From positions 32,001 through 96,000 of the IMG/VR virus record IMGVR_UViG_3300045988_171725: DNA of 64,000 nucleotides, one strand, 5' to 3'. The notes below the pieces were generated by a model, which made no database searches, was not told where the DNA came from, and saw only the letters and a program-made list of their open reading frames with translations. This stretch comes from a virus. Below are positions 1 through 64,000 of the stretch, in pieces; positions within the stretch are counted from its first letter, which is position 1; every line of letters begins with the position of its first letter. The position numbers and the translations under genes are program-made.

Positions 1-162
1 GCGGATGAGAAAAACGAAACGGTAGTTGTGAGCAATGGTTCGCTGATGGGAACAGACACATATGCAAAGAATTTGAGATTAAGCAGCAAGGCGTCGCAAA
101 ATCTTATTATCGCGACCGACAATTCACCTTGCGAATGTATATATAGAATAATTTTGAATTAA
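1..162 (+). CDS. 3' end of an unidentified upstream gene (partial, runs off window start)
   Basis: Frame 1 is open from nt 1 to TAA at 160-162 (...NSPCECIYRIILN*). No start lies in the window, and it is too short for the supplied track. Confidence 0.3.
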   Translation, partial: ADEKNETVVVSNGSLMGTDTYAKNLRLSSKASQNLIIATDNSPCECIYRIILN

Positions 163-202
163 AAAAGTTGATAAAACGATTGGGACAGGGAGTCATGACC
201 TT

Positions 203-225
203 TTCCACAACTCCTTTTTGTGGAA
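203..225 (+). terminator. Hairpin downstream of the partial gene (possible terminator or 5' leader structure of the HEG)
   Basis: 8-bp stem TTCCACAA (203-210) / TTGTGGAA (218-225) with a 7-nt loop. T-rich sequence follows, but not immediately. Confidence 0.25.
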
Positions 226-272
226 TTACCAATCTTTTATAATATTTTGTTTTTTTTTAGAAGGAGCTAAAA

Positions 273-1444
273 ATGAGTAGTAAAAAAATAATATTACCAA
301 AGAGAACTTATATGATTTGTATATAATACAAGATAAAACTATTGAAGAATGTGCGGAATATTTTAATTGTAGCAAATCTGTTATAAGAAGAAGGATAGCA
401 CAATATAATATTAAATTAAAGGGGCATTCTTATACGAGAAGACATATAATACCAAAAGATAAGCTTTATAAATTTTTTATAAGAGAAAACCATTCGTTAA
501 AAGAAACCGCCAGCAAATTTGGGTGTTCTGGCGCGACAATATTACTAAGATGTAAAGAATATGGCATAAGAAAACTGGGAAATATAGTTGATAAAGATGA
601 ATTATATCAGTATTATATTGTAGAGAATCATACCAAGAAACAATGTAATCAATTTTTTAATTGTTATGTCGACCCGTATCTTCAAAAATATGGAATATTA
701 AAACCAAAAGATAAAATCAATGAGAATACGTGGCATGAAAAATACCATGTTGATGTTGATTGTTTATATGATTTATATATAGCTAAAAATCATACGGTTG
801 ATGAATGTGCGGAATTTTTTAAATGTCCAAAATCTAAAATAGAAATAACATTGCGAAAGAACAATATACACAAGGTTAATACTATTCCAATACCAAAAGA
901 TGAACTATATAATTATTACATAGAAGAAAATCATACAGCCTATGAAACGGCTGAATTTTTTAATACCACCGTTTCAAAGGTGTTTTATTGGGCAAATAAA
1001 GTTTATGGAATAAAGAAAGATGTCTATAAAGCAAATGAGTTAACGCAGAAGAAAATGCGTGAAAACAAAACTTTTAATAGTTCCAAACAAGAAGATTTAT
1101 TTTATGAATATTTAGTAGGCAAATATGGAAAAGATGATATAATCAGACAATACAAGGAAGAAAGATATCCGTTTAATTGTGATTTTTATATAAAATCGAA
1201 AGATATTTTTGTAGAGTTAAATCTTAATTGGACGCATGGCAGAGAACCATTTGATTTTACAAATCTAAATCATATACAAAAAGCTAAGATATTAGAGGAA
1301 AGATCGGTTTATTCTGATTTTTATAAGATTGCTTTAAATGTTTGGACTGAACGCGACCCGAACAAAATTAAAACAGCAAAATTGAATAATCTTAATTACG
1401 TTATGTATTATAACGTTAAAGATTTGTATGATGGCAGAGTGTAG
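273..1444 (+). CDS. Homing-endonuclease-like protein: five tandem HTH-like modules plus a PD-(D/E)XK-like C-terminal nuclease. The reading frame is broken by 1 nt near 297-302.
   Basis: The track ORF is 317-1444. A strong SD (AAGGAG, 260-265) serves ATG 273 in a different frame (MSSKKIILPK...), which joins the long ORF only after a 1-nt shift (...ENLYDLYIIQDK). There are five ~45-aa repeats of the pattern [IL]PK[DE]xLYxxYIxxN(H)xxxExAxxF. The C-terminus has FNCDFYI...VELNLNWTHG...WTERDPNK. It is paralogous to 11824-12945. Confidence 0.6.
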
Positions 1445-1461
1445 CTTTTGCCATTTTTTTA
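1431..1461 (+). terminator. Putative intrinsic terminator
   Basis: Stem ATGGCA (1431-1436) / TGCCAT (1449-1454) is followed by a T7 run. It overlaps the HEG stop codon. Confidence 0.4.
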
Positions 1462-1474
1462 TAAGGAGTAAAAG

Positions 1475-2341
1475 ATGATAAAACAAGTAAAAAAGGAAGT
1501 TGAAGAAGAAAATATAATAGACAGCGTGTTATCGTCTGAAACGAATGAAACCATAGATCCTACCGAAGGGTTGTCGGAAGAAGATTTAGCAAATAGGCGA
1601 GAAGTTTTGTCGATATTTCATTATGACCCATTTGAAAGAGAATGTTTATCAGATCGTAAAAAAATGTATAGAGATGTTACCATAATGGTCACACCAGATC
1701 TCTCAACTGATTTACCAAAACAAAGAGGATGTATTGATTTGGTTCGAAGTTATTTGAGAGCCGATAAAATTTCGGTAGCAATTCAAGAGCTCACGAAAGA
1801 TGCGGATACGATGATAAATAATGATAAAAAATTAAAAACCTTGCAGGATTTTCAAAAGACAACGAGCGACATAATCCAAAAAAACTTAAAAGATTTTGGA
1901 TTTAGTGAGCGTTATTCGTTAGCGAAAAGTAAGGGTGTCGGAACACTTTCTTATATAATGCGTGAAAGCGAGGAAGTCGACCGCGATGACGAGAAAATAA
2001 ACATTTACGACGTTGAAACAAGCAAAAGTATGCAGTTGGCAAGCGATATAAGCGCCGAATCGTTTTTTAAACAAATCGCGTTAAATGCGGGTGATTATAA
2101 GGATATCGTAACGAAACAGAAAAAGTTAATCAAAGAATTGACGGACGAAAACAAAAAACTTAAAGAAGAAAATCGGCTTATTTACGAACAGATAACCAAA
2201 GAAGAACTTTTGAAAGAACTTGCAAAGAAGCTCGAAGGGAAGGGTTTGGGGCGTAGAGAAATACAAGATATGGTTCTCGCAGAAATTCATTACGATGATA
2301 ATGAAATAAAAGAGATGAAGAAGCGAGGTAAAAATAAATGA
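1475..2341 (+). CDS. Hypothetical protein, possibly the small terminase subunit (by position only)
   Basis: SD AAGGAG precedes ATG 1475. The stop overlaps the terL start (ATGA). The protein is 288 aa, acidic and coiled-coil-rich. No motif was recognised. Confidence 0.35.
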   Translation: MIKQVKKEVEEENIIDSVLSSETNETIDPTEGLSEEDLANRREVLSIFHYDPFERECLSDRKKMYRDVTIMVTPDLSTDLPKQRGCIDLVRSYLRADKISVAIQELTKDADTMINNDKKLKTLQDFQKTTSDIIQKNLKDFGFSERYSLAKSKGVGTLSYIMRESEEVDRDDEKINIYDVETSKSMQLASDISAESFFKQIALNAGDYKDIVTKQKKLIKELTDENKKLKEENRLIYEQITKEELLKELAKKLEGKGLGRREIQDMVLAEIHYDDNEIKEMKKRGKNK

Positions 2342-4242
2342 TAAGTTTATATAGCCGAAAAACAGAAACCGACCTTACGATACGTAAAAAAGAGTCGATG
2401 GATAAATATGTCGATTTGATTCAATGGGGAAGAGAAAACCCGACGAAATTTATCGAAGAAATTTTCGGGATACAACTTATCGACTTTCAAAAAAACCTTA
2501 TTCTCGGAACATGGACTTCAAATCGTGCGGTTTGGTGTGCCGCTCGTAACAGCGGTAAATCATTCTTGGTAGCGATATATGCAATGCTTCGAGCGCTCCT
2601 TTTGCCGAATTGCACGATTTATATCGTTTCAAACTCGGCTGACCAAGCGCAAGCGACCTTTAACAAAATTTGTAAATTATGCCGTGGTGAAGAACAGTCG
2701 GTTCAGACGGACCCTTGTATGTTTTATAACGAGTTAGTCAAAAGCAACGCCAACACCGATGGTTTTATAAAGAAACAAGGTAACTATTCACTCACGCTTT
2801 TTAACGGTAGCACAATTCAAACACTCGCAGCGAACCCTGATACTGCTCGTGGTCGCCGTGCGAATGTAGTTATATTCGATGAGGCGGCATACGTTTCTGA
2901 TGTTATGTATCAAGCGTGTTTGCCTTTCATCAACCAAGACCCGAACTTCAAAACAGGAAAAGGTTTCAATTCGAAGGTTCATCCGAAGACCTTCAACAAC
3001 CAGATTATAATGTGTTCTTCGGCAGGAAGTGTTAATACCGAGTGTTATAGAGCTTATAGACAATGTATAATAAATTCGATTATTGGTTATCCAGGATATT
3101 ACGCCGCAGATATAAACTGCGAGATGACGCTTCACCCTTACATAAACGGCAAACCCGTTCCAGCGATAGCGAATAAGGCTGAAATGGAAATGATAAGAGA
3201 TACCGATATCCGAAAATATAACACGGAATTTATGAATTTGTGGACAGATATGGAATCGCCCGATTCACTTCTTCAACGTTCCGTAATAATTCGTAACGAG
3301 AAAAAATATTTACCCGAAACCGCGAGTACCGACAAAACGAAAAAATACGTTGTTTGTTGGGATCCCGCCGTTCAACACGATAACAGCATTGTTTTAGTCG
3401 GGGAAATATTCAGAGATGAAAAGGTCGGCTTAAAGGGCAGGTTGGTAAATTGCTTCAATCTTATTGAGCCAGCGAAACAAAACGGCGGTGATCGCCAACC
3501 GTTACGTATGCCAGACCAAATCACTTGGGTTCGTAAGTTTTTGCGCGATTACAATAACGCAGAGAACCACGAATACACAAACGTAACGCTTCGAATGGAT
3601 TCAGGTTCAGGTGCAGGCGGTAAAAGTATACCAGATTACTTAATGCCGTCTTATACAGATGAAAACGGCGTTAGACATGTCGGTGTTTATGATAGTAAAT
3701 TCAATCCAGATAACGATGGTACGGGGACTTCTTATCAAGATATGCACAGAGACAAATTCCCCGAAGCAGTAGATTGTTTACAGGCGGTAGAGCCGCGTAA
3801 ATACAGAACCGAGATGTTCGGCGCGTTAACTTCGATGATTGCGCAAGATTACATCGAGTTCCCGCCATCACTTCCCTCGCGTGGAGAAATTGAAAACGAA
3901 GACGGCTCGGTATACAAGTTGTCGTTAGAGGAAACCCGCGCGTTACTCGAATTTGACCTTTTGAAAGACGAAGCGGTAAGGATGCAACAAACGAAATTGA
4001 CGACGGGCGAAGTAAAATACGCAATGCCAAGCGGCAAAGATCACGACGATAGAGTTTATTGCCTTGCTCTTTTCGCCTCTTATTTGGCAAATATGCGCCA
4101 AGCCGAAAACCGTGCGTCTGAAAATAACAACACGAGTGAATTTGCCGATTATATAATGAGCCGTATTAGAGAAGGCGACGGCAAAAAGACTCAAAACCCG
4201 TTCGCGGGTAAAACGAACCCGTTCGCGGGTAAAAAGTGGTAA
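2338..4242 (+). CDS. terL: Terminase large subunit
   Basis: 634 aa. Walker A-like CAARNSGKS, Walker B-like VVIFDEAAY, and nuclease-half acidic motifs VVCWDPA and GKDHDDRVYCLAL. It sits upstream of the portal-sized ORF. Confidence 0.85.
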   Translation: MISLYSRKTETDLTIRKKESMDKYVDLIQWGRENPTKFIEEIFGIQLIDFQKNLILGTWTSNRAVWCAARNSGKSFLVAIYAMLRALLLPNCTIYIVSNSADQAQATFNKICKLCRGEEQSVQTDPCMFYNELVKSNANTDGFIKKQGNYSLTLFNGSTIQTLAANPDTARGRRANVVIFDEAAYVSDVMYQACLPFINQDPNFKTGKGFNSKVHPKTFNNQIIMCSSAGSVNTECYRAYRQCIINSIIGYPGYYAADINCEMTLHPYINGKPVPAIANKAEMEMIRDTDIRKYNTEFMNLWTDMESPDSLLQRSVIIRNEKKYLPETASTDKTKKYVVCWDPAVQHDNSIVLVGEIFRDEKVGLKGRLVNCFNLIEPAKQNGGDRQPLRMPDQITWVRKFLRDYNNAENHEYTNVTLRMDSGSGAGGKSIPDYLMPSYTDENGVRHVGVYDSKFNPDNDGTGTSYQDMHRDKFPEAVDCLQAVEPRKYRTEMFGALTSMIAQDYIEFPPSLPSRGEIENEDGSVYKLSLEETRALLEFDLLKDEAVRMQQTKLTTGEVKYAMPSGKDHDDRVYCLALFASYLANMRQAENRASENNNTSEFADYIMSRIREGDGKKTQNPFAGKTNPFAGKKW

Positions 4243-4255
4243 AAGGAAATAAAAG

Positions 4256-4672
4256 ATGATTGGAAAATTAGTAGTAGATTACGAAGAAGTAAGTTTGGGA
4301 GATTTGTTGGAGTTTTTAATTGATAAAGGTATAGAGTGTTGTGTTGATGGGGATAATATTTATACATATTTAGAAAATTACAAAGGGGTTCGGGAAAACT
4401 CTATAATAGTGAATAAGAAGAAAATACAAAATTATTTCTTCAAAGAATTAACCTCACCGCCGACTCGCACTCCGACAAATTATGTGCAAACTTGGCTTTT
4501 AGAGAAATTCAACGAACAAGAACGTCTTCGCTTCGAGGAACAACATCAAGCCGAATTAAAAAAGGCACAGGAGAATATCCAGAAGGCGATGGAAGAGTAT
4601 AAACAGTTATACACAAAATACGTAAATCAACAAAACAAGGAGGCGCAGTCCGATGGCGGATCAAACAACTAA
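4256..4672 (+). CDS. Hypothetical protein
   Basis: 138-aa ORF with an upstream purine-rich SD, packed between terL and the portal gene (20-nt overlap with the portal start). Confidence 0.5.
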   Translation: MIGKLVVDYEEVSLGDLLEFLIDKGIECCVDGDNIYTYLENYKGVRENSIIVNKKKIQNYFFKELTSPPTRTPTNYVQTWLLEKFNEQERLRFEEQHQAELKKAQENIQKAMEEYKQLYTKYVNQQNKEAQSDGGSNN

Positions 4673-6602
4673 AAAACGCGGAAGACCGCGCAAAATTGCA
4701 GTAGATGAAGATGAGAAGATTTTAACCGATAACGCGAGTGAAACGCTTATGATGGAACAGAAGAGCGCGGCGGGAACGAACGGGAAAGTAACCATTAATC
4801 AAGTGGCGGAGAGTTTATTCTCGTTGTACGGGAGTGTTCTTGGCACTTATAACGGGAAATGGGGGGAAAACAACATAAACCTTTACAACCCGTTTTTGCA
4901 GAACTCGCGATTGAAGATGATAAACGCGTCCCCAGTAACGGAGACGCCCGAAGAAATCGCGCAAGCGTTGAAAGACCCAGGGTCTCACGAAGAAGAGCTT
5001 AAATCGGTCTCGGCAGGGCTTTCTGCTCGGCAATACCTTTATTACAAGATATTGCGTGAAGCGTGCGATGTCCCGATGTACAAGAGTTACTTTTTACCCG
5101 AAACGCTCGAAGACGCGAGCGAATACACAAGTAAAAAATTCCGCGAGGAAGAAGCTTTTGTGGAAGAGTGGAAAGATAAACTCGACCCGCAGGCTTTGTT
5201 CAAAAGAATCGGGATGGAAGTCAAGAGAGAGGGAAAACCGTCTTATATATTCAGACAATGTATATATGAAGACGAGGGGAAAAAGCGCGTTAAATACGTA
5301 ACGTTCCAAAAACTCCCTGCCGCTTATACCAAACTCACAGGAATTGGCGAGCATGGTTACATTGCGAGTTTTAACCTTATGGTATTTATGAACCCCGCAT
5401 TTTCGCCGTTGCAATACCCCGAATTCATACGTAAGATTTGGGATAGCATTATTACTGGCAGAATCGTGTATCGCGACAATAAAGGTAATTATGCGGTAGA
5501 TGCCAACAAACTTGCGCAATTTACATACGACGACGAAGGACAGGAACGTAAAGGGACGATAGAAATCGCTAAACAGGCGGCTTCGACGGTTTATTTGTAT
5601 TGGGTGCAGTTGCCGCAAGACCTTTGCTTTACTTTTATGAGCGACGGTTCTAACGCATGGTCGGTTCCCGACACGATAAGCCTTTTCTCGGACCTTCAAG
5701 AATTAAGCGATTATTCAACACTTGCAGGCTTGATAGCGAGCAGCCCGTTGACGGCTGTTCTTACAGGTCAGGCAGAATTTATAGACGGAGCGCAGCCAGG
5801 TCAAGATCAGACTAAGATCAGACCGACGACGCTCAATGCGTTCCAGAACTTTTTTAATTCAATAGTTTCTGGAAACGTAAATGCTTTCTTTGGACCGTTC
5901 AAAGATATGAAATTACAGTCGTTGCCGAATATACCGAATAGCAGCGACATTAAAACGAAGGCGGTTCAAAACTTTATTTCCTCGGCAGGAGAGGGTGGTT
6001 TGATTGTTGCAACCGATAAACCGTCGGTAGCGATGATTAAAGGCGCACAAATGCTTGCCGAGTCTCAATACGATTATGTCACAAGACAAATCGAAACAGC
6101 CACAAACACTGTACTTGAAAAATGGTGCGGTTGTAAATATAAATGGAAGCTTAAACTTTGGGGCGGAATTTATACTTTTGACAGTCAAGTCAAGAACATG
6201 AAAGAGCTTGTGTCTTCGGGCGCAACGTTCGTCCTTCCAAAATTAGCTTCTGCTTATGACATGTCTCTCAGGCAGGTACGCGGAGTATCGAGCTATATTG
6301 ATGAGAACAAGTTGTATGATAAATTCAAGACATTAGGTTGGGCGCAGAGCATACAAAACGCACAGGCTCGTAGCAGCTCGACACAGGATTCTAATGGCGT
6401 TGGACGTACAGCATTGGACGATACCGATATAGAAAACGATTCCACGGCACAAAGCAGAGAGACGGGCGCTAACATCACCGAATTGAAGGAAGATTATGTC
6501 GCTCAACATATTTGCCCGTTGTGCGGGAGCGAAGATGTTGAAGACGGTCATTTCTTATGCTCGGAATGTGAAGAAAAGATGGAATTAGACGGGGAGGAAT
6601 AA
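4653..6602 (+). CDS. Portal protein (by size and position), with a C-terminal CxxC...CxxC zinc-ribbon-like tail
   Basis: 649 aa. SD AAGGAGG precedes ATG 4653. It lies immediately after terL and before the scaffold and capsid genes. The C-terminus reads HICPLCGSEDVEDGHFLCSECEEK. No portal motif was recognised with certainty. Confidence 0.6.
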   Translation: MADQTTKKRGRPRKIAVDEDEKILTDNASETLMMEQKSAAGTNGKVTINQVAESLFSLYGSVLGTYNGKWGENNINLYNPFLQNSRLKMINASPVTETPEEIAQALKDPGSHEEELKSVSAGLSARQYLYYKILREACDVPMYKSYFLPETLEDASEYTSKKFREEEAFVEEWKDKLDPQALFKRIGMEVKREGKPSYIFRQCIYEDEGKKRVKYVTFQKLPAAYTKLTGIGEHGYIASFNLMVFMNPAFSPLQYPEFIRKIWDSIITGRIVYRDNKGNYAVDANKLAQFTYDDEGQERKGTIEIAKQAASTVYLYWVQLPQDLCFTFMSDGSNAWSVPDTISLFSDLQELSDYSTLAGLIASSPLTAVLTGQAEFIDGAQPGQDQTKIRPTTLNAFQNFFNSIVSGNVNAFFGPFKDMKLQSLPNIPNSSDIKTKAVQNFISSAGEGGLIVATDKPSVAMIKGAQMLAESQYDYVTRQIETATNTVLEKWCGCKYKWKLKLWGGIYTFDSQVKNMKELVSSGATFVLPKLASAYDMSLRQVRGVSSYIDENKLYDKFKTLGWAQSIQNAQARSSSTQDSNGVGRTALDDTDIENDSTAQSRETGANITELKEDYVAQHICPLCGSEDVEDGHFLCSECEEKMELDGEE

Positions 6603-6606
6603 TTCA

Positions 6607-6798
6607 ATGGGAGAAAAATGTAATCATCGAATTAAATCGAAAAACACGACCTTGCACTTACTTGGTCGGTTATTTATGACGCACCCGAATGTCCGTCACG
6701 CCGTTTGTATGATTTGTGGAAAAGAGTTCAAGTTTGTCGAAGATGAAAATGGCGAACTTAAACCCTTTAAGAAGAACTGTGAGGAGGCAGAAAAATGA
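6607..6798 (+). CDS. Small zinc-ribbon-like protein
   Basis: 63 aa. SD GGGGAGGA precedes the start. It has Cys/His pairs (CNH...H...CMICGKEF). The stop overlaps the next start. Confidence 0.45.
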   Translation: MGEKCNHRIKSKNTTLHLLGRLFMTHPNVRHAVCMICGKEFKFVEDENGELKPFKKNCEEAEK

Positions 6799-7301
6799 AG
6801 ATTTCAGAAGCTTGTTACGAGCAATTGAACAATCTTATCAAAAAGAGTTTCGATTGCAATGCTCAAGCGGATAACTTCGCGTATAACATCGATTACACGC
6901 GCTATCCGAACATCGCAAATCTTTATCATCATGCGTTTGCCCACAAATTTCCTCAGCTTGCGGACGTCATAAGTGACCTTATGATACAGTTAAACGCAAG
7001 ACCAGTTAGAAAGGCAGTAAACGAGTATAAATCGGAATACCTCAGCCTTTATGACTTATTTGTCGATAATGACCGAATGATGGAGGAGTATAGACAAGAG
7101 GTGCGTAAAACTATCGATATCGCAGATCTTAACGACGATTATGAAGTTAGAATCGCGATGGAAGATTTTTTACTTAAACTTTTGCCTTATGTAAAACAGT
7201 CGGATATCTGGCGCACGAAGAGTGAGCAATATAAGGACGATCCGTCGCAATTTGATGTGCATTTTGCAGAATTAACTACGCTTATCCCACACACATTATA
7301 A
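6795..7301 (+). CDS. Hypothetical protein (helical)
   Basis: 168 aa, SD GAGGAGG, translationally coupled to the upstream ORF. Confidence 0.5.
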   Translation: MKISEACYEQLNNLIKKSFDCNAQADNFAYNIDYTRYPNIANLYHHAFAHKFPQLADVISDLMIQLNARPVRKAVNEYKSEYLSLYDLFVDNDRMMEEYRQEVRKTIDIADLNDDYEVRIAMEDFLLKLLPYVKQSDIWRTKSEQYKDDPSQFDVHFAELTTLIPHTL

Positions 7302-7336
7302 AATTAATTAACTTATAAAAAGGGGACTTTTAACAT

Positions 7337-8074
7337 ATGAAAGAAATTGTCGATTCAATTATTAAATATGGAAGTACCCCTGTACTGATAGCTGCGCTTG
7401 TGTTTATTATTATTTGGTTTGCCAGATGTTTTAAAGATGTAAGCGAAAAACAGCAAATAATAAGCCAGAAGTCCGAGGAACGGATTACCGAACTTTTTAA
7501 AATGATGAAAGAGGTCGGGGATAATACTAAACACACTCATCCTGGACCAGAAGAGGAAGAAAACAGACGCTGCAATGATTTGGTAATGAGTTTATTAAAT
7601 TGTTTGCGCGAAGAATCTGGCGCAAATCGTGTAAGTTGTTTTATATACCATAATGGGGGGTATAGCGTAACTGGAAGAAGTTTTCAGAAAATGTCGATGC
7701 TTTATGAAGTAGTTGACGGGAAAACAGTTTCGGTGATGAATTCTTTTCAAAATGTTCCTCGAACAATGTTTTTCACACTTACTCAAAAACTATCAGAACG
7801 GGGTTGTTACGATATCAGCAATATCGAGGACATAAAAGATGCCGATGCGATAACGTATCAAACCTTTTATGCAAGAGGGGCAAAGGCGGCATATTGCGGC
7901 GTAATCAAGGATAGCAGGAAAAATATACTTGGTTTTATCGTTGTTGAATATACTGCCGACAAATGTAATGATGAGAAAAAGACAAAAGACCTTATCAAAT
8001 ATAAGGTCAGCAAAATAAGCGCAGCATTGGAGGTAAATCCAGAAGCTCCGCTTAATCAAGGAGGGAAGAAATAA
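7337..8074 (+). CDS. Membrane-anchored hypothetical protein
   Basis: 245 aa, with an SD. One N-terminal hydrophobic helix (PVLIAALVFIIIWFA) is followed by a soluble domain. Confidence 0.5.
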   Translation: MKEIVDSIIKYGSTPVLIAALVFIIIWFARCFKDVSEKQQIISQKSEERITELFKMMKEVGDNTKHTHPGPEEEENRRCNDLVMSLLNCLREESGANRVSCFIYHNGGYSVTGRSFQKMSMLYEVVDGKTVSVMNSFQNVPRTMFFTLTQKLSERGCYDISNIEDIKDADAITYQTFYARGAKAAYCGVIKDSRKNILGFIVVEYTADKCNDEKKTKDLIKYKVSKISAALEVNPEAPLNQGGKK

Positions 8075-9918
8075 TGCTTAAGTGTTTTGAACTTGATTCT
8101 AACCAAATCAGAATTAGAGACATCTTAAACGACAAAAACTTCCTCGAAATAGAAATCTTTGCGATTTCTGATGCAAATCCTAACCGTAACAAAAGTCATT
8201 TTACGCTCGAGTCGATGCAAAAAGGTCTCGAGTCTTTTAACGATAAGCCGATACTCGGTTTTTTCAATAAACAAGGTGATTTTGAGTCTCATAACGGAAG
8301 AGTTGCTTACGATCCAGAAGAACAAGTGGACTATTGGGACAACTCTAACGGAGAACAAATTTTAGGTTTTATTCGCCAGACGGATAGGAAAGAAATCGTA
8401 GAGAGAGACGGTTTACACTGGATTTGCTGTACCGCAATGATATATACTCAATATAACTATAAACAAGTCAAAAAATTGCTCAAAGACCGTAAGAAAAAAG
8501 TTTCGGTCGAAATAGCGGTTTTAGACAGCGAGATGGTTGACGGAATTGAATATATCAAAGAATTTGACTTAAAGGGAATAACAATTCTCGGAAGCCGTAA
8601 CGGCATACAAGTCAAAGAAGGTATTGAAGGCGCAGGATTATCAATTCTCGAAGTTTTTGACGCGGCGAGATTCAGTGGACAAAAACAAACAATTATTCAA
8701 GCGTACTCTCAGTTAGAGGACGACGAGAAAAATAAGGAGGACGGAAATTTGGCTATGAAAGATTTTGGAAAAGCTCTTAAAGTCAACAAATCCAAAGAAG
8801 CCATGTCCGATACCAGTTGGGGCGACGTTGATAAAGCGGAGCTCAGAAAACGCATTGTCGAAGCGAGCAACTTTAAGGAAATCGCAGATGACGTGTTCCT
8901 CGACTTGAGAGAAGGCTGGGAAGAAGGGGAAGTTACGAAGCTCAAATATCCAGTAATGGAGATCAAAGGCGACGAACTGGTATATAACAGAGGGGCATTA
9001 GGCTCAGCGAAGGCTTACGCCGAGAAGAACGGCGAAGAAGAAGTCTTAAAGAAGTTAAAGGCTATTTACGGGCATTTAGATCTCGACTTCGAAGCGAAGT
9101 TCGATTGCGAATGCGACGAATTCTGTGACCTTTACGAAGACGACGTTCCGTGCAATGGCGATTGCGGCGACGATTGTGATGATCATGATGATTGCGACGA
9201 TTATTCGCTCGAAAAACACGCGGAAGGAGTGGTTGTCGAGGAAGCAAAGGGAGAACCTGTAGAAAAACCTGCTGTGGTTGTTGAAAAGGTTTATACCGAA
9301 GAGGCATTCAATGCGGCTTGCGACGAATTGAAGATGAAATGTAATGAAGCGGAAAGCAAATTTGCTGAAGTGGAAGGCAAATACTCGGAACTCGAAGCTA
9401 AATGTTGTGAATACGAAAACAAATGTGGCGAATACGAAGGTAAGTGCGCGGATTACGAAAAGAGATGCGCGGAGTATGAGAAGAAATGTGCAGAACTTGA
9501 AGAGAAGTGCGCGAACTACGAAGCAACCGCAGGAAAACTTAAACTCGAAATGGATGAATGTGTCGCGAAGATGCAGGACTACGAAGAGATTAAGAAAGCT
9601 CGTGACGAAATGGTTGAAAAATTCGCCGTTATGAGAGTCAACGAGCAAAAAGATTATATTTCCAATGTGTGCGCTAAAATGAAATTTACTGAAGAAGAGA
9701 TTAAGCCGATTGGTGAAAAATGCGAAAGAAGAGAATATGAAGATATCGACGCTATAGATAGAGATATTGCGTACTTATCTTTCCAAAAAACCAAAGCGAC
9801 GCTTTTCAGTGAAAAAACGGAAATGTTTAGTGTAAATATTGTGGAAGAACCAAAACAAAAATCTGGTCGCAAAGAAATGACTTTACGTGAGCGACTTAAA
9901 GATAATATTAAAAAATAA
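8074..9918 (+). CDS. Prohead protease/scaffold-type protein with an acidic Cys-rich segment and a Cys-containing heptad coiled coil
   Basis: 614 aa, SD AAGGAGGG, located between the portal and capsid genes. The N-terminal ~200 aa loosely resemble HK97-type prohead protease. The C-terminal half is E/K-rich coiled coil. Confidence 0.5.
   Translation: MLKCFELDSNQIRIRDILNDKNFLEIEIFAISDANPNRNKSHFTLESMQKGLESFNDKPILGFFNKQGDFESHNGRVAYDPEEQVDYWDNSNGEQILGFIRQTDRKEIVERDGLHWICCTAMIYTQYNYKQVKKLLKDRKKKVSVEIAVLDSEMVDGIEYIKEFDLKGITILGSRNGIQVKEGIEGAGLSILEVFDAARFSGQKQTIIQAYSQLEDDEKNKEDGNLAMKDFGKALKVNKSKEAMSDTSWGDVDKAELRKRIVEASNFKEIADDVFLDLREGWEEGEVTKLKYPVMEIKGDELVYNRGALGSAKAYAEKNGEEEVLKKLKAIYGHLDLDFEAKFDCECDEFCDLYEDDVPCNGDCGDDCDDHDDCDDYSLEKHAEGVVVEEAKGEPVEKPAVVVEKVYTEEAFNAACDELKMKCNEAESKFAEVEGKYSELEAKCCEYENKCGEYEGKCADYEKRCAEYEKKCAELEEKCANYEATAGKLKLEMDECVAKMQDYEEIKKARDEMVEKFAVMRVNEQKDYISNVCAKMKFTEEEIKPIGEKCERREYEDIDAIDRDIAYLSFQKTKATLFSEKTEMFSVNIVEEPKQKSGRKEMTLRERLKDNIKK
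9397..9522 (+). repeat. Six tandem 21-nt (7-codon) repeats inside the scaffold gene
   Basis: The repeats encode AKCCEYE NKCGEYE GKCADYE KRCAEYE KKCAELE EKCANYE. Confidence 0.9.
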
Positions 9919-9941
9919 GAAATAATTAAGGAGAAATTAAT

Positions 9942-10478
9942 ATGGCTACTTTTGCTAAAATTAAAATGGTATCGGAAAACGTAACCGCTTACGATATCAC
10001 TGGTAAGTTTGTTTCCAACGATCAGCTTGCCGAAGTAGAAGACGGCGCTCTTGTAGTTGTTGGCGACCTTAGAAGAAGCACGGTTTATGACAACAAAGAC
10101 ATGAACGTATTTGAAATCAAAGCACCCGCTAATGACACGGATGAAGTTGCTATAGTTGACCTTTCCGATGTTGGTAAGGGCGACGTAAGAGGTGACAAAT
10201 GGAGAGTTGGCATGAGACTTGATGGTCTCGTTGCTGATGCTGGTCAGCCTGTTAGAGTTAGAATTCTTAAACCTTATGACAGGTTCTGGCTTTCGGACGC
10301 TGGATTTGTTTTCGCTCCCGAAGTTGGCAAATTTGCTATTCCGACTGCTAATGATACGAAATTTACTCCGTCTGCAACTCAGGTTGAAGGTAAACTTAAT
10401 GTTAAGATCGAAATGGCTAAAGATTTCGTTCTTGGTCAGACGGTTGCTGGCAAGATGTATTACTGCCGTGTACTTTAA
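9942..10478 (+). CDS. Capsid-associated hypothetical protein (decoration or auxiliary, by position)
   Basis: 178 aa, SD AAGGAG, located between the scaffold and major capsid genes. Confidence 0.4.
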   Translation: MATFAKIKMVSENVTAYDITGKFVSNDQLAEVEDGALVVVGDLRRSTVYDNKDMNVFEIKAPANDTDEVAIVDLSDVGKGDVRGDKWRVGMRLDGLVADAGQPVRVRILKPYDRFWLSDAGFVFAPEVGKFAIPTANDTKFTPSATQVEGKLNVKIEMAKDFVLGQTVAGKMYYCRVL

Positions 10479-10502
10479 TTTTTAAGGGAGGAATAGAATA
10501 TT

Positions 10503-11597
10503 ATGTTAAAAATGTTTAATTATAAAAAGTCTGAAAACGCCCTTTTTAATGATGTTGTAGACGGTATCGTTGATTCCGCTCGTCAGCACATTGAAGGTGT
10601 ACAGAACAGAAAAGAATATGAAGAAATGCAGAGCGATGTTTGCGAAAACCTCGTTAAATATTGTGTAAGCGGCACTCGTTACGAAGACAGATTCGTTAAT
10701 GAAGGCATCGAAATCGTCAAGAGCCCCGCTGTTAACAGTAACAGAGATTTCAGAGAAAACTTCGACGCGGTTATCGCGCAGGTTATCAACGCGACTCTTC
10801 CGATGACGATGAGCTCGAGATTTGCTGACACGTTTATGGATTATAGGCAGATCGGTTTCGGCGATACTGCTCGTTTCATTATCGATTCGAATGAGTTATA
10901 TCAGGTTAATGAACTTGCAGAGGGTATTCATCGCGGAGCTCTTCAGCCCATTTATAACAACGAAATGGTTGTTAATCCTGAACCGATTGAAATAGCGGTT
11001 TCGATGGATTGGTATGACCTTGCTTCGAGAAGATTTGATATCGGCGTATGGGCTGCTAAAATTGCTCGTTCGTTTGAAAACTATATTCTTGCTAAGTCTA
11101 TTGCTGCGCTTACCGCTGCAACTGATGGTCTTGGTATTGGTTATGTTACTAATGGCGTTGATACGAAGAGCTTTGCTCACCTTGCTGAAAGAGTTTCTGC
11201 TGCGAATAACGGCGCTGCGGTTTATGGAGTCGGCGTTTTGAGCGCTCTTGCGCAGTGCGTACCTAATGTCGTCGGTTTGCAATATGGCCTTGGTGTTGAA
11301 GTTGCTAAGAAAGGTTTCCTTGATAAATATCTCGGAGTAAATTTAATAGCAATCGACCAAGCGATAGATGCCACCACTTTGAATTCGACTGGTAAACTTA
11401 TGATCCCTGATGATAAGATATATCTCATAGCCGCAAATTCGTATAAGTGCGTAAAAGTGGTCCAAGAAGGTACTGATATTTCACTTACCGATCTTCCTGA
11501 ATACACTTCCGACAGAACTTATGTTTTCTCGGTTAAACTTCGTATCGGTGTAGCTGCGGTATTGGGCTCCAAGCATGGCGTTATCAACCTCGGTTAA
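10503..11597 (+). CDS. Major capsid protein (by position and size)
   Basis: 364 aa, SD AGGGAGGA, downstream of the scaffold gene. Its composition resembles other highly expressed genes here. No diagnostic motif was recognised. Confidence 0.6.
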   Translation: MLKMFNYKKSENALFNDVVDGIVDSARQHIEGVQNRKEYEEMQSDVCENLVKYCVSGTRYEDRFVNEGIEIVKSPAVNSNRDFRENFDAVIAQVINATLPMTMSSRFADTFMDYRQIGFGDTARFIIDSNELYQVNELAEGIHRGALQPIYNNEMVVNPEPIEIAVSMDWYDLASRRFDIGVWAAKIARSFENYILAKSIAALTAATDGLGIGYVTNGVDTKSFAHLAERVSAANNGAAVYGVGVLSALAQCVPNVVGLQYGLGVEVAKKGFLDKYLGVNLIAIDQAIDATTLNSTGKLMIPDDKIYLIAANSYKCVKVVQEGTDISLTDLPEYTSDRTYVFSVKLRIGVAAVLGSKHGVINLG

Positions 11598-11616
11598 TTC
11601 GAGATTTAATAAGTTT

Positions 11617-11649
11617 TCTTATTCTTTTAACAAAATAAGAGAGTTTTTT
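11617..11649 (+). terminator. Weak AT-rich hairpin plus T-run after the capsid gene
   Basis: Stem TCTTATT (11617-11623) / AATAAGA (11634-11640), then GAG and T6. Confidence 0.3.
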
Positions 11650-11691
11650 AATTACGTTTCTCACAAAAACGTAATTTCCATTACAAAACGC

Positions 11692-11720
11692 TTGACAAAC
11701 GTTAAGTGATTTGTTATAAT
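11692..11720 (+). promoter_or_regulatory. Consensus sigma70-type promoter
   Basis: TTGACA (11692-11697), a 17-nt spacer, and TATAAT (11715-11720). It shares the flank AACGCTTGACAAA with the promoter at 56479. Confidence 0.7.
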
Positions 11721-11823
11721 AAACGTGTAAATTGCGGGACAGCAGGTTCGAAACTGTTTCCTTTTGACTCCTTACCGAGAGGATTACCGCTTTTTATATA
11801 TTTTTGTAAGGAGGATATTAAAA

Positions 11824-12945
11824 ATGCCAGCGAAGAAAAATTATAATGTCTCTAAAGAAGAATTATATGACTTATATATAATTCAAAATAAAATGGTTAG
11901 AGAGTTATCAGATTATTACAATATCCCTTTTGGCTCAATGGTAAAGATTATACGTAAATATGGATTGAAAAAAGGGAAAGAGGCTAATCAGGCGAATATT
12001 CAACGTGCTTTCGACGAAAAGGGTATCGGGAAGATGAACGCAGCTCACAAAAGAAATAAGGAATTTTTAGAAGAACACGGTTATTATCCACCACAAAAGC
12101 CAGAAGTAATCGAACGTAGAAAACAGACAAATATTAAAAAATTTGGGTGTGAAAATCCATTTGGGAACGATGAGATAAAAGAAAAAATTAAACACACAAT
12201 GCGTGAAAATTTTGGAACTGATTATGCTGGTTCGAGTGTGGAGTTACAAAATCGTTCTCAAAAGGTTATAATGGAGAAATATGGTGTATCTAATTATGGT
12301 GAACTTGCATTGTCGGAATTTACGAGAGACATTTTGTCATCAGCAGAAAAGTTAAGAAACTTCATTGTTAAAGGTGGATATAAAACAACGGAAATTGCGT
12401 CAAAAGCCATTGGTTGTGGACATTGCACTTTATGTAGACGATTGAATAAATTTGAATTATGGGATTTAATTGATAAATTTAGTTCACATTATGAAGAAGA
12501 AATTTCGAAATTCTTAGATAAATTAAACGTAAAACACTATAAGACCAAAACAAAAATATCTCCATATGAAATAGACGCTTATTGTCCTGATTATAACATT
12601 GGAATTGAATTTAATGGCGATTATTGGCACTCGACATTGCAAAAAGAAAAGGATTATCATTTGTTGAAATATAATCGTGCCAAAGATAAAGGTGTATTTA
12701 TATTTTATGTATATGAGTATGAGTGGGTTTCTAATAAACGTGTAGTTAAAGAACGTATTAAAAAATTATTTAACGGAGATTTTTGGTTTAATGGTGGAGA
12801 TTATATAATTGAAAATGGAAAAATCCCAGAGAATATTCTTATAGAAAATGGATATAAAATTATAGATGAATTACCACCTAAAAGTTATATTAGTGGACCA
12901 TATGAAATATATAATGCTGGATATAAGCATTGGTCCAAAAAATAA
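11824..12945 (+). CDS. Free-standing homing-endonuclease-like protein (HTH module + KYG repeats + PD-(D/E)XK-like core)
   Basis: SD TAAGGAGGA precedes ATG 11824; the track start at 11764 lacks an SD. The N-terminus SKEELYDLYIIQNK matches the 273-1444 protein. The repeats KKFGCENPF...EKYGVSNYG resemble those of the intron-1 ORF. The nuclease motif is YEIDAYCPDYNIGIEFNGDYWHS. The gene is AT-rich relative to its flanks. Confidence 0.7.
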   Translation: MPAKKNYNVSKEELYDLYIIQNKMVRELSDYYNIPFGSMVKIIRKYGLKKGKEANQANIQRAFDEKGIGKMNAAHKRNKEFLEEHGYYPPQKPEVIERRKQTNIKKFGCENPFGNDEIKEKIKHTMRENFGTDYAGSSVELQNRSQKVIMEKYGVSNYGELALSEFTRDILSSAEKLRNFIVKGGYKTTEIASKAIGCGHCTLCRRLNKFELWDLIDKFSSHYEEEISKFLDKLNVKHYKTKTKISPYEIDAYCPDYNIGIEFNGDYWHSTLQKEKDYHLLKYNRAKDKGVFIFYVYEYEWVSNKRVVKERIKKLFNGDFWFNGGDYIIENGKIPENILIENGYKIIDELPPKSYISGPYEIYNAGYKHWSKK

Positions 12946-12955
12946 AGAAATAATC

Positions 12956-12977
12956 ACGTCGCCTTGGCGGCGTTTTT
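12956..12977 (+). terminator. Intrinsic terminator
   Basis: 7-bp stem ACGTCGC / GCGGCGT (one G-U pair) with tetraloop CTTG, followed by TTTTGTT. Confidence 0.55.
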
Positions 12978-13012
12978 GTTATGAATAAAAGTAGTAAAAG
13001 GAGAGTTTAATT

Positions 13013-13702
13013 ATGGCTAACACAACAGTTAAAAAAGAAGAAATATCTGACGAAATCAAGATTGCAGAAAAAAAACAACCTGCAAAATCGAGCGATTTAG
13101 ATGCTAAAATGGCAAATCTTACAGATTTAATGGCGCAATTCATGCAGACGATGATGGTCACTCAGAGTAATCAGAATGGTAAATCTGATGGCGAAGTTCG
13201 GATTGTACATCTCGCGCAAATGGATCCTCAGCTCGGAACTACAATACATCTATCAAATCTTGTAATTGGGATGACTGAATTTGGTGAAGAAAGATCCCTT
13301 ACAATTCAGCAATTTGAGGAACTGTTAGCGAAACATAGAAGTTGGTTTACTAAAGGGCTTCTTTGTGTAGCTGCGGGGTACGAAGACGTTGCTAAAAAAT
13401 ATGGCGTTGCGACAATTAACGATTGCCCTATAGATAAAACGTTTATTAAAACACTTGGCGATGTCCCGATGGATAAGATAGAAGAGGTTTATACTAAACT
13501 TCCAGAATACGGTAAAGATAATTTGGTGAGTTATTGGCTTAGATGTGCTTATGACGGAGATATGCGCTTTAGAGATATTCGAAGAGTAAAAACGTTTAAC
13601 GATGCAACGGGTGGGAAACTTGAAAACTTACTTGTTGAACTTAATAGAAAACCGTCTTCGCAGCCAATCGGAAATGTAAGACCAAACATTGTAAGATACT
13701 AA
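13013..13702 (+). CDS. Hypothetical virion-module protein
   Basis: 229 aa, SD AAAGGAG. Confidence 0.5.
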   Translation: MANTTVKKEEISDEIKIAEKKQPAKSSDLDAKMANLTDLMAQFMQTMMVTQSNQNGKSDGEVRIVHLAQMDPQLGTTIHLSNLVIGMTEFGEERSLTIQQFEELLAKHRSWFTKGLLCVAAGYEDVAKKYGVATINDCPIDKTFIKTLGDVPMDKIEEVYTKLPEYGKDNLVSYWLRCAYDGDMRFRDIRRVKTFNDATGGKLENLLVELNRKPSSQPIGNVRPNIVRY

Positions 13703-13718
13703 TTCAACTAAACAAATA

Positions 13719-13752
13719 AAAGCCCCATTTCATTACACGATTTGGGGCTTTT
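13719..13752 (+). terminator. Intrinsic terminator
   Basis: Stem AAAGCCCCA / TGGGGCTTT with a 15-nt loop, in a T-rich then A-rich context. Confidence 0.6.
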
Positions 13753-13783
13753 AAAATAAAAAAAATAACGGAGGGGAACACCA

Positions 13784-14494
13784 ATGATTCAGTTCTCAGA
13801 TATTTACGAGCGGACGGTTAATCTTATTGATGACCCCGATATCAACAGAGCATATTTAACAAACACAATTGAATTTCAGAAAATAATGTACAATTTCCTC
13901 ATCAACGGTTTAAGTTACTTTTCCAACCCGATAAAAGTATCCGACGCGCTTGCACAGTACGACAAACCGACTGGCGAGACAGAAATCGGAAAGTGCGAAG
14001 CTGGAAAGCAGATTTACAATGTCACGATGGACATACCCAAAGACGCGGAGATTGTATTTTACATAGACACGCCGAATAAAAAAGGCGTGTTAATTAAACA
14101 CCAAACGGAAGCGACTTATGACGCGACCGCTAAAACCGTCGAGTTCGCGAACCCCGTGAACGATGGCGAACAATATGAAATCGAGTGGTATAAAGCAGGT
14201 GCATTTACGGCGGATTTTGTCGCCGCAGGGAAAGCAATTGGCGATTCGATGACAAAGCGTGTAACGGAAATACTCGCAAGAACAACGGTAATCGCGTGGG
14301 CAGAGAAAGAGCAAAATTTCTTGCTTGATATTCGTAATTTGCTCAATGACACCGACTTCAAACTTCATTCGCCCGCAAACTCATTGAAGACGAAAACCGA
14401 TTGGGTAAAGGATTTGCAGTTCGAGATTTATTCGTTGCAGAACAAACTCGATTGGGATTTGCGGAACAGGAGCGTGAGTTGGTATGGATACTAA
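13784..14494 (+). CDS. Hypothetical protein (head-tail joining region)
   Basis: 236 aa, SD GGAGGGG. Confidence 0.5.
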   Translation: MIQFSDIYERTVNLIDDPDINRAYLTNTIEFQKIMYNFLINGLSYFSNPIKVSDALAQYDKPTGETEIGKCEAGKQIYNVTMDIPKDAEIVFYIDTPNKKGVLIKHQTEATYDATAKTVEFANPVNDGEQYEIEWYKAGAFTADFVAAGKAIGDSMTKRVTEILARTTVIAWAEKEQNFLLDIRNLLNDTDFKLHSPANSLKTKTDWVKDLQFEIYSLQNKLDWDLRNRSVSWYGY

Positions 14495-14834
14495 TACGTT
14501 TGAAAACCGCATAATAATTTCCGACGCCGCGAAAAAGAAATTCCTTGAAAAACTTATCGGCAAGATGATAAAGATTTTGCATCTTGTTGAGGAGAGAGAA
14601 GAAACGGGAATAGACCCTCGTGATTTCATATACGGACAACTCGTCGAGTTAAACTCGGCTAACCAATTATTCGACAACGAATTGGTTGAAATAATCGTAA
14701 AACTCAATGTGGTTTATCGCGATTTCAACAAGGTCGAATTTAAAGCAATAAAAAAACAGATTTTCGAGATAAAGCGTAACATCAATTATCTTATCGATTC
14801 GATTGACGCTCGCGAGAAGGGGGCGGCGAAATGA
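14484..14834 (+). CDS. Hypothetical protein (head-tail joining region)
   Basis: 116 aa. It overlaps both neighbours, consistent with translational coupling. Confidence 0.45.
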   Translation: MDTNTFENRIIISDAAKKKFLEKLIGKMIKILHLVEEREETGIDPRDFIYGQLVELNSANQLFDNELVEIIVKLNVVYRDFNKVEFKAIKKQIFEIKRNINYLIDSIDAREKGAAK

Positions 14835-16135
14835 GCAAAGTAATAAACAGCGCGTTCACCCCGACTTCTTACGTTTACGATCTCGAAAACAATGTCGGCG
14901 CTAATAACGGAGAGCCTTACAAAACAATCTCACAAACGCCGAAGAATTATTCAAAATATAACTACTATTTGCACACGTTGCAGGACAAAATCGACGCCGA
15001 TTGGAAATATCGTCCTAACAGGGTTGACGTTGAAGAACAGGAAATCGAAGATTGGGGTACGGATAAATACACCCCGATTGAGGTTGTTATTCAGACGCTT
15101 AAAAACGACAAAGGCGAAAAACTCGCGGACGATTATAAAAAGCTCGTGTTCCGCGATATTCAACACAACAAACTTCTCGGAATGAAATATCGCTTTTCGT
15201 TTAACTTCGACCTCGAAGAAGACGACGTGGATAAGTTCTGCTGGCTTGCGACGAATATGAACGTGACAGACCCGATGAGCGCGGTCGCAATAACTCGTTG
15301 TAACGGTACGATCGCCTCGGTTTTCAAGAACGCGGACGGCTATAACGATGTTCATATCGAAGAGGTTATCGCAGGCACCGATTTGTCGGGAACTGGTTTC
15401 CATTTCAACGAGACGATTTTGACGCAAAAAGACAGCATTGTGATGATTGTTCAGGCGAACGATTACACGCGCGGTTATTACGTAAACCAACGTTTTATCG
15501 TCGGTTACGACACGGTATACAAAGTAACGAACATAGAGAACTACAACAGCCGAAGCACTTACAAAGCGAAAGACAACGGGTTAATCGTGTTATACGCGAC
15601 CGTTGATCAAAAGAGCGAGCAAGACATCTTCGACAAAGAGGTTTACGGGAAAGAGCACATTTATCTCGCGTATAACAAAGCGGAAGACCAAATCACGGTT
15701 ACGCCGCCTGACGTCAGCGAAGGTTACACGTTCAGATTCTATGAACCTGTTCCGATGCCGACCGAATTATACAGCGAGCCGATTACGTTCAAAGTCGGCT
15801 TATTCCAAGGCGACGCATTGGTTGAAGCACCCGTGAATATAAGCATAACGCTCGGTACGCTCGTTCCGTTCGCGGTTTACGACCCGAACACTTACGCGGG
15901 CTACGCGTTCCTTATTACGAAAGACGGCGAAGATTTCTACGTTGTCGATATGGCTGATTACGAGAAATACGTCGAAGTCGTTGACGACGACGATAAAGGC
16001 ACGTTTACGCTTCGCAGGTTGAAAGTTTACGCTCGCAAAGAACTCGTCGTTATGGCTTATATATCGGCAGAAAACAGCCCGACAGGCAAAGAGATGAAAC
16101 AATCGTTCGTTCTGAGCCTCCGTGGGCTTGAGTAA
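14831..16135 (+). CDS. Hypothetical structural protein
   Basis: 434 aa, SD GAAGGGGG, with an ATGA overlap with the upstream ORF. Confidence 0.5.
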   Translation: MSKVINSAFTPTSYVYDLENNVGANNGEPYKTISQTPKNYSKYNYYLHTLQDKIDADWKYRPNRVDVEEQEIEDWGTDKYTPIEVVIQTLKNDKGEKLADDYKKLVFRDIQHNKLLGMKYRFSFNFDLEEDDVDKFCWLATNMNVTDPMSAVAITRCNGTIASVFKNADGYNDVHIEEVIAGTDLSGTGFHFNETILTQKDSIVMIVQANDYTRGYYVNQRFIVGYDTVYKVTNIENYNSRSTYKAKDNGLIVLYATVDQKSEQDIFDKEVYGKEHIYLAYNKAEDQITVTPPDVSEGYTFRFYEPVPMPTELYSEPITFKVGLFQGDALVEAPVNISITLGTLVPFAVYDPNTYAGYAFLITKDGEDFYVVDMADYEKYVEVVDDDDKGTFTLRRLKVYARKELVVMAYISAENSPTGKEMKQSFVLSLRGLE

Positions 16136-16159
16136 AAGTGAGAAAAGGAGGAAACGCAC

Positions 16160-16834
16160 ATGGGGCTTCCTATGTATTTTGACGACAACGGGTATAATCG
16201 TTATAACGACCTTGACGGGTTGGAGTGGCGAATTATACACGCGTTAGTAAACAGCGACTCGAAATACGGCAAGTATTTGTGGAAGTTGCTGAAATATAAC
16301 ACACCTGATTGTCTTATGAACGATGAACTCAACAACAAAGAGAAGTATAAAATGGTTTATCGTGACAATGGTGACGCAGGCAATTATAACGTATTTTTAC
16401 TTCCGTTTATCGACGACGGTTGGACAAAGCAGGCTTCGAGGCTTGACGTTTACGTGAGCCGAATTGAACCGTTTGATCAAATTCGCTCGAAAGTCGATGT
16501 AACGCTCGAAATTATAGTTCACAACAAAATCAACAATGTTTACGGCGACGCGGATGACGAAGAAAACCCGCTGACGAACCTGACCGAAACCGACGAAGAT
16601 GGGAATATCTTAATTCCGACGAAGAGTCGCGCGACCACTATTTTGAAGTGCGTTTTGGCTATTTTGAACGGATTATACGTTGATGGTGTCGGCACGTTGC
16701 AGTGCAACCAATTGACAAGCCCGTATTGCGGGGTAAAAAGTTATGTTTGGAATAACCGTTCGTATTTTGGTTATTCGGTCACATTCTCGACAGTTATGGC
16801 GCAAGAAACGGTTAACCCTGATTGCGGCTGGTGA
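16160..16834 (+). CDS. Hypothetical protein (head-tail joining region)
   Basis: 224 aa, SD AAGGAGG. Confidence 0.5.
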   Translation: MGLPMYFDDNGYNRYNDLDGLEWRIIHALVNSDSKYGKYLWKLLKYNTPDCLMNDELNNKEKYKMVYRDNGDAGNYNVFLLPFIDDGWTKQASRLDVYVSRIEPFDQIRSKVDVTLEIIVHNKINNVYGDADDEENPLTNLTETDEDGNILIPTKSRATTILKCVLAILNGLYVDGVGTLQCNQLTSPYCGVKSYVWNNRSYFGYSVTFSTVMAQETVNPDCGW

Positions 16835-16847
16835 GGCGGTGATTTGA

Positions 16848-17849
16848 GTGAAAATTTATAATCCGAATTTACCGCAAAGCCTCGTTGATGAGCTTAATCG
16901 GCTTAATGCGACGTATTTTCAATTCGATGAACCTGTTCCATTCAAAGACGGTTTAATGTTATACCCGATAAACGTTCGGTATCACGATGAATTTTTAGCT
17001 GCGTCGGAGTGTTTGACTCTTAATAAAGACGATGTGGAAGGGAATGAGGAGAAAACTAACCTTGAATATCTTTTACTGAAGATGAGCGGGAAGGCAGACT
17101 CACAAGATGAAGATGGACCGCCGAAAGGCGCGTTAGAAAAAGCCGCCGAAGAGAAAAAGGCGAAGGAAGAACAGGCTCGAATTTCGCAGTATTTTATACG
17201 CATTTGCGAATTGGTTTTTCACGTGAAATATGGTATTCGTTGTGCGAAATGCGGAAAAGTTTACGATTATCAAGAGTTTTTAATAAAAGCACTCGATAAA
17301 GAACACCCATTCCATTGCGAATGTTATAAAGGCGAAAAAGATGAGGAAGAAGACTTCGATATAAACATAAAATATCGAATGAACCCCGAAACTAAAAAAT
17401 ACGAAATTTTGATTAACGGAATTACGATAACGTCGGAAGACTTCGATCGTTTGAGACAAATCGTGATGTACCAAAATTTGCCTGACTTTAAAGATGACAC
17501 TTGGGTTGACCCTGATATGAGAGCTGACCAAGCGGAGAAACAAAGGCTTTTGGCAAAGAAAAACAACGCTGGAACCGCGACACTCGAAAGAAAGATTGTT
17601 TGCGTTTCAGCGAAATCGTGTTATAAAATCGAAGACATTTACAAATTAACGATGAGAAAATTCTTAATTTTGTTATCTGCGATTGACGATGCGATGAATT
17701 ATGAATGCACGCGTATCGGTTTAATGACTGGTATGGTGAGTATGAAAGAACCAGTTGAACACTGGATTTATAAGAAAGAATCTGATGACTTGTACGGCGG
17801 AGAGGCAACGAGCCTGGATGATGTTCAAAAAAAAGTCGGTTCTGAATAA
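16848..17849 (+). CDS. Hypothetical protein
   Basis: 333 aa, GTG start preceded by a purine-rich tract, with an acidic/lysine-rich linker. Confidence 0.45.
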   Translation: MKIYNPNLPQSLVDELNRLNATYFQFDEPVPFKDGLMLYPINVRYHDEFLAASECLTLNKDDVEGNEEKTNLEYLLLKMSGKADSQDEDGPPKGALEKAAEEKKAKEEQARISQYFIRICELVFHVKYGIRCAKCGKVYDYQEFLIKALDKEHPFHCECYKGEKDEEEDFDINIKYRMNPETKKYEILINGITITSEDFDRLRQIVMYQNLPDFKDDTWVDPDMRADQAEKQRLLAKKNNAGTATLERKIVCVSAKSCYKIEDIYKLTMRKFLILLSAIDDAMNYECTRIGLMTGMVSMKEPVEHWIYKKESDDLYGGEATSLDDVQKKVGSE

Positions 17850-17953
17850 TTTACAAAAATTATGGCTTTAAAAACGTGGTTAATCCGCTGCGTTTTTTTA
17901 TTGCTTGATTTTAATATATATAAATTTATATAAATTAAAAAGGAGAAATTAAT

Positions 17954-18787
17954 ATGGCTAATTATATTCTTGGCGATGTCATGAAGGCCGAAGCTTTTGT
18001 CAGAGACGCTGAAGGAAAATTGAAGCATTATTTTAGTGCCAATACGATGACTGACAGCACTTTAAATATATCTGTTACTGCTGAAGAAGTTAGGGGCGGA
18101 TGGGGAAATCAGCTGCTTGGTAAAATATTCCACGACACTAATTTTGGTGTAAATCTTACTGAAGCTATGTGGTCTCTTGATTATCTTGCTGCTCAAATAG
18201 GCGAAGAAATCGGCAAAGGCGAAGGTAAAGATCTTAAAGCTGTTAGGGGCACGGTTGCAACTGGCACGCTTACTGTTACTATACCCGACGGGGATGAAAT
18301 AGTTCCCATGTTTGATAAGGCGGCAGGTTTTTGTGCCGCTGCCGACAATACTCTTATTGTTTGGGTTAAAGATTGTGACGACAAAATGTTTACGTATACT
18401 GCTGTTAAGGGTGGAGATACTAACACGTACACCTATACTCTTGTTGGAGATGTTAAACCTAAAGACGGGGCTGTTTGTGTAACGTACCCGACCAAAGTTA
18501 CTGATTGTGAACAACTCATTGTTTCGGCGGCTTATGCTCCGAAGGAGTTTAGTTTATTCCTTTATGGTAAGCTTTTTGCGGGTAATGGTTGTCAGAAATC
18601 TAGCAGCAAATACGCTGGTAAAATCACTATCGAAATTCCGAGATTCCAGCTCGACGGCACGGTCGATCTTACGATGAACCCGAGTTCTGCGGCTACTGTT
18701 TCGCTTAATGGTCAAGCTCTTGCTTCTGGCTGCAACTGCGATGGTGAACCTCAGTATGCTACTATTACAACTATCATAAATAAATAA
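17954..18787 (+). CDS. Major tail (tube) protein, siphovirus type
   Basis: 277 aa, SD AAAGGAG. The N-terminal pattern (...LNISVTAEEVRGGWGNQLLGKIFHDTNFGVNLTEAMWSLDYLAAQIG) resembles TP901/phi13-type major tail proteins as I recall them. A strong terminator follows shortly downstream. Confidence 0.65.
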   Translation: MANYILGDVMKAEAFVRDAEGKLKHYFSANTMTDSTLNISVTAEEVRGGWGNQLLGKIFHDTNFGVNLTEAMWSLDYLAAQIGEEIGKGEGKDLKAVRGTVATGTLTVTIPDGDEIVPMFDKAAGFCAAADNTLIVWVKDCDDKMFTYTAVKGGDTNTYTYTLVGDVKPKDGAVCVTYPTKVTDCEQLIVSAAYAPKEFSLFLYGKLFAGNGCQKSSSKYAGKITIEIPRFQLDGTVDLTMNPSSAATVSLNGQALASGCNCDGEPQYATITTIINK

Positions 18788-18969
18788 TGAATTGTAAATT
18801 TGCCACTGTGAAGGATATGAATCCTGTTAGATGCGAAATAAATAACGTTGGGAGATGCCCTTTTCAGTATTGGTGTACTGCCGATAGATGTTATAAATGT
18901 ATCGGTGACGCAATAAAATGTAAACATTATCAAGAAGCAGATAATTCTAAACAACTGAATAAAAAATAA
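18787..18969 (+). CDS. Small Cys-rich ORF (8 Cys in 60 aa), coding status uncertain
   Basis: The ATG overlaps the tail-protein stop (TAATG). There is no clear SD. It lies inside the transcript ahead of the terminator. Confidence 0.35.
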   Translation: MNCKFATVKDMNPVRCEINNVGRCPFQYWCTADRCYKCIGDAIKCKHYQEADNSKQLNKK

Positions 18970-18976
18970 ATAAATT

Positions 18977-19022
18977 AGAACCCGTTGAATGTGTTATGCG
19001 ATACGTTCGCGGGTTCTTTTTT
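18977..19022 (+). terminator. Intrinsic terminator
   Basis: Stem AGAACCCG (18977-18984) / CGGGTTCT (19010-19017), followed by a T-run. Confidence 0.75.
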
Positions 19023-19142
19023 ATCTATCGTGTAATAAAAGGAAAATTTTATTCAACGAAAATAGTAAAAAAATGAGATGAAAGATATAAAAAGAGGAAT
19101 AATAACACAAAAAAATTCTAAATATCACAAGGAGGGTTTATT

Positions 19143-20342
19143 ATGTTGTATTTAGACTATGCAAAGCCCGTTGATGGCGGTTATATACTTAATTTCTTCG
19201 CCGATAAAGTTGAGGATATGGGATCCATAACTGGCGGGAAAGAATTCATCACAAAGAACGGTACGAATTACGGCGTTCCCCTTAAAGGTTCGACGGTGGT
19301 AATAACTGCTCCTGACAAAGAGAAGAAGACGTTCGTTCTCGATGAAAACGGGGAATGGAACGAGGGCGGATTAGACCCGAACCAATTTTACACGAAGGAA
19401 GCTGCCGATGAAAAATTCATGGAAAAGGCAGGCGGCTCGATAACTGGCGATCTTACCGTTGGCGGTAATCTTGTTGTAAACGGAAAGACGACCACGGTTG
19501 AATCTGAGAACCTCGCCGTTAAAGATAAACTTATCGAGGTTGCGGCTGGAAACGCGGCGAAGCTTGCAACACCCGCTGGTCTCGTTGTCCCGAAATATGA
19601 TGGGACGAATTCTGGTGCGCTGGTATTTGACGGCGACGGAATTGCTTATGTCGGTGACGTTGTTTTGAACGCGAAAGGTGATATAGACGTTTCGCAGAGT
19701 GACCTTGCGGCGTTGGCGGTAAAGAAAGATATACCCACTGATTATCTTGTCGGTGGCGAGCAGACAGCCACTTCTGAAGACGATGGCGGAGCTAACGTAT
19801 TCACATTCACGAAAGCTGACGGAAAGACCGCGACATTTACAGTAAAGAACGGAACGAAAGGTTCGACTGGTGCCGCAGGCGCGAAGGGTGATAAGGGTGA
19901 CATTGGTCCTCAAGGACCCAAAGGCGCGACTGGTGCCGCCGCTGGTTTTGGGACACCCACCGCGACAGTTGATAACGCAACTGGTGTACCGAGTGTGACT
20001 ATAACTGCGAGTGGAGAAGACACTGCCAAGGTGTTTGCTTTTGCATTCAAAAATCTCAAAGGTGAAAAGGGAGAACAGGGTCCTGCAGGTCCTGCTGGAG
20101 CAGCGGGTGCAGCTGGACCGAAAGGAAACGCTGGTCCGCAGGGACCTATTGGTCCGACAGGCCCGAAAGGAGACCAGGGTGAGACTGGTCCCGCAGGTGC
20201 AGCTGGCGCGAAAGGCGCAACGGGCGCGCACGTTACAGCTATAACACTTACGAAGGATTCGACGGGCGCGATAACTGGCGGTACGGCTTCTTTGAGCGAT
20301 GGCACGAGCGTTTCCATAACGGTAACGGTTGCAGAGGCGTAA
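19143..20342 (+). CDS. Collagen-like tail fibre protein
   Basis: 399 aa, SD AAGGAGGG. It has two G-X-Y tracts ([30 protein letters not shown] and [56 protein letters not shown]). The N-terminal domain is paralogous to 49729-50544. Confidence 0.75.
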
Positions 20343-20417
20343 TGAATAATATAAGCGCGGCGATTTCTTTCATAAATTGAAGGCAATTGCCGCGCAAAAT
20401 AATAAAAGGAGATAACA

Positions 20418-20750
20418 ATGGATACCGAAAAAATCGTTTTATATATTTCTTTAGGAATTATTTGTCTTTGCTTGATCATAGCTTTAATTGTGAAAATTGT
20501 GAAGCTTTTCAAAATGCCCAAAGAAGAAAGAGAAAAGGTTATAAAGACTTATCTAAAAGGCGTAATCATGCTGGCGGAAGAGGAAATTGTTGGTACGAAA
20601 AGAGGTGAGGAACGCCTTGCGATGGTTGAAGAATATTTTAATAAAAATGCCCCACTGACGTATCGGATTATTTTGTTTCTTCTCGGGAAAGACAATTTAA
20701 AAAATTTAATTGAAGACGCCCTCGCCGAGATTAAGGAAGTGCTGCAATAA
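20418..20750 (+). CDS. Small membrane protein, LL-H-holin-like architecture
   Basis: 110 aa, SD AAAGGAG. One N-terminal TM helix ([23 protein letters not shown]) is followed by a helical, charged C-terminus. The family assignment is from memory only. Confidence 0.4.
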
Positions 20751-20807
20751 TACAGAAATTTTGTTGTAGAGGTATTTCCTTGAGGTGATGGTATATGGAG
20801 GAAAATA

Positions 20808-21890
20808 ATGGCGCAAAAATATAAAAGTATATGGACGGGTCCGCAAGTCGACGAGGCAGTCGGGAACGTCTCAAAAAAAATAGATAAAGACAGTTTGACT
20901 GGCAGTAACGGGATAACTATCAACAAAACCGATTCAACGATAGAGATAAGCGGAAAGGGATTGGTACAGAAGGTAGCAGAGACTGAAGCGGTGAAATTTT
21001 ATACAACTAGAATGGGAGAATCGGTTTGGCAAGCCTCTCAATTTCCAGTTCCATATGCCGCTGTACTTTTTGATGCTGAAGGAAGTCTTAGAGGGAATAT
21101 GGGAGCTAATCCTACAGCGAATACTCTTACAAACAGGAAATATGTAGATGACGCGATAGCGACAAGTAGCGCAACAGTCGACGGAACATCAATCGTCAAA
21201 GATACCGACGGAAAAATTCAGCTTAATCAGGAGTATATTGACTATCTCGACAACCAGCTTTATCAGCCACCCGCTATTTCGGTTTTCACCATGCTTGATG
21301 CGGCGGGTGCTGCGCTTCCCACGAGTAACGAGTTGGGCACGACTTTAAGCGCGGCGGCGTTTAATCACCAAGAAACGAACATCAAAAACATCCAGGGTGA
21401 TAACGTCGAGTTGCACATTAACAATGCGGCGGCTGCGACAATTTCAGCCGCGAAGAAAGACGTTGCAACAAAGGTGACTCTCACAACGGCGCAGAGCATA
21501 ACAAACAGTACCAAATTCACACTCAAAGGCACGAACACGAAGGGCGCGGCTTTGAGCAGGGATTATCAAGTCAACTTTTACAGATACGCATACACAGCGA
21601 CGACAGACGCGACAACCGCTCCGACAAGCGGCGCAACGCAACAAGCGGCGGTCAGCACTTTCGCGTCGAACGGCAGTACGTTCAACTATACCAAGGGCGG
21701 GTATATATACTTCTATACCGACAACACAGGCAAGAAGGTTCAGACGAACGTTTTAGGTCAGTGGGCGGATGTTGACACGACAGACATGGGCAAAGTTACG
21801 CTTACGCAGAATAACGGCGCAACGCACGAATATACGTGTTACAGAATCGGACCTTTCATTGAGACGGGTTCAGCTAAATATAGAGTCTAA
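20808..21890 (+). CDS. Tail fibre-type protein
   Basis: 360 aa, SD GGAGGA. The N-terminal motif KYKSIWTGPQVDEAV is shared with the collagen-like fibres (Y-x-S-x-x-T-G-x-x-[IV]-D-x-A-[IV]). The body is Ala/Thr-rich. Confidence 0.55.
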   Translation: MAQKYKSIWTGPQVDEAVGNVSKKIDKDSLTGSNGITINKTDSTIEISGKGLVQKVAETEAVKFYTTRMGESVWQASQFPVPYAAVLFDAEGSLRGNMGANPTANTLTNRKYVDDAIATSSATVDGTSIVKDTDGKIQLNQEYIDYLDNQLYQPPAISVFTMLDAAGAALPTSNELGTTLSAAAFNHQETNIKNIQGDNVELHINNAAAATISAAKKDVATKVTLTTAQSITNSTKFTLKGTNTKGAALSRDYQVNFYRYAYTATTDATTAPTSGATQQAAVSTFASNGSTFNYTKGGYIYFYTDNTGKKVQTNVLGQWADVDTTDMGKVTLTQNNGATHEYTCYRIGPFIETGSAKYRV

Positions 21891-21902
21891 GGAGGGTGAA
21901 TT

Positions 21903-23465
21903 ATGGCTTTAACGATAAATACAAACATTAAGAACGAGGCTAATGGCTACTCTTTAGATGCTTCACAAGTCAAGGGCGGATATGTGGTAGTCGCGGACGA
22001 AGCAGAAAGAAACGCAATCCCCGCCGCAACAAAAGTAAATGGAACGACGATTTACCAGGCGGATGTTGGAAAGGAATATAGATGGAATGGAAGCGAATGG
22101 CTCGAAAATACAGCTGCAGAAGATTACGCAAATAAAGTCGCTTTAACTGTTCCTATCTCTGAAACTGAAACAGTATTAGTTCCTGAAACAACACTTACTT
22201 TTGCTCTTGACGCAGAACATGATACAGGAATGTATGTAAGCGCGAAAAATGCTATTTCTTTTACTTTTAAAGAATTACAAAAATATAGAGTAACTTGGGA
22301 TGGTGTTGATTATATTGCTTATGGCAGATATTTTACTTGGGTTAGATTAGATGATAATGGCTCAATAAAAGCTTGGTATGATTGGCAACTTATAGGTAAT
22401 GGTAATAATGAATTAAATGCTTTTTTTAAGCAAGATAAAAATTTACCTTTTGCTATTACACGAGATAAATGGGAAAATGCTGGTGAATGGCTAGTTTATG
22501 CTGTTGATGGCAGTACTGCTAGTTCACACACATTAAAAATTGTTTCTTTATCAGGTGAATATAAAATAGCATATCCTGAAAATATTTATAATTATAATGA
22601 TAATCTAAGACAAAGTGGCGGATATAATAGTGCATACATTGGATTAAATATAATAAATTCTACTGTTAATTCTGCTTTTGCTGCTGGCGATGGAAACTGG
22701 ATAAGAAGAGGCCATTCTAATAATATATTAGGCAGCGGAAATATTTGTGATACTAATAATAGATATAATTTTTTGGCTGGCGCATTTAATAATGTTACTG
22801 GTTCTGCTAATTCAAAAGATTTAGCAAATATAATTTTAGGATATTCTAACAACAATATTTGTAAAAGTAATAATAAAACTAATGGAGCAAATGTTATTGC
22901 TGGACTTTTCAATAATCTTTTAGTGGATGGAGATTTTGTCTCCCAAGCAAATTTTATAAGCGGTCAAGGAAATACATTAAAAGCAACTAATAATAATATT
23001 ATTGGAAATGCTATATTAGGAAATTATAATACAGTAGATTCTCATGCTAGTACTTTTATTTCTGGATATAGAAATATTAGTGATAGAAATTATCAAGCTA
23101 TATTTGGAAAATATTCTGCTGCCGATTCAACTGCTTTATTAAAATTTGGTGCTGGAACAAGCAATACCGATAGAAAGAACATATTCGTTATTCATGACGA
23201 AGGACGTGTAACCGCATTAGGTGCACCAATAGATAATGATGATGTAACACGTAAAGGCGATTTTAAGACCATCAACGGTAATTCACTTCTCGGAAGCGGC
23301 GATCTTACAATCGCAGGTGGTGGGACCGAGGTTACTCCAAACCCGACTTTAAGTGGAAGTGAAGCGGCTCTTTCCGCTCTTCAAATAGGCGATACGAAGT
23401 ATCGGATAGAAGGCACTTTAACAACTCTTACGGTTGGCATTGATTCCTCGCTTTTAGGAGGTTGA
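21903..23465 (+). CDS. Tail fibre-type protein with Asn/Gly-rich YadA-head-like short repeats
   Basis: 520 aa, SD TAAGGAGGG. The N-terminus reads ...ADEAERNAIPAATKVNGTTIYQADVGKEYRWNGSEW. The central region has repeats such as GSGNICDTNNRYNFLAGAFNNVTGSANS...GYSNNNICKSNNKTNGANVIAGLFNN. Confidence 0.6.
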   Translation: MALTINTNIKNEANGYSLDASQVKGGYVVVADEAERNAIPAATKVNGTTIYQADVGKEYRWNGSEWLENTAAEDYANKVALTVPISETETVLVPETTLTFALDAEHDTGMYVSAKNAISFTFKELQKYRVTWDGVDYIAYGRYFTWVRLDDNGSIKAWYDWQLIGNGNNELNAFFKQDKNLPFAITRDKWENAGEWLVYAVDGSTASSHTLKIVSLSGEYKIAYPENIYNYNDNLRQSGGYNSAYIGLNIINSTVNSAFAAGDGNWIRRGHSNNILGSGNICDTNNRYNFLAGAFNNVTGSANSKDLANIILGYSNNNICKSNNKTNGANVIAGLFNNLLVDGDFVSQANFISGQGNTLKATNNNIIGNAILGNYNTVDSHASTFISGYRNISDRNYQAIFGKYSAADSTALLKFGAGTSNTDRKNIFVIHDEGRVTALGAPIDNDDVTRKGDFKTINGNSLLGSGDLTIAGGGTEVTPNPTLSGSEAALSALQIGDTKYRIEGTLTTLTVGIDSSLLGG

Positions 23466-23467
23466 TT

Positions 23468-24979
23468 ATGGCAATTAAAAGAGCGATAAAAGCGGGCAAT
23501 AAAAGTATAATTTCATTCAAGAAGGTAATTAAGGTTGGTGAGATTACACAGTTAGTTGCTAAAGATAATTTTTTATTTTCATCAGTAGTGACAAGTGGTG
23601 TGACTTTTACTAATAATGGCAATGGCTCAATTACTGCTGTTGGGACCACTACAGCCCTCATTGCAAGATTGATATTATCACATACTAAATTAGAACGATT
23701 AAAAAACGGGCATAAATATTTAATTTCAAGTGGTCAAGATGATAATACAAACAATTATGTGGCTATAAATTTTTATGATGATAATCAAAAAAATTTAGGA
23801 AGTTATTCAAGTTTTTCATCTCCAATTTTTACATTTGATGGGATATATTATGCTTCTAATATTGGCGGCATATATATATATGAAAGAATAACTGGCGCAG
23901 AAATAAATCGAACCTACATCCCCCAACTCTTCGACCTGACCGAGATGTTCGGCGCGGGACACGAGCCCGCCACCGTTGACGAGTTTAAGGCGAGGTTCCC
24001 TGAGGCGTATTACCCTTATCAAAGGGCGGTTTTGAACGTGTATAATAAGGTGGTCAGACCGTGCGTGAGAAAGGGAGAGGTTGTACAGTTAGTCAACCCA
24101 GTAGATTTTGGTTTTACAACACAGACTGTTAATGGTATTACTTTTACAAATAATAATGATGGAAGTGTAACTATAAACGGAACAGCAACTAGTGATGCAG
24201 CATATAGATTAATATTAAACAGAGACAAAATTATAAATGGATATGTATATTTATATGGTTCTGAACAAAATACTAATGATTATGGTGTTGCATGGGGAAC
24301 TAATTTGCCACAGAATTTAACTTTTAATACTGCTTCAATTAATAGTAATTATACTGTTATAGTTAAAAATGGGGCTACGGTAAATAACATAACTATTTTT
24401 CCGCAGATATATAATCTCACTGCCATGTACGGAGCAGGTAACGAGCCAAAAACTCTCGCTGATTTCAGGAAAGATTATCCAGAGAGTTATTATCCGTATA
24501 GCCCAATTCAGACGAAGAATTTGTTCGATATAAGGAAAGTTAGTGGGTTGATTAGTAGTCTATTTGGCAATCTTAATTATTATCTTACTAAAAATTTAAC
24601 TCAAAATTCTTTAAAAATTCGTTATGGTGGATACGGAATGGCAACGTTTTTAAAAGAACCATATATCTTGTCAGCAGGGACTTATACATTTAGTTGTAAT
24701 TGTGATTATGATGTTATTAACAACAGAGGCGGTGTTTCTTTGTTCGTTGGAAAGAAGGCAGCAGACGGGTCGAGAATAAACGAGATAGCTAGTGGTCCTT
24801 ACCGCCAGGTACATCGTTTAGTTTTAACTTTTACCCTGGCGGAAGAAACCGAAGTTTATTTATCTCTGCAAGGTGACGGCGGATCTGCTAATTATACCAA
24901 TCTAAACAACGTGTTTTTCAATATTCAACTCGAAAAAGGCTCAGTCGCCACAGATTACGTGCCGCATGACTACATTTAA
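23468..24979 (+). CDS. Tail fibre / receptor-binding-type protein with an internal domain duplication
   Basis: SD TAGGAGG precedes ATG 23468 (the track start 23462 is TTG). There are two ~170-aa repeats, each of the form xGxTFTNNxxGSxTxxGTxT...[IY]PQ[LI][FY][DN]LTxM[FY]GAGxEPxTxxxF[KR]xx[FY]PExYYPY. Confidence 0.6.
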   Translation: MAIKRAIKAGNKSIISFKKVIKVGEITQLVAKDNFLFSSVVTSGVTFTNNGNGSITAVGTTTALIARLILSHTKLERLKNGHKYLISSGQDDNTNNYVAINFYDDNQKNLGSYSSFSSPIFTFDGIYYASNIGGIYIYERITGAEINRTYIPQLFDLTEMFGAGHEPATVDEFKARFPEAYYPYQRAVLNVYNKVVRPCVRKGEVVQLVNPVDFGFTTQTVNGITFTNNNDGSVTINGTATSDAAYRLILNRDKIINGYVYLYGSEQNTNDYGVAWGTNLPQNLTFNTASINSNYTVIVKNGATVNNITIFPQIYNLTAMYGAGNEPKTLADFRKDYPESYYPYSPIQTKNLFDIRKVSGLISSLFGNLNYYLTKNLTQNSLKIRYGGYGMATFLKEPYILSAGTYTFSCNCDYDVINNRGGVSLFVGKKAADGSRINEIASGPYRQVHRLVLTFTLAEETEVYLSLQGDGGSANYTNLNNVFFNIQLEKGSVATDYVPHDYI

Positions 24980-24996
24980 AAGGAGGAAAAGGAGAA

Positions 24997-26289
24997 ATGG
25001 CAGTAAATTATACAGATGTCCAAAAGACAGAAAAATATATATCAAGAACTAACTTTGACGCCTTGGAAATGGCGGCAGTTCCCGAAGGGATGGAATTCAA
25101 TATCGTCGATCAGATTCACGAGAGTGATTTAGACAGTGACGTTTTACAGAAGCTTAACAACAACGCGAAGATAAATACAGCGAATACCTTTACAGCGGCA
25201 CAAACGTTTAAGAAGGATATCACGATCGAAGGGAATATCTTTCAGAACGGCAGCGCTTATGAGACACACGCGGAAAAGCTTTATACGAAGAATGACATGA
25301 TTTACACGCGCGATGGGGCGACCGCCGCGTTGGCAGATAACGCTTATACGGGAATTCAGGCAGTCAAGTATGACGGTACGAATGACGGGCAGTTGGTGTT
25401 CGGAAAAGATGGCGTCGCACGTGTTGGAGATGTCGGGAATACACAGCCTTTGGCGACGAGGGCGGAGGCAGGCGCGATTGTGGACAAGCACTTGCTTCAG
25501 TGGGACGCGGCTGGACAGACACTGGTTGACAGTGGAAAGAGCGTGAGTGATTTAGAGGGTGGCGGAGGAGATGTAACCGCCGCTGGCACTAATACTTTCA
25601 CGGGGAACAATACTTTTACTAACGGTATAACTGTGGCGGCAGATAGTATGGCTACTTCTGCTCATATCGTATATGGAAGCGATGGTATTAAAGTAAAGAA
25701 AGAAGGAACCCCTGTGGCTAGCCCAGAATTTTCTATTAAAATTCCTACTAATACACCAGGAACTTTTGCGGTAATAAATGCTGCAAGTAATACCCTCAAT
25801 ACTACTGGTTTAAATGTTTCAAGTTCTGCAATAATAGAAAATATGCTTCTTGGCGGTTTAACTTTTAAACCAACTGTCACATATTTTAGTGTAGGAAGTT
25901 TTAAAATCACGCTCCCTACAAAGACAAGTACTCTCGCCACAACAGACGATATAAGCTCTTTTGTTAAAAATAATGCTTCTACAAATTTTTCGGTTTATGA
26001 TGAAGTCAGCGGTGACAAATCTACACTTGGTTATAGCGGGCTAACATTAGAAGATCCTGTTGTTCATAATACTTGCACACTAAGTGCCGCTGGATTAGTA
26101 CACAGACAAATGAGTAATGATGGAGCAATAACAAACCATAATACTACCTTGGCATTTGAGAGTGCTGGTTTAACTACAACATTAACAGTTCCTAATAAAA
26201 CTGGTACTCTTGCTCTTACAGGTGATATTCCGATTAGTTCGGCAACTTTAAGCGACAACGACACAACCTTAACGCTTATTCTTAGATAA
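24997..26289 (+). CDS. Tail fibre protein
   Basis: 430 aa, SD AAGGAGGA. It has fibre-type motifs (NTANTFTAAQTF, GTNTFTGNNTFTNG). It shares KYDGTNxGxLVFxxDGxAxVGDV with 19143-20342. Confidence 0.65.
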   Translation: MAVNYTDVQKTEKYISRTNFDALEMAAVPEGMEFNIVDQIHESDLDSDVLQKLNNNAKINTANTFTAAQTFKKDITIEGNIFQNGSAYETHAEKLYTKNDMIYTRDGATAALADNAYTGIQAVKYDGTNDGQLVFGKDGVARVGDVGNTQPLATRAEAGAIVDKHLLQWDAAGQTLVDSGKSVSDLEGGGGDVTAAGTNTFTGNNTFTNGITVAADSMATSAHIVYGSDGIKVKKEGTPVASPEFSIKIPTNTPGTFAVINAASNTLNTTGLNVSSSAIIENMLLGGLTFKPTVTYFSVGSFKITLPTKTSTLATTDDISSFVKNNASTNFSVYDEVSGDKSTLGYSGLTLEDPVVHNTCTLSAAGLVHRQMSNDGAITNHNTTLAFESAGLTTTLTVPNKTGTLALTGDIPISSATLSDNDTTLTLILR

Positions 26290-26300
26290 GGAGGAACGGT

Positions 26301-27017
26301 ATGCCTTGGGTAATAGATAGTAAACTTAAAGTGGAAACGACGTTGCTTCAAAAAGTCGTGGTAAATGGGAAAGAGCTTTATAAAGTTGATTGCGTGGATA
26401 AAAACGGCGTAAAGCGCACGGTTTTTTACAAATATTGGGAACCCTCTGGTGGTGGCAGTGATAGCGAAACCAAACAAGCTGTGACAGCAGGAACTCTTGC
26501 CTTTGGGATAATTAACGAAGCGATAACCGATGAATTGTTAGAACATTTTAGTGTTCTTGAATTTAACACGGCAACACATGGCGATTTATCAAGTACATAC
26601 AATTTCAATCGAACAACTGCGGATGGCGGCGAAGAGGAAGTTGATGTTGCGCAAATGATACTTAATTACTTCTGTTGTATAATGCAGAAAGGTTATAGCA
26701 AGCTTGACGGAATTCAATCGGTATTAACTGAAGCTTGTGAAGACGGTTCTTTTAATCAAATCGTAGAACAATACGAATTGGGAACTAAAATAACCCAATG
26801 GATAAACACATGGATTCAGGAGCAAACTGACGCGGGGACTTATACCGAAGCCGCATATCAAGAATTCATTTCGGCAACAACGGAAGGTGGAGTCACTACG
26901 TTTAAAGATAGAATGAATAACGACGAGAGTTTCAAACAAGCAAGACAGGATTTCATGACGAATATTGCTGGTAAATTAGGGATTACCGTCGAGCAGTTAC
27001 AGAATGGAAATTGGTAA
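26301..27017 (+). CDS. Fibre-associated module (possible fibre tip or assembly domain), homologous to the C-terminal ~230 aa of 29862-31244
   Basis: 238 aa, SD TAAGGAGGA. The two align end to end, for example VDVAQMILNYFCCIMQKGY...IQSVL...GKLGITVEQLQNGNW* versus [19 protein letters not shown]...IQSVL...[15 protein letters not shown]. Confidence 0.45.
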   Translation: MPWVIDSKLKVETTLLQKVVVNGKELYKVDCVDKNGVKRTVFYKYWEPSGGGSDSETKQAVTAGTLAFGIINEAITDELLEHFSVLEFNTATHGDLSSTYNFNRTTADGGEEEVDVAQMILNYFCCIMQKGYSKLDGIQSVLTEACEDGSFNQIVEQYELGTKITQWINTWIQEQTDAGTYTEAAYQEFISATTEGGVTTFKDRMNNDESFKQARQDFMTNIAGKLGITVEQLQNGNW

Positions 27018-27053
27018 GGAAAACATAAAATAATATACTTTCGGAGGATTTAA

Positions 27054-27839
<786 letters not shown>

Positions 27840-27924
27840 ACTATTACAATTTAATGCGGCGGGAATTTCTCAATAAAAAAAAGAGATTTCTGCCGCAAAA
27901 AACAATCAAGGAGGGATTTGCCAT

Positions 27925-28932
27925 ATGGCAAGAACAACGGTATATAACGAAGATTTGTCAAAGGAGTGGCAGATCGCAAACCCGAAGAATCAGAAATTAC
28001 TCAGAGAATTTATTCGTTATTGCGTGGCGAACGATAAAAGCCCGCAAACTTGTAACCAATATGAGTCGCAACTCAAAATCTTCTTTTGCTGGAATTACAG
28101 GGAGAATGACGATAAATTTTTTGTTGACATAAAGAAGCGCGAGCTTGTGAACTTTTTCGGTTGGGGGCGGAGTATCGGTTGGAGCCCGTGCAGGCTCGCT
28201 TCTCTTCGCGCGGCGTTAAGTTCGTTCAGCAATTACATAGAACGAATACTTGATGAGGATTACCCGACATTCAGAAACCTTGTGAAGGTTCTTGAACCGA
28301 TTCACCTCGAAGCCGTCCGAGAAAAGACAATAATCGAGAAAGGCGATATAATGGCAGGGATTGAGCGGTTAGTTGCGCTTGGCGAATACCAATACGCGTG
28401 TTTCCTCTCACTTCTCTTTTCGTCTGGAATGAGGAAAGCGGAAGCCGCGCAGATGAAAGTCTCATACTTCACAACCGATAAGGTAATCGCGTTTAGGGGG
28501 CTCGCTTATATGACTCCGAAAATCAGGACGAAAGGACACGGGGCACGTGGTAAGCAGGTGCCGAGATACGTGTTCAAAGAAACGTTTGACAAATACTTCG
28601 AGCTATGGCTTAAAGAGCGCGAAAAGCTCGGAATCGAGATAGACGATTTATTCGTTATAAAAGGCACCGACGGGAAATACCACCCCGCGAAAGGACAGAA
28701 CTTTTCACATTGGGCGGTGAAAATCGGCGAGTTAATAGGCATAAATTCACTATATTGTCACAGTTTGAGACACGCGTTTACGACGTATTTGAAACGGCAG
28801 AACTTCCCGACCGACGTCGTTCAGAAAATCCAATCGTGGGGAAGCGCAGATATGGTGGCGAGATATGATGACAGAAGCGATAGCGAAGAGTTGGATAGCT
28901 TTTTTGAAAAAATGACCGAAAAGGAGAATTAA
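27925..28932 (+). CDS. Tyrosine recombinase / phage integrase family protein
   Basis: 335 aa, SD AAGGAGGG. It has a SAM-like N-domain and a catalytic-domain pattern: Arg in SSGMRKAEA, HSLRHAFTT (H-x-x-R), and Tyr in MVARYDDR. Confidence 0.85.
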   Translation: MARTTVYNEDLSKEWQIANPKNQKLLREFIRYCVANDKSPQTCNQYESQLKIFFCWNYRENDDKFFVDIKKRELVNFFGWGRSIGWSPCRLASLRAALSSFSNYIERILDEDYPTFRNLVKVLEPIHLEAVREKTIIEKGDIMAGIERLVALGEYQYACFLSLLFSSGMRKAEAAQMKVSYFTTDKVIAFRGLAYMTPKIRTKGHGARGKQVPRYVFKETFDKYFELWLKEREKLGIEIDDLFVIKGTDGKYHPAKGQNFSHWAVKIGELIGINSLYCHSLRHAFTTYLKRQNFPTDVVQKIQSWGSADMVARYDDRSDSEELDSFFEKMTEKEN

Positions 28933-28933
28933 A

Positions 28934-29689
28934 ATGAGTACAATACAAGACGGCACGAGAAGCGACGAAGCGAGAGCACGTGTAGAAGATAGAAACAATC
29001 TTGATGCTATAAATAAGATATATGTTGGAACTGGAGAGAGCATCACTGTAAATGGGCATACGGTTTGGCAGACGGAGGGAAAAAATATAATAAAGGCGAT
29101 AAACGATGCAGGAACAGTTGCAAATGCGACAAATGCGGCTTCCGCAACCAATGCTGACTATGCCGATAACGCAGGAAATGCGACAACGGCAGATCAAGCG
29201 ACAAATTTAACTTCGACGGGTAAAATTGGGGAATACGACACCAATCAAATAATTAATTTTAAAAATGGTTTTGTGCGTAATGCTGACTATGCCACTAACG
29301 CAGGTAATGCGACAACGGCAGATAACGCAGGGAAAACAGACTTAACGAATGGAAAATTTAAGGGTAATCTTCTCAATAAAGATATTTATATAGATTTTGA
29401 TGAAGGTAAGGACAATTATTATTATTTTTTCATGTGGGTACCTTATGAAGGGTTTAGACATGTTGTAGATTTAGGCATTGTATATTTTGATGGGGGGACT
29501 TATGACTCTTGGAGTGCAATTGCGACTTGTTATGGAGGAAATACCGCTTCTGATTTGACCCTTGACGAATATGTAATACGTATTGTTACATCTGGTATAG
29601 TTTCGGTCTGGAAAAAGGATAATACTACAGGGAAATGGGTTCAACAAAACACAGATAAAATTCAGTTATTTTACAAAAAAATCAGGTGA
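28934..29689 (+). CDS. Fibre-like protein with Ala/Asn-rich repeats
   Basis: 251 aa. The ATG lies 1 nt after the recombinase stop, with SD AAGGAG inside the recombinase 3' end. There is an internal ~44-nt direct repeat (29150-29193 and 29279-29322) encoding NADYAxNAGNATTAD. Confidence 0.5.
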   Translation: MSTIQDGTRSDEARARVEDRNNLDAINKIYVGTGESITVNGHTVWQTEGKNIIKAINDAGTVANATNAASATNADYADNAGNATTADQATNLTSTGKIGEYDTNQIINFKNGFVRNADYATNAGNATTADNAGKTDLTNGKFKGNLLNKDIYIDFDEGKDNYYYFFMWVPYEGFRHVVDLGIVYFDGGTYDSWSAIATCYGGNTASDLTLDEYVIRIVTSGIVSVWKKDNTTGKWVQQNTDKIQLFYKKIR

Positions 29690-29698
29690 GGCGAAGTT

Positions 29699-29845
29699 AT
29701 GGCTCAGAAATATAAAAGCATATGGGTATCATTGCAAGTCGATACTGCGGTTAGAGAAGCTTCTAATAAGATAGATAAGTCAGACATCGAGATTGCGAAT
29801 AGAGCGGCTTGGCAATCACCGCCGATAAAGGGCGCCTCATTATAA
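29699..29845 (+). pseudogene. Truncated fibre N-terminal adaptor fragment (48 codons)
   Basis: SD GGTGAGG precedes ATG 29699. MAQKYKSIWVSLQVDTAVREASNKIDK... parallels the first ~27 aa of 20808-21890 (MAQKYKSIWTGPQVDEAVGNVSKKIDK), then diverges and stops at 29843-29845. Confidence 0.45.
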
Positions 29846-29861
29846 ATAAGGAGATTAAGGT

Positions 29862-31244
29862 ATGATGAAAGATTATATATCGCAACATACAGGTTCGAGA
29901 ATAGATGATGCAATAGATAAAATTCCCTCCGCCAACCCTAATTCCGATAGTATTATTGTTGTAAATCAAACAGGTTTCAATAGCACTTATAAACCTTTAT
30001 CTGGGTTATTGCAAAAAACGGTCATAGATAGTGCTTTATCGAGTAAATCCACTAATCCTATAGAAAACAAGGTTGTTACTTTGGCTATAAACAACAAAAT
30101 TTCCAAACCTTTAAATACGGAGTTAGATGGTCAATTTCTCTATAACGCAGGCACTTATACTGTGTGGAAAACGATACCGCGTGGTTCTCAAGGGAAAAGT
30201 GCATATGAAATTTGGGAAGATAACGGTCATAGTGGAAGTCAACAAGATTTCCTGACCTCCCTTATTGGGCCTCCTGGACCTCAAGGAGATCGAGGGCAAC
30301 CTGGAAATGCTGGGGAAAAGGGTCCCACTGGGCTTCAAGGACCTCCTGGAAAAAACGGGGCAAACGGAGCGCCTGGAGCCAAAGGAGATACGGGTCCCAC
30401 TGGTATACAGGGACCTCCTGGGGAGGATGGTGTCAGTATAAAAGGACCGACGGGTCCTCAAGGTCCCCAAGGAGAACCTGGGGGTCCTGGACCTTCTGGC
30501 GAGATTGGGGATTCGGGGTTGCCAATAATGGAGATGGGATTTGAAGAAGGTAATCAAGATACGGAAACAGCTGACAAAATTATTGTAACGCTTTCCGATG
30601 GCACAAAAATTGGCATGACATTCAAAGTACCTGGAAATAGTCCAACGCAAGGGGGCGGTGGTGGTTCGGGCGGAAGTACAACCGATCCTATTACACCGCA
30701 AGAAGATACTGTAACGAAGCAGGAAGTTTTAGCGAGTGCTGGCGGGCTTGGCGTAATCAATAGTTCTATAAGCGACGAAGTAACTGAAAAATTTGACACT
30801 TTTGATCTTGGTTTGGCAAATTCGTTAGAAGGGTTTAATTTTGAGAGAGAGCTTCCAGAAGATGGAGCAGATGCAGAAAGGTTAGTAGACGTAGATCAAA
30901 TAGTTCAAAATTATCTCTGTTTTATTATAAAAAAAGGGTATGAAACAAGGCGCGAAAAAATACAATCTGTATTGGACGATATAATTTATGACGGAACGTT
31001 TGATAGTATTATTCAAAAATATGAAGTATGTACTAAGGTAACCGAATGGATAAATGCCTATATACAAGATCAGAAGTCAAAGGGGAGTTATTCCGAAGGA
31101 AAATTTCAATCTTTCCTTATAACGACATTAAGAGATTATATGAATGCTGATCAGGGTCTCTTGAAATCTCGTCAGGAAATTATGGAAGAGGTTTCTAACA
31201 GATTAGGGATAACATTGAAACGATTAAAATCGGGAGAATGGTGA
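29862..31244 (+). CDS. Collagen-like tail fibre protein fused to a 26301-type C-terminal module
   Basis: 460 aa, SD AAGGAG. It has the adaptor motif [18 protein letters not shown] and the G-X-Y tract [55 protein letters not shown]. The C-terminal 230 aa are homologous to 26301-27017. Confidence 0.75.
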
Positions 31245-31265
31245 TTAAGTAAGGTGAGGTGAATT

Positions 31266-32666
31266 ATGAATGATAATTTTGAATCGCAATTTACTGGTAA
31301 AAGAGTAGATTCTGCAATTAATAAAATTCCCGAAAATACTCCTAACCAAGATTGTGTAATTACAAATGATAAAGACGGCGCAAATTATAAGCCATTAAGT
31401 GATTTTGACGTCAGATTAGACGTTGATTCGACTTTATCCAGCACTTCCAAAAACCCCGTTCAAAATAAAGTGGTTACTGAGGCTTTAAACAGAAAATTGC
31501 AGCTCCCATTAAGTTCAACAACTGGATATTTAAGAAATAAAGGTTTTAATAATAACGAGTGGGTGCAAGTAACCTCTGGACCGACTGGAATTTCGGCTTA
31601 TCAAGATTGGATAGCTTCTGGAAATACAGGTACACAATCTGATTATTTATTATCCTTAATTGGCCCGCCTGGGGCAAAGGGGATAGTTGGGTTGAAAGGA
31701 GAGACAGGTAATATAGGGCTTATAGGGCCAACGGGAGATCCTGGGAAAAACGGTACAGATGGAAAACCTGGTGAAAAAGGAATGGTTGGACCGCAGGGAG
31801 ACCCTGGGCCCCAAGGGCAACCTGGAAAAAATAAAATCGGAACCATGGGCGCAACGGGTGTTGCAGGTAGTAAAGGAAAAGATGGACCACCAGGAGTAAA
31901 GGGGGCAAATGGTAAGACTATAAGGTCTTTTACTACGCATGTTGCATTAAATAGAACCACTAATAGATATGAATGGCTTCCAACAGAAACGTATGAACCG
32001 TATATAACGGTTTCTTATAGCGATGGGACTTCTCAGGATATATATATCGAGGAATATCAGGCGCCGTCGACTCCTACTTTCGCGGGTGGAATTTATTTTT
32101 CAACAGATAGGAGTAAATATCCGACGCCATCAAATTACGACTATATGATGTCATTGGAGGCAGCAGGAATATTACAAGACGGGAACCTTTTTATATCTGA
32201 TTCTGATCTCGATTCTTTCCAAAGCCTGATGAATTCAATGGCAACAGATTATAGAAGAGCGATTATATACCCACCAGAAGAAAGCAGTTTATTGACAGAC
32301 TGTCTTGGCGGCCCCGCATTTTCTAGCGTTTGGACGAATTTAGCAAATAACGAAAATAATGCCCTCATACTTGGGTTAAATATCAGTCAGGACATTTGTT
32401 ATTACGGAAGGATTGAAGAAAAGGCTCTTGAGGGTTTTCATCCTATGGAAGGGGTTTCAAATTATAATGTTTTGAAAGATATACCGATTTTATTTTTTGG
32501 ATTAAGAGAAGGATTGTCCGCTTCGATGTTCGAAACAATCAGGAAAACCCAGAAAGGTATAACGATTTTTGGAGGCTGGGCTTATAGCATGGTTGCTTCT
32601 AAAATTTATGGGAGCACGGATTATACGGCGCTGGTAACTTGGGATAAAACTCCGATTTCGATATAA
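31266..32666 (+). CDS. Collagen-like tail fibre protein
   Basis: 466 aa, SD AAGGTGAGGTG. It has the adaptor motif FESQFTGKRVDSAINKIP, the G-X-Y tract GPPGAKGIVGLKGETGNIGLIGPTGDPGKNGTDGKPGEKGMVGPQGDPGPQGQPGKN, and a unique C-terminal domain. Confidence 0.75.
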   Translation: MNDNFESQFTGKRVDSAINKIPENTPNQDCVITNDKDGANYKPLSDFDVRLDVDSTLSSTSKNPVQNKVVTEALNRKLQLPLSSTTGYLRNKGFNNNEWVQVTSGPTGISAYQDWIASGNTGTQSDYLLSLIGPPGAKGIVGLKGETGNIGLIGPTGDPGKNGTDGKPGEKGMVGPQGDPGPQGQPGKNKIGTMGATGVAGSKGKDGPPGVKGANGKTIRSFTTHVALNRTTNRYEWLPTETYEPYITVSYSDGTSQDIYIEEYQAPSTPTFAGGIYFSTDRSKYPTPSNYDYMMSLEAAGILQDGNLFISDSDLDSFQSLMNSMATDYRRAIIYPPEESSLLTDCLGGPAFSSVWTNLANNENNALILGLNISQDICYYGRIEEKALEGFHPMEGVSNYNVLKDIPILFFGLREGLSASMFETIRKTQKGITIFGGWAYSMVASKIYGSTDYTALVTWDKTPISI

Positions 32667-32692
32667 ATTATTTACAATAATGGAGGTACAAT

Positions 32693-33020
32693 ATGATTTC
32701 AGTAAAAACATTTTACGCTTATGGTAAAGAAAAGCCAATTACAGGCGAGAGTTCTGTTATTTTTTAACAATTCTGCGGAAACCTTCACTATGCAAGTTGA
32801 CGAACTAGCGGGTAGTGTTGAGTTATATGGTACCGCAGATTTCGATTCAAATATTTTTTACAAACTCACGGGCAATAGCTCGTCTTTTGAGTTAGTAAAC
32901 AAAATCACAACCGACGGGATTTATCACTTCTCAATCGAAGGCATTGCGAAAATCAAATTTGAGGTCGAAAACACCAATAAAGATTTGATTGTATTTTGCC
33001 GAATGACAAAGGGGGTATAA
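32693..33020 (+). CDS. Small beta-rich protein whose frame is broken at a T6 run (+1 shift, or 1-nt homopolymer error)
   Basis: SD GGAGG lies 6 nt before ATG 32693. That frame stops at TAA 32765-32767, right after T6 (32760-32765). The +1 frame continues to 33020 (track ORF 32721-33020), but its own ATG has no SD. Confidence 0.45.
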
Positions 33021-33024
33021 TCTT

Positions 33025-35271
33025 ATGACGGATAAATTAGCGAGAGATTTAGCGTTAAGTGCTTTAGACAAAGTGAATAAAACTGTCGAAGGCGTTCCGA
33101 AAGATTACGTCGACGAGCATTTGTCGAAGAAGGTAGATAAAATAGAAAGTTCGTCCGCAAACCCGCGCTTATACGGGGTTAGCGAGGCGGGGTCTCAAAC
33201 TAGTTATTTCGCCACTCAAACTGCCAACGCGTACACAATTCCGATGAGAGACGCGAGCGGCAGATTTCAAGTTGAAAGCGGGTTGGCTCCGAAACAAGCT
33301 GTAAATAAAGAGCAGCTCGATGCCGCATTAGATACGGTCGCGAAGTTGGCGGAGCCAAACACTTTTACGGAACAAAATACATTTACATCGGAAGTGAAAT
33401 TTTACGGAACCGTTGAACACACGTCCAACGTGAATATAACGAACGGTTTTCTGAAAATATTAAACGGTAACGACAAAGATTATGTTACGACATATAATGT
33501 TGATAACATTAAGGTTGAGGAAAATGGAAGCGAATACACGTTGGCATTTCCAACCCAATCTGGCACATTAGCGTTAATCGACGACATCGCTGCCAAAATA
33601 GACGAAAAAATCGGTTTCAAGCATTCCGAACTCAAAAACAATGACGTTTTTGATAACGGAGTTGTGCAAAAAGAGGACGTGTGGAAAACAGAGGATACAG
33701 ATGTTTCGTTAAATATTCGTCATTCAGACAATATAAATCAGTCTGAAATAACGGTTTCGAAGGCATTTGCAGAAATAGGCGTTCAGGAAGTAACTGATTT
33801 ATCGACTTCTTCTTCTCAAATAACGTGGGACGCTAACAGCATTAACATAACAAGTACGCGCGGAGCCGATACTCTCACGACGGTTATCGTAACCCCTGAC
33901 GGCGCGACGCTCAATGGTGATAAAATCGTGACCGAGAAAACGGTTAACGCGAAAGTTGCGCGTATTCCAGAAGGTGTCGAATTAACTGACCCCGAAGGCG
34001 CAATGCAGGGTAATTTGACGGCGGAGCAGCTGGAAAAGTTACAATTCAACAAAGCGAATTATATCCTTTTCGCAGGGAAGAAATATGATTTGCGGAATGA
34101 GCGTTCACAACAAGATTCGTTATCTTACGTTTACAACGATTATTTGAACAGTCGTTGTATTCAAGACGTTATAACGATCACGGTTTCGACTCGTTCGTGG
34201 GTACGCAACTCGTGCACGTTGGTAACAAACAAAGATTATGGAGATGGTACCGCTGGCGCGGTGTCGATAAAGAAAGACTTTTCTGGCGGGTTACAATTGG
34301 CGACGACAGATGGAGATTTAAGTATATATGGCGCGGTTGATGCGGATATAGCTGGCAGGAATTCCAAGCGCCCAATTACGCCTATAAACCTCAACAAAGC
34401 AGTTTTAGCGGCGTTGACCGACGCGAAAAAGGTTGAACCAACCGAGCAACAAAAAACCGATTTTAAGGCAGCATGGGGAATTATCGACGCTGTAAATATT
34501 CTCGACGCGGAAATGTCCGATGATAGCACTAATGCAGTTCAGAACAAGGTTATTAAAGCAGAATTAGATAATCGTGTTAGGTGCTCAACAAACGTCCAAA
34601 GCGGGCAAGTAAAGGTCTACTGCGCGACACAGAATAACCCAAACGATGTTTGTTTGGTTTCGAGTTCTGGAGTACAAAACTCGATTGCTCGATATACGTC
34701 GACGGGGCAGCTCGCTGTCGGGAGAGAGCCGAGCGGCGATATGGAAATCGCTAACAAAAAATTTGTGGAAGGAATTGTTCCGAAATATGGGGCGGAACTT
34801 CCAAACCCAACCAACGACGCATACAAAATCGGGTGCTCGTTTTTAAACACGACAACTGGCGGCTTATATGTTTTGGTTGCTTCTGGAAGCGCGAGTAATC
34901 GTTCTTGGCAGTTACAAACCACGATTGAAAAGCCGAAATGGAGAAACACGCTACCACACATAAATGACACGCAGGAAATCGACGCGACAAAGGTCTTATT
35001 TACGAAAGTCACGATTACGACGATCGATAGTACAAACTTTCCTGGAATGAGCGGAAAATCTGTAACAATCCAAGGGCTGAGTTCTGACGGGTTCGCGGCT
35101 GGCACGATTGTGTGTGACGAGACGACGGGCGGTATACAGTATAGCCTGTGTTTTATTGGCTCAATAACTTCGAGCAGGGCGTCTGGGGTTTTAATAAAAG
35201 GCTCTAACGCGGTCGCAGTTATAAGTGTTGATAATCCCGAAGTTTCTTTTGCTTACGAGTATTTGTGGTGA
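33025..35271 (+). CDS. Tail fibre protein (long)
   Basis: 748 aa, SD AAGGGGG. It has fibre-type motifs (KQAVNKEQLDAAL, EPNTFTEQNTFTSEV, IANKKFVEGIV). Confidence 0.7.
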   Translation: MTDKLARDLALSALDKVNKTVEGVPKDYVDEHLSKKVDKIESSSANPRLYGVSEAGSQTSYFATQTANAYTIPMRDASGRFQVESGLAPKQAVNKEQLDAALDTVAKLAEPNTFTEQNTFTSEVKFYGTVEHTSNVNITNGFLKILNGNDKDYVTTYNVDNIKVEENGSEYTLAFPTQSGTLALIDDIAAKIDEKIGFKHSELKNNDVFDNGVVQKEDVWKTEDTDVSLNIRHSDNINQSEITVSKAFAEIGVQEVTDLSTSSSQITWDANSINITSTRGADTLTTVIVTPDGATLNGDKIVTEKTVNAKVARIPEGVELTDPEGAMQGNLTAEQLEKLQFNKANYILFAGKKYDLRNERSQQDSLSYVYNDYLNSRCIQDVITITVSTRSWVRNSCTLVTNKDYGDGTAGAVSIKKDFSGGLQLATTDGDLSIYGAVDADIAGRNSKRPITPINLNKAVLAALTDAKKVEPTEQQKTDFKAAWGIIDAVNILDAEMSDDSTNAVQNKVIKAELDNRVRCSTNVQSGQVKVYCATQNNPNDVCLVSSSGVQNSIARYTSTGQLAVGREPSGDMEIANKKFVEGIVPKYGAELPNPTNDAYKIGCSFLNTTTGGLYVLVASGSASNRSWQLQTTIEKPKWRNTLPHINDTQEIDATKVLFTKVTITTIDSTNFPGMSGKSVTIQGLSSDGFAAGTIVCDETTGGIQYSLCFIGSITSSRASGVLIKGSNAVAVISVDNPEVSFAYEYLW

Positions 35272-35326
35272 GATAAAACCCTCGTTTTATTACAAGGAGA
35301 AATTTTAGGATATTTTTTAGGTAAAA

Positions 35327-35373
35327 TTAGAGACTTCGCTACGCGCGAGGTCTCTAATTTACTATATTTTTTT
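35327..35373 (+). terminator. Intrinsic terminator closing the fibre block
   Basis: 13-bp stem TTAGAGACTTCGC (35327-35339) / GCGAGGTCTCTAA (35345-35357) with one G-U pair and a 5-nt loop. It is followed by TTTACTATATTTTTTT. Confidence 0.6.
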
Positions 35374-35415
35374 GGAATTTGGGAAATAAAAAAACAACAA
35401 GGAGGCACGGAATTT

Positions 35416-35910
35416 ATGGATATAAAACAGACGTTGATACAGGCGTTGAAAAAAGATGTAAAAATAGACTTAGAACGGAAATTAGAAAAAGTGCGAATTC
35501 CGTGCATGAATTATTTGAAAGAAAACGCTCTAAGGATTTTTAAAGAGAAAATAACAGAAGTTTATAAAATAAACTCTGATAGAATACAAGTAATAGATTT
35601 ACCACTGTTTTTAAAAGCAGTAAAAATTATAGATAGAGGCTCATGGGGATTTACTATAAAAACAGAAGAAGACGAATTAGATTTTAAAACAAAATCAGGT
35701 GAGCCGATTTATCAATATACAGACGCTGGACGTTCTTATGTCGACGGGATGGGTAAAGAAGTTCATAATTTAGATGAATATTGGCATTCGCCGATAAATG
35801 GAAGACGTGAATATGAATATTATAAAAATGAAGCTATAAACGATATACAGGATTTTATAAATACTAAATTTATTTTATATGTTCAGAATAAATTAAACGG
35901 AGGTAAGTGA
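35416..35910 (+). CDS. Hypothetical protein in the position of a tail assembly chaperone
   Basis: 164 aa, SD AAGGAGG. It ends 1 nt before the tape-measure ATG. I saw no slippery site. Confidence 0.45.
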   Translation: MDIKQTLIQALKKDVKIDLERKLEKVRIPCMNYLKENALRIFKEKITEVYKINSDRIQVIDLPLFLKAVKIIDRGSWGFTIKTEEDELDFKTKSGEPIYQYTDAGRSYVDGMGKEVHNLDEYWHSPINGRREYEYYKNEAINDIQDFINTKFILYVQNKLNGGK

Positions 35911-35911
35911 T

Positions 35912-38900
35912 ATGGATTTTAATAAAAACATAGGTGATATAGTTTATCATAAAAATTTTGGAAAGGGAAAAGTTACTAAAATTGACAGAGATGGTGACAG
36001 TTTGTCGATTGAGGTTTCTTTTGAAGAAGCTGGAAAACGTAAATCTTCAGGATTAGGTGTTATACCAAAAACTGCGCAATTTAGAGGCGTTGATTTTCAA
36101 TCTTTTTTTTCAGATACAAAAGCCAAAACAAAATCTTTATCGGGAGAAATAAGTAAAAATCGTGTAGTTGATACAACGTCTTATAAAGGTTATAGTTTTG
36201 AAAAATTACCAGAAAGTGATTTAAAGGCAATTCAGGAAGCCGTGAGAACTGGCGTTATAAAAGGCGTAGAAGATTTAAAAAAAATGTTACCAGCGGGCAG
36301 AACTATACCTTTGGAATATTTAAAATTATTAGAGGGTAAAAGCCCGACTGGCGAAAGATTACATGAGTATCAGGAAAGTGGCAAAACCGCAGAATTATAT
36401 AAAGATATTTTTAAGGGTATAAAAACAATAAGTATAACGCAGGGTAGTAAAATTCTTTTTGGTGATGATTATGCGGACGAGAATCAACTTAATAAATATC
36501 AAGAAGAAATCAACAAAAAAATTGCCGAAGTTAATAAAAAAATAGAAAGTGCTGATATAAAAACAAGAGCGATTTTAAATGATCGAAAAGCAGAGTTAGA
36601 AGAATCTAATAGAGAGTTACAGCGGCAAAGAAAACAAGCAAAAGATCAATATTCTGCTAAAGGTGGCACAGTCTTTCATAGCTTTGTCGAGATGTTGGCA
36701 CTTAATAAACTCCCGAAACTTAAAGAGGCTCTTTATTCTGGGGATAAAGAGCTCGCAGAGAATTTAATCAGAAATTACTTTTCAAAAGGTGCCACCGCCC
36801 AAACTTTAATAAAAGATAGCTCGACTAATTTTTCGGAATCGGATTCTGAAATTTTAGATGAATTTTTAAGTAAAATTAAAGATTTTGTTAATGTTGGTGG
36901 CGGAAGCGGCAGCTTCGCAACTGGTTTACAAAATTATGTAAACTTTTTAAAAGATAATAACATCACTTTAACCGATGCTGTTGAAAAAAGTATTGGCTTT
37001 GTCACGAACATCAATGATGAGTTGGTTAAATTTGTCGGAACGGTAGATGCGCTGTTCAGCGGATATCTTTTAGATCTAAAAACTGGTTCTATGCACCCAA
37101 ATGCAATTGCTTGGCAAGTTAATATGGGCAATTTCATACAGACAATGCTTGGCGGAGAGCCTGCGAAACATTTAGGGGCTTTCAACCCTGGCATGTATGG
37201 TAAAAGGGCAGGATATTTACCAGTTGAACAAATACCGTTGGAAACAATGAAAAAACTTATTGTTCAGGCGGCTATGGGAGAAAGAACCGACATTGATTTA
37301 ACCAAGTATGTAAAAGGAAGCGTTAGCACAGGCGTTGTAAAAAGAAGAGGCGAAGAGAAACAAGCTACCTTTATTAATAGTAAAGAAATGTATACTGGTG
37401 GTTACGGAGCAGAAAAACCAGAGTTACAAAAAGACATAGACAAACTAAATCGCGAAGCTAAAGAATTAGTCGAAAGCATAAAAACACTAAAAGGCGACGA
37501 TCTTGAACATATTTTAAATCAGATATATAGCACTAAAGATTATTCGCAAGGCGGAATTGAAAGTAATAAGTTTTATCGTCATGGATATTTCTGGGATCTC
37601 GTTCGCAGTATGTTGCCGTATGATATTTCTACTGTTTTAAATTATGCGATGAACGAGGGTGCAGCAATCCCTGCTACTAAGGGCGTTGGAACAAAAACAT
37701 ATAGAATAGAACAAGGCGAAGACGAACCGATTGCTGAAATAGATGTTCCAACTGTTTTAGGTATAAGTTTAAAGCAGTGGGCAAAATTGGCCAACATACT
37801 GTCTGAACTTCCTGATGGCGCAAATAAGGTGAAAAGACTTGCCGAATTGTTTGAAAAAGAATTCAAAAGTTTTAGTGTAGATGAACAAAGAAAAGTATTA
37901 TCCTCGTTCGAAACATTAATGACTCGAGAAGAAAATTTTAATCCAGAATATATTAAATTAAAAAAGCAGCAGGAATTATTGCGTGCAAAAATTCAAAAGC
38001 CTGAATCCTTTGGTGATGTAAATGTAGAAGAACTTCAGAAGGAATTAGATAAAACAAATGAAATTGTTTCTGAAATGGAAAAGTCTGGCGAATTGAATTT
38101 TTATCAAAATTTTGAAACCGCTTGGACAGACGTTGCCGATGAAATATCATGGAATAACCGCGAACTTCTGCAAGAGAGTATGACGGATTTTAAATCTGTG
38201 AAAATAGCAAGTGAAGATGCGAGACGTGGCGATAGGGAATATATGCCAGATGTTTTCGACTTAGAAACCGATCAAGATGGGCAACGTTATTATTCTGCGA
38301 GTGAATTCGAGACAGACCCAATTAAAAGCGCGACAATGACGGCGAACAGATTAGGACGAATTTTAGATTATTCTGCAAGAATTGATAAAGCGATAGAGCC
38401 GATGGCGCAAGAAATGGGAGTTTCGGTGGTTGATTTGGCAAAAACATTATTGCGAGATTTTGCCGAACAGACTGGAAGTTCCGATTCGTTTAATCGTTAT
38501 ATTAGAAGTAAAGAGTTGGCGGAAGACTTTAAAAAGCAATTCCCAAGTTTCGAAGGCAAAATCACAAAAGATGTAAGTAATTGGATTTATGACCGTTTAG
38601 ATTCCACTATCAAAGAAGAGCGCGAAGCTTTACTTGGAGTGACTGAAAGTCAAGAAGCGGGCGAAGTCACAACTTATAAAATCGGACCAAGCGGGGAGAT
38701 GTTAGATAAACATGCAACAAAGCCTTATGCGTTATTGCAAAATATATTAGGTAGAAGACTTTATTCTACTCTTTATAAATCTACAGATTCTATTCCGATA
38801 GAAGTGCTCGATGATTTAATTAAAGGTAAATCTTTAGAGTTGACGGAAAGAGTGGGGGCGGATTTGCCAGCCTCGTCAGATCACTCGAAAGAAGCCGTAA

Positions 38901-41499
38901 AAAAACGCGAAGCGCAAATAAGAAAAATAGATGAAGAGGCTGAAGAGAGAGAGAAAAGTTGGGTTGAGCAGTTTTTAAATTACGACGAACTCTTACCCGA
39001 AGCTCAAGAGCTTTTACAAAACTATATCAACACTTATAAAGAATATAAGGCAGCCGAAAAAGAACTATCCTTTTATGGTGGCGAAAACACACCAGAACAA
39101 AAATTCGAGGAATCTGATTGGAGTTATAAAGAAAGGTTAAAAGATTGGGAAAAGGTAAAAAGAAACTTCGATGAAAAAAAGAAGCAGATGGAAGAGGTTA
39201 ATGAAAACATAAAAAAGACGTTCCCATCTGGTAGAGTCGAGGGTTATAGTTCTGAAAAAATGTCGGAATTCTTAAAAAGGCGCGCAGAAGAAGGCATTGA
39301 GCAACAAAGACAAAAAAATATCGGATATGCTGCATTGTATTCTTATAGGTTCTCTGATAAAAAGAAGGCCGAACTTACACCCGAAGAAATTAATGAATAT
39401 TTGGATTACTATTCTGAACAATTTGGAATGACCACCGATGAGTTGTTGAATCTTTATAGACAAGAAAATGTTTATATGGGATTCAACGACTTTTTAAAGA
39501 AAATTGCTCAAGGACAAGATAAACGCCTGGTTTATTTTTCACCAAAAAAAATTAAAGCAGCAACAATAAAAGGCGCAGCCGATGGTGTTACTCGGGGTGT
39601 TACTAATACGGTAGAAAATATAGATCAGAAAAGCGTTGAAGAGAATGTTGCTAAAGCCGTATCGGATTCCATAAATATTGGCGAGGTTGAACCCAAAGAA
39701 GCAAGGAAGATATTACGAGATCCTGAGACCAACACACCAATAAATTCTGACGGAACGATAAACGAAGAACAGTGGTTAAAAGAACTAGATGAGAGCTTAC
39801 AGCGTTATCCAGTAGAACTTGAAAATGAATATTTTAAAAGGTTATTCAAAGATTCGCCTGATGATTATGTCCGTTTTGAAAAAGAGGTTAAAAGAACGAA
39901 GAAAGATGGAAGAAGAAACAGAACAGATCTGCGTAAATTTTTCAAGAGTGGAAATTGTGGCGACTTTGACTACAAAGATCTTCAACACGATCTCTATAAC
40001 ATAGAAATGCGAGAGGAACTTCCAGACTATTTAAAAACAAAGGAAGAGATATCCGAAGAAGAACATGGTGTCGTAATCGAAGGTGAAAATAAGGATACAC
40101 AAAAAGAGCTCATTCAAACAACAAAAGAAGAAGTTCAAGTTAAAAAACAAGGAATCGAACAAGAAAAACAAATCCAAGAAGTTCTCGATGACAAAACAAA
40201 GGAAACCAAGAAAAATGTTGATGTCGTTGAAGAAACTGGACGAGTTGAAAAACAGAACCTTGAATTAGAAAAGCAAGTACAAGAAGCAAAAAAAAAGAAA
40301 GTTACTGCAGAAAAAGATGTCAACACCTCTTTGTCGTCCAAAACTTCGATGATACCCGATAATATTTTAAAGGTGCAAGCGACAAGTGCTGACATTTCAG
40401 ATTTATCTAGAACTAAAGCAACTTCGATTACAACTGATTACGAAGGTCACACAATTGGCAAAACTTATAAATATCTTAATGATAAGGTTTTTGCTGATTA
40501 TGGTTCTGGTGGTCTTCAGGCGTGGATCGAGAATGCTAAACAGATTGGTATTGATGCAGCTAAAGCCGAATTGATAGGGATTTTGACTAAAGTTCCATCG
40601 TATAAGAAATCATCTGGCGGTTTGAGTAAAGCTGGAAGAACTGCGTTTGATGAAATAATGACCGATGCTTTTGGCGCTTCATATCAACCGCAACAAGGAC
40701 TTGGAGCCATATTATCCGAAGTCCAAGGTATTCATAAAGATACGTCTTCGATAGATGCGAAGATGGATTATTTGTCTGGCGGCGGAGGTGGCGCCCCATC
40801 TAATAAAATGGAAGTTTCATCTGACGGTGGTGCTGGAGGCGGAGATGAAGGTGGTAAAAAACCACCGAAATCTGGCGGTAGAAAAGGCAAGAGCGATGAA
40901 GAGAAGGCACAAGCGGATACTGAAAAACGGCAGAAACAAGATATAAGGGAATATCAACAGTATATTAACAGAGTTATAAGCCTTGAATCTCAGATTGATA
41001 AGCTTCAAAGGCAAGCAACATTAAGCGGCGGTAAACACAAAGATGCTATTTATGGAACAATTGACGCGCTTAATGAAGAGCTTGGGGATCTCAATCGTAA
41101 TAACGACGCGCTCAAACAAAGGGTTGCGACCGAACAAGCAGCAACAAAAGAATCGATCGACGCAACAGCAGCTCTTAGGAAACAATCAAATGCGCAAAAG
41201 AATCTTGTAAGCGTAAAAGGCGCGACCTCTATCTGGGATATGATGGCGAACGATATTCGCCGTGCGACCATGCGTGTTGCAGACTTCGGAATTGCTGCGA
41301 AGATTTTGAACAAGATCCCGCAGGATATACAGAAGGTAATCCAGTATACGAAAGAATTGGACGCGGCGATGACGAATATTCGTGTCGTCACGGGTGCTAC
41401 GGCGGAAGAGGCTCAAACGCTCGCACAAGGATATACACAACTTGCAAAAGAATTGGGGATAACCACTGTCGAAGTTGCTAATTCGGCAAACGAGTGGGT
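35912..41499 (+). CDS. Tape measure protein, exon 1
   Basis: SD GGAGGT precedes ATG 35912. It is long and K/E-rich, with coiled-coil character. The last ~100 codons begin the conserved tape-measure core (...MTNIRVVTGATAEEAQTLAQGYTQLAKELGITTVEVANSANEWV). The exon end is set by P1 pairing (see findings). Confidence 0.75.
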
Positions 41500-42673
41500 T
41501 AACAAATGTCTGGCTCACTATAAACTCCTTTAATTGCTGGAACCCCCTTAGAGCCATATAACTACAACATAACGATGAAATAGGCGTAAGTGTGATAGTT
41601 AAAAATATATGGATTGGGAAATCAGCAGCCAAACCTCGAACAGAGGAAGGTTCAACGAATATGTTCCACGAGTGTGGATAATGGGGAGCTCTACATAGAG
41701 AAATCTATGCGAAAGATATATTCTGAACTTCTGAGGAAACTCAGAGAAAATTCTATAAAAGGAGGTGAAATATTTGTGATAATAGAAAGTGAAGTTAAAA
41801 TGGTTATAAATCAATATAATTTTGATTATTATAAAAATCTTGGTTACGATATTCAAAAATGTGGACAACGAATTTTTGTAAAAGTTTCTGATTTACCAAA
41901 AACATCTGGGACAAAAATCCATACGATATGTGAATATTGTGGAGAAATAGTAGAAAAATCATACCGAAGGTATATAGAATCTATCGAATGTGGGAAAAAC
42001 TGTTGTTCAAAATGTTTGAAATACAAAATTCCTGAAAATGCTTTAGAAAAATACGGATGTCGTTCTACTTTAAGAATTCCAGAAATTCATGAATCGGTAA
42101 CTAAAAATAATCTTAAGAAGTATGGTTGTGAAAACCCTCTTGAATCAGCAGAAATTAGGGCTAAAGGTGTTCAGACTATGCAGAGTCGTTATGGTTGTAG
42201 TTATACCCTTCAAAGTGATGAATTACGTGAAAAGTGTAATCGGACATTATATGAAAATGGGAACGATATAACTGCGACAAGCAGACAACAAAGATATTTG
42301 TGTGATTTATACAAAGGAGAATTGAATTATCCTATTTGGATTTATCACATAGACATTTTGTTGTCGGACAACATATGTTGCGAATATGATGGAAGCGGTC
42401 ACGATCTTAGTGTTAAATTAGGTAATGAAACAAGAGAAAACTTTATTAGAAAAGAAAATAAAAGAATAACCTTTTTAACAAACCACAATTATAAGTTATT
42501 TAAAATACTTTCTAACACAGATATTTTGCCTAGTGATGAGATACTTTTAAACATAAAGAAACGGGCTTTTGAAATATTAAAAGTCCGAAATTATATGTAT
42601 TATGAGTACAATTTAGACACAAATATAGAATCTTTTAAATGATAAACTAAATTTAAAAGTAACACAATTACAG
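41500..42673 (+). mobile_element. Group I intron 1 (ribozyme core 5' of its ORF)
   Basis: P1 pairs exon AGUGGGU (41493-41499) with GCUCACU (41513-41519), with a U-G pair at the splice site. P/Q/R/S-like elements are ATTGCTGGAA (41533-42), AAATCAGCAGCC (41619-30), GTTCAACGAATAT (41650-62) and AAGATATATTCTGAAC (41713-28). The last nucleotide is G (42673). Confidence 0.7.
41776..42642 (+). CDS. Intron-encoded homing-endonuclease-like protein (zinc ribbon + KYG repeats + PD-(D/E)XK-like core)
   Basis: SD AAGGAGGTG precedes GTG 41776 (alternative ATG 41800); the track start at 41614 would translate the ribozyme core. Motifs: CEYCGE...CCSKC; repeats EKYGCRSTL, KKYGCENPL and SRYGCSYTL; core HIDILLSDNICCEYDGSGHD. 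Confidence 0.7.
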   Translation: MIIESEVKMVINQYNFDYYKNLGYDIQKCGQRIFVKVSDLPKTSGTKIHTICEYCGEIVEKSYRRYIESIECGKNCCSKCLKYKIPENALEKYGCRSTLRIPEIHESVTKNNLKKYGCENPLESAEIRAKGVQTMQSRYGCSYTLQSDELREKCNRTLYENGNDITATSRQQRYLCDLYKGELNYPIWIYHIDILLSDNICCEYDGSGHDLSVKLGNETRENFIRKENKRITFLTNHNYKLFKILSNTDILPSDEILLNIKKRAFEILKVRNYMYYEYNLDTNIESFK

Positions 42674-43250
42674 ACAAGGTTACGCAGGGGAAGAAGCCAA
42701 TCAATTGATTGTCGCTTCCTCGAAACTCGCTAAACTCGGTATGATTTCGACCACTGAGGCAACTAAAGATTTGACGAGCGCGATAAAAGGCTTTAAACTT
42801 TCGACAGAAGACGCGATGTCGGTTGTCGATAAATTGACAAAAATAGACCAAGTGGCTGCAATTTCCGCAGGAAATTTAGCGGAAGGTCTCGCGCGAGTCT
42901 CCACTACCGCTCAACAAGCAGGGCTTTCGCTCGACGAAACCGCCGCAATGGTAACTACGATTACCGAAGTTACGCAGCGTGACGCAAGCACGGCGGGTGA
43001 GGCGCTCAGAACTCTTATTTCGAGATACTCTAACGTTAAAGCGGGCGTATTCACGGATATGAGCGATAGCGCCGAAGAGACTTCGGGTAATATTAACGAT
43101 ATCGAAAAAGTATTGGGTAAGTTAGGGATTAGAATTCGTACTTCTGGAACTGAAATGAGAAGTATCGAAGATGTCCTTGACGAATTGGCTGAAAAGTGGG
43201 ATACACTTGATGATGTAAGTCGTAATGCAGTTGCGAGTGCTTTTGCTGGT
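42674..43250 (+). CDS. Tape measure protein, exon 2
   Basis: It carries the conserved core QGYAGEEANQLIVASSKLAKLGMISTTEATKDLTSAIKGFKL...STAGEALRTLISRYSNVK...AVASAFAG. There is no SD or ATG of its own. Confidence 0.8.
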
Positions 43251-44688
43251 AGGATGACGTATGCCAGAAATTATGGAAACATAATTTGTTAAGCACTATA
43301 AATAAATAACAAGGAAGATTGCTATATCGGTGAAGTTCTGGGGACAGATAATACCGAGGAAAGATTAAATATTAATAGTGAATAAGTAAATAACAAGGAG
43401 GTGATTTTCATGAAATGGGAGCAGTGGCAGATAGATTATCTTAAAGAAAATTGGGATAAATATTTAGATAAAGATTTGATGAAATATTTGGGCGTTAGCC
43501 CAGATTGTTTCTATGCTAAAAAGCGAGAATTAGGGTGCCTCCGATTCAAATGGACAGAGGAAAAGATAGAATTGTTAAAGAAGTATTATCCGATCGCTTC
43601 TTGGGAAGAGCTATTTCAAATTTTAGGTTGTAATAAAAGATCTTCGATAACTTCTATGGCTCACTTAAATGGTATAAGCCGAGATGTTTATAATAACAAC
43701 AAATTATCAAACTCCGACAAAGAATTTGTCAAAAACAACCACATGAATATGTCTGTTCATGAAATGTCTGACGTTATTGGTAAAAGAGCTGAATATATAT
43801 CAAACTATGCACGTAATAATCATATAAGAGTTTATTTTGGGCACGAGATAAGACCGTGGGACGAAGAATTATTCATTGAATTATATCCAAAATATACAAA
43901 CAAATATTTACATGAAAAATATTTTCCGTATTTAAGTAGGGCACAATTGCGTTCGCAAGCTAAAAAATATGGATTGGTTAAAAATAAAGAGAAAAGTGTT
44001 AAATGGTTTGATAAAGAGCAACTTTTAGAAGATTTAGAAAAGGCTACAAGAGAGCTGGGAAGAGTCCCTTTGTTAATCGAGTTTCAATCGCTCGGCTTAC
44101 CAACTGAAGCGACATACAGAAGATATTTTGGGTCTGTAACGAAAGCATTTGAGCTTATAGGAATAAAAAGACCATGCTATGTTCATGGTCAATGCCATAA
44201 GTTAATGGTATATAGAGATAAAAATGATAATTTTTGTCTATCTATGTCGGAAGTAATTATAAGTAACATTCTAATAGATTTCGGCATAACATTTGAAAAA
44301 GAAGTCCCTTATAAAAATTTTGTTGACGACGAGGATATTGGCGAAAAGATTAGCGATTGGAAGATTGGTAATAAAATAATCGAATATTTTGGAATGGTAG
44401 ATTATAAAGATTATAATGATGGTATGAATTTAAAAATCGAAATTTGCAAAAGACACAATATTTCATTATTAGCATTATATCCTGAAGATCAAAAAGATAT
44501 CGATAAGATGAAACAAAAGATAAAAGAATTTATTAATATTTAAAATCCGTAGAGACTATACGCAGTCAACCGTATAAGGTTAAGATATAGTCCGACCTGC
44601 ACGTATAATCCAATTAAAAAGAAGGTGCAGAAATAGCCAGAAATGGTTATTCGCCTGTATTATTACAGGTATGAAAAGTAACAAAAAG
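43251..44688 (+). mobile_element. Group I intron 2
   Basis: P1 pairs exon CUGGU (43246-50) with GCCAG (43263-67), with a U-G pair at the splice site. The S element AAGATATAGTCC (44582-93) matches the classical consensus 12/12. P7 pairs GACTATA (44554-60) with TATAGTC (44586-92). The last nucleotide is G (44688). Confidence 0.8.
43410..44543 (+). CDS. Intron-encoded homing-endonuclease-like protein (Myb/HTH-like repeats, HE-associated repeat, PD-(D/E)XK-like C-terminus)
   Basis: SD AAGGAGGTG precedes ATG 43410. The segment LLEDLEKATRELGRVPLLIEFQSLGLPTEATYRRYFGSVTKAFELIGI resembles the 'homing endonuclease associated repeat'. The C-terminus reads SEVIISNILIDFGITFEKE...DWKIGNKIIEYFG. Confidence 0.7.
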   Translation: MKWEQWQIDYLKENWDKYLDKDLMKYLGVSPDCFYAKKRELGCLRFKWTEEKIELLKKYYPIASWEELFQILGCNKRSSITSMAHLNGISRDVYNNNKLSNSDKEFVKNNHMNMSVHEMSDVIGKRAEYISNYARNNHIRVYFGHEIRPWDEELFIELYPKYTNKYLHEKYFPYLSRAQLRSQAKKYGLVKNKEKSVKWFDKEQLLEDLEKATRELGRVPLLIEFQSLGLPTEATYRRYFGSVTKAFELIGIKRPCYVHGQCHKLMVYRDKNDNFCLSMSEVIISNILIDFGITFEKEVPYKNFVDDEDIGEKISDWKIGNKIIEYFGMVDYKDYNDGMNLKIEICKRHNISLLALYPEDQKDIDKMKQKIKEFINI

Positions 44689-47421
44689 GTACGTCAACGT
44701 GAATCATTCAATATATTATTAAGCAACTGGGATCGTGTAAAGGAACTCACTGAAGAATCCGCTAACGCCGCAGGAACTGCCGACGAGAAGTATTCCGCTT
44801 ATATGGACTCCATGGAGGCGGCGACGAAGCGGCTTCAAAACGCGTGGGAAGGATTTACTCAATCGCTTGAAACAAGCACGGTAATGAAATTCCTCACGAA
44901 TTCAGTCGCGCTTTTGGTCGAGAATGCCGACAAACTCAAATATATAATAACCGTGTTTGCAGCTGCGAGTTCAGCAAAAATTTTTGACTTCTTTACCAGC
45001 AAAGGCGAAACAGGCGGGTTTAAAGGTTTAATCGCCAACATCCCGTTTATAGGCAGAGGAACGAAAACTAACAATATACTCGAAAGTATTGACAAAAAAG
45101 TCGGAGATATTCGAGGAGAGGTTCAGAAAGACAAAAGTGGAATTACTAAAAATGGTAGTCTAATTAGTAAGATTGGGCAATACGCAGCCGATAAACGTAC
45201 TGTAGGAAAAGATCGTAAGTTTATAAAAGATTATGAAAGTGGTAAATTCGATTCTGTAACTGATCCATCAATACAAAACGCTTATTATAAAAGATATTTG
45301 GGTGCCAAACAAAATTTATCATCAGATGATAACGAAGCGTTAAAGCGTTTGCTGGATGCGAAAGCTGCGAGAATGACCGCATTCGCTCAAACAGCAGCCG
45401 TCTCTGGAATTGCTACCTTAGCAACTCAATTAATGACAACGAAGCAAGTTTCTGGTTACGGCCAAACCGTTGAAGAAACTGGTGGTGACAAAGCGTTAAG
45501 AACTGGGCTTGCCACTGCTGGCTCAGTAGCTGGTGCGGCAACCGCCCTTATCCCCGTTATAGGACCTATGATAGCTCCAATCGTTTCTTCTTTGGGCTCA
45601 ATTGCTGGCGAAGGTTTGGCTGGATTAATAGCTAAATGGGCTCATAAAGACGAGCTTCAAATGAAGCAGCGTGTTGCCGAAGCCAAAGAAAATCTTTCTG
45701 CACTTGGCGATATAAAAACCGCTATCGAAAATAACGAGGATTTATTGAACAAAGACTCCTATACATCTAAAGATTACGAAAAGTTAAAATTATACGCCGA
45801 TTCTTTAAGAGAAAAATTCGCTAATAATGAAGATTTAGCTAAATTGTTTTTAGCCGATGTTCATAATCTTGATATTGGAACATTTACGACAATTGAAGAC
45901 GTTCTCTCTCAAATTACTAAGGGGAATGTCGATATCAATAAGCAACTTAAGAGGCAATTAGAGCTCACGACTGCCAGATTAACGGTAGAGAGCACCCTCG
46001 GCAAACAGGAAGAAGATAGAAAAAAAATACAAGAATACGTTGGTAAAAAATATGAATCGGATCGATCTGGTGTAAAAGCAAATTATTTATTTAAAGATCC
46101 AAATGATACATATTATACACGTAGTAATTTATTGGATTTTTATACAAGAGAAGATATTGCTAACCTTCTAAACACTGCAACTTATACTACTAATGGTGTT
46201 ACCTATCAAGGCAAAACATATAGTGGACCTGAAAAAATAGACTATATTCAAATAAAAGGAAACGATATAGAAGAAGTTCTTCAAAATGCGCAAAAAATCC
46301 TTGAAGAGGTAAGAAAAGGTTATTCTGAAACAAATAAAAATCTTGTATCTGAATGGGAAACAATTGTAAATAATTTATCAAAACAATTAGATAACCAGAA
46401 AAAATTAAATGCAAAACTTTTATCTACCCAAGTTGATTATGCTTATTTAACGTCCGATATTTTAAACACTAAGTCTCGTGATGAAATACGTGATCTTGGT
46501 ATGGAAGGCGTTGTTAAGATAATTCGTGACGAACTAATTTCGCAAGGTGTTGGTGTGGTTGATGAGAATGGAGTAATTCATCAAGACGCTTATGATGCCA
46601 TCGTTAAAAAAATACGTTCCGACTCGACTTTGAGTGATTATATAACGAAAGATATTCGCTCGATTGGGGATCTTATTTCTAAAGACGATATACAAGGTAT
46701 TGAATCGTTTGCAAGAGCGTTTGGTTTAACAACCGAGGCGGCGAAAGAGCTTGGTAAGCAGTTCGGATATTTAACTCAATCAATGGGTTTGATGAACGTT
46801 CAAGAGACGACGGAATACTATGAGAAACTGAGTACGGTATTTTCAAATTTAAGTTCGAATGTCGCTTTGACCGCAGGACAGATCAACAGTCTTTTGACGA
46901 CCTCTGAACTCAAAGATTTGCTTCCGTATTTGATGAATCAAGACGACCCTGACGCTTTGATAAAGGAACTTTATAAGAGAATTTACGGCGGCGGGCAGGA
47001 TGTCCATATGGAGAACGCGCTTTATGACGCGACCATGGGAATGTCGACCGATAAATTCAGAGAATACTTGCAAAACAAAGGGTTAAAAGAATATGTTGCT
47101 GAAATCGACAAAGGCGGGTATACCACCTTATCTCAAATTAGAGATGCAGTTAAAGAATTTGATGAGACAGACCCGAGACGCCAAGAGTTTTTGGAATATC
47201 TTGAAACGATAAATTATACTTACTCCAAAGACTTAACAGCTTTAGAGAAGCCGTCTAAGTATATTAAATCTCAACTCGAAGAGCAAATAAATAATCTCCA
47301 AGAGCAAAAAGATGCTTTGTCTCAAATTAATGACGAGAGAGAAAAAGAACTCAATCTAATTAAAGCGAAACAAGCGCTCGAAGACGCTCGGAAAGAAAAG
47401 AGAAGGGTTTATAGACAGGGT
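44689..47421 (+). CDS. Tape measure protein, exon 3
   Basis: It starts VRQRESFNILLSNWDRVKELTEESANAAGTADEKYSAYMDSMEAATKRLQNAWE, continuing the core from exon 2. It contains a hydrophobic Gly/Ala segment (TAAVSGIATLA...GPMIAPIVSSLGSIAGEGLAGLI) and long coiled coil. Confidence 0.8.
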
Positions 47422-48660
47422 AAACAAATATGCCCTTAAGTAACTATATCGGTTAAAACCTAGAAGTAGGTAAGACCGAGGTAAGATAAATTTTAAAATG
47501 TTAATATGCAATAAAATATAAATAAATTAAAAAAGGAGGTGATGACATGGAAAATAATATTAAAGAAGATTTGATAGCGTTAACCAACGAACAGGCAAAG
47601 AAGATTAATGCTGAAATTATTGAAAGATTTACGGGGAAAGACGGTAAGGCAAAGTTAAAAATACGCTCTTTATCATATCCCGAAAAAGGAGTAAGGGTCG
47701 TTGATCGATATAATTTCTTGCACTCCACTGCCCAATATAGATATTTTAACGCCGTGACTTGTAAAAATGATTTATTGAGACATGAAGAAATAACATCTAG
47801 AATTGATATAATTGGAGATTATATCAACACTGCGACAAAAATTTTATGCAAATGTAAAATTTGTAGCAATGAATGGATGGTAACTCCAAACAAATTATTA
47901 CAAGGTCGTGGATGCCCTAAGTGTGCTTCACAAAAAGCACATCGGGCTTACTCTAAATCACATGAAGAATTTATAAATGAATTAAAAAACGTCAACCCTT
48001 CTATCATGATACTTGATGAATATTATAATAATCGCACTAAAATAAGATACAAGTGTAATATTTGTAATAAAGTATCTATGTCTACTCCTTGTAAATTATT
48101 AAACGGGGAGAGCGGGTGCCATTTTTGTAAAAGCTCGATCGGTGAACAGAAGATATTCTGTTTTTTATTTGCCCACAAAGTACCATTTGAGAGAGAAAAA
48201 TATTTTGAAGATTGTAAAGATAAAGGGAAATTACCTTTTGACTTTTATTTATCTGATTATAATATTTGTATTGAATTTCAAGGTGAACAACATTTCCGTC
48301 CAGTAGACTTTTCATATACTCCAACTGAGGAATCGAAAAATAAAGCCGTTGAAAAATTTAAAGGTATTCAGAAGCGTGATAAAATAAAAGCAGAATATTG
48401 TAAACAGAATGGAATACGTCTTTTAATTATTGATTATAAACAAATAAAAAATATAGAAAGCATATTAACAAAAGAATTAAATTTATCAACCGTAACGACT
48501 GCAGGATCTTTGTGGTAACATAAAGATTGAAGTTACTTCAATATGTTTTAGACATATTGTAATATACAGTCTGAACTCGTAATATAACGAAATGAAATAC
48601 GAGAGTAAGGATTAACGTCCTTGCCGCCACATTTATTGTGGTCATAAAAGTAACAGATTG
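47422..48660 (+). mobile_element. Group I intron 3
   Basis: P1 pairs exon AGGGU (47417-21) with GCCCU (47432-36), with a U-G pair at the splice site. It shares CTATATCGGT...ACCGAGG and the 3' motif AAAAGTAACA with intron 2. An S-like element AATATACAGTCTGAAC lies at 48561-76. The last nucleotide is G (48660). Confidence 0.7.
47547..48518 (+). CDS. Intron-encoded homing-endonuclease-like protein (two zinc ribbons + PD-(D/E)XK-like core)
   Basis: SD AAGGAGGTG precedes ATG 47547. Motifs: CKCKIC...CPKC and YKCNIC...CHFC; core LPFDFYLSDYNICIEFQGEQHF...KRDKIK. Confidence 0.75.
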   Translation: MENNIKEDLIALTNEQAKKINAEIIERFTGKDGKAKLKIRSLSYPEKGVRVVDRYNFLHSTAQYRYFNAVTCKNDLLRHEEITSRIDIIGDYINTATKILCKCKICSNEWMVTPNKLLQGRGCPKCASQKAHRAYSKSHEEFINELKNVNPSIMILDEYYNNRTKIRYKCNICNKVSMSTPCKLLNGESGCHFCKSSIGEQKIFCFLFAHKVPFEREKYFEDCKDKGKLPFDFYLSDYNICIEFQGEQHFRPVDFSYTPTEESKNKAVEKFKGIQKRDKIKAEYCKQNGIRLLIIDYKQIKNIESILTKELNLSTVTTAGSLW

Positions 48661-49638
48661 ATTGGCTTCGTTATGGAAAGCAATGAGGAAGCAATTGCCG
48701 AAGCGCAAAAAAATCTCGAAAACTTAAATACTCAAAAACGCCAAGAAAATCTTCAGACGCAGATCGACACGCTTCAGATGCAGAAAGACATTATCGAAGC
48801 TCTTCCAAATCAGGCTCAACTTGAACAAACCAAAAAGATTTGGGAATTGTGGGCAGCGGATAAGGGAACGAAAGGAAGTCTTGCTTCCGTAACCGAAGGC
48901 GTAACGATGTTGGCGGATGCTTATACAAATGCCACAAATCGGATGAATATGCGTGCTAAAACAGAAGGGGTTCTAAATACACCTGATGAAAAGAGCAGTA
49001 TGCAGACATCTGATGAAAATACTAACCCCGTTATCACCCTTAGTGAAACTCAAATAGAATATACCAAAGCCTTAGTTTCTAACGTGGATGATATTAGAAA
49101 TATCTTATTAGGGAAACATACTAAAAACTTCCAAAATATGTTGGATTTCGTGAACAAAAACAACATGTTACAAGGCGATTATGCACGGTGGGGAGAAATG
49201 TTCAGAGCTGCTGGTATATTAAACGAATGGAATTCTTTGTCTGACAAAGAGAAAGAAGCTATTAGAAGCCAAGCAAATACGAGAGCGGGTGGAGACATTT
49301 CCTTCCAAGGCGGTAAAGCTCTTATCAACGAACTTGGAACCGAAGCGGTCATCACACCTGGCGGCACGCTCACCGCGCTTCCTTCGAAGACGGGTATCGT
49401 CCCTGCGGACATAACCCGAAACGTTTGGGCGCTCGGGGAAGTTGCTCCGACGTTGGTCGCACAGCTCGGTTCGCTTACGCAAAAGACGCTTTCTGGCAAC
49501 GCTGGAAACACGACCTACGAAGAGGGTCAATACTTCGACAACTTTACGATGAACGTTTACCCCGCAAAAGGCGACGACTTGAGCAAGATCCTGGAGCAAG
49601 CACGTGCACAAATGCGGCTTACGCGTCATAATAATTAA
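48661..49638 (+). CDS. Tape measure protein, exon 4 (C-terminal part)
   Basis: It begins IGFVMESNEEAIAEAQ..., with no SD of its own. The C-terminal pattern GGKALINELGTEAVITPGGTLTALPSKTGIVPADIT is typical of tape-measure C-termini as I recall them. Confidence 0.75.
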   Translation: MGFVMESNEEAIAEAQKNLENLNTQKRQENLQTQIDTLQMQKDIIEALPNQAQLEQTKKIWELWAADKGTKGSLASVTEGVTMLADAYTNATNRMNMRAKTEGVLNTPDEKSSMQTSDENTNPVITLSETQIEYTKALVSNVDDIRNILLGKHTKNFQNMLDFVNKNNMLQGDYARWGEMFRAAGILNEWNSLSDKEKEAIRSQANTRAGGDISFQGGKALINELGTEAVITPGGTLTALPSKTGIVPADITRNVWALGEVAPTLVAQLGSLTQKTLSGNAGNTTYEEGQYFDNFTMNVYPAKGDDLSKILEQARAQMRLTRHNN

Positions 49639-49728
49639 CTTGGATTAAATAAAAGGGTAATTTTATTATACGAAAAACGGTCCAACGCGGGTTCGCCCTT
49701 TCCCGCGCGACCAAAACAAGGAGGAATT

Positions 49729-50544
49729 ATGCTATATTTAGATTACGCGAAACCTCTCGCAGACGGTAAATACATTCTCAGCTTCTTCGCTGACAGTGCG
49801 GCTGACTTAGAGAGTATTTCGCACGGACAAAAATTTGTAACGAAAAACGGGACTGATTACGGCGTTCCGCAGGCTGGAAGCACGGTAATCGTAACGTCCC
49901 CGAATTCTGGCAAAACGACTTACGTTATGGACGCGGAAGGCGTTTGGGTAGTCACGGAAGACATCTCGTATTCGGCGGTTGTGGCAAACCCGAGCGACGC
50001 GGCGACGGCGAAATTGGAGAAATTAAAGGTAAATGACACGACTTATGCGAACTGGACTGAAAGCGAGATAAAAGCGTTGGCAGGGAAAGGGGAAGATGGG
50101 GTTGGTGTTACTTCGTTTGAAACTGTCTCGTCTACCGTTGTTGGGGACAATACTAATACTACGGTTCGCGCTCATTACTCGAACAATACCACCGATGAAT
50201 TTGTTGTAACGGCAAAAAACGGAATATCAAAGTCACTTTACTTTCACAAAATTTACATTAGCGACGGTTGGGGGGATAATATAGTTAAAGCGTGTTTTAT
50301 AAATCATAGTGGTAATGAAGTTAGTAAAATTTCGGAAATTGACGCCATTAGTAATATATTATTTAATATTAGATTTCAGCCAGATAATTCAGCGAATACA
50401 GAGTATATAGGTAATTACCTTGATGTCGAAAATGACAAATTTTCAATTGGGTATTTTTTAAATTATCCATTTAGACTCCCTGTGACCAATAAAAAATTCG
50501 CTTTAGGTATTGGCTCAATTAGTGATGAGGTGACTGCCCTCTAA
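49729..50544 (+). CDS. Tail-tip protein with an N-terminal domain paralogous to fibre 19143-20342
   Basis: 271 aa, [32 protein letters not shown]...FVTKNGTDYGVPQAGSTVIVTSP parallels [21 protein letters not shown]...[23 protein letters not shown]. Confidence 0.5.
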   Translation: MLYLDYAKPLADGKYILSFFADSAADLESISHGQKFVTKNGTDYGVPQAGSTVIVTSPNSGKTTYVMDAEGVWVVTEDISYSAVVANPSDAATAKLEKLKVNDTTYANWTESEIKALAGKGEDGVGVTSFETVSSTVVGDNTNTTVRAHYSNNTTDEFVVTAKNGISKSLYFHKIYISDGWGDNIVKACFINHSGNEVSKISEIDAISNILFNIRFQPDNSANTEYIGNYLDVENDKFSIGYFLNYPFRLPVTNKKFALGIGSISDEVTAL

Positions 50545-50735
50545 TGTTAACTTTATTTTTATCAACTTTATTCGAAATTTAAGATTACTAAATGATATCT
50601 AAATATATTTAAAAACGGTTTTATCGCGTTTCCGTAAAAAAAACGCGTTACCATTACTTTGGGTGTGGCGGGTTGAGAAAACCTCCCGCCCGTTATACTC
50701 AAATATTAAAAAAATAAAAAAGAGGAGGAAAAATT

Positions 50736-53700
50736 ATGGCTATTTATAAACCGAGCAATTGCACACCGTTTTTGACGTGCCTGGATTTGACAAAAGCGCA
50801 GGATATAACTTGTGAGCTTAACACGTCCAACGAATTAGTTACGGGGTATAAAATTAAGATATTAGACAGTAACAATGACGTGATTTTCGAAGGGGCAAAG
50901 TTTGATCCGATAAATCCCGTTGGTTACGATAACAGCGGCTTGAACGGTTCGACGCTTGTGCTGCCTTTGATCGTCGAAGGGAAGGCGATTAACAATAACA
51001 CGATCGGCTATCAAAACGGGGGATATAACGTAAACGACCCGACTGGCACCAAATTCGATGCGACGCGTTTTTCTAACGGCTATATCAATCAACCGTATAA
51101 GTGGGAGATCGTCCTCGAACAAGGAAACACGACAGGCGTTAAAGCAGATAAATTTTATGATATGACTATCACACAAGGAAAAGTTCTCGGTTCGACGAGA
51201 AACCGCATTCAGAGTTATTTATCCGATAACATATATAAGGATTATTTCATTCAGTTAAACAATACTTCGAAGAGAGTGTTGATAAATAGCTATGATCATA
51301 CATACGGGTATTTATACCCGCAGGAAAACAAGTTTACCGATGAAGAGGTTGAAGCGGCGACTTTTTTCCAGATATACAAATTCAGCAACGACCCCGACGT
51401 GATTGCGGCAGGATCGCAAGTTGCATACGCCATCAGTCAATCGATGAACGATGTTGCAATTGGGAGAAAGAAGAGCACGGTGGCATGGGGTAGTAATTTG
51501 GTTTATCCGTATTATTTCGAGCAGGTTTTTGAAGGGTTGTCCCGTTCTTACACGGCGCAAAACGATATTCCAAATTCCGCGTTCGATTCTGAAATGAGCG
51601 GGTTTCTTGTTACTGGAACGAACGTTATGGTTAAAGGAGAAACAGACGCAAACGCTTTTAACGGAATTTTCACATTAAATTCGGTCTCTGAAAAGGAACG
51701 CGACGTCGAAGTTAATGGCGAGACAAAGACACTATACGATCTTACGCTTAAGTGGCTTAGAAGTACGCCTGGTGATACGTGGGCGAATTTAACTAACGCG
51801 GTGTTTTATGTTCAAAACGGAGCCGACCACGGTACAAGGTGGCAGGTAAATACCGACACGCAAACAGTTGGGACAATTAACCAGACGCCCGTTATTTTTA
51901 TCCGCGAGAAACCCGTGGAGATATATACTGACGCAAGCAAAGGGTACAGTTCCGACAAAACAAAAGGGCAAATTTTTAAAAATACAAACAGACAAGTTTA
52001 TATACGTCCTTTTATTGGAATAGAATCTGGAATGCGGTTTAGTTATTTAAAGAAAGGTGAAATTGCTTATAAAAATATAGATGATTTCACAATAGACACA
52101 GAGATGTGGCAATTGAGTGGGAATATCGGTGAAAAATTAAAACCAGATGAAACCCAATATAAAATTTCGTCTTATTTTAAGGGGAGCGATGAAAATCCGT
52201 TTTACGCTTACGCCGAACCAACGGTCTCAATATATTATGATGGAAATCTTTTACCGTCAGATTTACTTAAAAGAATGATTGTAAGCAGAAGAACTGCGAC
52301 TTTTCAGGGCGTTTTTGAACAAATTAATAATAAAACATGGATAAATTATCAATGGTTTATTAATGATTTGTCAGATGGGACGACCGAGCAATCGGATAAA
52401 TTTTACAGTGGTGATTTATCATACACGTTTCAGGGACTCCAAGATAAGCACATTTATCAAGTCGTGTTGGTTGTCGAAGATGAATTTGGCACAAGTCATA
52501 AAACTTATGGCAATATTGAAATAGAAATAGATTTTATTACTGGCACAACCGATTTGACGGTAGAATTGGATTGCCTTACTCAGTCTTATATAATAGACTT
52601 CAATAAGTTAGGTATCGTAATTCCTGATCCTAGTAGCCAAACGCTCAAATATCGTGTTTATAATTCAACAAATACAGGTAAAGAGAATTATACGGTTAAA
52701 GAAGCGGATGAACCCGTTTCAAATTATGAATATTTTAATGTTGAAAATTCATATGATTACGGATATACGATTGATTACCCTGAATCTCAATCGGGAAGAT
52801 ATTTATCTTTATCGGATATAAAAGATGTAAACAAAATGGAGGGGCGTGATTCTTTAATGAAATATGATAAACTTCAAATCATTGGAGAAGAAACAATTGC
52901 CTCTATCCCTTCCCCAACTGGAGATTCATGCACTATGAATTCACAACATAGATTGGGCGCAGGTTTTAATGGAGATATCATAAAATATGAAATAGACGTA
53001 GACGATTCGTTATTTGGTACTGCTAAAGCAATTATAAAAGTATATCTGCCTCCTGTTACGAGAATGGATTCAAACGGAGAAATTGTGGTTTATACTGATG
53101 ACAGTCTAACTTCGTATAGTCAATACGAGGTAAATAGTACCGATGTAATCGGAAGAAAAGATTACACAGTTATAAAAGCTCCGAATTCCGAGGAGTTATT
53201 CTTCGTTAAAGATATCGGCTCCATAGCAAATCGATATAGTATAATAGCCTTATATACTAAAAAATATTCGGAAAATGACGAAATATTACTTGCTTCGAAG
53301 ATTTTAAACTGGGATGAAGAACGTGGAGATGTTAAGATTGTTTCTGCTTGGGTGCCTCAAAATGAAGCAGCTAACGATAGTTATGACTATTTGGATACTG
53401 ATGCAGTTTATGATGTTCTCCCTGAAAATTCAAATTATCGCCATATTAGAGGTGAAGGGGCCTTGAATAGTAAAGGAAAAATCGGTTATGTTTTCAGCGA
53501 AAAAAAAGATAAAGAATATTCTTATTTTAACGATAAAAAAAGAGTTGTTGTAACGCAGGCAAACGGCGAGAAAATAAACGTATTAAATGGTGAGTATAAT
53601 TATTGGAATGATGCTTATTACGATGAAAATGGAAAAAAGAAATATCATTATTGGTTTGATAAAGGAAGCGAGGAAGGTATTTATGAACAAACTAATATCA

Positions 53701-53855
53701 ACAATTCTTCTGAACATACTGGGAGACAGTTTGTTAATGATAAAATTTGGACTTTAAATTTGGGGTTACGTAATTATAATACGACTTTGACCGCCGAAAC
53801 ATTTAATTCGCAAAATGATTTTATATTTAATTTATTTGAAGAGGAGGCGAAGTAA
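50736..53855 (+). CDS. Large tail-tip/baseplate protein, function not assignable
   Basis: 1039 aa, SD AGAGGAGGA, located downstream of the tape measure gene. Confidence 0.5.
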   Translation: MAIYKPSNCTPFLTCLDLTKAQDITCELNTSNELVTGYKIKILDSNNDVIFEGAKFDPINPVGYDNSGLNGSTLVLPLIVEGKAINNNTIGYQNGGYNVNDPTGTKFDATRFSNGYINQPYKWEIVLEQGNTTGVKADKFYDMTITQGKVLGSTRNRIQSYLSDNIYKDYFIQLNNTSKRVLINSYDHTYGYLYPQENKFTDEEVEAATFFQIYKFSNDPDVIAAGSQVAYAISQSMNDVAIGRKKSTVAWGSNLVYPYYFEQVFEGLSRSYTAQNDIPNSAFDSEMSGFLVTGTNVMVKGETDANAFNGIFTLNSVSEKERDVEVNGETKTLYDLTLKWLRSTPGDTWANLTNAVFYVQNGADHGTRWQVNTDTQTVGTINQTPVIFIREKPVEIYTDASKGYSSDKTKGQIFKNTNRQVYIRPFIGIESGMRFSYLKKGEIAYKNIDDFTIDTEMWQLSGNIGEKLKPDETQYKISSYFKGSDENPFYAYAEPTVSIYYDGNLLPSDLLKRMIVSRRTATFQGVFEQINNKTWINYQWFINDLSDGTTEQSDKFYSGDLSYTFQGLQDKHIYQVVLVVEDEFGTSHKTYGNIEIEIDFITGTTDLTVELDCLTQSYIIDFNKLGIVIPDPSSQTLKYRVYNSTNTGKENYTVKEADEPVSNYEYFNVENSYDYGYTIDYPESQSGRYLSLSDIKDVNKMEGRDSLMKYDKLQIIGEETIASIPSPTGDSCTMNSQHRLGAGFNGDIIKYEIDVDDSLFGTAKAIIKVYLPPVTRMDSNGEIVVYTDDSLTSYSQYEVNSTDVIGRKDYTVIKAPNSEELFFVKDIGSIANRYSIIALYTKKYSENDEILLASKILNWDEERGDVKIVSAWVPQNEAANDSYDYLDTDAVYDVLPENSNYRHIRGEGALNSKGKIGYVFSEKKDKEYSYFNDKKRVVVTQANGEKINVLNGEYNYWNDAYYDENGKKKYHYWFDKGSEEGIYEQTNINNSSEHTGRQFVNDKIWTLNLGLRNYNTTLTAETFNSQNDFIFNLFEEEAK

Positions 53856-53857
53856 TT

Positions 53858-54865
53858 GTGAATAAAATGAAAGTGTTAGTTTCGCCTTTTGATGAAACGA
53901 CTAAAAATACCAAACTTGGTCAAGATGTATTCTTTATAAATGTTTTAAACACCTTTGATGACAGTAAAGAAAAACCGATTAAAGTAACATATGAACAAAG
54001 AGATACAATTAGCACCGCGTTACTTCTTAATTACCAAGACTATGATAGCGAAGGATTCTTTTGTGATTATACTCAGGGTTATGCTCCGATTGCTAAAAGT
54101 GAAGAATCTATGGCTTCGATATATAAGCAAGAAGTATCGGTTGGAGATGATAAAGAGATTAAAGCTTTAACTCGTTTAAAACCCGTTAAAACCGATATAA
54201 ATAATTTTAAATTTAGGGATTTTAATATATCAAACCATAGATTATACCAATATGTTTTGTATCCAAGTAATGCTCGGCAAGGAGAGGAAATAGAGAAAGC
54301 CACTGTAATTCCAAATAAAACTAATTGGGGTGCTTGGAGTATTACTGAATTGCATCCTGTTGCTGGAAATAAAAAACAATTTACTGCGACCGCTGATGAT
54401 GTGTGGTTATTTAATCTCAATGTTGAAACAGGAGAGCAATCCCAAAATATATCTCGAAATGAACAGCAAACTTTAGGACAATTTAACAAATATTCTCAAG
54501 GGCGAACGAATTATATATCGGGCAGTGTTAGTTGTTTACTTGGAAGTGAAGTTATTCCCGCAAGTTACATTAAACAAAAAAATGGAATCATAAATTCTAA
54601 CGGTGGTTATACCGAAAGACGAATTTTCGACACAAAACCGACCTCTAATGAGCGGGTAGATATGTTATTAGCATGGAGAAAAGTGGTGTATTCCTCAAAC
54701 CCGAAATTGCTTAAAGACCGTGCGGGGCAATCATTTTTAGTGACTTTAAACAGCTCTTCTAATAAACCAATGGATGCGGTAGGAATTCAGCCAAACACCA
54801 TAAGTTTCAATTGGACACAAATTGGGACAACCGAGGATTTGCAGATAATAGATGATACTTTATAA
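53858..54865 (+). CDS. Tail-tip/baseplate protein (possibly distal-tail-like; weak)
   Basis: 335 aa. GTG 53858 lies 10 nt after GAGGAGG (alternative ATG 53867). It is tightly coupled to both neighbours. Confidence 0.45.
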   Translation: MNKMKVLVSPFDETTKNTKLGQDVFFINVLNTFDDSKEKPIKVTYEQRDTISTALLLNYQDYDSEGFFCDYTQGYAPIAKSEESMASIYKQEVSVGDDKEIKALTRLKPVKTDINNFKFRDFNISNHRLYQYVLYPSNARQGEEIEKATVIPNKTNWGAWSITELHPVAGNKKQFTATADDVWLFNLNVETGEQSQNISRNEQQTLGQFNKYSQGRTNYISGSVSCLLGSEVIPASYIKQKNGIINSNGGYTERRIFDTKPTSNERVDMLLAWRKVVYSSNPKLLKDRAGQSFLVTLNSSSNKPMDAVGIQPNTISFNWTQIGTTEDLQIIDDTL

Positions 54866-54876
54866 GGAGGCATTGA

Positions 54877-56118
54877 ATGAGCAGTTATAAAGTTAGAAGC
54901 GCAAGTGGAGATATTTTGTCGTATTACTCAACAGAGACTTCTCAAAATATCTCCATAGAATGTATAAAGCAAGAAATAGACAATACCCCCGTGATAAACC
55001 CAAAATTTCGGTTTCATATTCTTAATGAAGACGAGACAATTCGAGAAGATATCCCTGAAGAAGATATAATCATGGGCGGGACTTATAATGAAAATTATCA
55101 GAATGGGCAACGTCGAAGTATCTCAATTTCACTATTTAATTACACTGGGAAATATACACCTTCCATAAATGGGTTATGGGTCGGAGTCAAAATAAGCTTT
55201 GATATGGGTTTAGAAATAAACGGTGTTACTATTTGGTTTAAGAAAGGGATTTATGTTATTTCATCGATCTCCCCCTCTCATGAACCTGGCACGACAAATG
55301 TTAGCGTAGAATTGAGCGATAAATTTGCCGTTTTAGAAGGCGCAACGGGAACATTTGAGACCTCATATACTGTTCCAGTAGGCAATGACATTCAAGAAGT
55401 GATTCAGGATTTGCTTAATTTGCAAAGAGGAAACGGGCAGGTAATCGATCCGAAACCCATAATATATAACAGCAAGTTTAAGGGCGCAAAAATACAAGCC
55501 GAAATACCCAAACAAGCAGGAGACACCATAGGTTCGATAATAATAGACATAGCCACCCAACTTAACGCGGAAGTGTTTTACGATGTCGAAGGAAATCTCA
55601 CGTTTGTTCCGATAAACGATGTGACTGGTGATGAGGATAAACCCGTCATATACCATTTTTATGATGAAAACGGGGATATCTTCAATAATAATTTGTCATT
55701 TGATCTTAGCGGAGCGATTAACCGCGTTATAGTGATTGGTTCGACTGTTAATAGTAATGTCATTATAGCCACTTCCGTGAATGATAATGTCGGGTCGCCC
55801 TTATGTTACCAGCGAATTGGATATCGAACTGCAAGCCCAATAAACGACTCGAATATTACCACCGAAATTCTAGCGCAAGAACGTGCCGATTACGAGCTTC
55901 GTCAGCACTTGATACTTAAATCAAGTGCGAGCAATGGCGTTCGGTATAACCCGCTTCTATCGGTAAACAATTTAATCGGTGTAACAGATTCGTTTTATGG
56001 ATTTAATCAGGAGCGATTTTTGTTGCAAAGTATAAGTTGCCCGATTGATTATAGCGGTTCGATGAGTATAACAAGTGCAAATATACAGAATTTCGGATTT
56101 TTGACGACTCGGAGGTAA
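54877..56118 (+). CDS. Tail-tip/baseplate protein (hub-like by position; weak)
   Basis: 413 aa, SD TAAGGAGG. Confidence 0.45.
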   Translation: MSSYKVRSASGDILSYYSTETSQNISIECIKQEIDNTPVINPKFRFHILNEDETIREDIPEEDIIMGGTYNENYQNGQRRSISISLFNYTGKYTPSINGLWVGVKISFDMGLEINGVTIWFKKGIYVISSISPSHEPGTTNVSVELSDKFAVLEGATGTFETSYTVPVGNDIQEVIQDLLNLQRGNGQVIDPKPIIYNSKFKGAKIQAEIPKQAGDTIGSIIIDIATQLNAEVFYDVEGNLTFVPINDVTGDEDKPVIYHFYDENGDIFNNNLSFDLSGAINRVIVIGSTVNSNVIIATSVNDNVGSPLCYQRIGYRTASPINDSNITTEILAQERADYELRQHLILKSSASNGVRYNPLLSVNNLIGVTDSFYGFNQERFLLQSISCPIDYSGSMSITSANIQNFGFLTTRR

Positions 56119-56121
56119 GAT

Positions 56122-56385
56122 ATGGAAAACAATGCGGAACAACTTGTTTCTCTTATTCGAGAGTTAGTAAGAGAAGAACTTAATAAACGAGATAACACTT
56201 CGATCGGAATGGTGAAAAGTGTTAATAATGATAATACGGTGAATATTTGTTTATTTCCTGATTTTAATACTATAATATCTAATATAAAGAATTCTTCTAA
56301 ATATGAACTTAAAGAAAACGATATAGTAGTATTATATAAAATAAATAACCAAATAAATAATTCTTTTATAATTTCTAAATATTAA
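56122..56385 (+). CDS. Small baseplate-module protein
   Basis: 87 aa, SD GGAGGT. It is the last ORF before the strong terminator. Confidence 0.4.
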   Translation: MENNAEQLVSLIRELVREELNKRDNTSIGMVKSVNNDNTVNICLFPDFNTIISNIKNSSKYELKENDIVVLYKINNQINNSFIISKY

Positions 56386-56393
56386 TGATGATT

Positions 56394-56431
56394 AAGGATA
56401 TTAGATTTTCAAAGTCTAATATCCTTTTTTT
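56394..56431 (+). terminator. Strong intrinsic terminator ending the late operon
   Basis: 12-bp perfect stem AAGGATATTAGA (56394-56405) / TCTAATATCCTT (56415-56426), followed by a T-run. Confidence 0.8.
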
Positions 56432-56478
56432 ATCCATTTTTGTCCGAAAGATTTTTTTGAAAAATTTACATTAAACGC

Positions 56479-56507
56479 TTGACAAATGAATTTTGTTATG
56501 TTATAAT
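56479..56507 (+). promoter_or_regulatory. Consensus sigma70-type promoter (early region)
   Basis: TTGACA (56479-84), a 17-nt spacer, and TATAAT (56502-07). Confidence 0.75.
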
Positions 56508-56539
56508 GGCAGCGAAGAATAAATTTTGGAGGTTGTATT

Positions 56540-56857
56540 ATGGCAAAAGAAAAGCTTAACACAATGGCGGTAAAAGTGGAAGATATTTTAAGGAACAAAT
56601 CGAAAGCTCGCGACGACGATAACGTGTTATACGCGTATTTCTTGAACTCGCTCGGTGTTTCGGTTCGTAAGACGTCATTTTGGGAAATCACGCGCCGCGT
56701 GGTGAATGGTGATTTGCCGTCGATGGAAAGTGTGGGGCGTGTTCGCCGCAAAGTGCAGGAACTCAACCCCGAACTCGTCGGCACGGCAGAGAAGAGAAAG
56801 ATAAGATATAAGGCGATCGACGATTACAAAGAATTCGCTCGCCAAAAGGAGATTTGA
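56540..56857 (+). CDS. Early hypothetical protein
   Basis: 105 aa, SD GGAGGT. It is the first gene after the promoter. Confidence 0.55.
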   Translation: MAKEKLNTMAVKVEDILRNKSKARDDDNVLYAYFLNSLGVSVRKTSFWEITRRVVNGDLPSMESVGRVRRKVQELNPELVGTAEKRKIRYKAIDDYKEFARQKEI

Positions 56858-56858
56858 C

Positions 56859-57224
56859 ATGGAAGAAAAAGAGGTTTTCAAAGTTCCGCCGAAAGAGGTT
56901 CAACAGGCGGTCATCGACCGCGTTTTGATGCGGATAGAGGCGCGTCGTTCGAGTTTTACCCGCGAAGACGTAATCGGTTTCGCAAAAGAGGCGCAGATCC
57001 CGACCATATACGCAGAGGCAGTTAGCTCCGCTGTTATCGAGGATTTGGGCAGCAGAATTTTCTCGCGTTTGCTCGTAAACGGAATGCTCATTCCCGTAAA
57101 AGGCACCAACTATTACAGGAAAATCACCGAAGAAGAAATGCAAGCGGCAAAGAAGGCTTATTTGGCGGCGCAGGAAGAGACAACGCGGGAGGCACAAAAT
57201 GACGAAAAAATCGTACTTAACTAA
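56859..57224 (+). CDS. Early hypothetical protein
   Basis: 121 aa, SD AAAGGAG. Confidence 0.5.
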   Translation: MEEKEVFKVPPKEVQQAVIDRVLMRIEARRSSFTREDVIGFAKEAQIPTIYAEAVSSAVIEDLGSRIFSRLLVNGMLIPVKGTNYYRKITEEEMQAAKKAYLAAQEETTREAQNDEKIVLN

Positions 57225-57555
57225 AGAGCAGTTCGTAGAGTACGTCGGGCGGATAAAAGCGACGTGTGACAAAGACGATATGTTATCAGAGGCAATGGAG
57301 AAGGCATGTAACGATGATTGCCGAGTAATCGGCTTATACGGCGCTGAATGCTCCGCGATGGTTGATTTGCTCTCGCTCGCAATGGGGTCGGAAGTCGGGA
57401 CTTGCAGCGGGAATGAGATTGAGTATTTCATATACGACCTGAATTTCGGGAAAGATTACGCAGAAGGGTGTTTCACCGAAATGGACGGTACACCGATAGA
57501 TATTTCAACGGCAGAAAAGTTATACGACTATATTGCGTCGGAGGCAGAGAAATGA
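57199..57555 (+). CDS. Early hypothetical protein
   Basis: 118 aa, SD GGGAGG. It overlaps the upstream ORF by 26 nt. Confidence 0.5.
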   Translation: MTKKSYLTKEQFVEYVGRIKATCDKDDMLSEAMEKACNDDCRVIGLYGAECSAMVDLLSLAMGSEVGTCSGNEIEYFIYDLNFGKDYAEGCFTEMDGTPIDISTAEKLYDYIASEAEK

Positions 57556-57917
57556 TTACAATGTACGACACGCCCAAAAAGGTTAAACTCACCGATTTAT
57601 TCCCTGATTCGGGGCGCAAGTATTATATTCAAAAGTTCGAGTACGGTGATTTCGATAATTGGGTTACGGCGGTTATATACGAAACGAGCCTCGTTATAAA
57701 CGATTACTCGCTCAATTCAAAAGCGGTAAAAGACGGGAAATATTCCGCATATTTAGCGACGACTTTTATCCCGATCGACGAAGCTGAAAAAATGGGCGGC
57801 AATTTTATAAATAGCAATTGCAAGTTTGTCGGTTGCGGGAATGACCTGAAAATAAGTAAGTTAGAAAATTTGACCGATTTCGAAGTTACGGTAGACGGGG
57901 AATGGACGAGAGGCTGA
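57552..57917 (+). CDS. Early hypothetical protein
   Basis: SD GGAGG precedes ATG 57552, with an ATGA overlap with the upstream stop. The track start at 57468 lacks an SD. Confidence 0.5.
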   Translation: MITMYDTPKKVKLTDLFPDSGRKYYIQKFEYGDFDNWVTAVIYETSLVINDYSLNSKAVKDGKYSAYLATTFIPIDEAEKMGGNFINSNCKFVGCGNDLKISKLENLTDFEVTVDGEWTRG

Positions 57918-57918
57918 A

Positions 57919-58974
57919 ATGCTCAAAGACATAAAGGAAAAGCTCATAACCAACGCGGACGCGCTCATTGAATTACTCGAAGAATTCGGATTTGAAAAAA
58001 TTACTCCGCGAGTAAGCGAAATTCGGTGCGCCCGCGACGCAGATGGTGGCGGCAATAACATTCAGATTCGTCTCAATAATAACGACGGCGCGTATGTTAC
58101 CGATTACGCACGCGGAACGAAAGGCGAAGATATAATCGCTTATATAATGCGTGAGAAAGGCGTTGATTTCCGCACAGTCGTTGGGAAAATTCAGAAAATT
58201 CTCGGTTTATCGGACGATTGGGCGAAGCAAAAACAATTGCCGTTATTCGGCGAGTTTTACAATCAAATCGGGCGAAAGAACGCGGAAATCGAAGTGAAGA
58301 CTTATCCTGAAAGCGTGCTCGACCAATACGATATGACACCGAACGAACGCTGGATAAAAGACGGAATTACGATCGAGGCACAGCGGTTTTACAATGTTGG
58401 GTATGACCAATACGACCAAAGGATTATATTTCCTATTCGTAATGCGGAAACGGGCATGCTCATGGGAATTAAAAAAAGACGCAATTATTCAACGACTGAC
58501 GAGAGTGACCCGAAATATGTTTACGAAAAAGACTATGCTTGCTTAATGAGCCAAACGCTTTTCAATTATTCGGAAAGTTACGGCGATTTATACGGGAACG
58601 AAGTTTGGGTTGTCGAGTCGGAAAAAACTTGTATGGTCAGTTACGGGTTTGGCGTAAAAAACATCGTCGCTCTCGGTTCGCACTCGTTGTCGGAAAAACA
58701 GGCGCAGTTAATTTTACAGCTCAACCCGAAACGCGTGATTATGGCTCTCGACGAAGGGCTGGATTTCGAGGCGACCGAAACAAACCTCAAATTGTTAAAA
58801 TCGTTTTCGGCGTTACGCGATATCGAATTTTGGTATTGGGATACGACGCTCGACCCGACGATCAAAGGGACGAAGTGTGGTCCGTGCGACAATGGCGCGG
58901 AGTATTTCGAAAAGGTAAAAAACGAACAGTTGAAGAGGTGGGATTATGGCAAAAAGAAAGATGAAGAAATTTAA
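57919..58974 (+). CDS. DNA primase, Toprim-domain (DnaG-like)
   Basis: 351 aa. The Toprim pattern is VWVVESEKTCM (Glu) ... VIMALDEGLD (acidic cluster). An N-terminal helical region is typical of phage primases. Confidence 0.6.
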   Translation: MLKDIKEKLITNADALIELLEEFGFEKITPRVSEIRCARDADGGGNNIQIRLNNNDGAYVTDYARGTKGEDIIAYIMREKGVDFRTVVGKIQKILGLSDDWAKQKQLPLFGEFYNQIGRKNAEIEVKTYPESVLDQYDMTPNERWIKDGITIEAQRFYNVGYDQYDQRIIFPIRNAETGMLMGIKKRRNYSTTDESDPKYVYEKDYACLMSQTLFNYSESYGDLYGNEVWVVESEKTCMVSYGFGVKNIVALGSHSLSEKQAQLILQLNPKRVIMALDEGLDFEATETNLKLLKSFSALRDIEFWYWDTTLDPTIKGTKCGPCDNGAEYFEKVKNEQLKRWDYGKKKDEEI

Positions 58975-59380
58975 AGGTTTTCACAATTTATCGGCGGGGC
59001 TTTTTGGCTATCGCGGTTGGTATTGGTATAAAAACATCGGTGATTTATGGATTTTGATTAAGCGTGTGTTTTTTGTCTTGAATCACGGTTATGCTCCGCA
59101 AGCGTTATGGGAAACTGACGGTTGGTTTATCGGCGTTATGCGGGAGATTTTGACAGATTACCGTAATAATCGAGGTTTCGTCGGGTTCTTTGACCGCGAA
59201 ACAGAAACCGAAGAAGAAAACGAGAAAAAGACGAATGAATTGCTCGATTATATGATTGGTTTGCTCGATAAAATGGAGCTTGACTATATATGCGATGAAA
59301 AAACGATGAAAGAATCTGATAAGGCGAGAACGGAATTTTTTACGTTGTTTTGTAAATATTTTTATAATTTTTGTGATTAA
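58946..59380 (+). CDS. Early hypothetical protein
   Basis: 144 aa, SD GAGGTGGG. It overlaps the primase 3' end. Confidence 0.45.
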   Translation: MAKRKMKKFKGFHNLSAGLFGYRGWYWYKNIGDLWILIKRVFFVLNHGYAPQALWETDGWFIGVMREILTDYRNNRGFVGFFDRETETEEENEKKTNELLDYMIGLLDKMELDYICDEKTMKESDKARTEFFTLFCKYFYNFCD

Positions 59381-59403
59381 TTTTAAAATTGGAGAAGGGT
59401 GTT

Positions 59404-59718
59404 ATGAAGGTTTTGGAAAATAACAAAGAGACAAAGGAATATCTCAATTCTCTCCCGAAAGCTTATATCGCGGCTTGTTGGGCTGGTTGGGGCGTTCGTG
59501 ATTTCCCGTTCAGTGGTAAATACGAAGACAAAGAAAAAACTATTCCGCTCGTTTGGGATTATTTCGATTTCAACGGAGCCGCCGATGAATGGCATTTAAT
59601 TAGTATTTACGACACGACGACTGGATTTATTGCTGGTTGGTCTTTTAATGAGGCGATGTTAAAAGATTATGTTCGTCTTAAAAACGCAGAACGCGGGGAA
59701 GAGTGGAGAAATAAGTAA
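59404..59718 (+). CDS. Early hypothetical protein
   Basis: ATG 59404 follows GGAGAAGGG. Confidence 0.45.
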   Translation: MKVLENNKETKEYLNSLPKAYIAACWAGWGVRDFPFSGKYEDKEKTIPLVWDYFDFNGAADEWHLISIYDTTTGFIAGWSFNEAMLKDYVRLKNAERGEEWRNK

Positions 59719-59743
59719 AAGTAATTGTACAGAGGTGGTATAG

Positions 59744-60205
59744 ATGGATTGGTTCGAAATATGTATTATTGTTTTGTGCGTAGTTGTTGTTTTGATGTAT
59801 CTCGTATGTACAGTTGGTTTTTGCATACTTACTCGGCGTTATAAAAAGTTTTACGAAACGACGGAAGAAGGCAGGAAACTTTATTGCGCCTTATACACGA
59901 AAGACCGTTTGGGCAGTAAACATGATTGGCTTGTAAATCGAATGAGTGAATTGCGAGATAAGATAGACGAATTTGAAACCTATTTCCCCGAAGAGAGTCA
60001 CGAAAAAGCGTCTATACATGAAATGAAAGCTCGATATAAAGAATACTCTGATGAACTTTATCGCACGAAAGAAGCTATGACTGATTGGGGTGAACGAATT
60101 AACAAAATGGTCGCGGCGTTGCCAAAAAAGTATAGCGATATCTTGGAGTACAACTGGGCAAATGCAAAAGTAGAAGTTAAGGAGGAGGAAAGCATATGTT
60201 GGTAA
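59744..60205 (+). CDS. Early membrane protein (one N-terminal TM helix)
   Basis: 153 aa, SD AGAGGTGG. The TM helix is ICIIVLCVVVVLMYLVCTVGFCIL. Confidence 0.5.
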   Translation: MDWFEICIIVLCVVVVLMYLVCTVGFCILTRRYKKFYETTEEGRKLYCALYTKDRLGSKHDWLVNRMSELRDKIDEFETYFPEESHEKASIHEMKARYKEYSDELYRTKEAMTDWGERINKMVAALPKKYSDILEYNWANAKVEVKEEESICW

Positions 60206-60570
60206 AAGATTGGTTAAGCGTAGTTATTCCCGCGTCGAATATTAAGGTCATAGACGGGAATATCTCAGCATATGGAACAAAGGAAAGTCTAGAAGAAAAT
60301 TATGGGGATTTCGACTTGAAAAGAGTTGAGCAAGTAGATGACACAGATCTGTTGATTCTTTATGTTTCGACTAAATGCCCTCATTACAAAACCCGAACAG
60401 TCAAACACTATCTGAGCGAATACGAAAGGGGATATTACGCCGCATTATACGGCGGCACTCAATATGAGTGCATTGACGAAGAAGAATCTTATTGTTTCGG
60501 GACGAAGAACTGCGAAGTTTGCCATTGTGGTGGAGATAAAAGAAAGTGTGATTTTTATCCCGCTAAATAA
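60196..60570 (+). CDS. Early Cys-rich hypothetical protein
   Basis: 124 aa, SD AAGGAGGAGG. The C-terminus reads CEVCHCGGDKRKC. Confidence 0.5.
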   Translation: MLVKDWLSVVIPASNIKVIDGNISAYGTKESLEENYGDFDLKRVEQVDDTDLLILYVSTKCPHYKTRTVKHYLSEYERGYYAALYGGTQYECIDEEESYCFGTKNCEVCHCGGDKRKCDFYPAK

Positions 60571-60604
60571 AATCGGAATTTTATCAAAAACCTCGTTCAA
60601 ACAG

Positions 60605-60633
60605 TTGACAAACGGATTTCGGTGTGCTATAAT
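60605..60633 (+). promoter_or_regulatory. Consensus sigma70-type promoter
   Basis: TTGACA (60605-10), a 17-nt spacer, and TATAAT (60628-33). Confidence 0.7.
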
Positions 60634-60662
60634 AAAGCCACAGATTGAGTAAAGGAGTAAAT

Positions 60663-61367
60663 ATGAGAGAAGATTATACTTTTTACAATTGTTATTGTCA
60701 TGATAATGTTCCTATTGACTTTAAAGCTTATGTGCTAAATCAACTTAGAGATTTGGGTTATTTTAATTGGCTTAGAGATGAACCTAGATGGATTAAAGAA
60801 GAGGAAGATTTTTTAAATTCCACCCAAAGAATCCCTTACATAGAAAGGGAAATAAAACGAGACCAAAAAAGAATAAGAGAAGCCAAGGAATTTCTTAAAC
60901 AAATAAAAGAGCACCCTGATGAAGAGTATGGGAAATACGTGAAAGACGAAACCGAGAAATGGCAGGCGCAGTATAATACCAAAATTAACAACAAAACAGA
61001 TTATGCCACTGAGCGCATTAAATACCTGAAACGCCGTGCCGATGAGTTGCAGTCTTTTCTTAATAGTTGGGAGACGCCTGATGAATATTACAACGTGACT
61101 GAAACTTTGAATAATCAGCTTTTGACTGTAAGAAAAGAAGCCAAAGAGCAGCAAGAAGATAGAAAACTGTTTTATGACAACCTTGAAGACAAACCCGTTA
61201 TAGCGTCTGAGGAAGTTTATCTGGAAGATATTAAAGAACAGTGTGAAGACATTATAAAGAGAAGTCGGAATTGGATTTCTGATAATAAAAGAAATATCGA
61301 AAGAATGAAAAAGCAGGACGAGGCCACCCATAAATTATTTGAGTCTTTTAAACAGTTGGGTTTATAA
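60663..61367 (+). CDS. Early hypothetical protein (coiled-coil-rich)
   Basis: SD AAAGGAG precedes ATG 60663 (the track start at 60645 is TTG). Confidence 0.5.
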   Translation: MREDYTFYNCYCHDNVPIDFKAYVLNQLRDLGYFNWLRDEPRWIKEEEDFLNSTQRIPYIEREIKRDQKRIREAKEFLKQIKEHPDEEYGKYVKDETEKWQAQYNTKINNKTDYATERIKYLKRRADELQSFLNSWETPDEYYNVTETLNNQLLTVRKEAKEQQEDRKLFYDNLEDKPVIASEEVYLEDIKEQCEDIIKRSRNWISDNKRNIERMKKQDEATHKLFESFKQLGL

Positions 61368-61382
61368 TAAGAGGTGTTGGTT

Positions 61383-61616
61383 ATGAAAGTTAAAGAATTA
61401 TTTAAAGTTGTAGATACAAGATTTTTCTGTCCTGATATTACTATTGTTGACGACGCAAACTCAAGAAGTGTAAAAACATTTAAGTATCCACAGGATGGCA
61501 GAACTTATGTTGATGGAATGCTTAATCAATTTGAGGATAGAACAATTGTACAATATGGTGTTGATTTTGGTACTGATGAAAATGGAATTGACTACATTAT
61601 AATCGAGGTAGAATAA
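61383..61616 (+). CDS. Early hypothetical protein
   Basis: SD AGAGGTG precedes ATG 61383. Confidence 0.45.
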   Translation: MKVKELFKVVDTRFFCPDITIVDDANSRSVKTFKYPQDGRTYVDGMLNQFEDRTIVQYGVDFGTDENGIDYIIIEVE

Positions 61617-61617
61617 T

Positions 61618-61875
61618 ATGAAAATAAAAGATTTATTTGATAAAAATAAAGGTAAAGTTATTATAGAATATCATAATGGTATTAAACACGAGTTTAACAC
61701 TTATGAAGAATATGAAAAATATCTAAACGATTATTTTGGAGATAAAATAGTTAATTCTGTGCTTAATGAGAGTATAGAAAGTAGAATTTCAGAGGTTTAT
61801 AGTTTAGAATTTAATCTTAGAGATGATAAAGGTAGAATTTTTAACTATGAAGAATTCTTGTGGGAAGTGCAATAA
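61618..61875 (+). CDS. Early hypothetical protein
   Basis: 85 aa, SD GAGGTAG, tightly packed. Confidence 0.45.
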   Translation: MKIKDLFDKNKGKVIIEYHNGIKHEFNTYEEYEKYLNDYFGDKIVNSVLNESIESRISEVYSLEFNLRDDKGRIFNYEEFLWEVQ

Positions 61876-61876
61876 T

Positions 61877-62065
61877 ATGAATAAAGAAGAAATTTCTTGG
61901 GTTGTAGGTGAGGCTATTCATTTTGCTTATGAAGTTGGCTATTTAGATTGTGAGTTAAAAAGAGGCTATTCTAATTTTGATAAAATAGTAGAAAAAGTTT
62001 TAGAATATTTAGATAATGATTCTGAAAGAAATATATTAAAGAAACTTTTAGGTAAAGAGGTTTAA
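61877..62065 (+). CDS. Early hypothetical protein
   Basis: ATG 61877 lies 1 nt after the upstream stop. The track start at 61823 overlaps the previous gene. Confidence 0.4.
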   Translation: MNKEEISWVVGEAIHFAYEVGYLDCELKRGYSNFDKIVEKVLEYLDNDSERNILKKLLGKEV

Positions 62066-62068
62066 GTT

Positions 62069-62368
62069 ATGTTTGTAATAAGTATAAAGAGAATATTTGA
62101 TTGTTCAGGAAACAAATTAGAGAAACCAGAATATGAATATTTTAGTTATGATAAATATGCGGGTTCTTTTAGTATTGGCTATCCTACTTGGGATGATTTT
62201 TATCATGCTGAAACTTTTAAAACTGCTGAACAAGCTAAAAAGGTTTATATGGAAAATTTACATATTCTTTATTGCTGTTGGAAAGATTATGACAGGGACA
62301 GTGTAAGAATTTGTGAAGTTAAATTTAAGCCTGTAGAAAAATTGCCTTGGAAGGAAAATAAAGATTAA
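62069..62368 (+). CDS. Early hypothetical protein
   Basis: 99 aa, SD AAAGAGG. Confidence 0.45.
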   Translation: MFVISIKRIFDCSGNKLEKPEYEYFSYDKYAGSFSIGYPTWDDFYHAETFKTAEQAKKVYMENLHILYCCWKDYDRDSVRICEVKFKPVEKLPWKENKD

Positions 62369-62370
62369 TT

Positions 62371-62664
62371 ATGAAAGTTAAAACTTACCATATTGAAGTC
62401 AATTCCTTTAAGGAGGGAAAAGATTATTCTTTAGAGTAAACTGTAGAAGCAGTAGATATTTACGATGCCATGGAAGTAGTAGAAAATTATTGCTGTGACA
62501 ATCATGGAACTTGTGAAATTACTAGTGTGAAAAAAATAGATAAAAACACTTTTACATGTGAAGTTTGTAAAAGAAAATATCAGTGGGCTTTTCCATGCAC
62601 GCCTGATGACTGCGAGGAGAGGTTAAAAGATTTTTGTGAAGGAAAAGACGATAGGGTGGAGTGA
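62371..62664 (+). pseudogene. Small Cys-rich ORF interrupted by an in-frame TAA (62437-62439), or two separate mini-ORFs
   Basis: ATG 62371 (MKVKTYHIEVNSFKEGKDYSLE*) is in frame with track ORF 62470-62664. The ATG at 62470 has no SD. Confidence 0.35.
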
Positions 62665-62703
62665 TATGACTAATTTTAAAAAAAATAAAACAAGGAGAAG
62701 ATT

Positions 62704-63105
62704 ATGAAAAAGATTATTAAAATTATGTTGACTTTAATGATTGCTATAATGATGATTTTTGCTTCTGGCTGTAATCAAGCAGATACGATGAGATACAATA
62801 TTCAGAAGGAAGCGGACAAATTCAATGTCTATCGAAAGATTACATTTGTAAATCTATATACTGGTCAGCTTCTTTACAGTGCAGAAGGTTATTTTTCTGT
62901 ACAAACTACATATGACAACAATTATCAAGGACAACAAGAAATAGGTATCGTATTTAACGTTGCCAAGAACGAATATAAAATGGACTATTTCAGTATTGCC
63001 GAGAACGTATGCTATGTTATCGAGCAAGCAAAAAACACGACGGGAGATCCGTACCATTGGAAAATTGTTTGGTATATAGCAATTCCCGAAAACGTAGGTG
63101 GTTAA
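62704..63105 (+). CDS. Lipoprotein
   Basis: 133 aa, SD AAGGAGAAG. The signal peptide has a lipobox-like end (MLTLMIAIMMIFASG|C). Confidence 0.65.
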   Translation: MKKIIKIMLTLMIAIMMIFASGCNQADTMRYNIQKEADKFNVYRKITFVNLYTGQLLYSAEGYFSVQTTYDNNYQGQQEIGIVFNVAKNEYKMDYFSIAENVCYVIEQAKNTTGDPYHWKIVWYIAIPENVGG

Positions 63106-63125
63106 AAATAAGGAGAGAAACAATA

Positions 63126-63455
63126 ATGAAAATTTGGGTTGATGATGAAAGAGAAATGCCAAAAGACTATAGTTGCACCGCTTGTACAACCAGATGTGCT
63201 CTTTATTTTATCGAGAAAGCTTTTTATAATAAAGATGATGTAGAAATTTCTCTCGATCATGATGCTGGAAAATATGCCGATATGGGCGGTGATTATATTA
63301 AAATTTTAGAGAAATTGGAAGAGTTATCTTATGAATATCCAATGGTTAAAGATTATATCAAAAACAAAATGACCTTTCATCTTCACACAGCAAACCCAGT
63401 TGGAAGAGAGAACATGAGAAGAATTATTCAGAAAAATGGTTGGAAGGAAGTATGA
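63126..63455 (+). CDS. cREC-like (cyclic-phosphate-processing receiver-type) domain protein
   Basis: SD AAGGAGAG precedes ATG 63126 (the track start at 63009 lacks an SD). The pattern KIWVDDEREMP...ISLDHDAG...GGDYIKILEKL...FHLHTANPVGRENM matches my memory of this family. Confidence 0.5.
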   Translation: MKIWVDDEREMPKDYSCTACTTRCALYFIEKAFYNKDDVEISLDHDAGKYADMGGDYIKILEKLEELSYEYPMVKDYIKNKMTFHLHTANPVGRENMRRIIQKNGWKEV

Positions 63456-63559
63456 AAGATAGAGATAATTTAAAATAAGTATAAAAATATAGCGTCAACT
63501 AATTTTATACTATAATATATAATTAAATTATAAAAATTATTTGGAGGTGCCATTAAAAT

Positions 63560-64000
63560 ATGGTGGAATTTATTTTAGGTTTAATTGCTATTGCAATTGG
63601 TGTTATTGTTGGAACAGTTCTTAAGAGATACTCTATTGTGGAAACTGTAAATAACTCGGATAATGAAAGAGTTAAGGTTAAGACCAATCCTCTTAAGAAA
63701 TATGCAGTCATTCCTATTGCAGCTGGAATTGTTTTAGGGTGTATTGGTACATTCTGTGGTAGTGTTGTGTCGGTAACTACAGGTAATACTGGTGTTGTAT
63801 CTACTTTCGGTAAAGTTGAAAACTATACTCTTGAGTCAGGATTCCATTTTAAAGCTCCTTGGAATACTGTAACAGAGATGGATAATAGAGTTCAGAAGCA
63901 GACTATTGAAATGAAATGCTTTAGCTCTGATATTCAGGAAGTTAGTATGAAATATACTCTTAACTATCAAATTGATCGTGCTAATGCTCAGGAAATTTAT
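63560..64000 (+). CDS. SPFH/band-7 (prohibitin-like) membrane protein, partial (runs off window end)
   Basis: SD GGAGGTG precedes ATG 63560. N-terminal TM segments are followed by TGNTGVVSTFGKVENYTLESGFHFKAPWNTVTEMDNRVQK, typical of SPFH domains. Confidence 0.6.
   Translation, partial: MVEFILGLIAIAIGVIVGTVLKRYSIVETVNNSDNERVKVKTNPLKKYAVIPIAAGIVLGCIGTFCGSVVSVTTGNTGVVSTFGKVENYTLESGFHFKAPWNTVTEMDNRVQKQTIEMKCFSSDIQEVSMKYTLNYQIDRANAQEIY

Follow-up and report, generated by a model that had tools for sequence, protein, structure and literature searches.

The window analysed here is a stretch of 64,000 nucleotides of viral DNA and carries the tape measure protein (TMP, tail-length) gene of an uncultured phage in pieces, separated by three putative introns. 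Intron 3, the subject of this analysis, is very probably a group I intron inside the TMP gene with a homing-endonuclease gene in the loop of its P6a helix. The genes and gene parts at this locus are listed below in window coordinates.

44689 to 47421, + strand: TMP exon 3, an in-frame ORF, colinear in intron-less homologues
47422 to 48660, + strand: predicted group I intron of 1,239 nt, ending with the terminal G (omega-G) at 48660
47533 to 47541, + strand: ribosome-binding site AAGGAGGUG, its GGAGG ending 7 nt upstream of the ATG at 47547
47547 to 48518, + strand: homing-endonuclease-like ORF, 323 aa, assigned by Pfam, PHROG, homologues and a structure model
48661 to 49638, + strand: TMP exon 4, 325 aa plus stop

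Without splicing, the frame of exon 3 stops at the TAA at 47437-39. When 47421 is joined to 48661, the protein reads in frame as RRVYRQG followed by IGFVMES (junction-spanning peptide VYRQGIGFVMESNEEAIAEAQK), and removal of the intron, whose length of 1,239 nt is 3 x 413, would restore an uninterrupted TMP of about 3,291 aa. Homologues with no interruption read RVYR(A/S)GVG(F/W) across the junction with no indel. Four of them (P0001, which is 92% identical, P0003, P0005 and P0006) are continuous here and align gap-free with the spliced product, and the spliced window is also colinear with the DNA of an empty site (L241). A tblastn search of GenBank phages with the spliced junction peptide gave no match. 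A preliminary description made from the sequence alone had proposed these boundaries, the terminal G and the exon junction; all proved right, and the homologues agree with them. In a sister phage (L242) intron 3 is kept at 97.8% identity and introns 1 and 2 are absent.

To describe the RNA structure, intron 3 with its ORF cut out was aligned with 16 relatives. Unguided RNAalifold analysis of these 17 sequences recovered P3, P4, P5, P6, P6a, P7.1, P9 and P9.1, with compensatory changes in 37 of 53 pairs. When P7 was added as a pseudoknot, standard pairs occupied 97.5% of the pair positions in the 17 sequences together, as opposed to 32-40% in slid controls in which the partners were moved by 1-3 columns. 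Compensatory double changes were then seen in 38/55 pairs, and the observed values were reached in none of 500 shuffles. The MFE fold of the ORF-deleted intron gives the same helices (z = -8.8). The intron has a core of P3, P4, P5, P6, P7 and P8 in canonical order, in which P3 (47439-45/48531-37) crosses P7 (48495-501/48567-72) to form the P3/P7 pseudoknot. Its elements are as follows.

47432 to 47436, + strand: internal guide sequence GCCCU, the P1 3' strand, from sequence reading, the same P1 in phage TR-TP1 and the MFE fold
47439 to 47445, + strand: P3 5' strand AGUAACU, pairs with 48531-37 (RNAalifold; 5/7 pairs with compensatory changes, 100% paired)
47446 to 47479, + strand: J3/4 (AUA), P4 (47449-54 with 47474-79), A-rich J4/5 (47455-57) and P5 (47458-62 with 47467-71, loop GAAG), from RNAalifold covariation; the motif is P4 in the RF00028 alignment of relative L019
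47480 to 47482, + strand: P6 5' strand GGU, pairs with 48489-91 and covaries
47485 to 47493, + strand: P6a 5' strand GAUAAAUUU, pairs with 48479-87 and covaries
48479 to 48491, + strand: P6a 3' strand AAAUUUAUC (48479-87) and P6 3' strand ACC (48489-91)
48492 to 48501, + strand: R element, J6/7 plus P7 5' strand, from pairing in the 17 sequences and the RF00028 alignment of L019
48505 to 48528, + strand: P7.1 hairpin, 48505-14 with 48519-28, GNRA tetraloop GUAA at 48515-18, 9/10 pairs with compensatory changes
48531 to 48537, + strand: P3 3' strand AGUUACU, part of the pseudoknot with P7
48540 to 48558, + strand: P8 hairpin, 48540-47 with 48551-58, from the MFE fold
48559 to 48576, + strand: S element, J8/7 (GUAAUAUA), P7 3' strand (48567-72) and J7/9
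48576 to 48641, + strand: 3' peripheral domain, P9 (48576-81/48598-603), P9.1 (48605-12/48617-24) and P9.2 (48627-31/48637-41)
48642 to 48660, + strand: 3' tail with the family-invariant AAGUAACAG, from invariant alignment columns

P7 consists of six pairs, which are 100% paired in the 17 sequences. GACUG (48497-501) pairs with CAGUC (48567-71), and two of the pairs covary (A-U/G-C 10:7; G-C/A-U 11:6). The outer pair A48495-U48572 is A-U in 10 and G-C in 7 sequences; it is followed by a bulged C48496 and then by the invariant G48497-C48571. Taking the textbook P7 of the Tetrahymena intron as the yardstick, a bulged base beside an invariant G-C pair is the predicted geometry of a guanosine-binding site. 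The preliminary description could not place an R element or P7. Both are now located: the R element falls within the 3' end of the ORF, and because it and the P7 5' strand (48495-48501) are hidden in the last ORF codons, they are not findable by eye. The S-like element AATATACAGTCTGAAC was found at 48561-76 where it had been reported, and three hairpins noticed downstream exist as P9, P9.1 and P9.2. The first two covary among the relatives, and P9.2 is taken from the MFE fold.

Among the other elements, nearly all relatives have GUAA or GCAA as the P7.1 loop, and a long perfect P6a stem brackets the insert in every relative that bears an ORF. A hairpin is present at the P8 position in 15 of the 17 relatives when these are folded singly, the alignment being too ragged there for column-wise counts. 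Some pairings were considered and discarded. CGGU...ACCG, taken by eye as P2, and UUGAAG/CUUCAA, taken by eye as a hairpin, are really P4 and P3' according to the covariation. The conserved 3' AGUAAC is not a partner of P3' either, as it stays constant among the relatives and P3 does not. The intron lacks P2, has one P7.1 hairpin between P7 and the P3 3' strand as well as an extended P9-P9.2 domain, and is of the IA type. IA2 introns are defined by P7.1 and P7.2 between P7 and P3', linked by GUA (PMC3428280), whereas only one hairpin (48505-28) is found here; we therefore call it IA-type and assign no subgroup.

At the 5' splice site, the last five nucleotides of exon 3, AGGGU (47417-21), form the P1 5' strand and pair with GCCCU (47432-36). 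The pairing includes U47421, the 5' splice-site U, with G47432 and encloses a loop of 10 nt (AAACAAATAT, 47422-31), all as originally described. P1 is conserved and does not covary, so that its support comes from the sequence and from the homology of the junction. The P1 loop does resemble the beginning of intron 1 (8/10 bases), but this is uninformative, as many relatives start with AAAC or AAAU. P10 is weak (2-3 bp). At the other end, G48660 is the last base in 17/17 aligned relatives. The terminal motif AAAAGTAACA lies at 48646-55, 5 bases before G48660, and in intron 2 at 44674-83, 5 bases before G44688, as had been noticed; AAG(T/C)AACAG does not vary among the 17 aligned relatives and is thus a family-wide feature. 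A tentative P9.0 would consist of U48658 and U48659 paired with A48575 and A48574. Both candidate pairs can be formed in 13/17 relatives, two of them with compensatory changes.

As an independent detector we used a covariance model, R1, for which only the 3' halves of the 16 relatives were used, with the window left out. R1 matches the window at 48487-48628 over the full model length with 123.5 bits (E = 1e-28), on par with the training members (129.6 bits for L001). The intron 3 copy of the sister phage has the same score as the window, and the intron-less allele L241 gives no match. A further R1 match at 59794-59890 (16.5 bits, E = 0.035) was set aside as a chance hit; it lies inside an intact small ORF and the conserved P7 bases are missing. 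The 3' end of intron 1 reaches only 9.9 bits (E = 1.5), and intron 1 is not part of the intron 3 subfamily. R1 did not match the biochemically proven T4-like td and nrdB introns (L245), and the link to proven introns thus runs via intermediate relatives and the shared architecture.

The general Rfam model RF00028 (Intron_gpI, threshold 50 bits) has no match in the window at the gathering score, none in 38000-52000 at E <= 10 and none in 48440-48700. ORF-less close relatives also fail at the gathering score (13.2 bits for L049), and the negative result for the window is therefore uninformative. More distant relatives with the CTATATCGGT...ACCGAG core are matched by RF00028 at or above the gathering score (52-83 bits); relatives that share this core and lack P7.1 pass, and R1 also matches these RF00028-positive introns. 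The RF00028 alignment of L019 assigns the core to J3/4-P4...P4'-P6, GACUA to P7 and AUAUAGUC to J8/7-P7'. Intron 3 has J3/4-P4, P4'-P6, R (GACUR) and S (AUAYAGUC) in common with the Rfam family, but the window and its P7.1-bearing subfamily stay below 50 bits even without the ORF. The miss is a limit of the detector and not a defining property of the group I class. The preliminary description had called for a computational search and would have counted the lack of any detectable core against the intron. R1 does find the 3' half of the intron; with Rfam alone, which misses intron 3, that test would have misfired.

Intron 3 had also been called a sister of intron 2. The 5' motifs on which this was based are both present, but the positions given were off by one: CTATATCGGT lies at 47444-53 (given as 47445-54) and ACCGAGG at 47475-81 (given as 47476-82). 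The window contains the pattern CTATATCGGT-N10-35-AAKACCGAG at exactly two places, 43322-58 in intron 2 and 47444-80 in intron 3, and none is expected from 100 shuffles. The J3/4-P4...P4'-P6 cores of the two introns are identical at 53/70 bases, and R1 matches intron 2 at 72.7 bits. They belong to the same broad class with a shared core, but "sister" is too strong, as their architecture differs and their ORFs are unrelated. Intron 2 has P2 and no P7.1, whereas intron 3 has P7.1 and no P2. The 3' halves of the two have no significant plain-sequence similarity outside AAAAGTAACA, and pairwise comparison of the ORFs of introns 1, 2 and 3 revealed no significant similarity.

Other phages harbour the closest relatives of intron 3; one example sits at the same TMP site in Thomasclavelia phage TR-TP1. 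A megablast search of the region against GenBank phages gave no match, and sensitive blastn found only TR-TP1 and TR-TP2 (PQ571309, PQ571310), where the insert is not annotated as an intron; the TR-TP1 locus is given as separate CDSs. These inserts occupy the same site, RVY..G before (V/I)G, with the same P1 (AGGGU/GCCCU) and a matching architecture with compensatory changes in P3, P5, P6, P6a, P7.1 and P8. Their P6a ORF is homologous (35% identity), and the 3' part is 71% identical. As differences, the TR-TP1 ORF ends in J6/7 and not in the P7.1 loop, and the TMP exons are strongly diverged.

The ORF begins in the P6a loop and continues through P6a', P6', J6/7 and P7, and its stop codon UAA (48516-18) falls in the P7.1 tetraloop. 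DNA-binding zinc-ribbon repeats are followed by a Vsr-like nuclease domain. The protein matches CapR and DUF4379 in Pfam as well as PHROG 559, 9084 and 7140, which are annotated as homing or intron-encoded endonucleases, and 781 homologues were found. In its structure model (pLDDT 86.7) the best PDB fold match is E. coli Vsr (1cw0_A), a PD-(D/E)XK-related enzyme. The Foldseek match is modest (E = 2e-3, probability 1.0, TM 0.55 on target) and concerns the C-terminal domain, the predicted nuclease; Vsr lacks the N-terminal zinc-ribbon repeats. Apart from a zinc-ribbon match, a sequence search of the PDB returned nothing, and in particular no solved homing endonuclease, so the likeness to Vsr comes without detectable sequence similarity to any solved structure. 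D232, E243, H249 and D278 are conserved acidic or histidine residues. With its own ribosome-binding site, its place in a peripheral loop, its homology and a predicted nuclease domain, the ORF appears to encode an intron-encoded homing endonuclease. The stretch from the 5' splice site to the start of the ORF has no sigma-70-like promoter. R1 had no matches at the loci of ORF homologues in S. thermophilus, Staphylococcus and Bacillus phages, and the endonuclease family therefore also occupies other contexts. The candidate cleavage target of the protein is the empty site in L241, TACCGCGCAGGT directly followed by GTCGGGTTC. Relative to this site the window has 16 mismatches clustered from -21 to +27 nt around the junction, which fits past homing or co-conversion without proving either.

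Covariation of the core helices, the covariance-model match and the colinear uninterrupted homologues together support a group I intron spliced between GGU and AUU. The sequence could also represent a decayed group I intron that has lost self-splicing and either needs a host or phage factor or leaves TMP truncated. The feeble P10 and the overlap of ORF and core would be compatible with this, as would the fact that we infer splicing from sequence. Yet all core helices are intact in the window copy, the family-invariant positions are all kept, and neither the R1 score nor the well-preserved copy in the sister phage shows signs of decay. Conservation of TMP is highest in the C-terminal exon, and loss of splicing should thus be strongly selected against; we give this explanation little credence. 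That a free-standing endonuclease gene sits between separately translated tail genes, with the flanks as mere spacer in a split TMP that is not spliced, is how GenBank annotates the homologous TR-TP1 locus and would suit the ORF homologues in phages where R1 finds no such intron, but it is negligibly probable, given that the flanks fold into a group I core that covaries and whose two halves are joined across the ORF by P3, P6, P6a and P7, that neither a ribosome-binding site nor a plausible start is present for exon 4 at the homologous position, and that uninterrupted homologues run colinearly over the junction.

For a group I intron, the following course of events is proposed. The transcribed RNA would fold, and free guanosine bound in P7 would attack after U47421. 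The freed exon end would then attack after G48660 and join the two exons. In unspliced RNA, translation would end at codon 6 of the intron, and TMP would lose its C-terminal part, which is the most conserved. The ORF product would cut intron-less TMP alleles at RVY..G(V/I)G, and repair would copy the intron in (homing). As the ORF overlaps P6a', P6', P7 and half of P7.1, translating ribosomes would disrupt the folded ribozyme core.

Group I introns at three sites of TMP genes in Bacillus prophages were described in 2008 (Tourasse and Kolsto, PMC2504315), and intron 3 adds a member to this known kind. Judged by their description, TMP-IVS1, IVS2 and IVS3 of Bacillus cereus group prophages share the host gene, the IA type, up to three sites per gene, related introns with re-adapted P1/IGS at different sites, and presence or absence that varies between related phages. 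They differ in host clade, the nearest isolate here being a Thomasclavelia phage, and several of them have no complete endonuclease gene, whereas all three introns of the window have an intact ORF. The overlap of ORF and core is known from other phage introns. In two IA-type introns for which splicing has been shown, those of B. thuringiensis nrdF (PMC2248736) and of the DNA polymerase gene of cyanophage Pf-WMP3 (IA2; PMC3428280), the ORF likewise starts in the P6a loop, covers P6, P7 and P7.1 and has its own ribosome-binding site; the U-G at the 5' splice site and the terminal G are also shared. The Pf-WMP3 intron is without P2, like intron 3. Their ORFs, however, are of the GIY-YIG or HNH type and not zinc ribbons with a Vsr-like domain.

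A broader idea, which we regard as speculative and rather unlikely, is that intron 3 belongs to a distinct phage lineage missed by Rfam (no P2, a single GNRA-capped P7.1) that turns up repeatedly in the TMP genes of uncultured phages, with unrelated endonuclease genes being exchanged in its P6a loop. With the stop codon in the P7.1 tetraloop, passage of the ribosome and folding of the ribozyme would be mutually exclusive, possibly providing a switch between endonuclease expression and TMP splicing.

The main value of the finding lies in annotation: TMP would be a single gene with about 3,291 codons. At present, gene callers split it into four fragments and three "HNH endonucleases", as in the GenBank record of TR-TP1, and a standard Rfam scan gives no warning, since intron 3 and its ORF-less close relatives fall below the RF00028 threshold. 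The core pattern CTATATCGGT...AAKACCGAG and R1 detect hundreds of introns of this sort in viral as well as bacterial contigs. As TMP length is used to predict tail length, joining of the exons alters this inference. The locus would be a further example of a phage structural gene that carries several mobile introns, and with intron-plus (L242) and intron-minus (L241) alleles both at hand, it could support homing experiments.

The insert at 47422-48660 in the tape measure protein (TMP) gene, intron 3, had been called a group I intron in the preliminary description, which could not place an R element or P7. The call proved correct, and the core has now been located: 48492-48501, within the final codons of the intron's open reading frame (ORF), contains the R element together with the 5' strand of P7. 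The gene and the ORFs of its inserts, the latter taken from the ORF listing, are arranged as follows.

35912-49638, plus strand: single, very long TMP gene, interrupted by three inserts and thus in four pieces
41614-42642, plus strand: ORF in insert 1
43401-44543, plus strand: ORF in insert 2
47547-48518, plus strand: ORF in insert 3

Without the three introns, the TMP pieces add up to 5588 + 577 + 2733 + 978 nt or 3,291 codons, an unusually long TMP that implies a very long tail; the Pfam family PhageMin_Tail matches at 42705-43292. Intron 3 is 1,239 nt long (3 x 413). When the unspliced sequence is read in the frame of exon 3, a stop is reached at TAA 47437-39, and no ribosome-binding site was found in the sequence before exon 4.

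A 353-aa peptide across the predicted junction of intron 3 was used as query in a homologue search. Uninterrupted TMP homologues were found (P0001, with 92% identity at full coverage, P0003, P0005 and P0006), which read ...KEK(R/K)RV(Y/F)R(A/S)GVG(F/W)... without a gap at this position. Joining 47421 to 48661 preserves the frame and gives the junction proposed before, RRVYRQG|IGFVMES. The DNA of the contig that encodes P0001 (L241) is colinear with the spliced window, and it gave no match to R1, a covariance model built from the 3' halves (P6' to P9.1) of 16 relatives with the window excluded. In the comparison with this intron-less contig, the stretch from -21 to +27 nt around the junction (47400-47421 and 48661-48687) contains 16 mismatches, while there are none in -129 to -22 and none in +28 to +56. 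Such a cluster is the pattern expected around a homing site, and it resembles either a co-conversion tract or an endonuclease target that has diverged. Two ENA contigs of a sister phage (L242, L243) show 97.8% identity over 44689-49700 (exon 3, intron 3 and exon 4) and retain intron 3 with its ORF; in a comparison with 41219-49700, their TMP is unbroken at the sites of introns 1 and 2 (ANSANEW|NRQGY and ASAFAG|VRQRESF). These contigs supply empty-site evidence for introns 1 and 2 and, as they keep intron 3, show that the three introns behave as separate units, gained or lost independently. Splicing and homing of intron 3 we infer from sequence.

Only the Thomasclavelia phages TR-TP1 and TR-TP2 gave a DNA match among GenBank phages, and this match covers the 3' 175 nt at 71% identity. 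The second insert of TR-TP1 (PQ571309; locus 1-7318) is a homologue of intron 3, located at the same TMP site (TRVYEEG|VGW...) and carrying a homologous ORF. This record has no intron annotated and lists the TMP as separate CDSs: two are called "tape measure", one is a "hypothetical protein", and two "HNH endonucleases" are placed in between. A core-pattern scan of public contigs yielded at least 119 viral and at least 120 genome stretches; the matches listed belong to phage genes, to 23S rRNA genes or to tRNA genes, apart from a few coding false positives. Many relatives lack the ORF. The R-type sequence GACURCRGG and the 3' domain of intron 3 are common to a subset of the relatives.

Intron 3, with its ORF cut out between the P6a strands, was aligned with 16 non-redundant relatives. 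Unguided RNAalifold recovered P3, P4, P5, P6, P6a, P7.1, P9 and P9.1 from this alignment, with compensatory changes in 37 of 53 pairs. When P7 was added as a pseudoknot, 97.5% of pair positions, counted over all sequences, were standard pairs, compared with 32-40% in slid controls whose 3' partners were shifted by 1-3 columns. Both sides had changed in 38 of the 55 pairs (P7 included), and none of 500 shuffles reached the observed values. The following elements were assigned in intron 3.

48497-501 with 48567-71, plus strand: P7, GACUG with CAGUC, from the pairing in the alignment
48540-47/48551-58, plus strand: P8 hairpin, in a ragged region of the alignment; single-sequence folding forms a hairpin at this place in 15 of the 17 sequences
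47485-93 with 48479-87, plus strand: P6a, GAUAAAUUU with AAAUUUAUC, bracketing the ORF insert
47533-41, plus strand: strong ribosome-binding site of the intron ORF, AAGGAGGUG, from the sequence

The outer pair of P7, A48495-U48572, covaries (A-U in 10 sequences, G-C in 7) and is separated by the bulged C48496 from the invariant G48497-C48571. A P7 bulge adjoining a conserved G-C pair is the geometry of the guanosine-binding site. In all ORF-bearing relatives, a perfect P6a stem of 9-16 bp surrounds the insert. Once the ORF is deleted and P6a closed by an artificial short loop, intron 3 folds into the same helices at -81.2 kcal/mol, versus -45.1 +/- 4.1 for shuffles (z = -8.8). Since there is a single hairpin between P7 and P3', intron 3 is here called IA-type, without a subgroup label. 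A two-base P9.0, in which A48574 and A48575 of J7/9 pair with the two bases preceding the terminal G (48660), is a tentative candidate; both pairs form in 13 of the 17 sequences, two with compensatory changes. The invariant tail of the intron family is AAGUAACAG. The family-invariant 3' motif AGUAACA (48650-48656) matches the 5' strand of P3, AGUAACU (47439-47445), over six bases and could compete for P3', but the identity is probably coincidental because the P3 sequences of relatives differ while the motif stays the same.

From its start in the P6a loop, the ORF spans P6a', P6', J6/7 and P7; its stop UAA (48516-18) falls in the GUAA tetraloop of P7.1. [quoted passage not shown] Pfam identifies zinc ribbons in the ORF product (CapR and DUF4379), and its PHROG matches are families whose annotation reads HNH, homing or intron-encoded endonuclease. 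Homologues were found in 646 GenBank phage records (tblastn) and among the proteins of a large metagenome-derived collection (781 proteins); D232, E243, Q248, H249, D278 and K281 are invariant in 32 homologues. No solved homing endonuclease was matched in the sequence search. For the AlphaFold model (pLDDT 86.7), the closest PDB neighbour is E. coli Vsr, 1cw0_A (probability 1.0, TM 0.55 on target, E = 2e-3). Pairwise comparison detected no significant similarity among the window's three intron ORFs.

In the window, the full length of R1 matched intron 3 at 48487-48628, with 123.5 bits and E = 1e-28; for intron 2, the match at 44544-44655 scored 72.7 bits. A match at 59794-59890 (16.5 bits, E = 0.035), which falls in the small, intact ORF 59744-60205, was judged to be due to chance. 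Rfam cmscan reported no Intron_gpI (RF00028) in the window at the gathering threshold, nor in smaller pieces searched at E <= 10; the covariation among relatives and R1 do show the core. The miss could be explained by the 1-kb ORF in the loop. ORF-less members of intron 3's subset also gave no RF00028 match at the gathering threshold (one of them, L049, scored 13.2 bits against the required 50), and the Rfam negative therefore carries no weight. The gathering score is reached by more distant relatives (L019, L060, L183, L187, L198, L209 and L237), which have the core motif as in intron 3, lack P7.1 and are also matched by R1 (E from 3e-12 to 9e-3). In L019, RF00028 places CUAUAUCGGUG in J3/4-P4, AAUACCGAGG in P4'-P6, GACUA in P7 and GAAGAUAUAGUC in J8/7-P7', in agreement with our assignments for intron 3. 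R1 does not match the T4-type td and nrdB introns, so the chain from intron 3 to biochemically proven introns is indirect.

On the minus strand of L020 (IMGVR_UViG_3300045988_121181, 705-1641), one phage gene contains three group I introns almost directly after one another, with R1 matches at 705-848 and 1438-1580 and an RF00028 match at 1087-1394. The 23S rRNA genes of uncultured bacteria (L187, 248-895, and other candidate-phyla-radiation (CPR)/Patescibacteria loci) hold at least three consecutive RF00028-positive introns, several with the CTATATCGGT...ACCGAG core. Introns with this core motif are found at the anticodon-loop region of a tRNA gene in several Bacillus species (L167, L188, L191, L207, L223 and L232).

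Intron 3 had been regarded as a sister of intron 2. The two are of the same class but not close sisters: they share 53 of 70 bases in the P4-P6 core, the AAAAGUAACA tail and the match to R1, but their 3' halves have no significant plain-sequence similarity beyond AAAAGUAACA, and a P2 hairpin is present in intron 2 but not in intron 3, while P7.1 is present in intron 3 but not in intron 2. Every string quoted in the preliminary description was found in the window, with two 5' motifs displaced by one position (CTATATCGGT is at 47444-53, ACCGAGG at 47475-81). Introns 2 and 3 each contain one copy of the composite CTATATCGGT-N10-35-AAKACCGAG, the only two in the window, where none is expected by chance. 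Intron 2 starts at 43251, after an upstream exon ending in GCUGGU at 43250, and has the following 5' elements.

Across the 5' splice site (43250/43251), plus strand: P1 of intron 2, CUGGU with GCCAG
~43269-88, plus strand: P2 hairpin of intron 2

In intron 1 (regions 41490-41520 and 42646-42674), GUGGGU can pair with GCUCAC as a P1 that ends at U41499; the AAAAGUAACA motif is present too. As the 3' half of intron 1 is not recognised by R1 (9.9 bits, not significant in the window search), it is of a type other than introns 2 and 3.

IA1 and IA2 group I introns have been described at three sites in TMP genes of B. cereus group prophages, with related copies at different sites, re-adapted P1 and a patchy distribution among related phages (Tourasse and Kolsto 2008, PMC2504315). 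Intron 3 is of the same kind as these Bacillus introns but resides in a different phage lineage.
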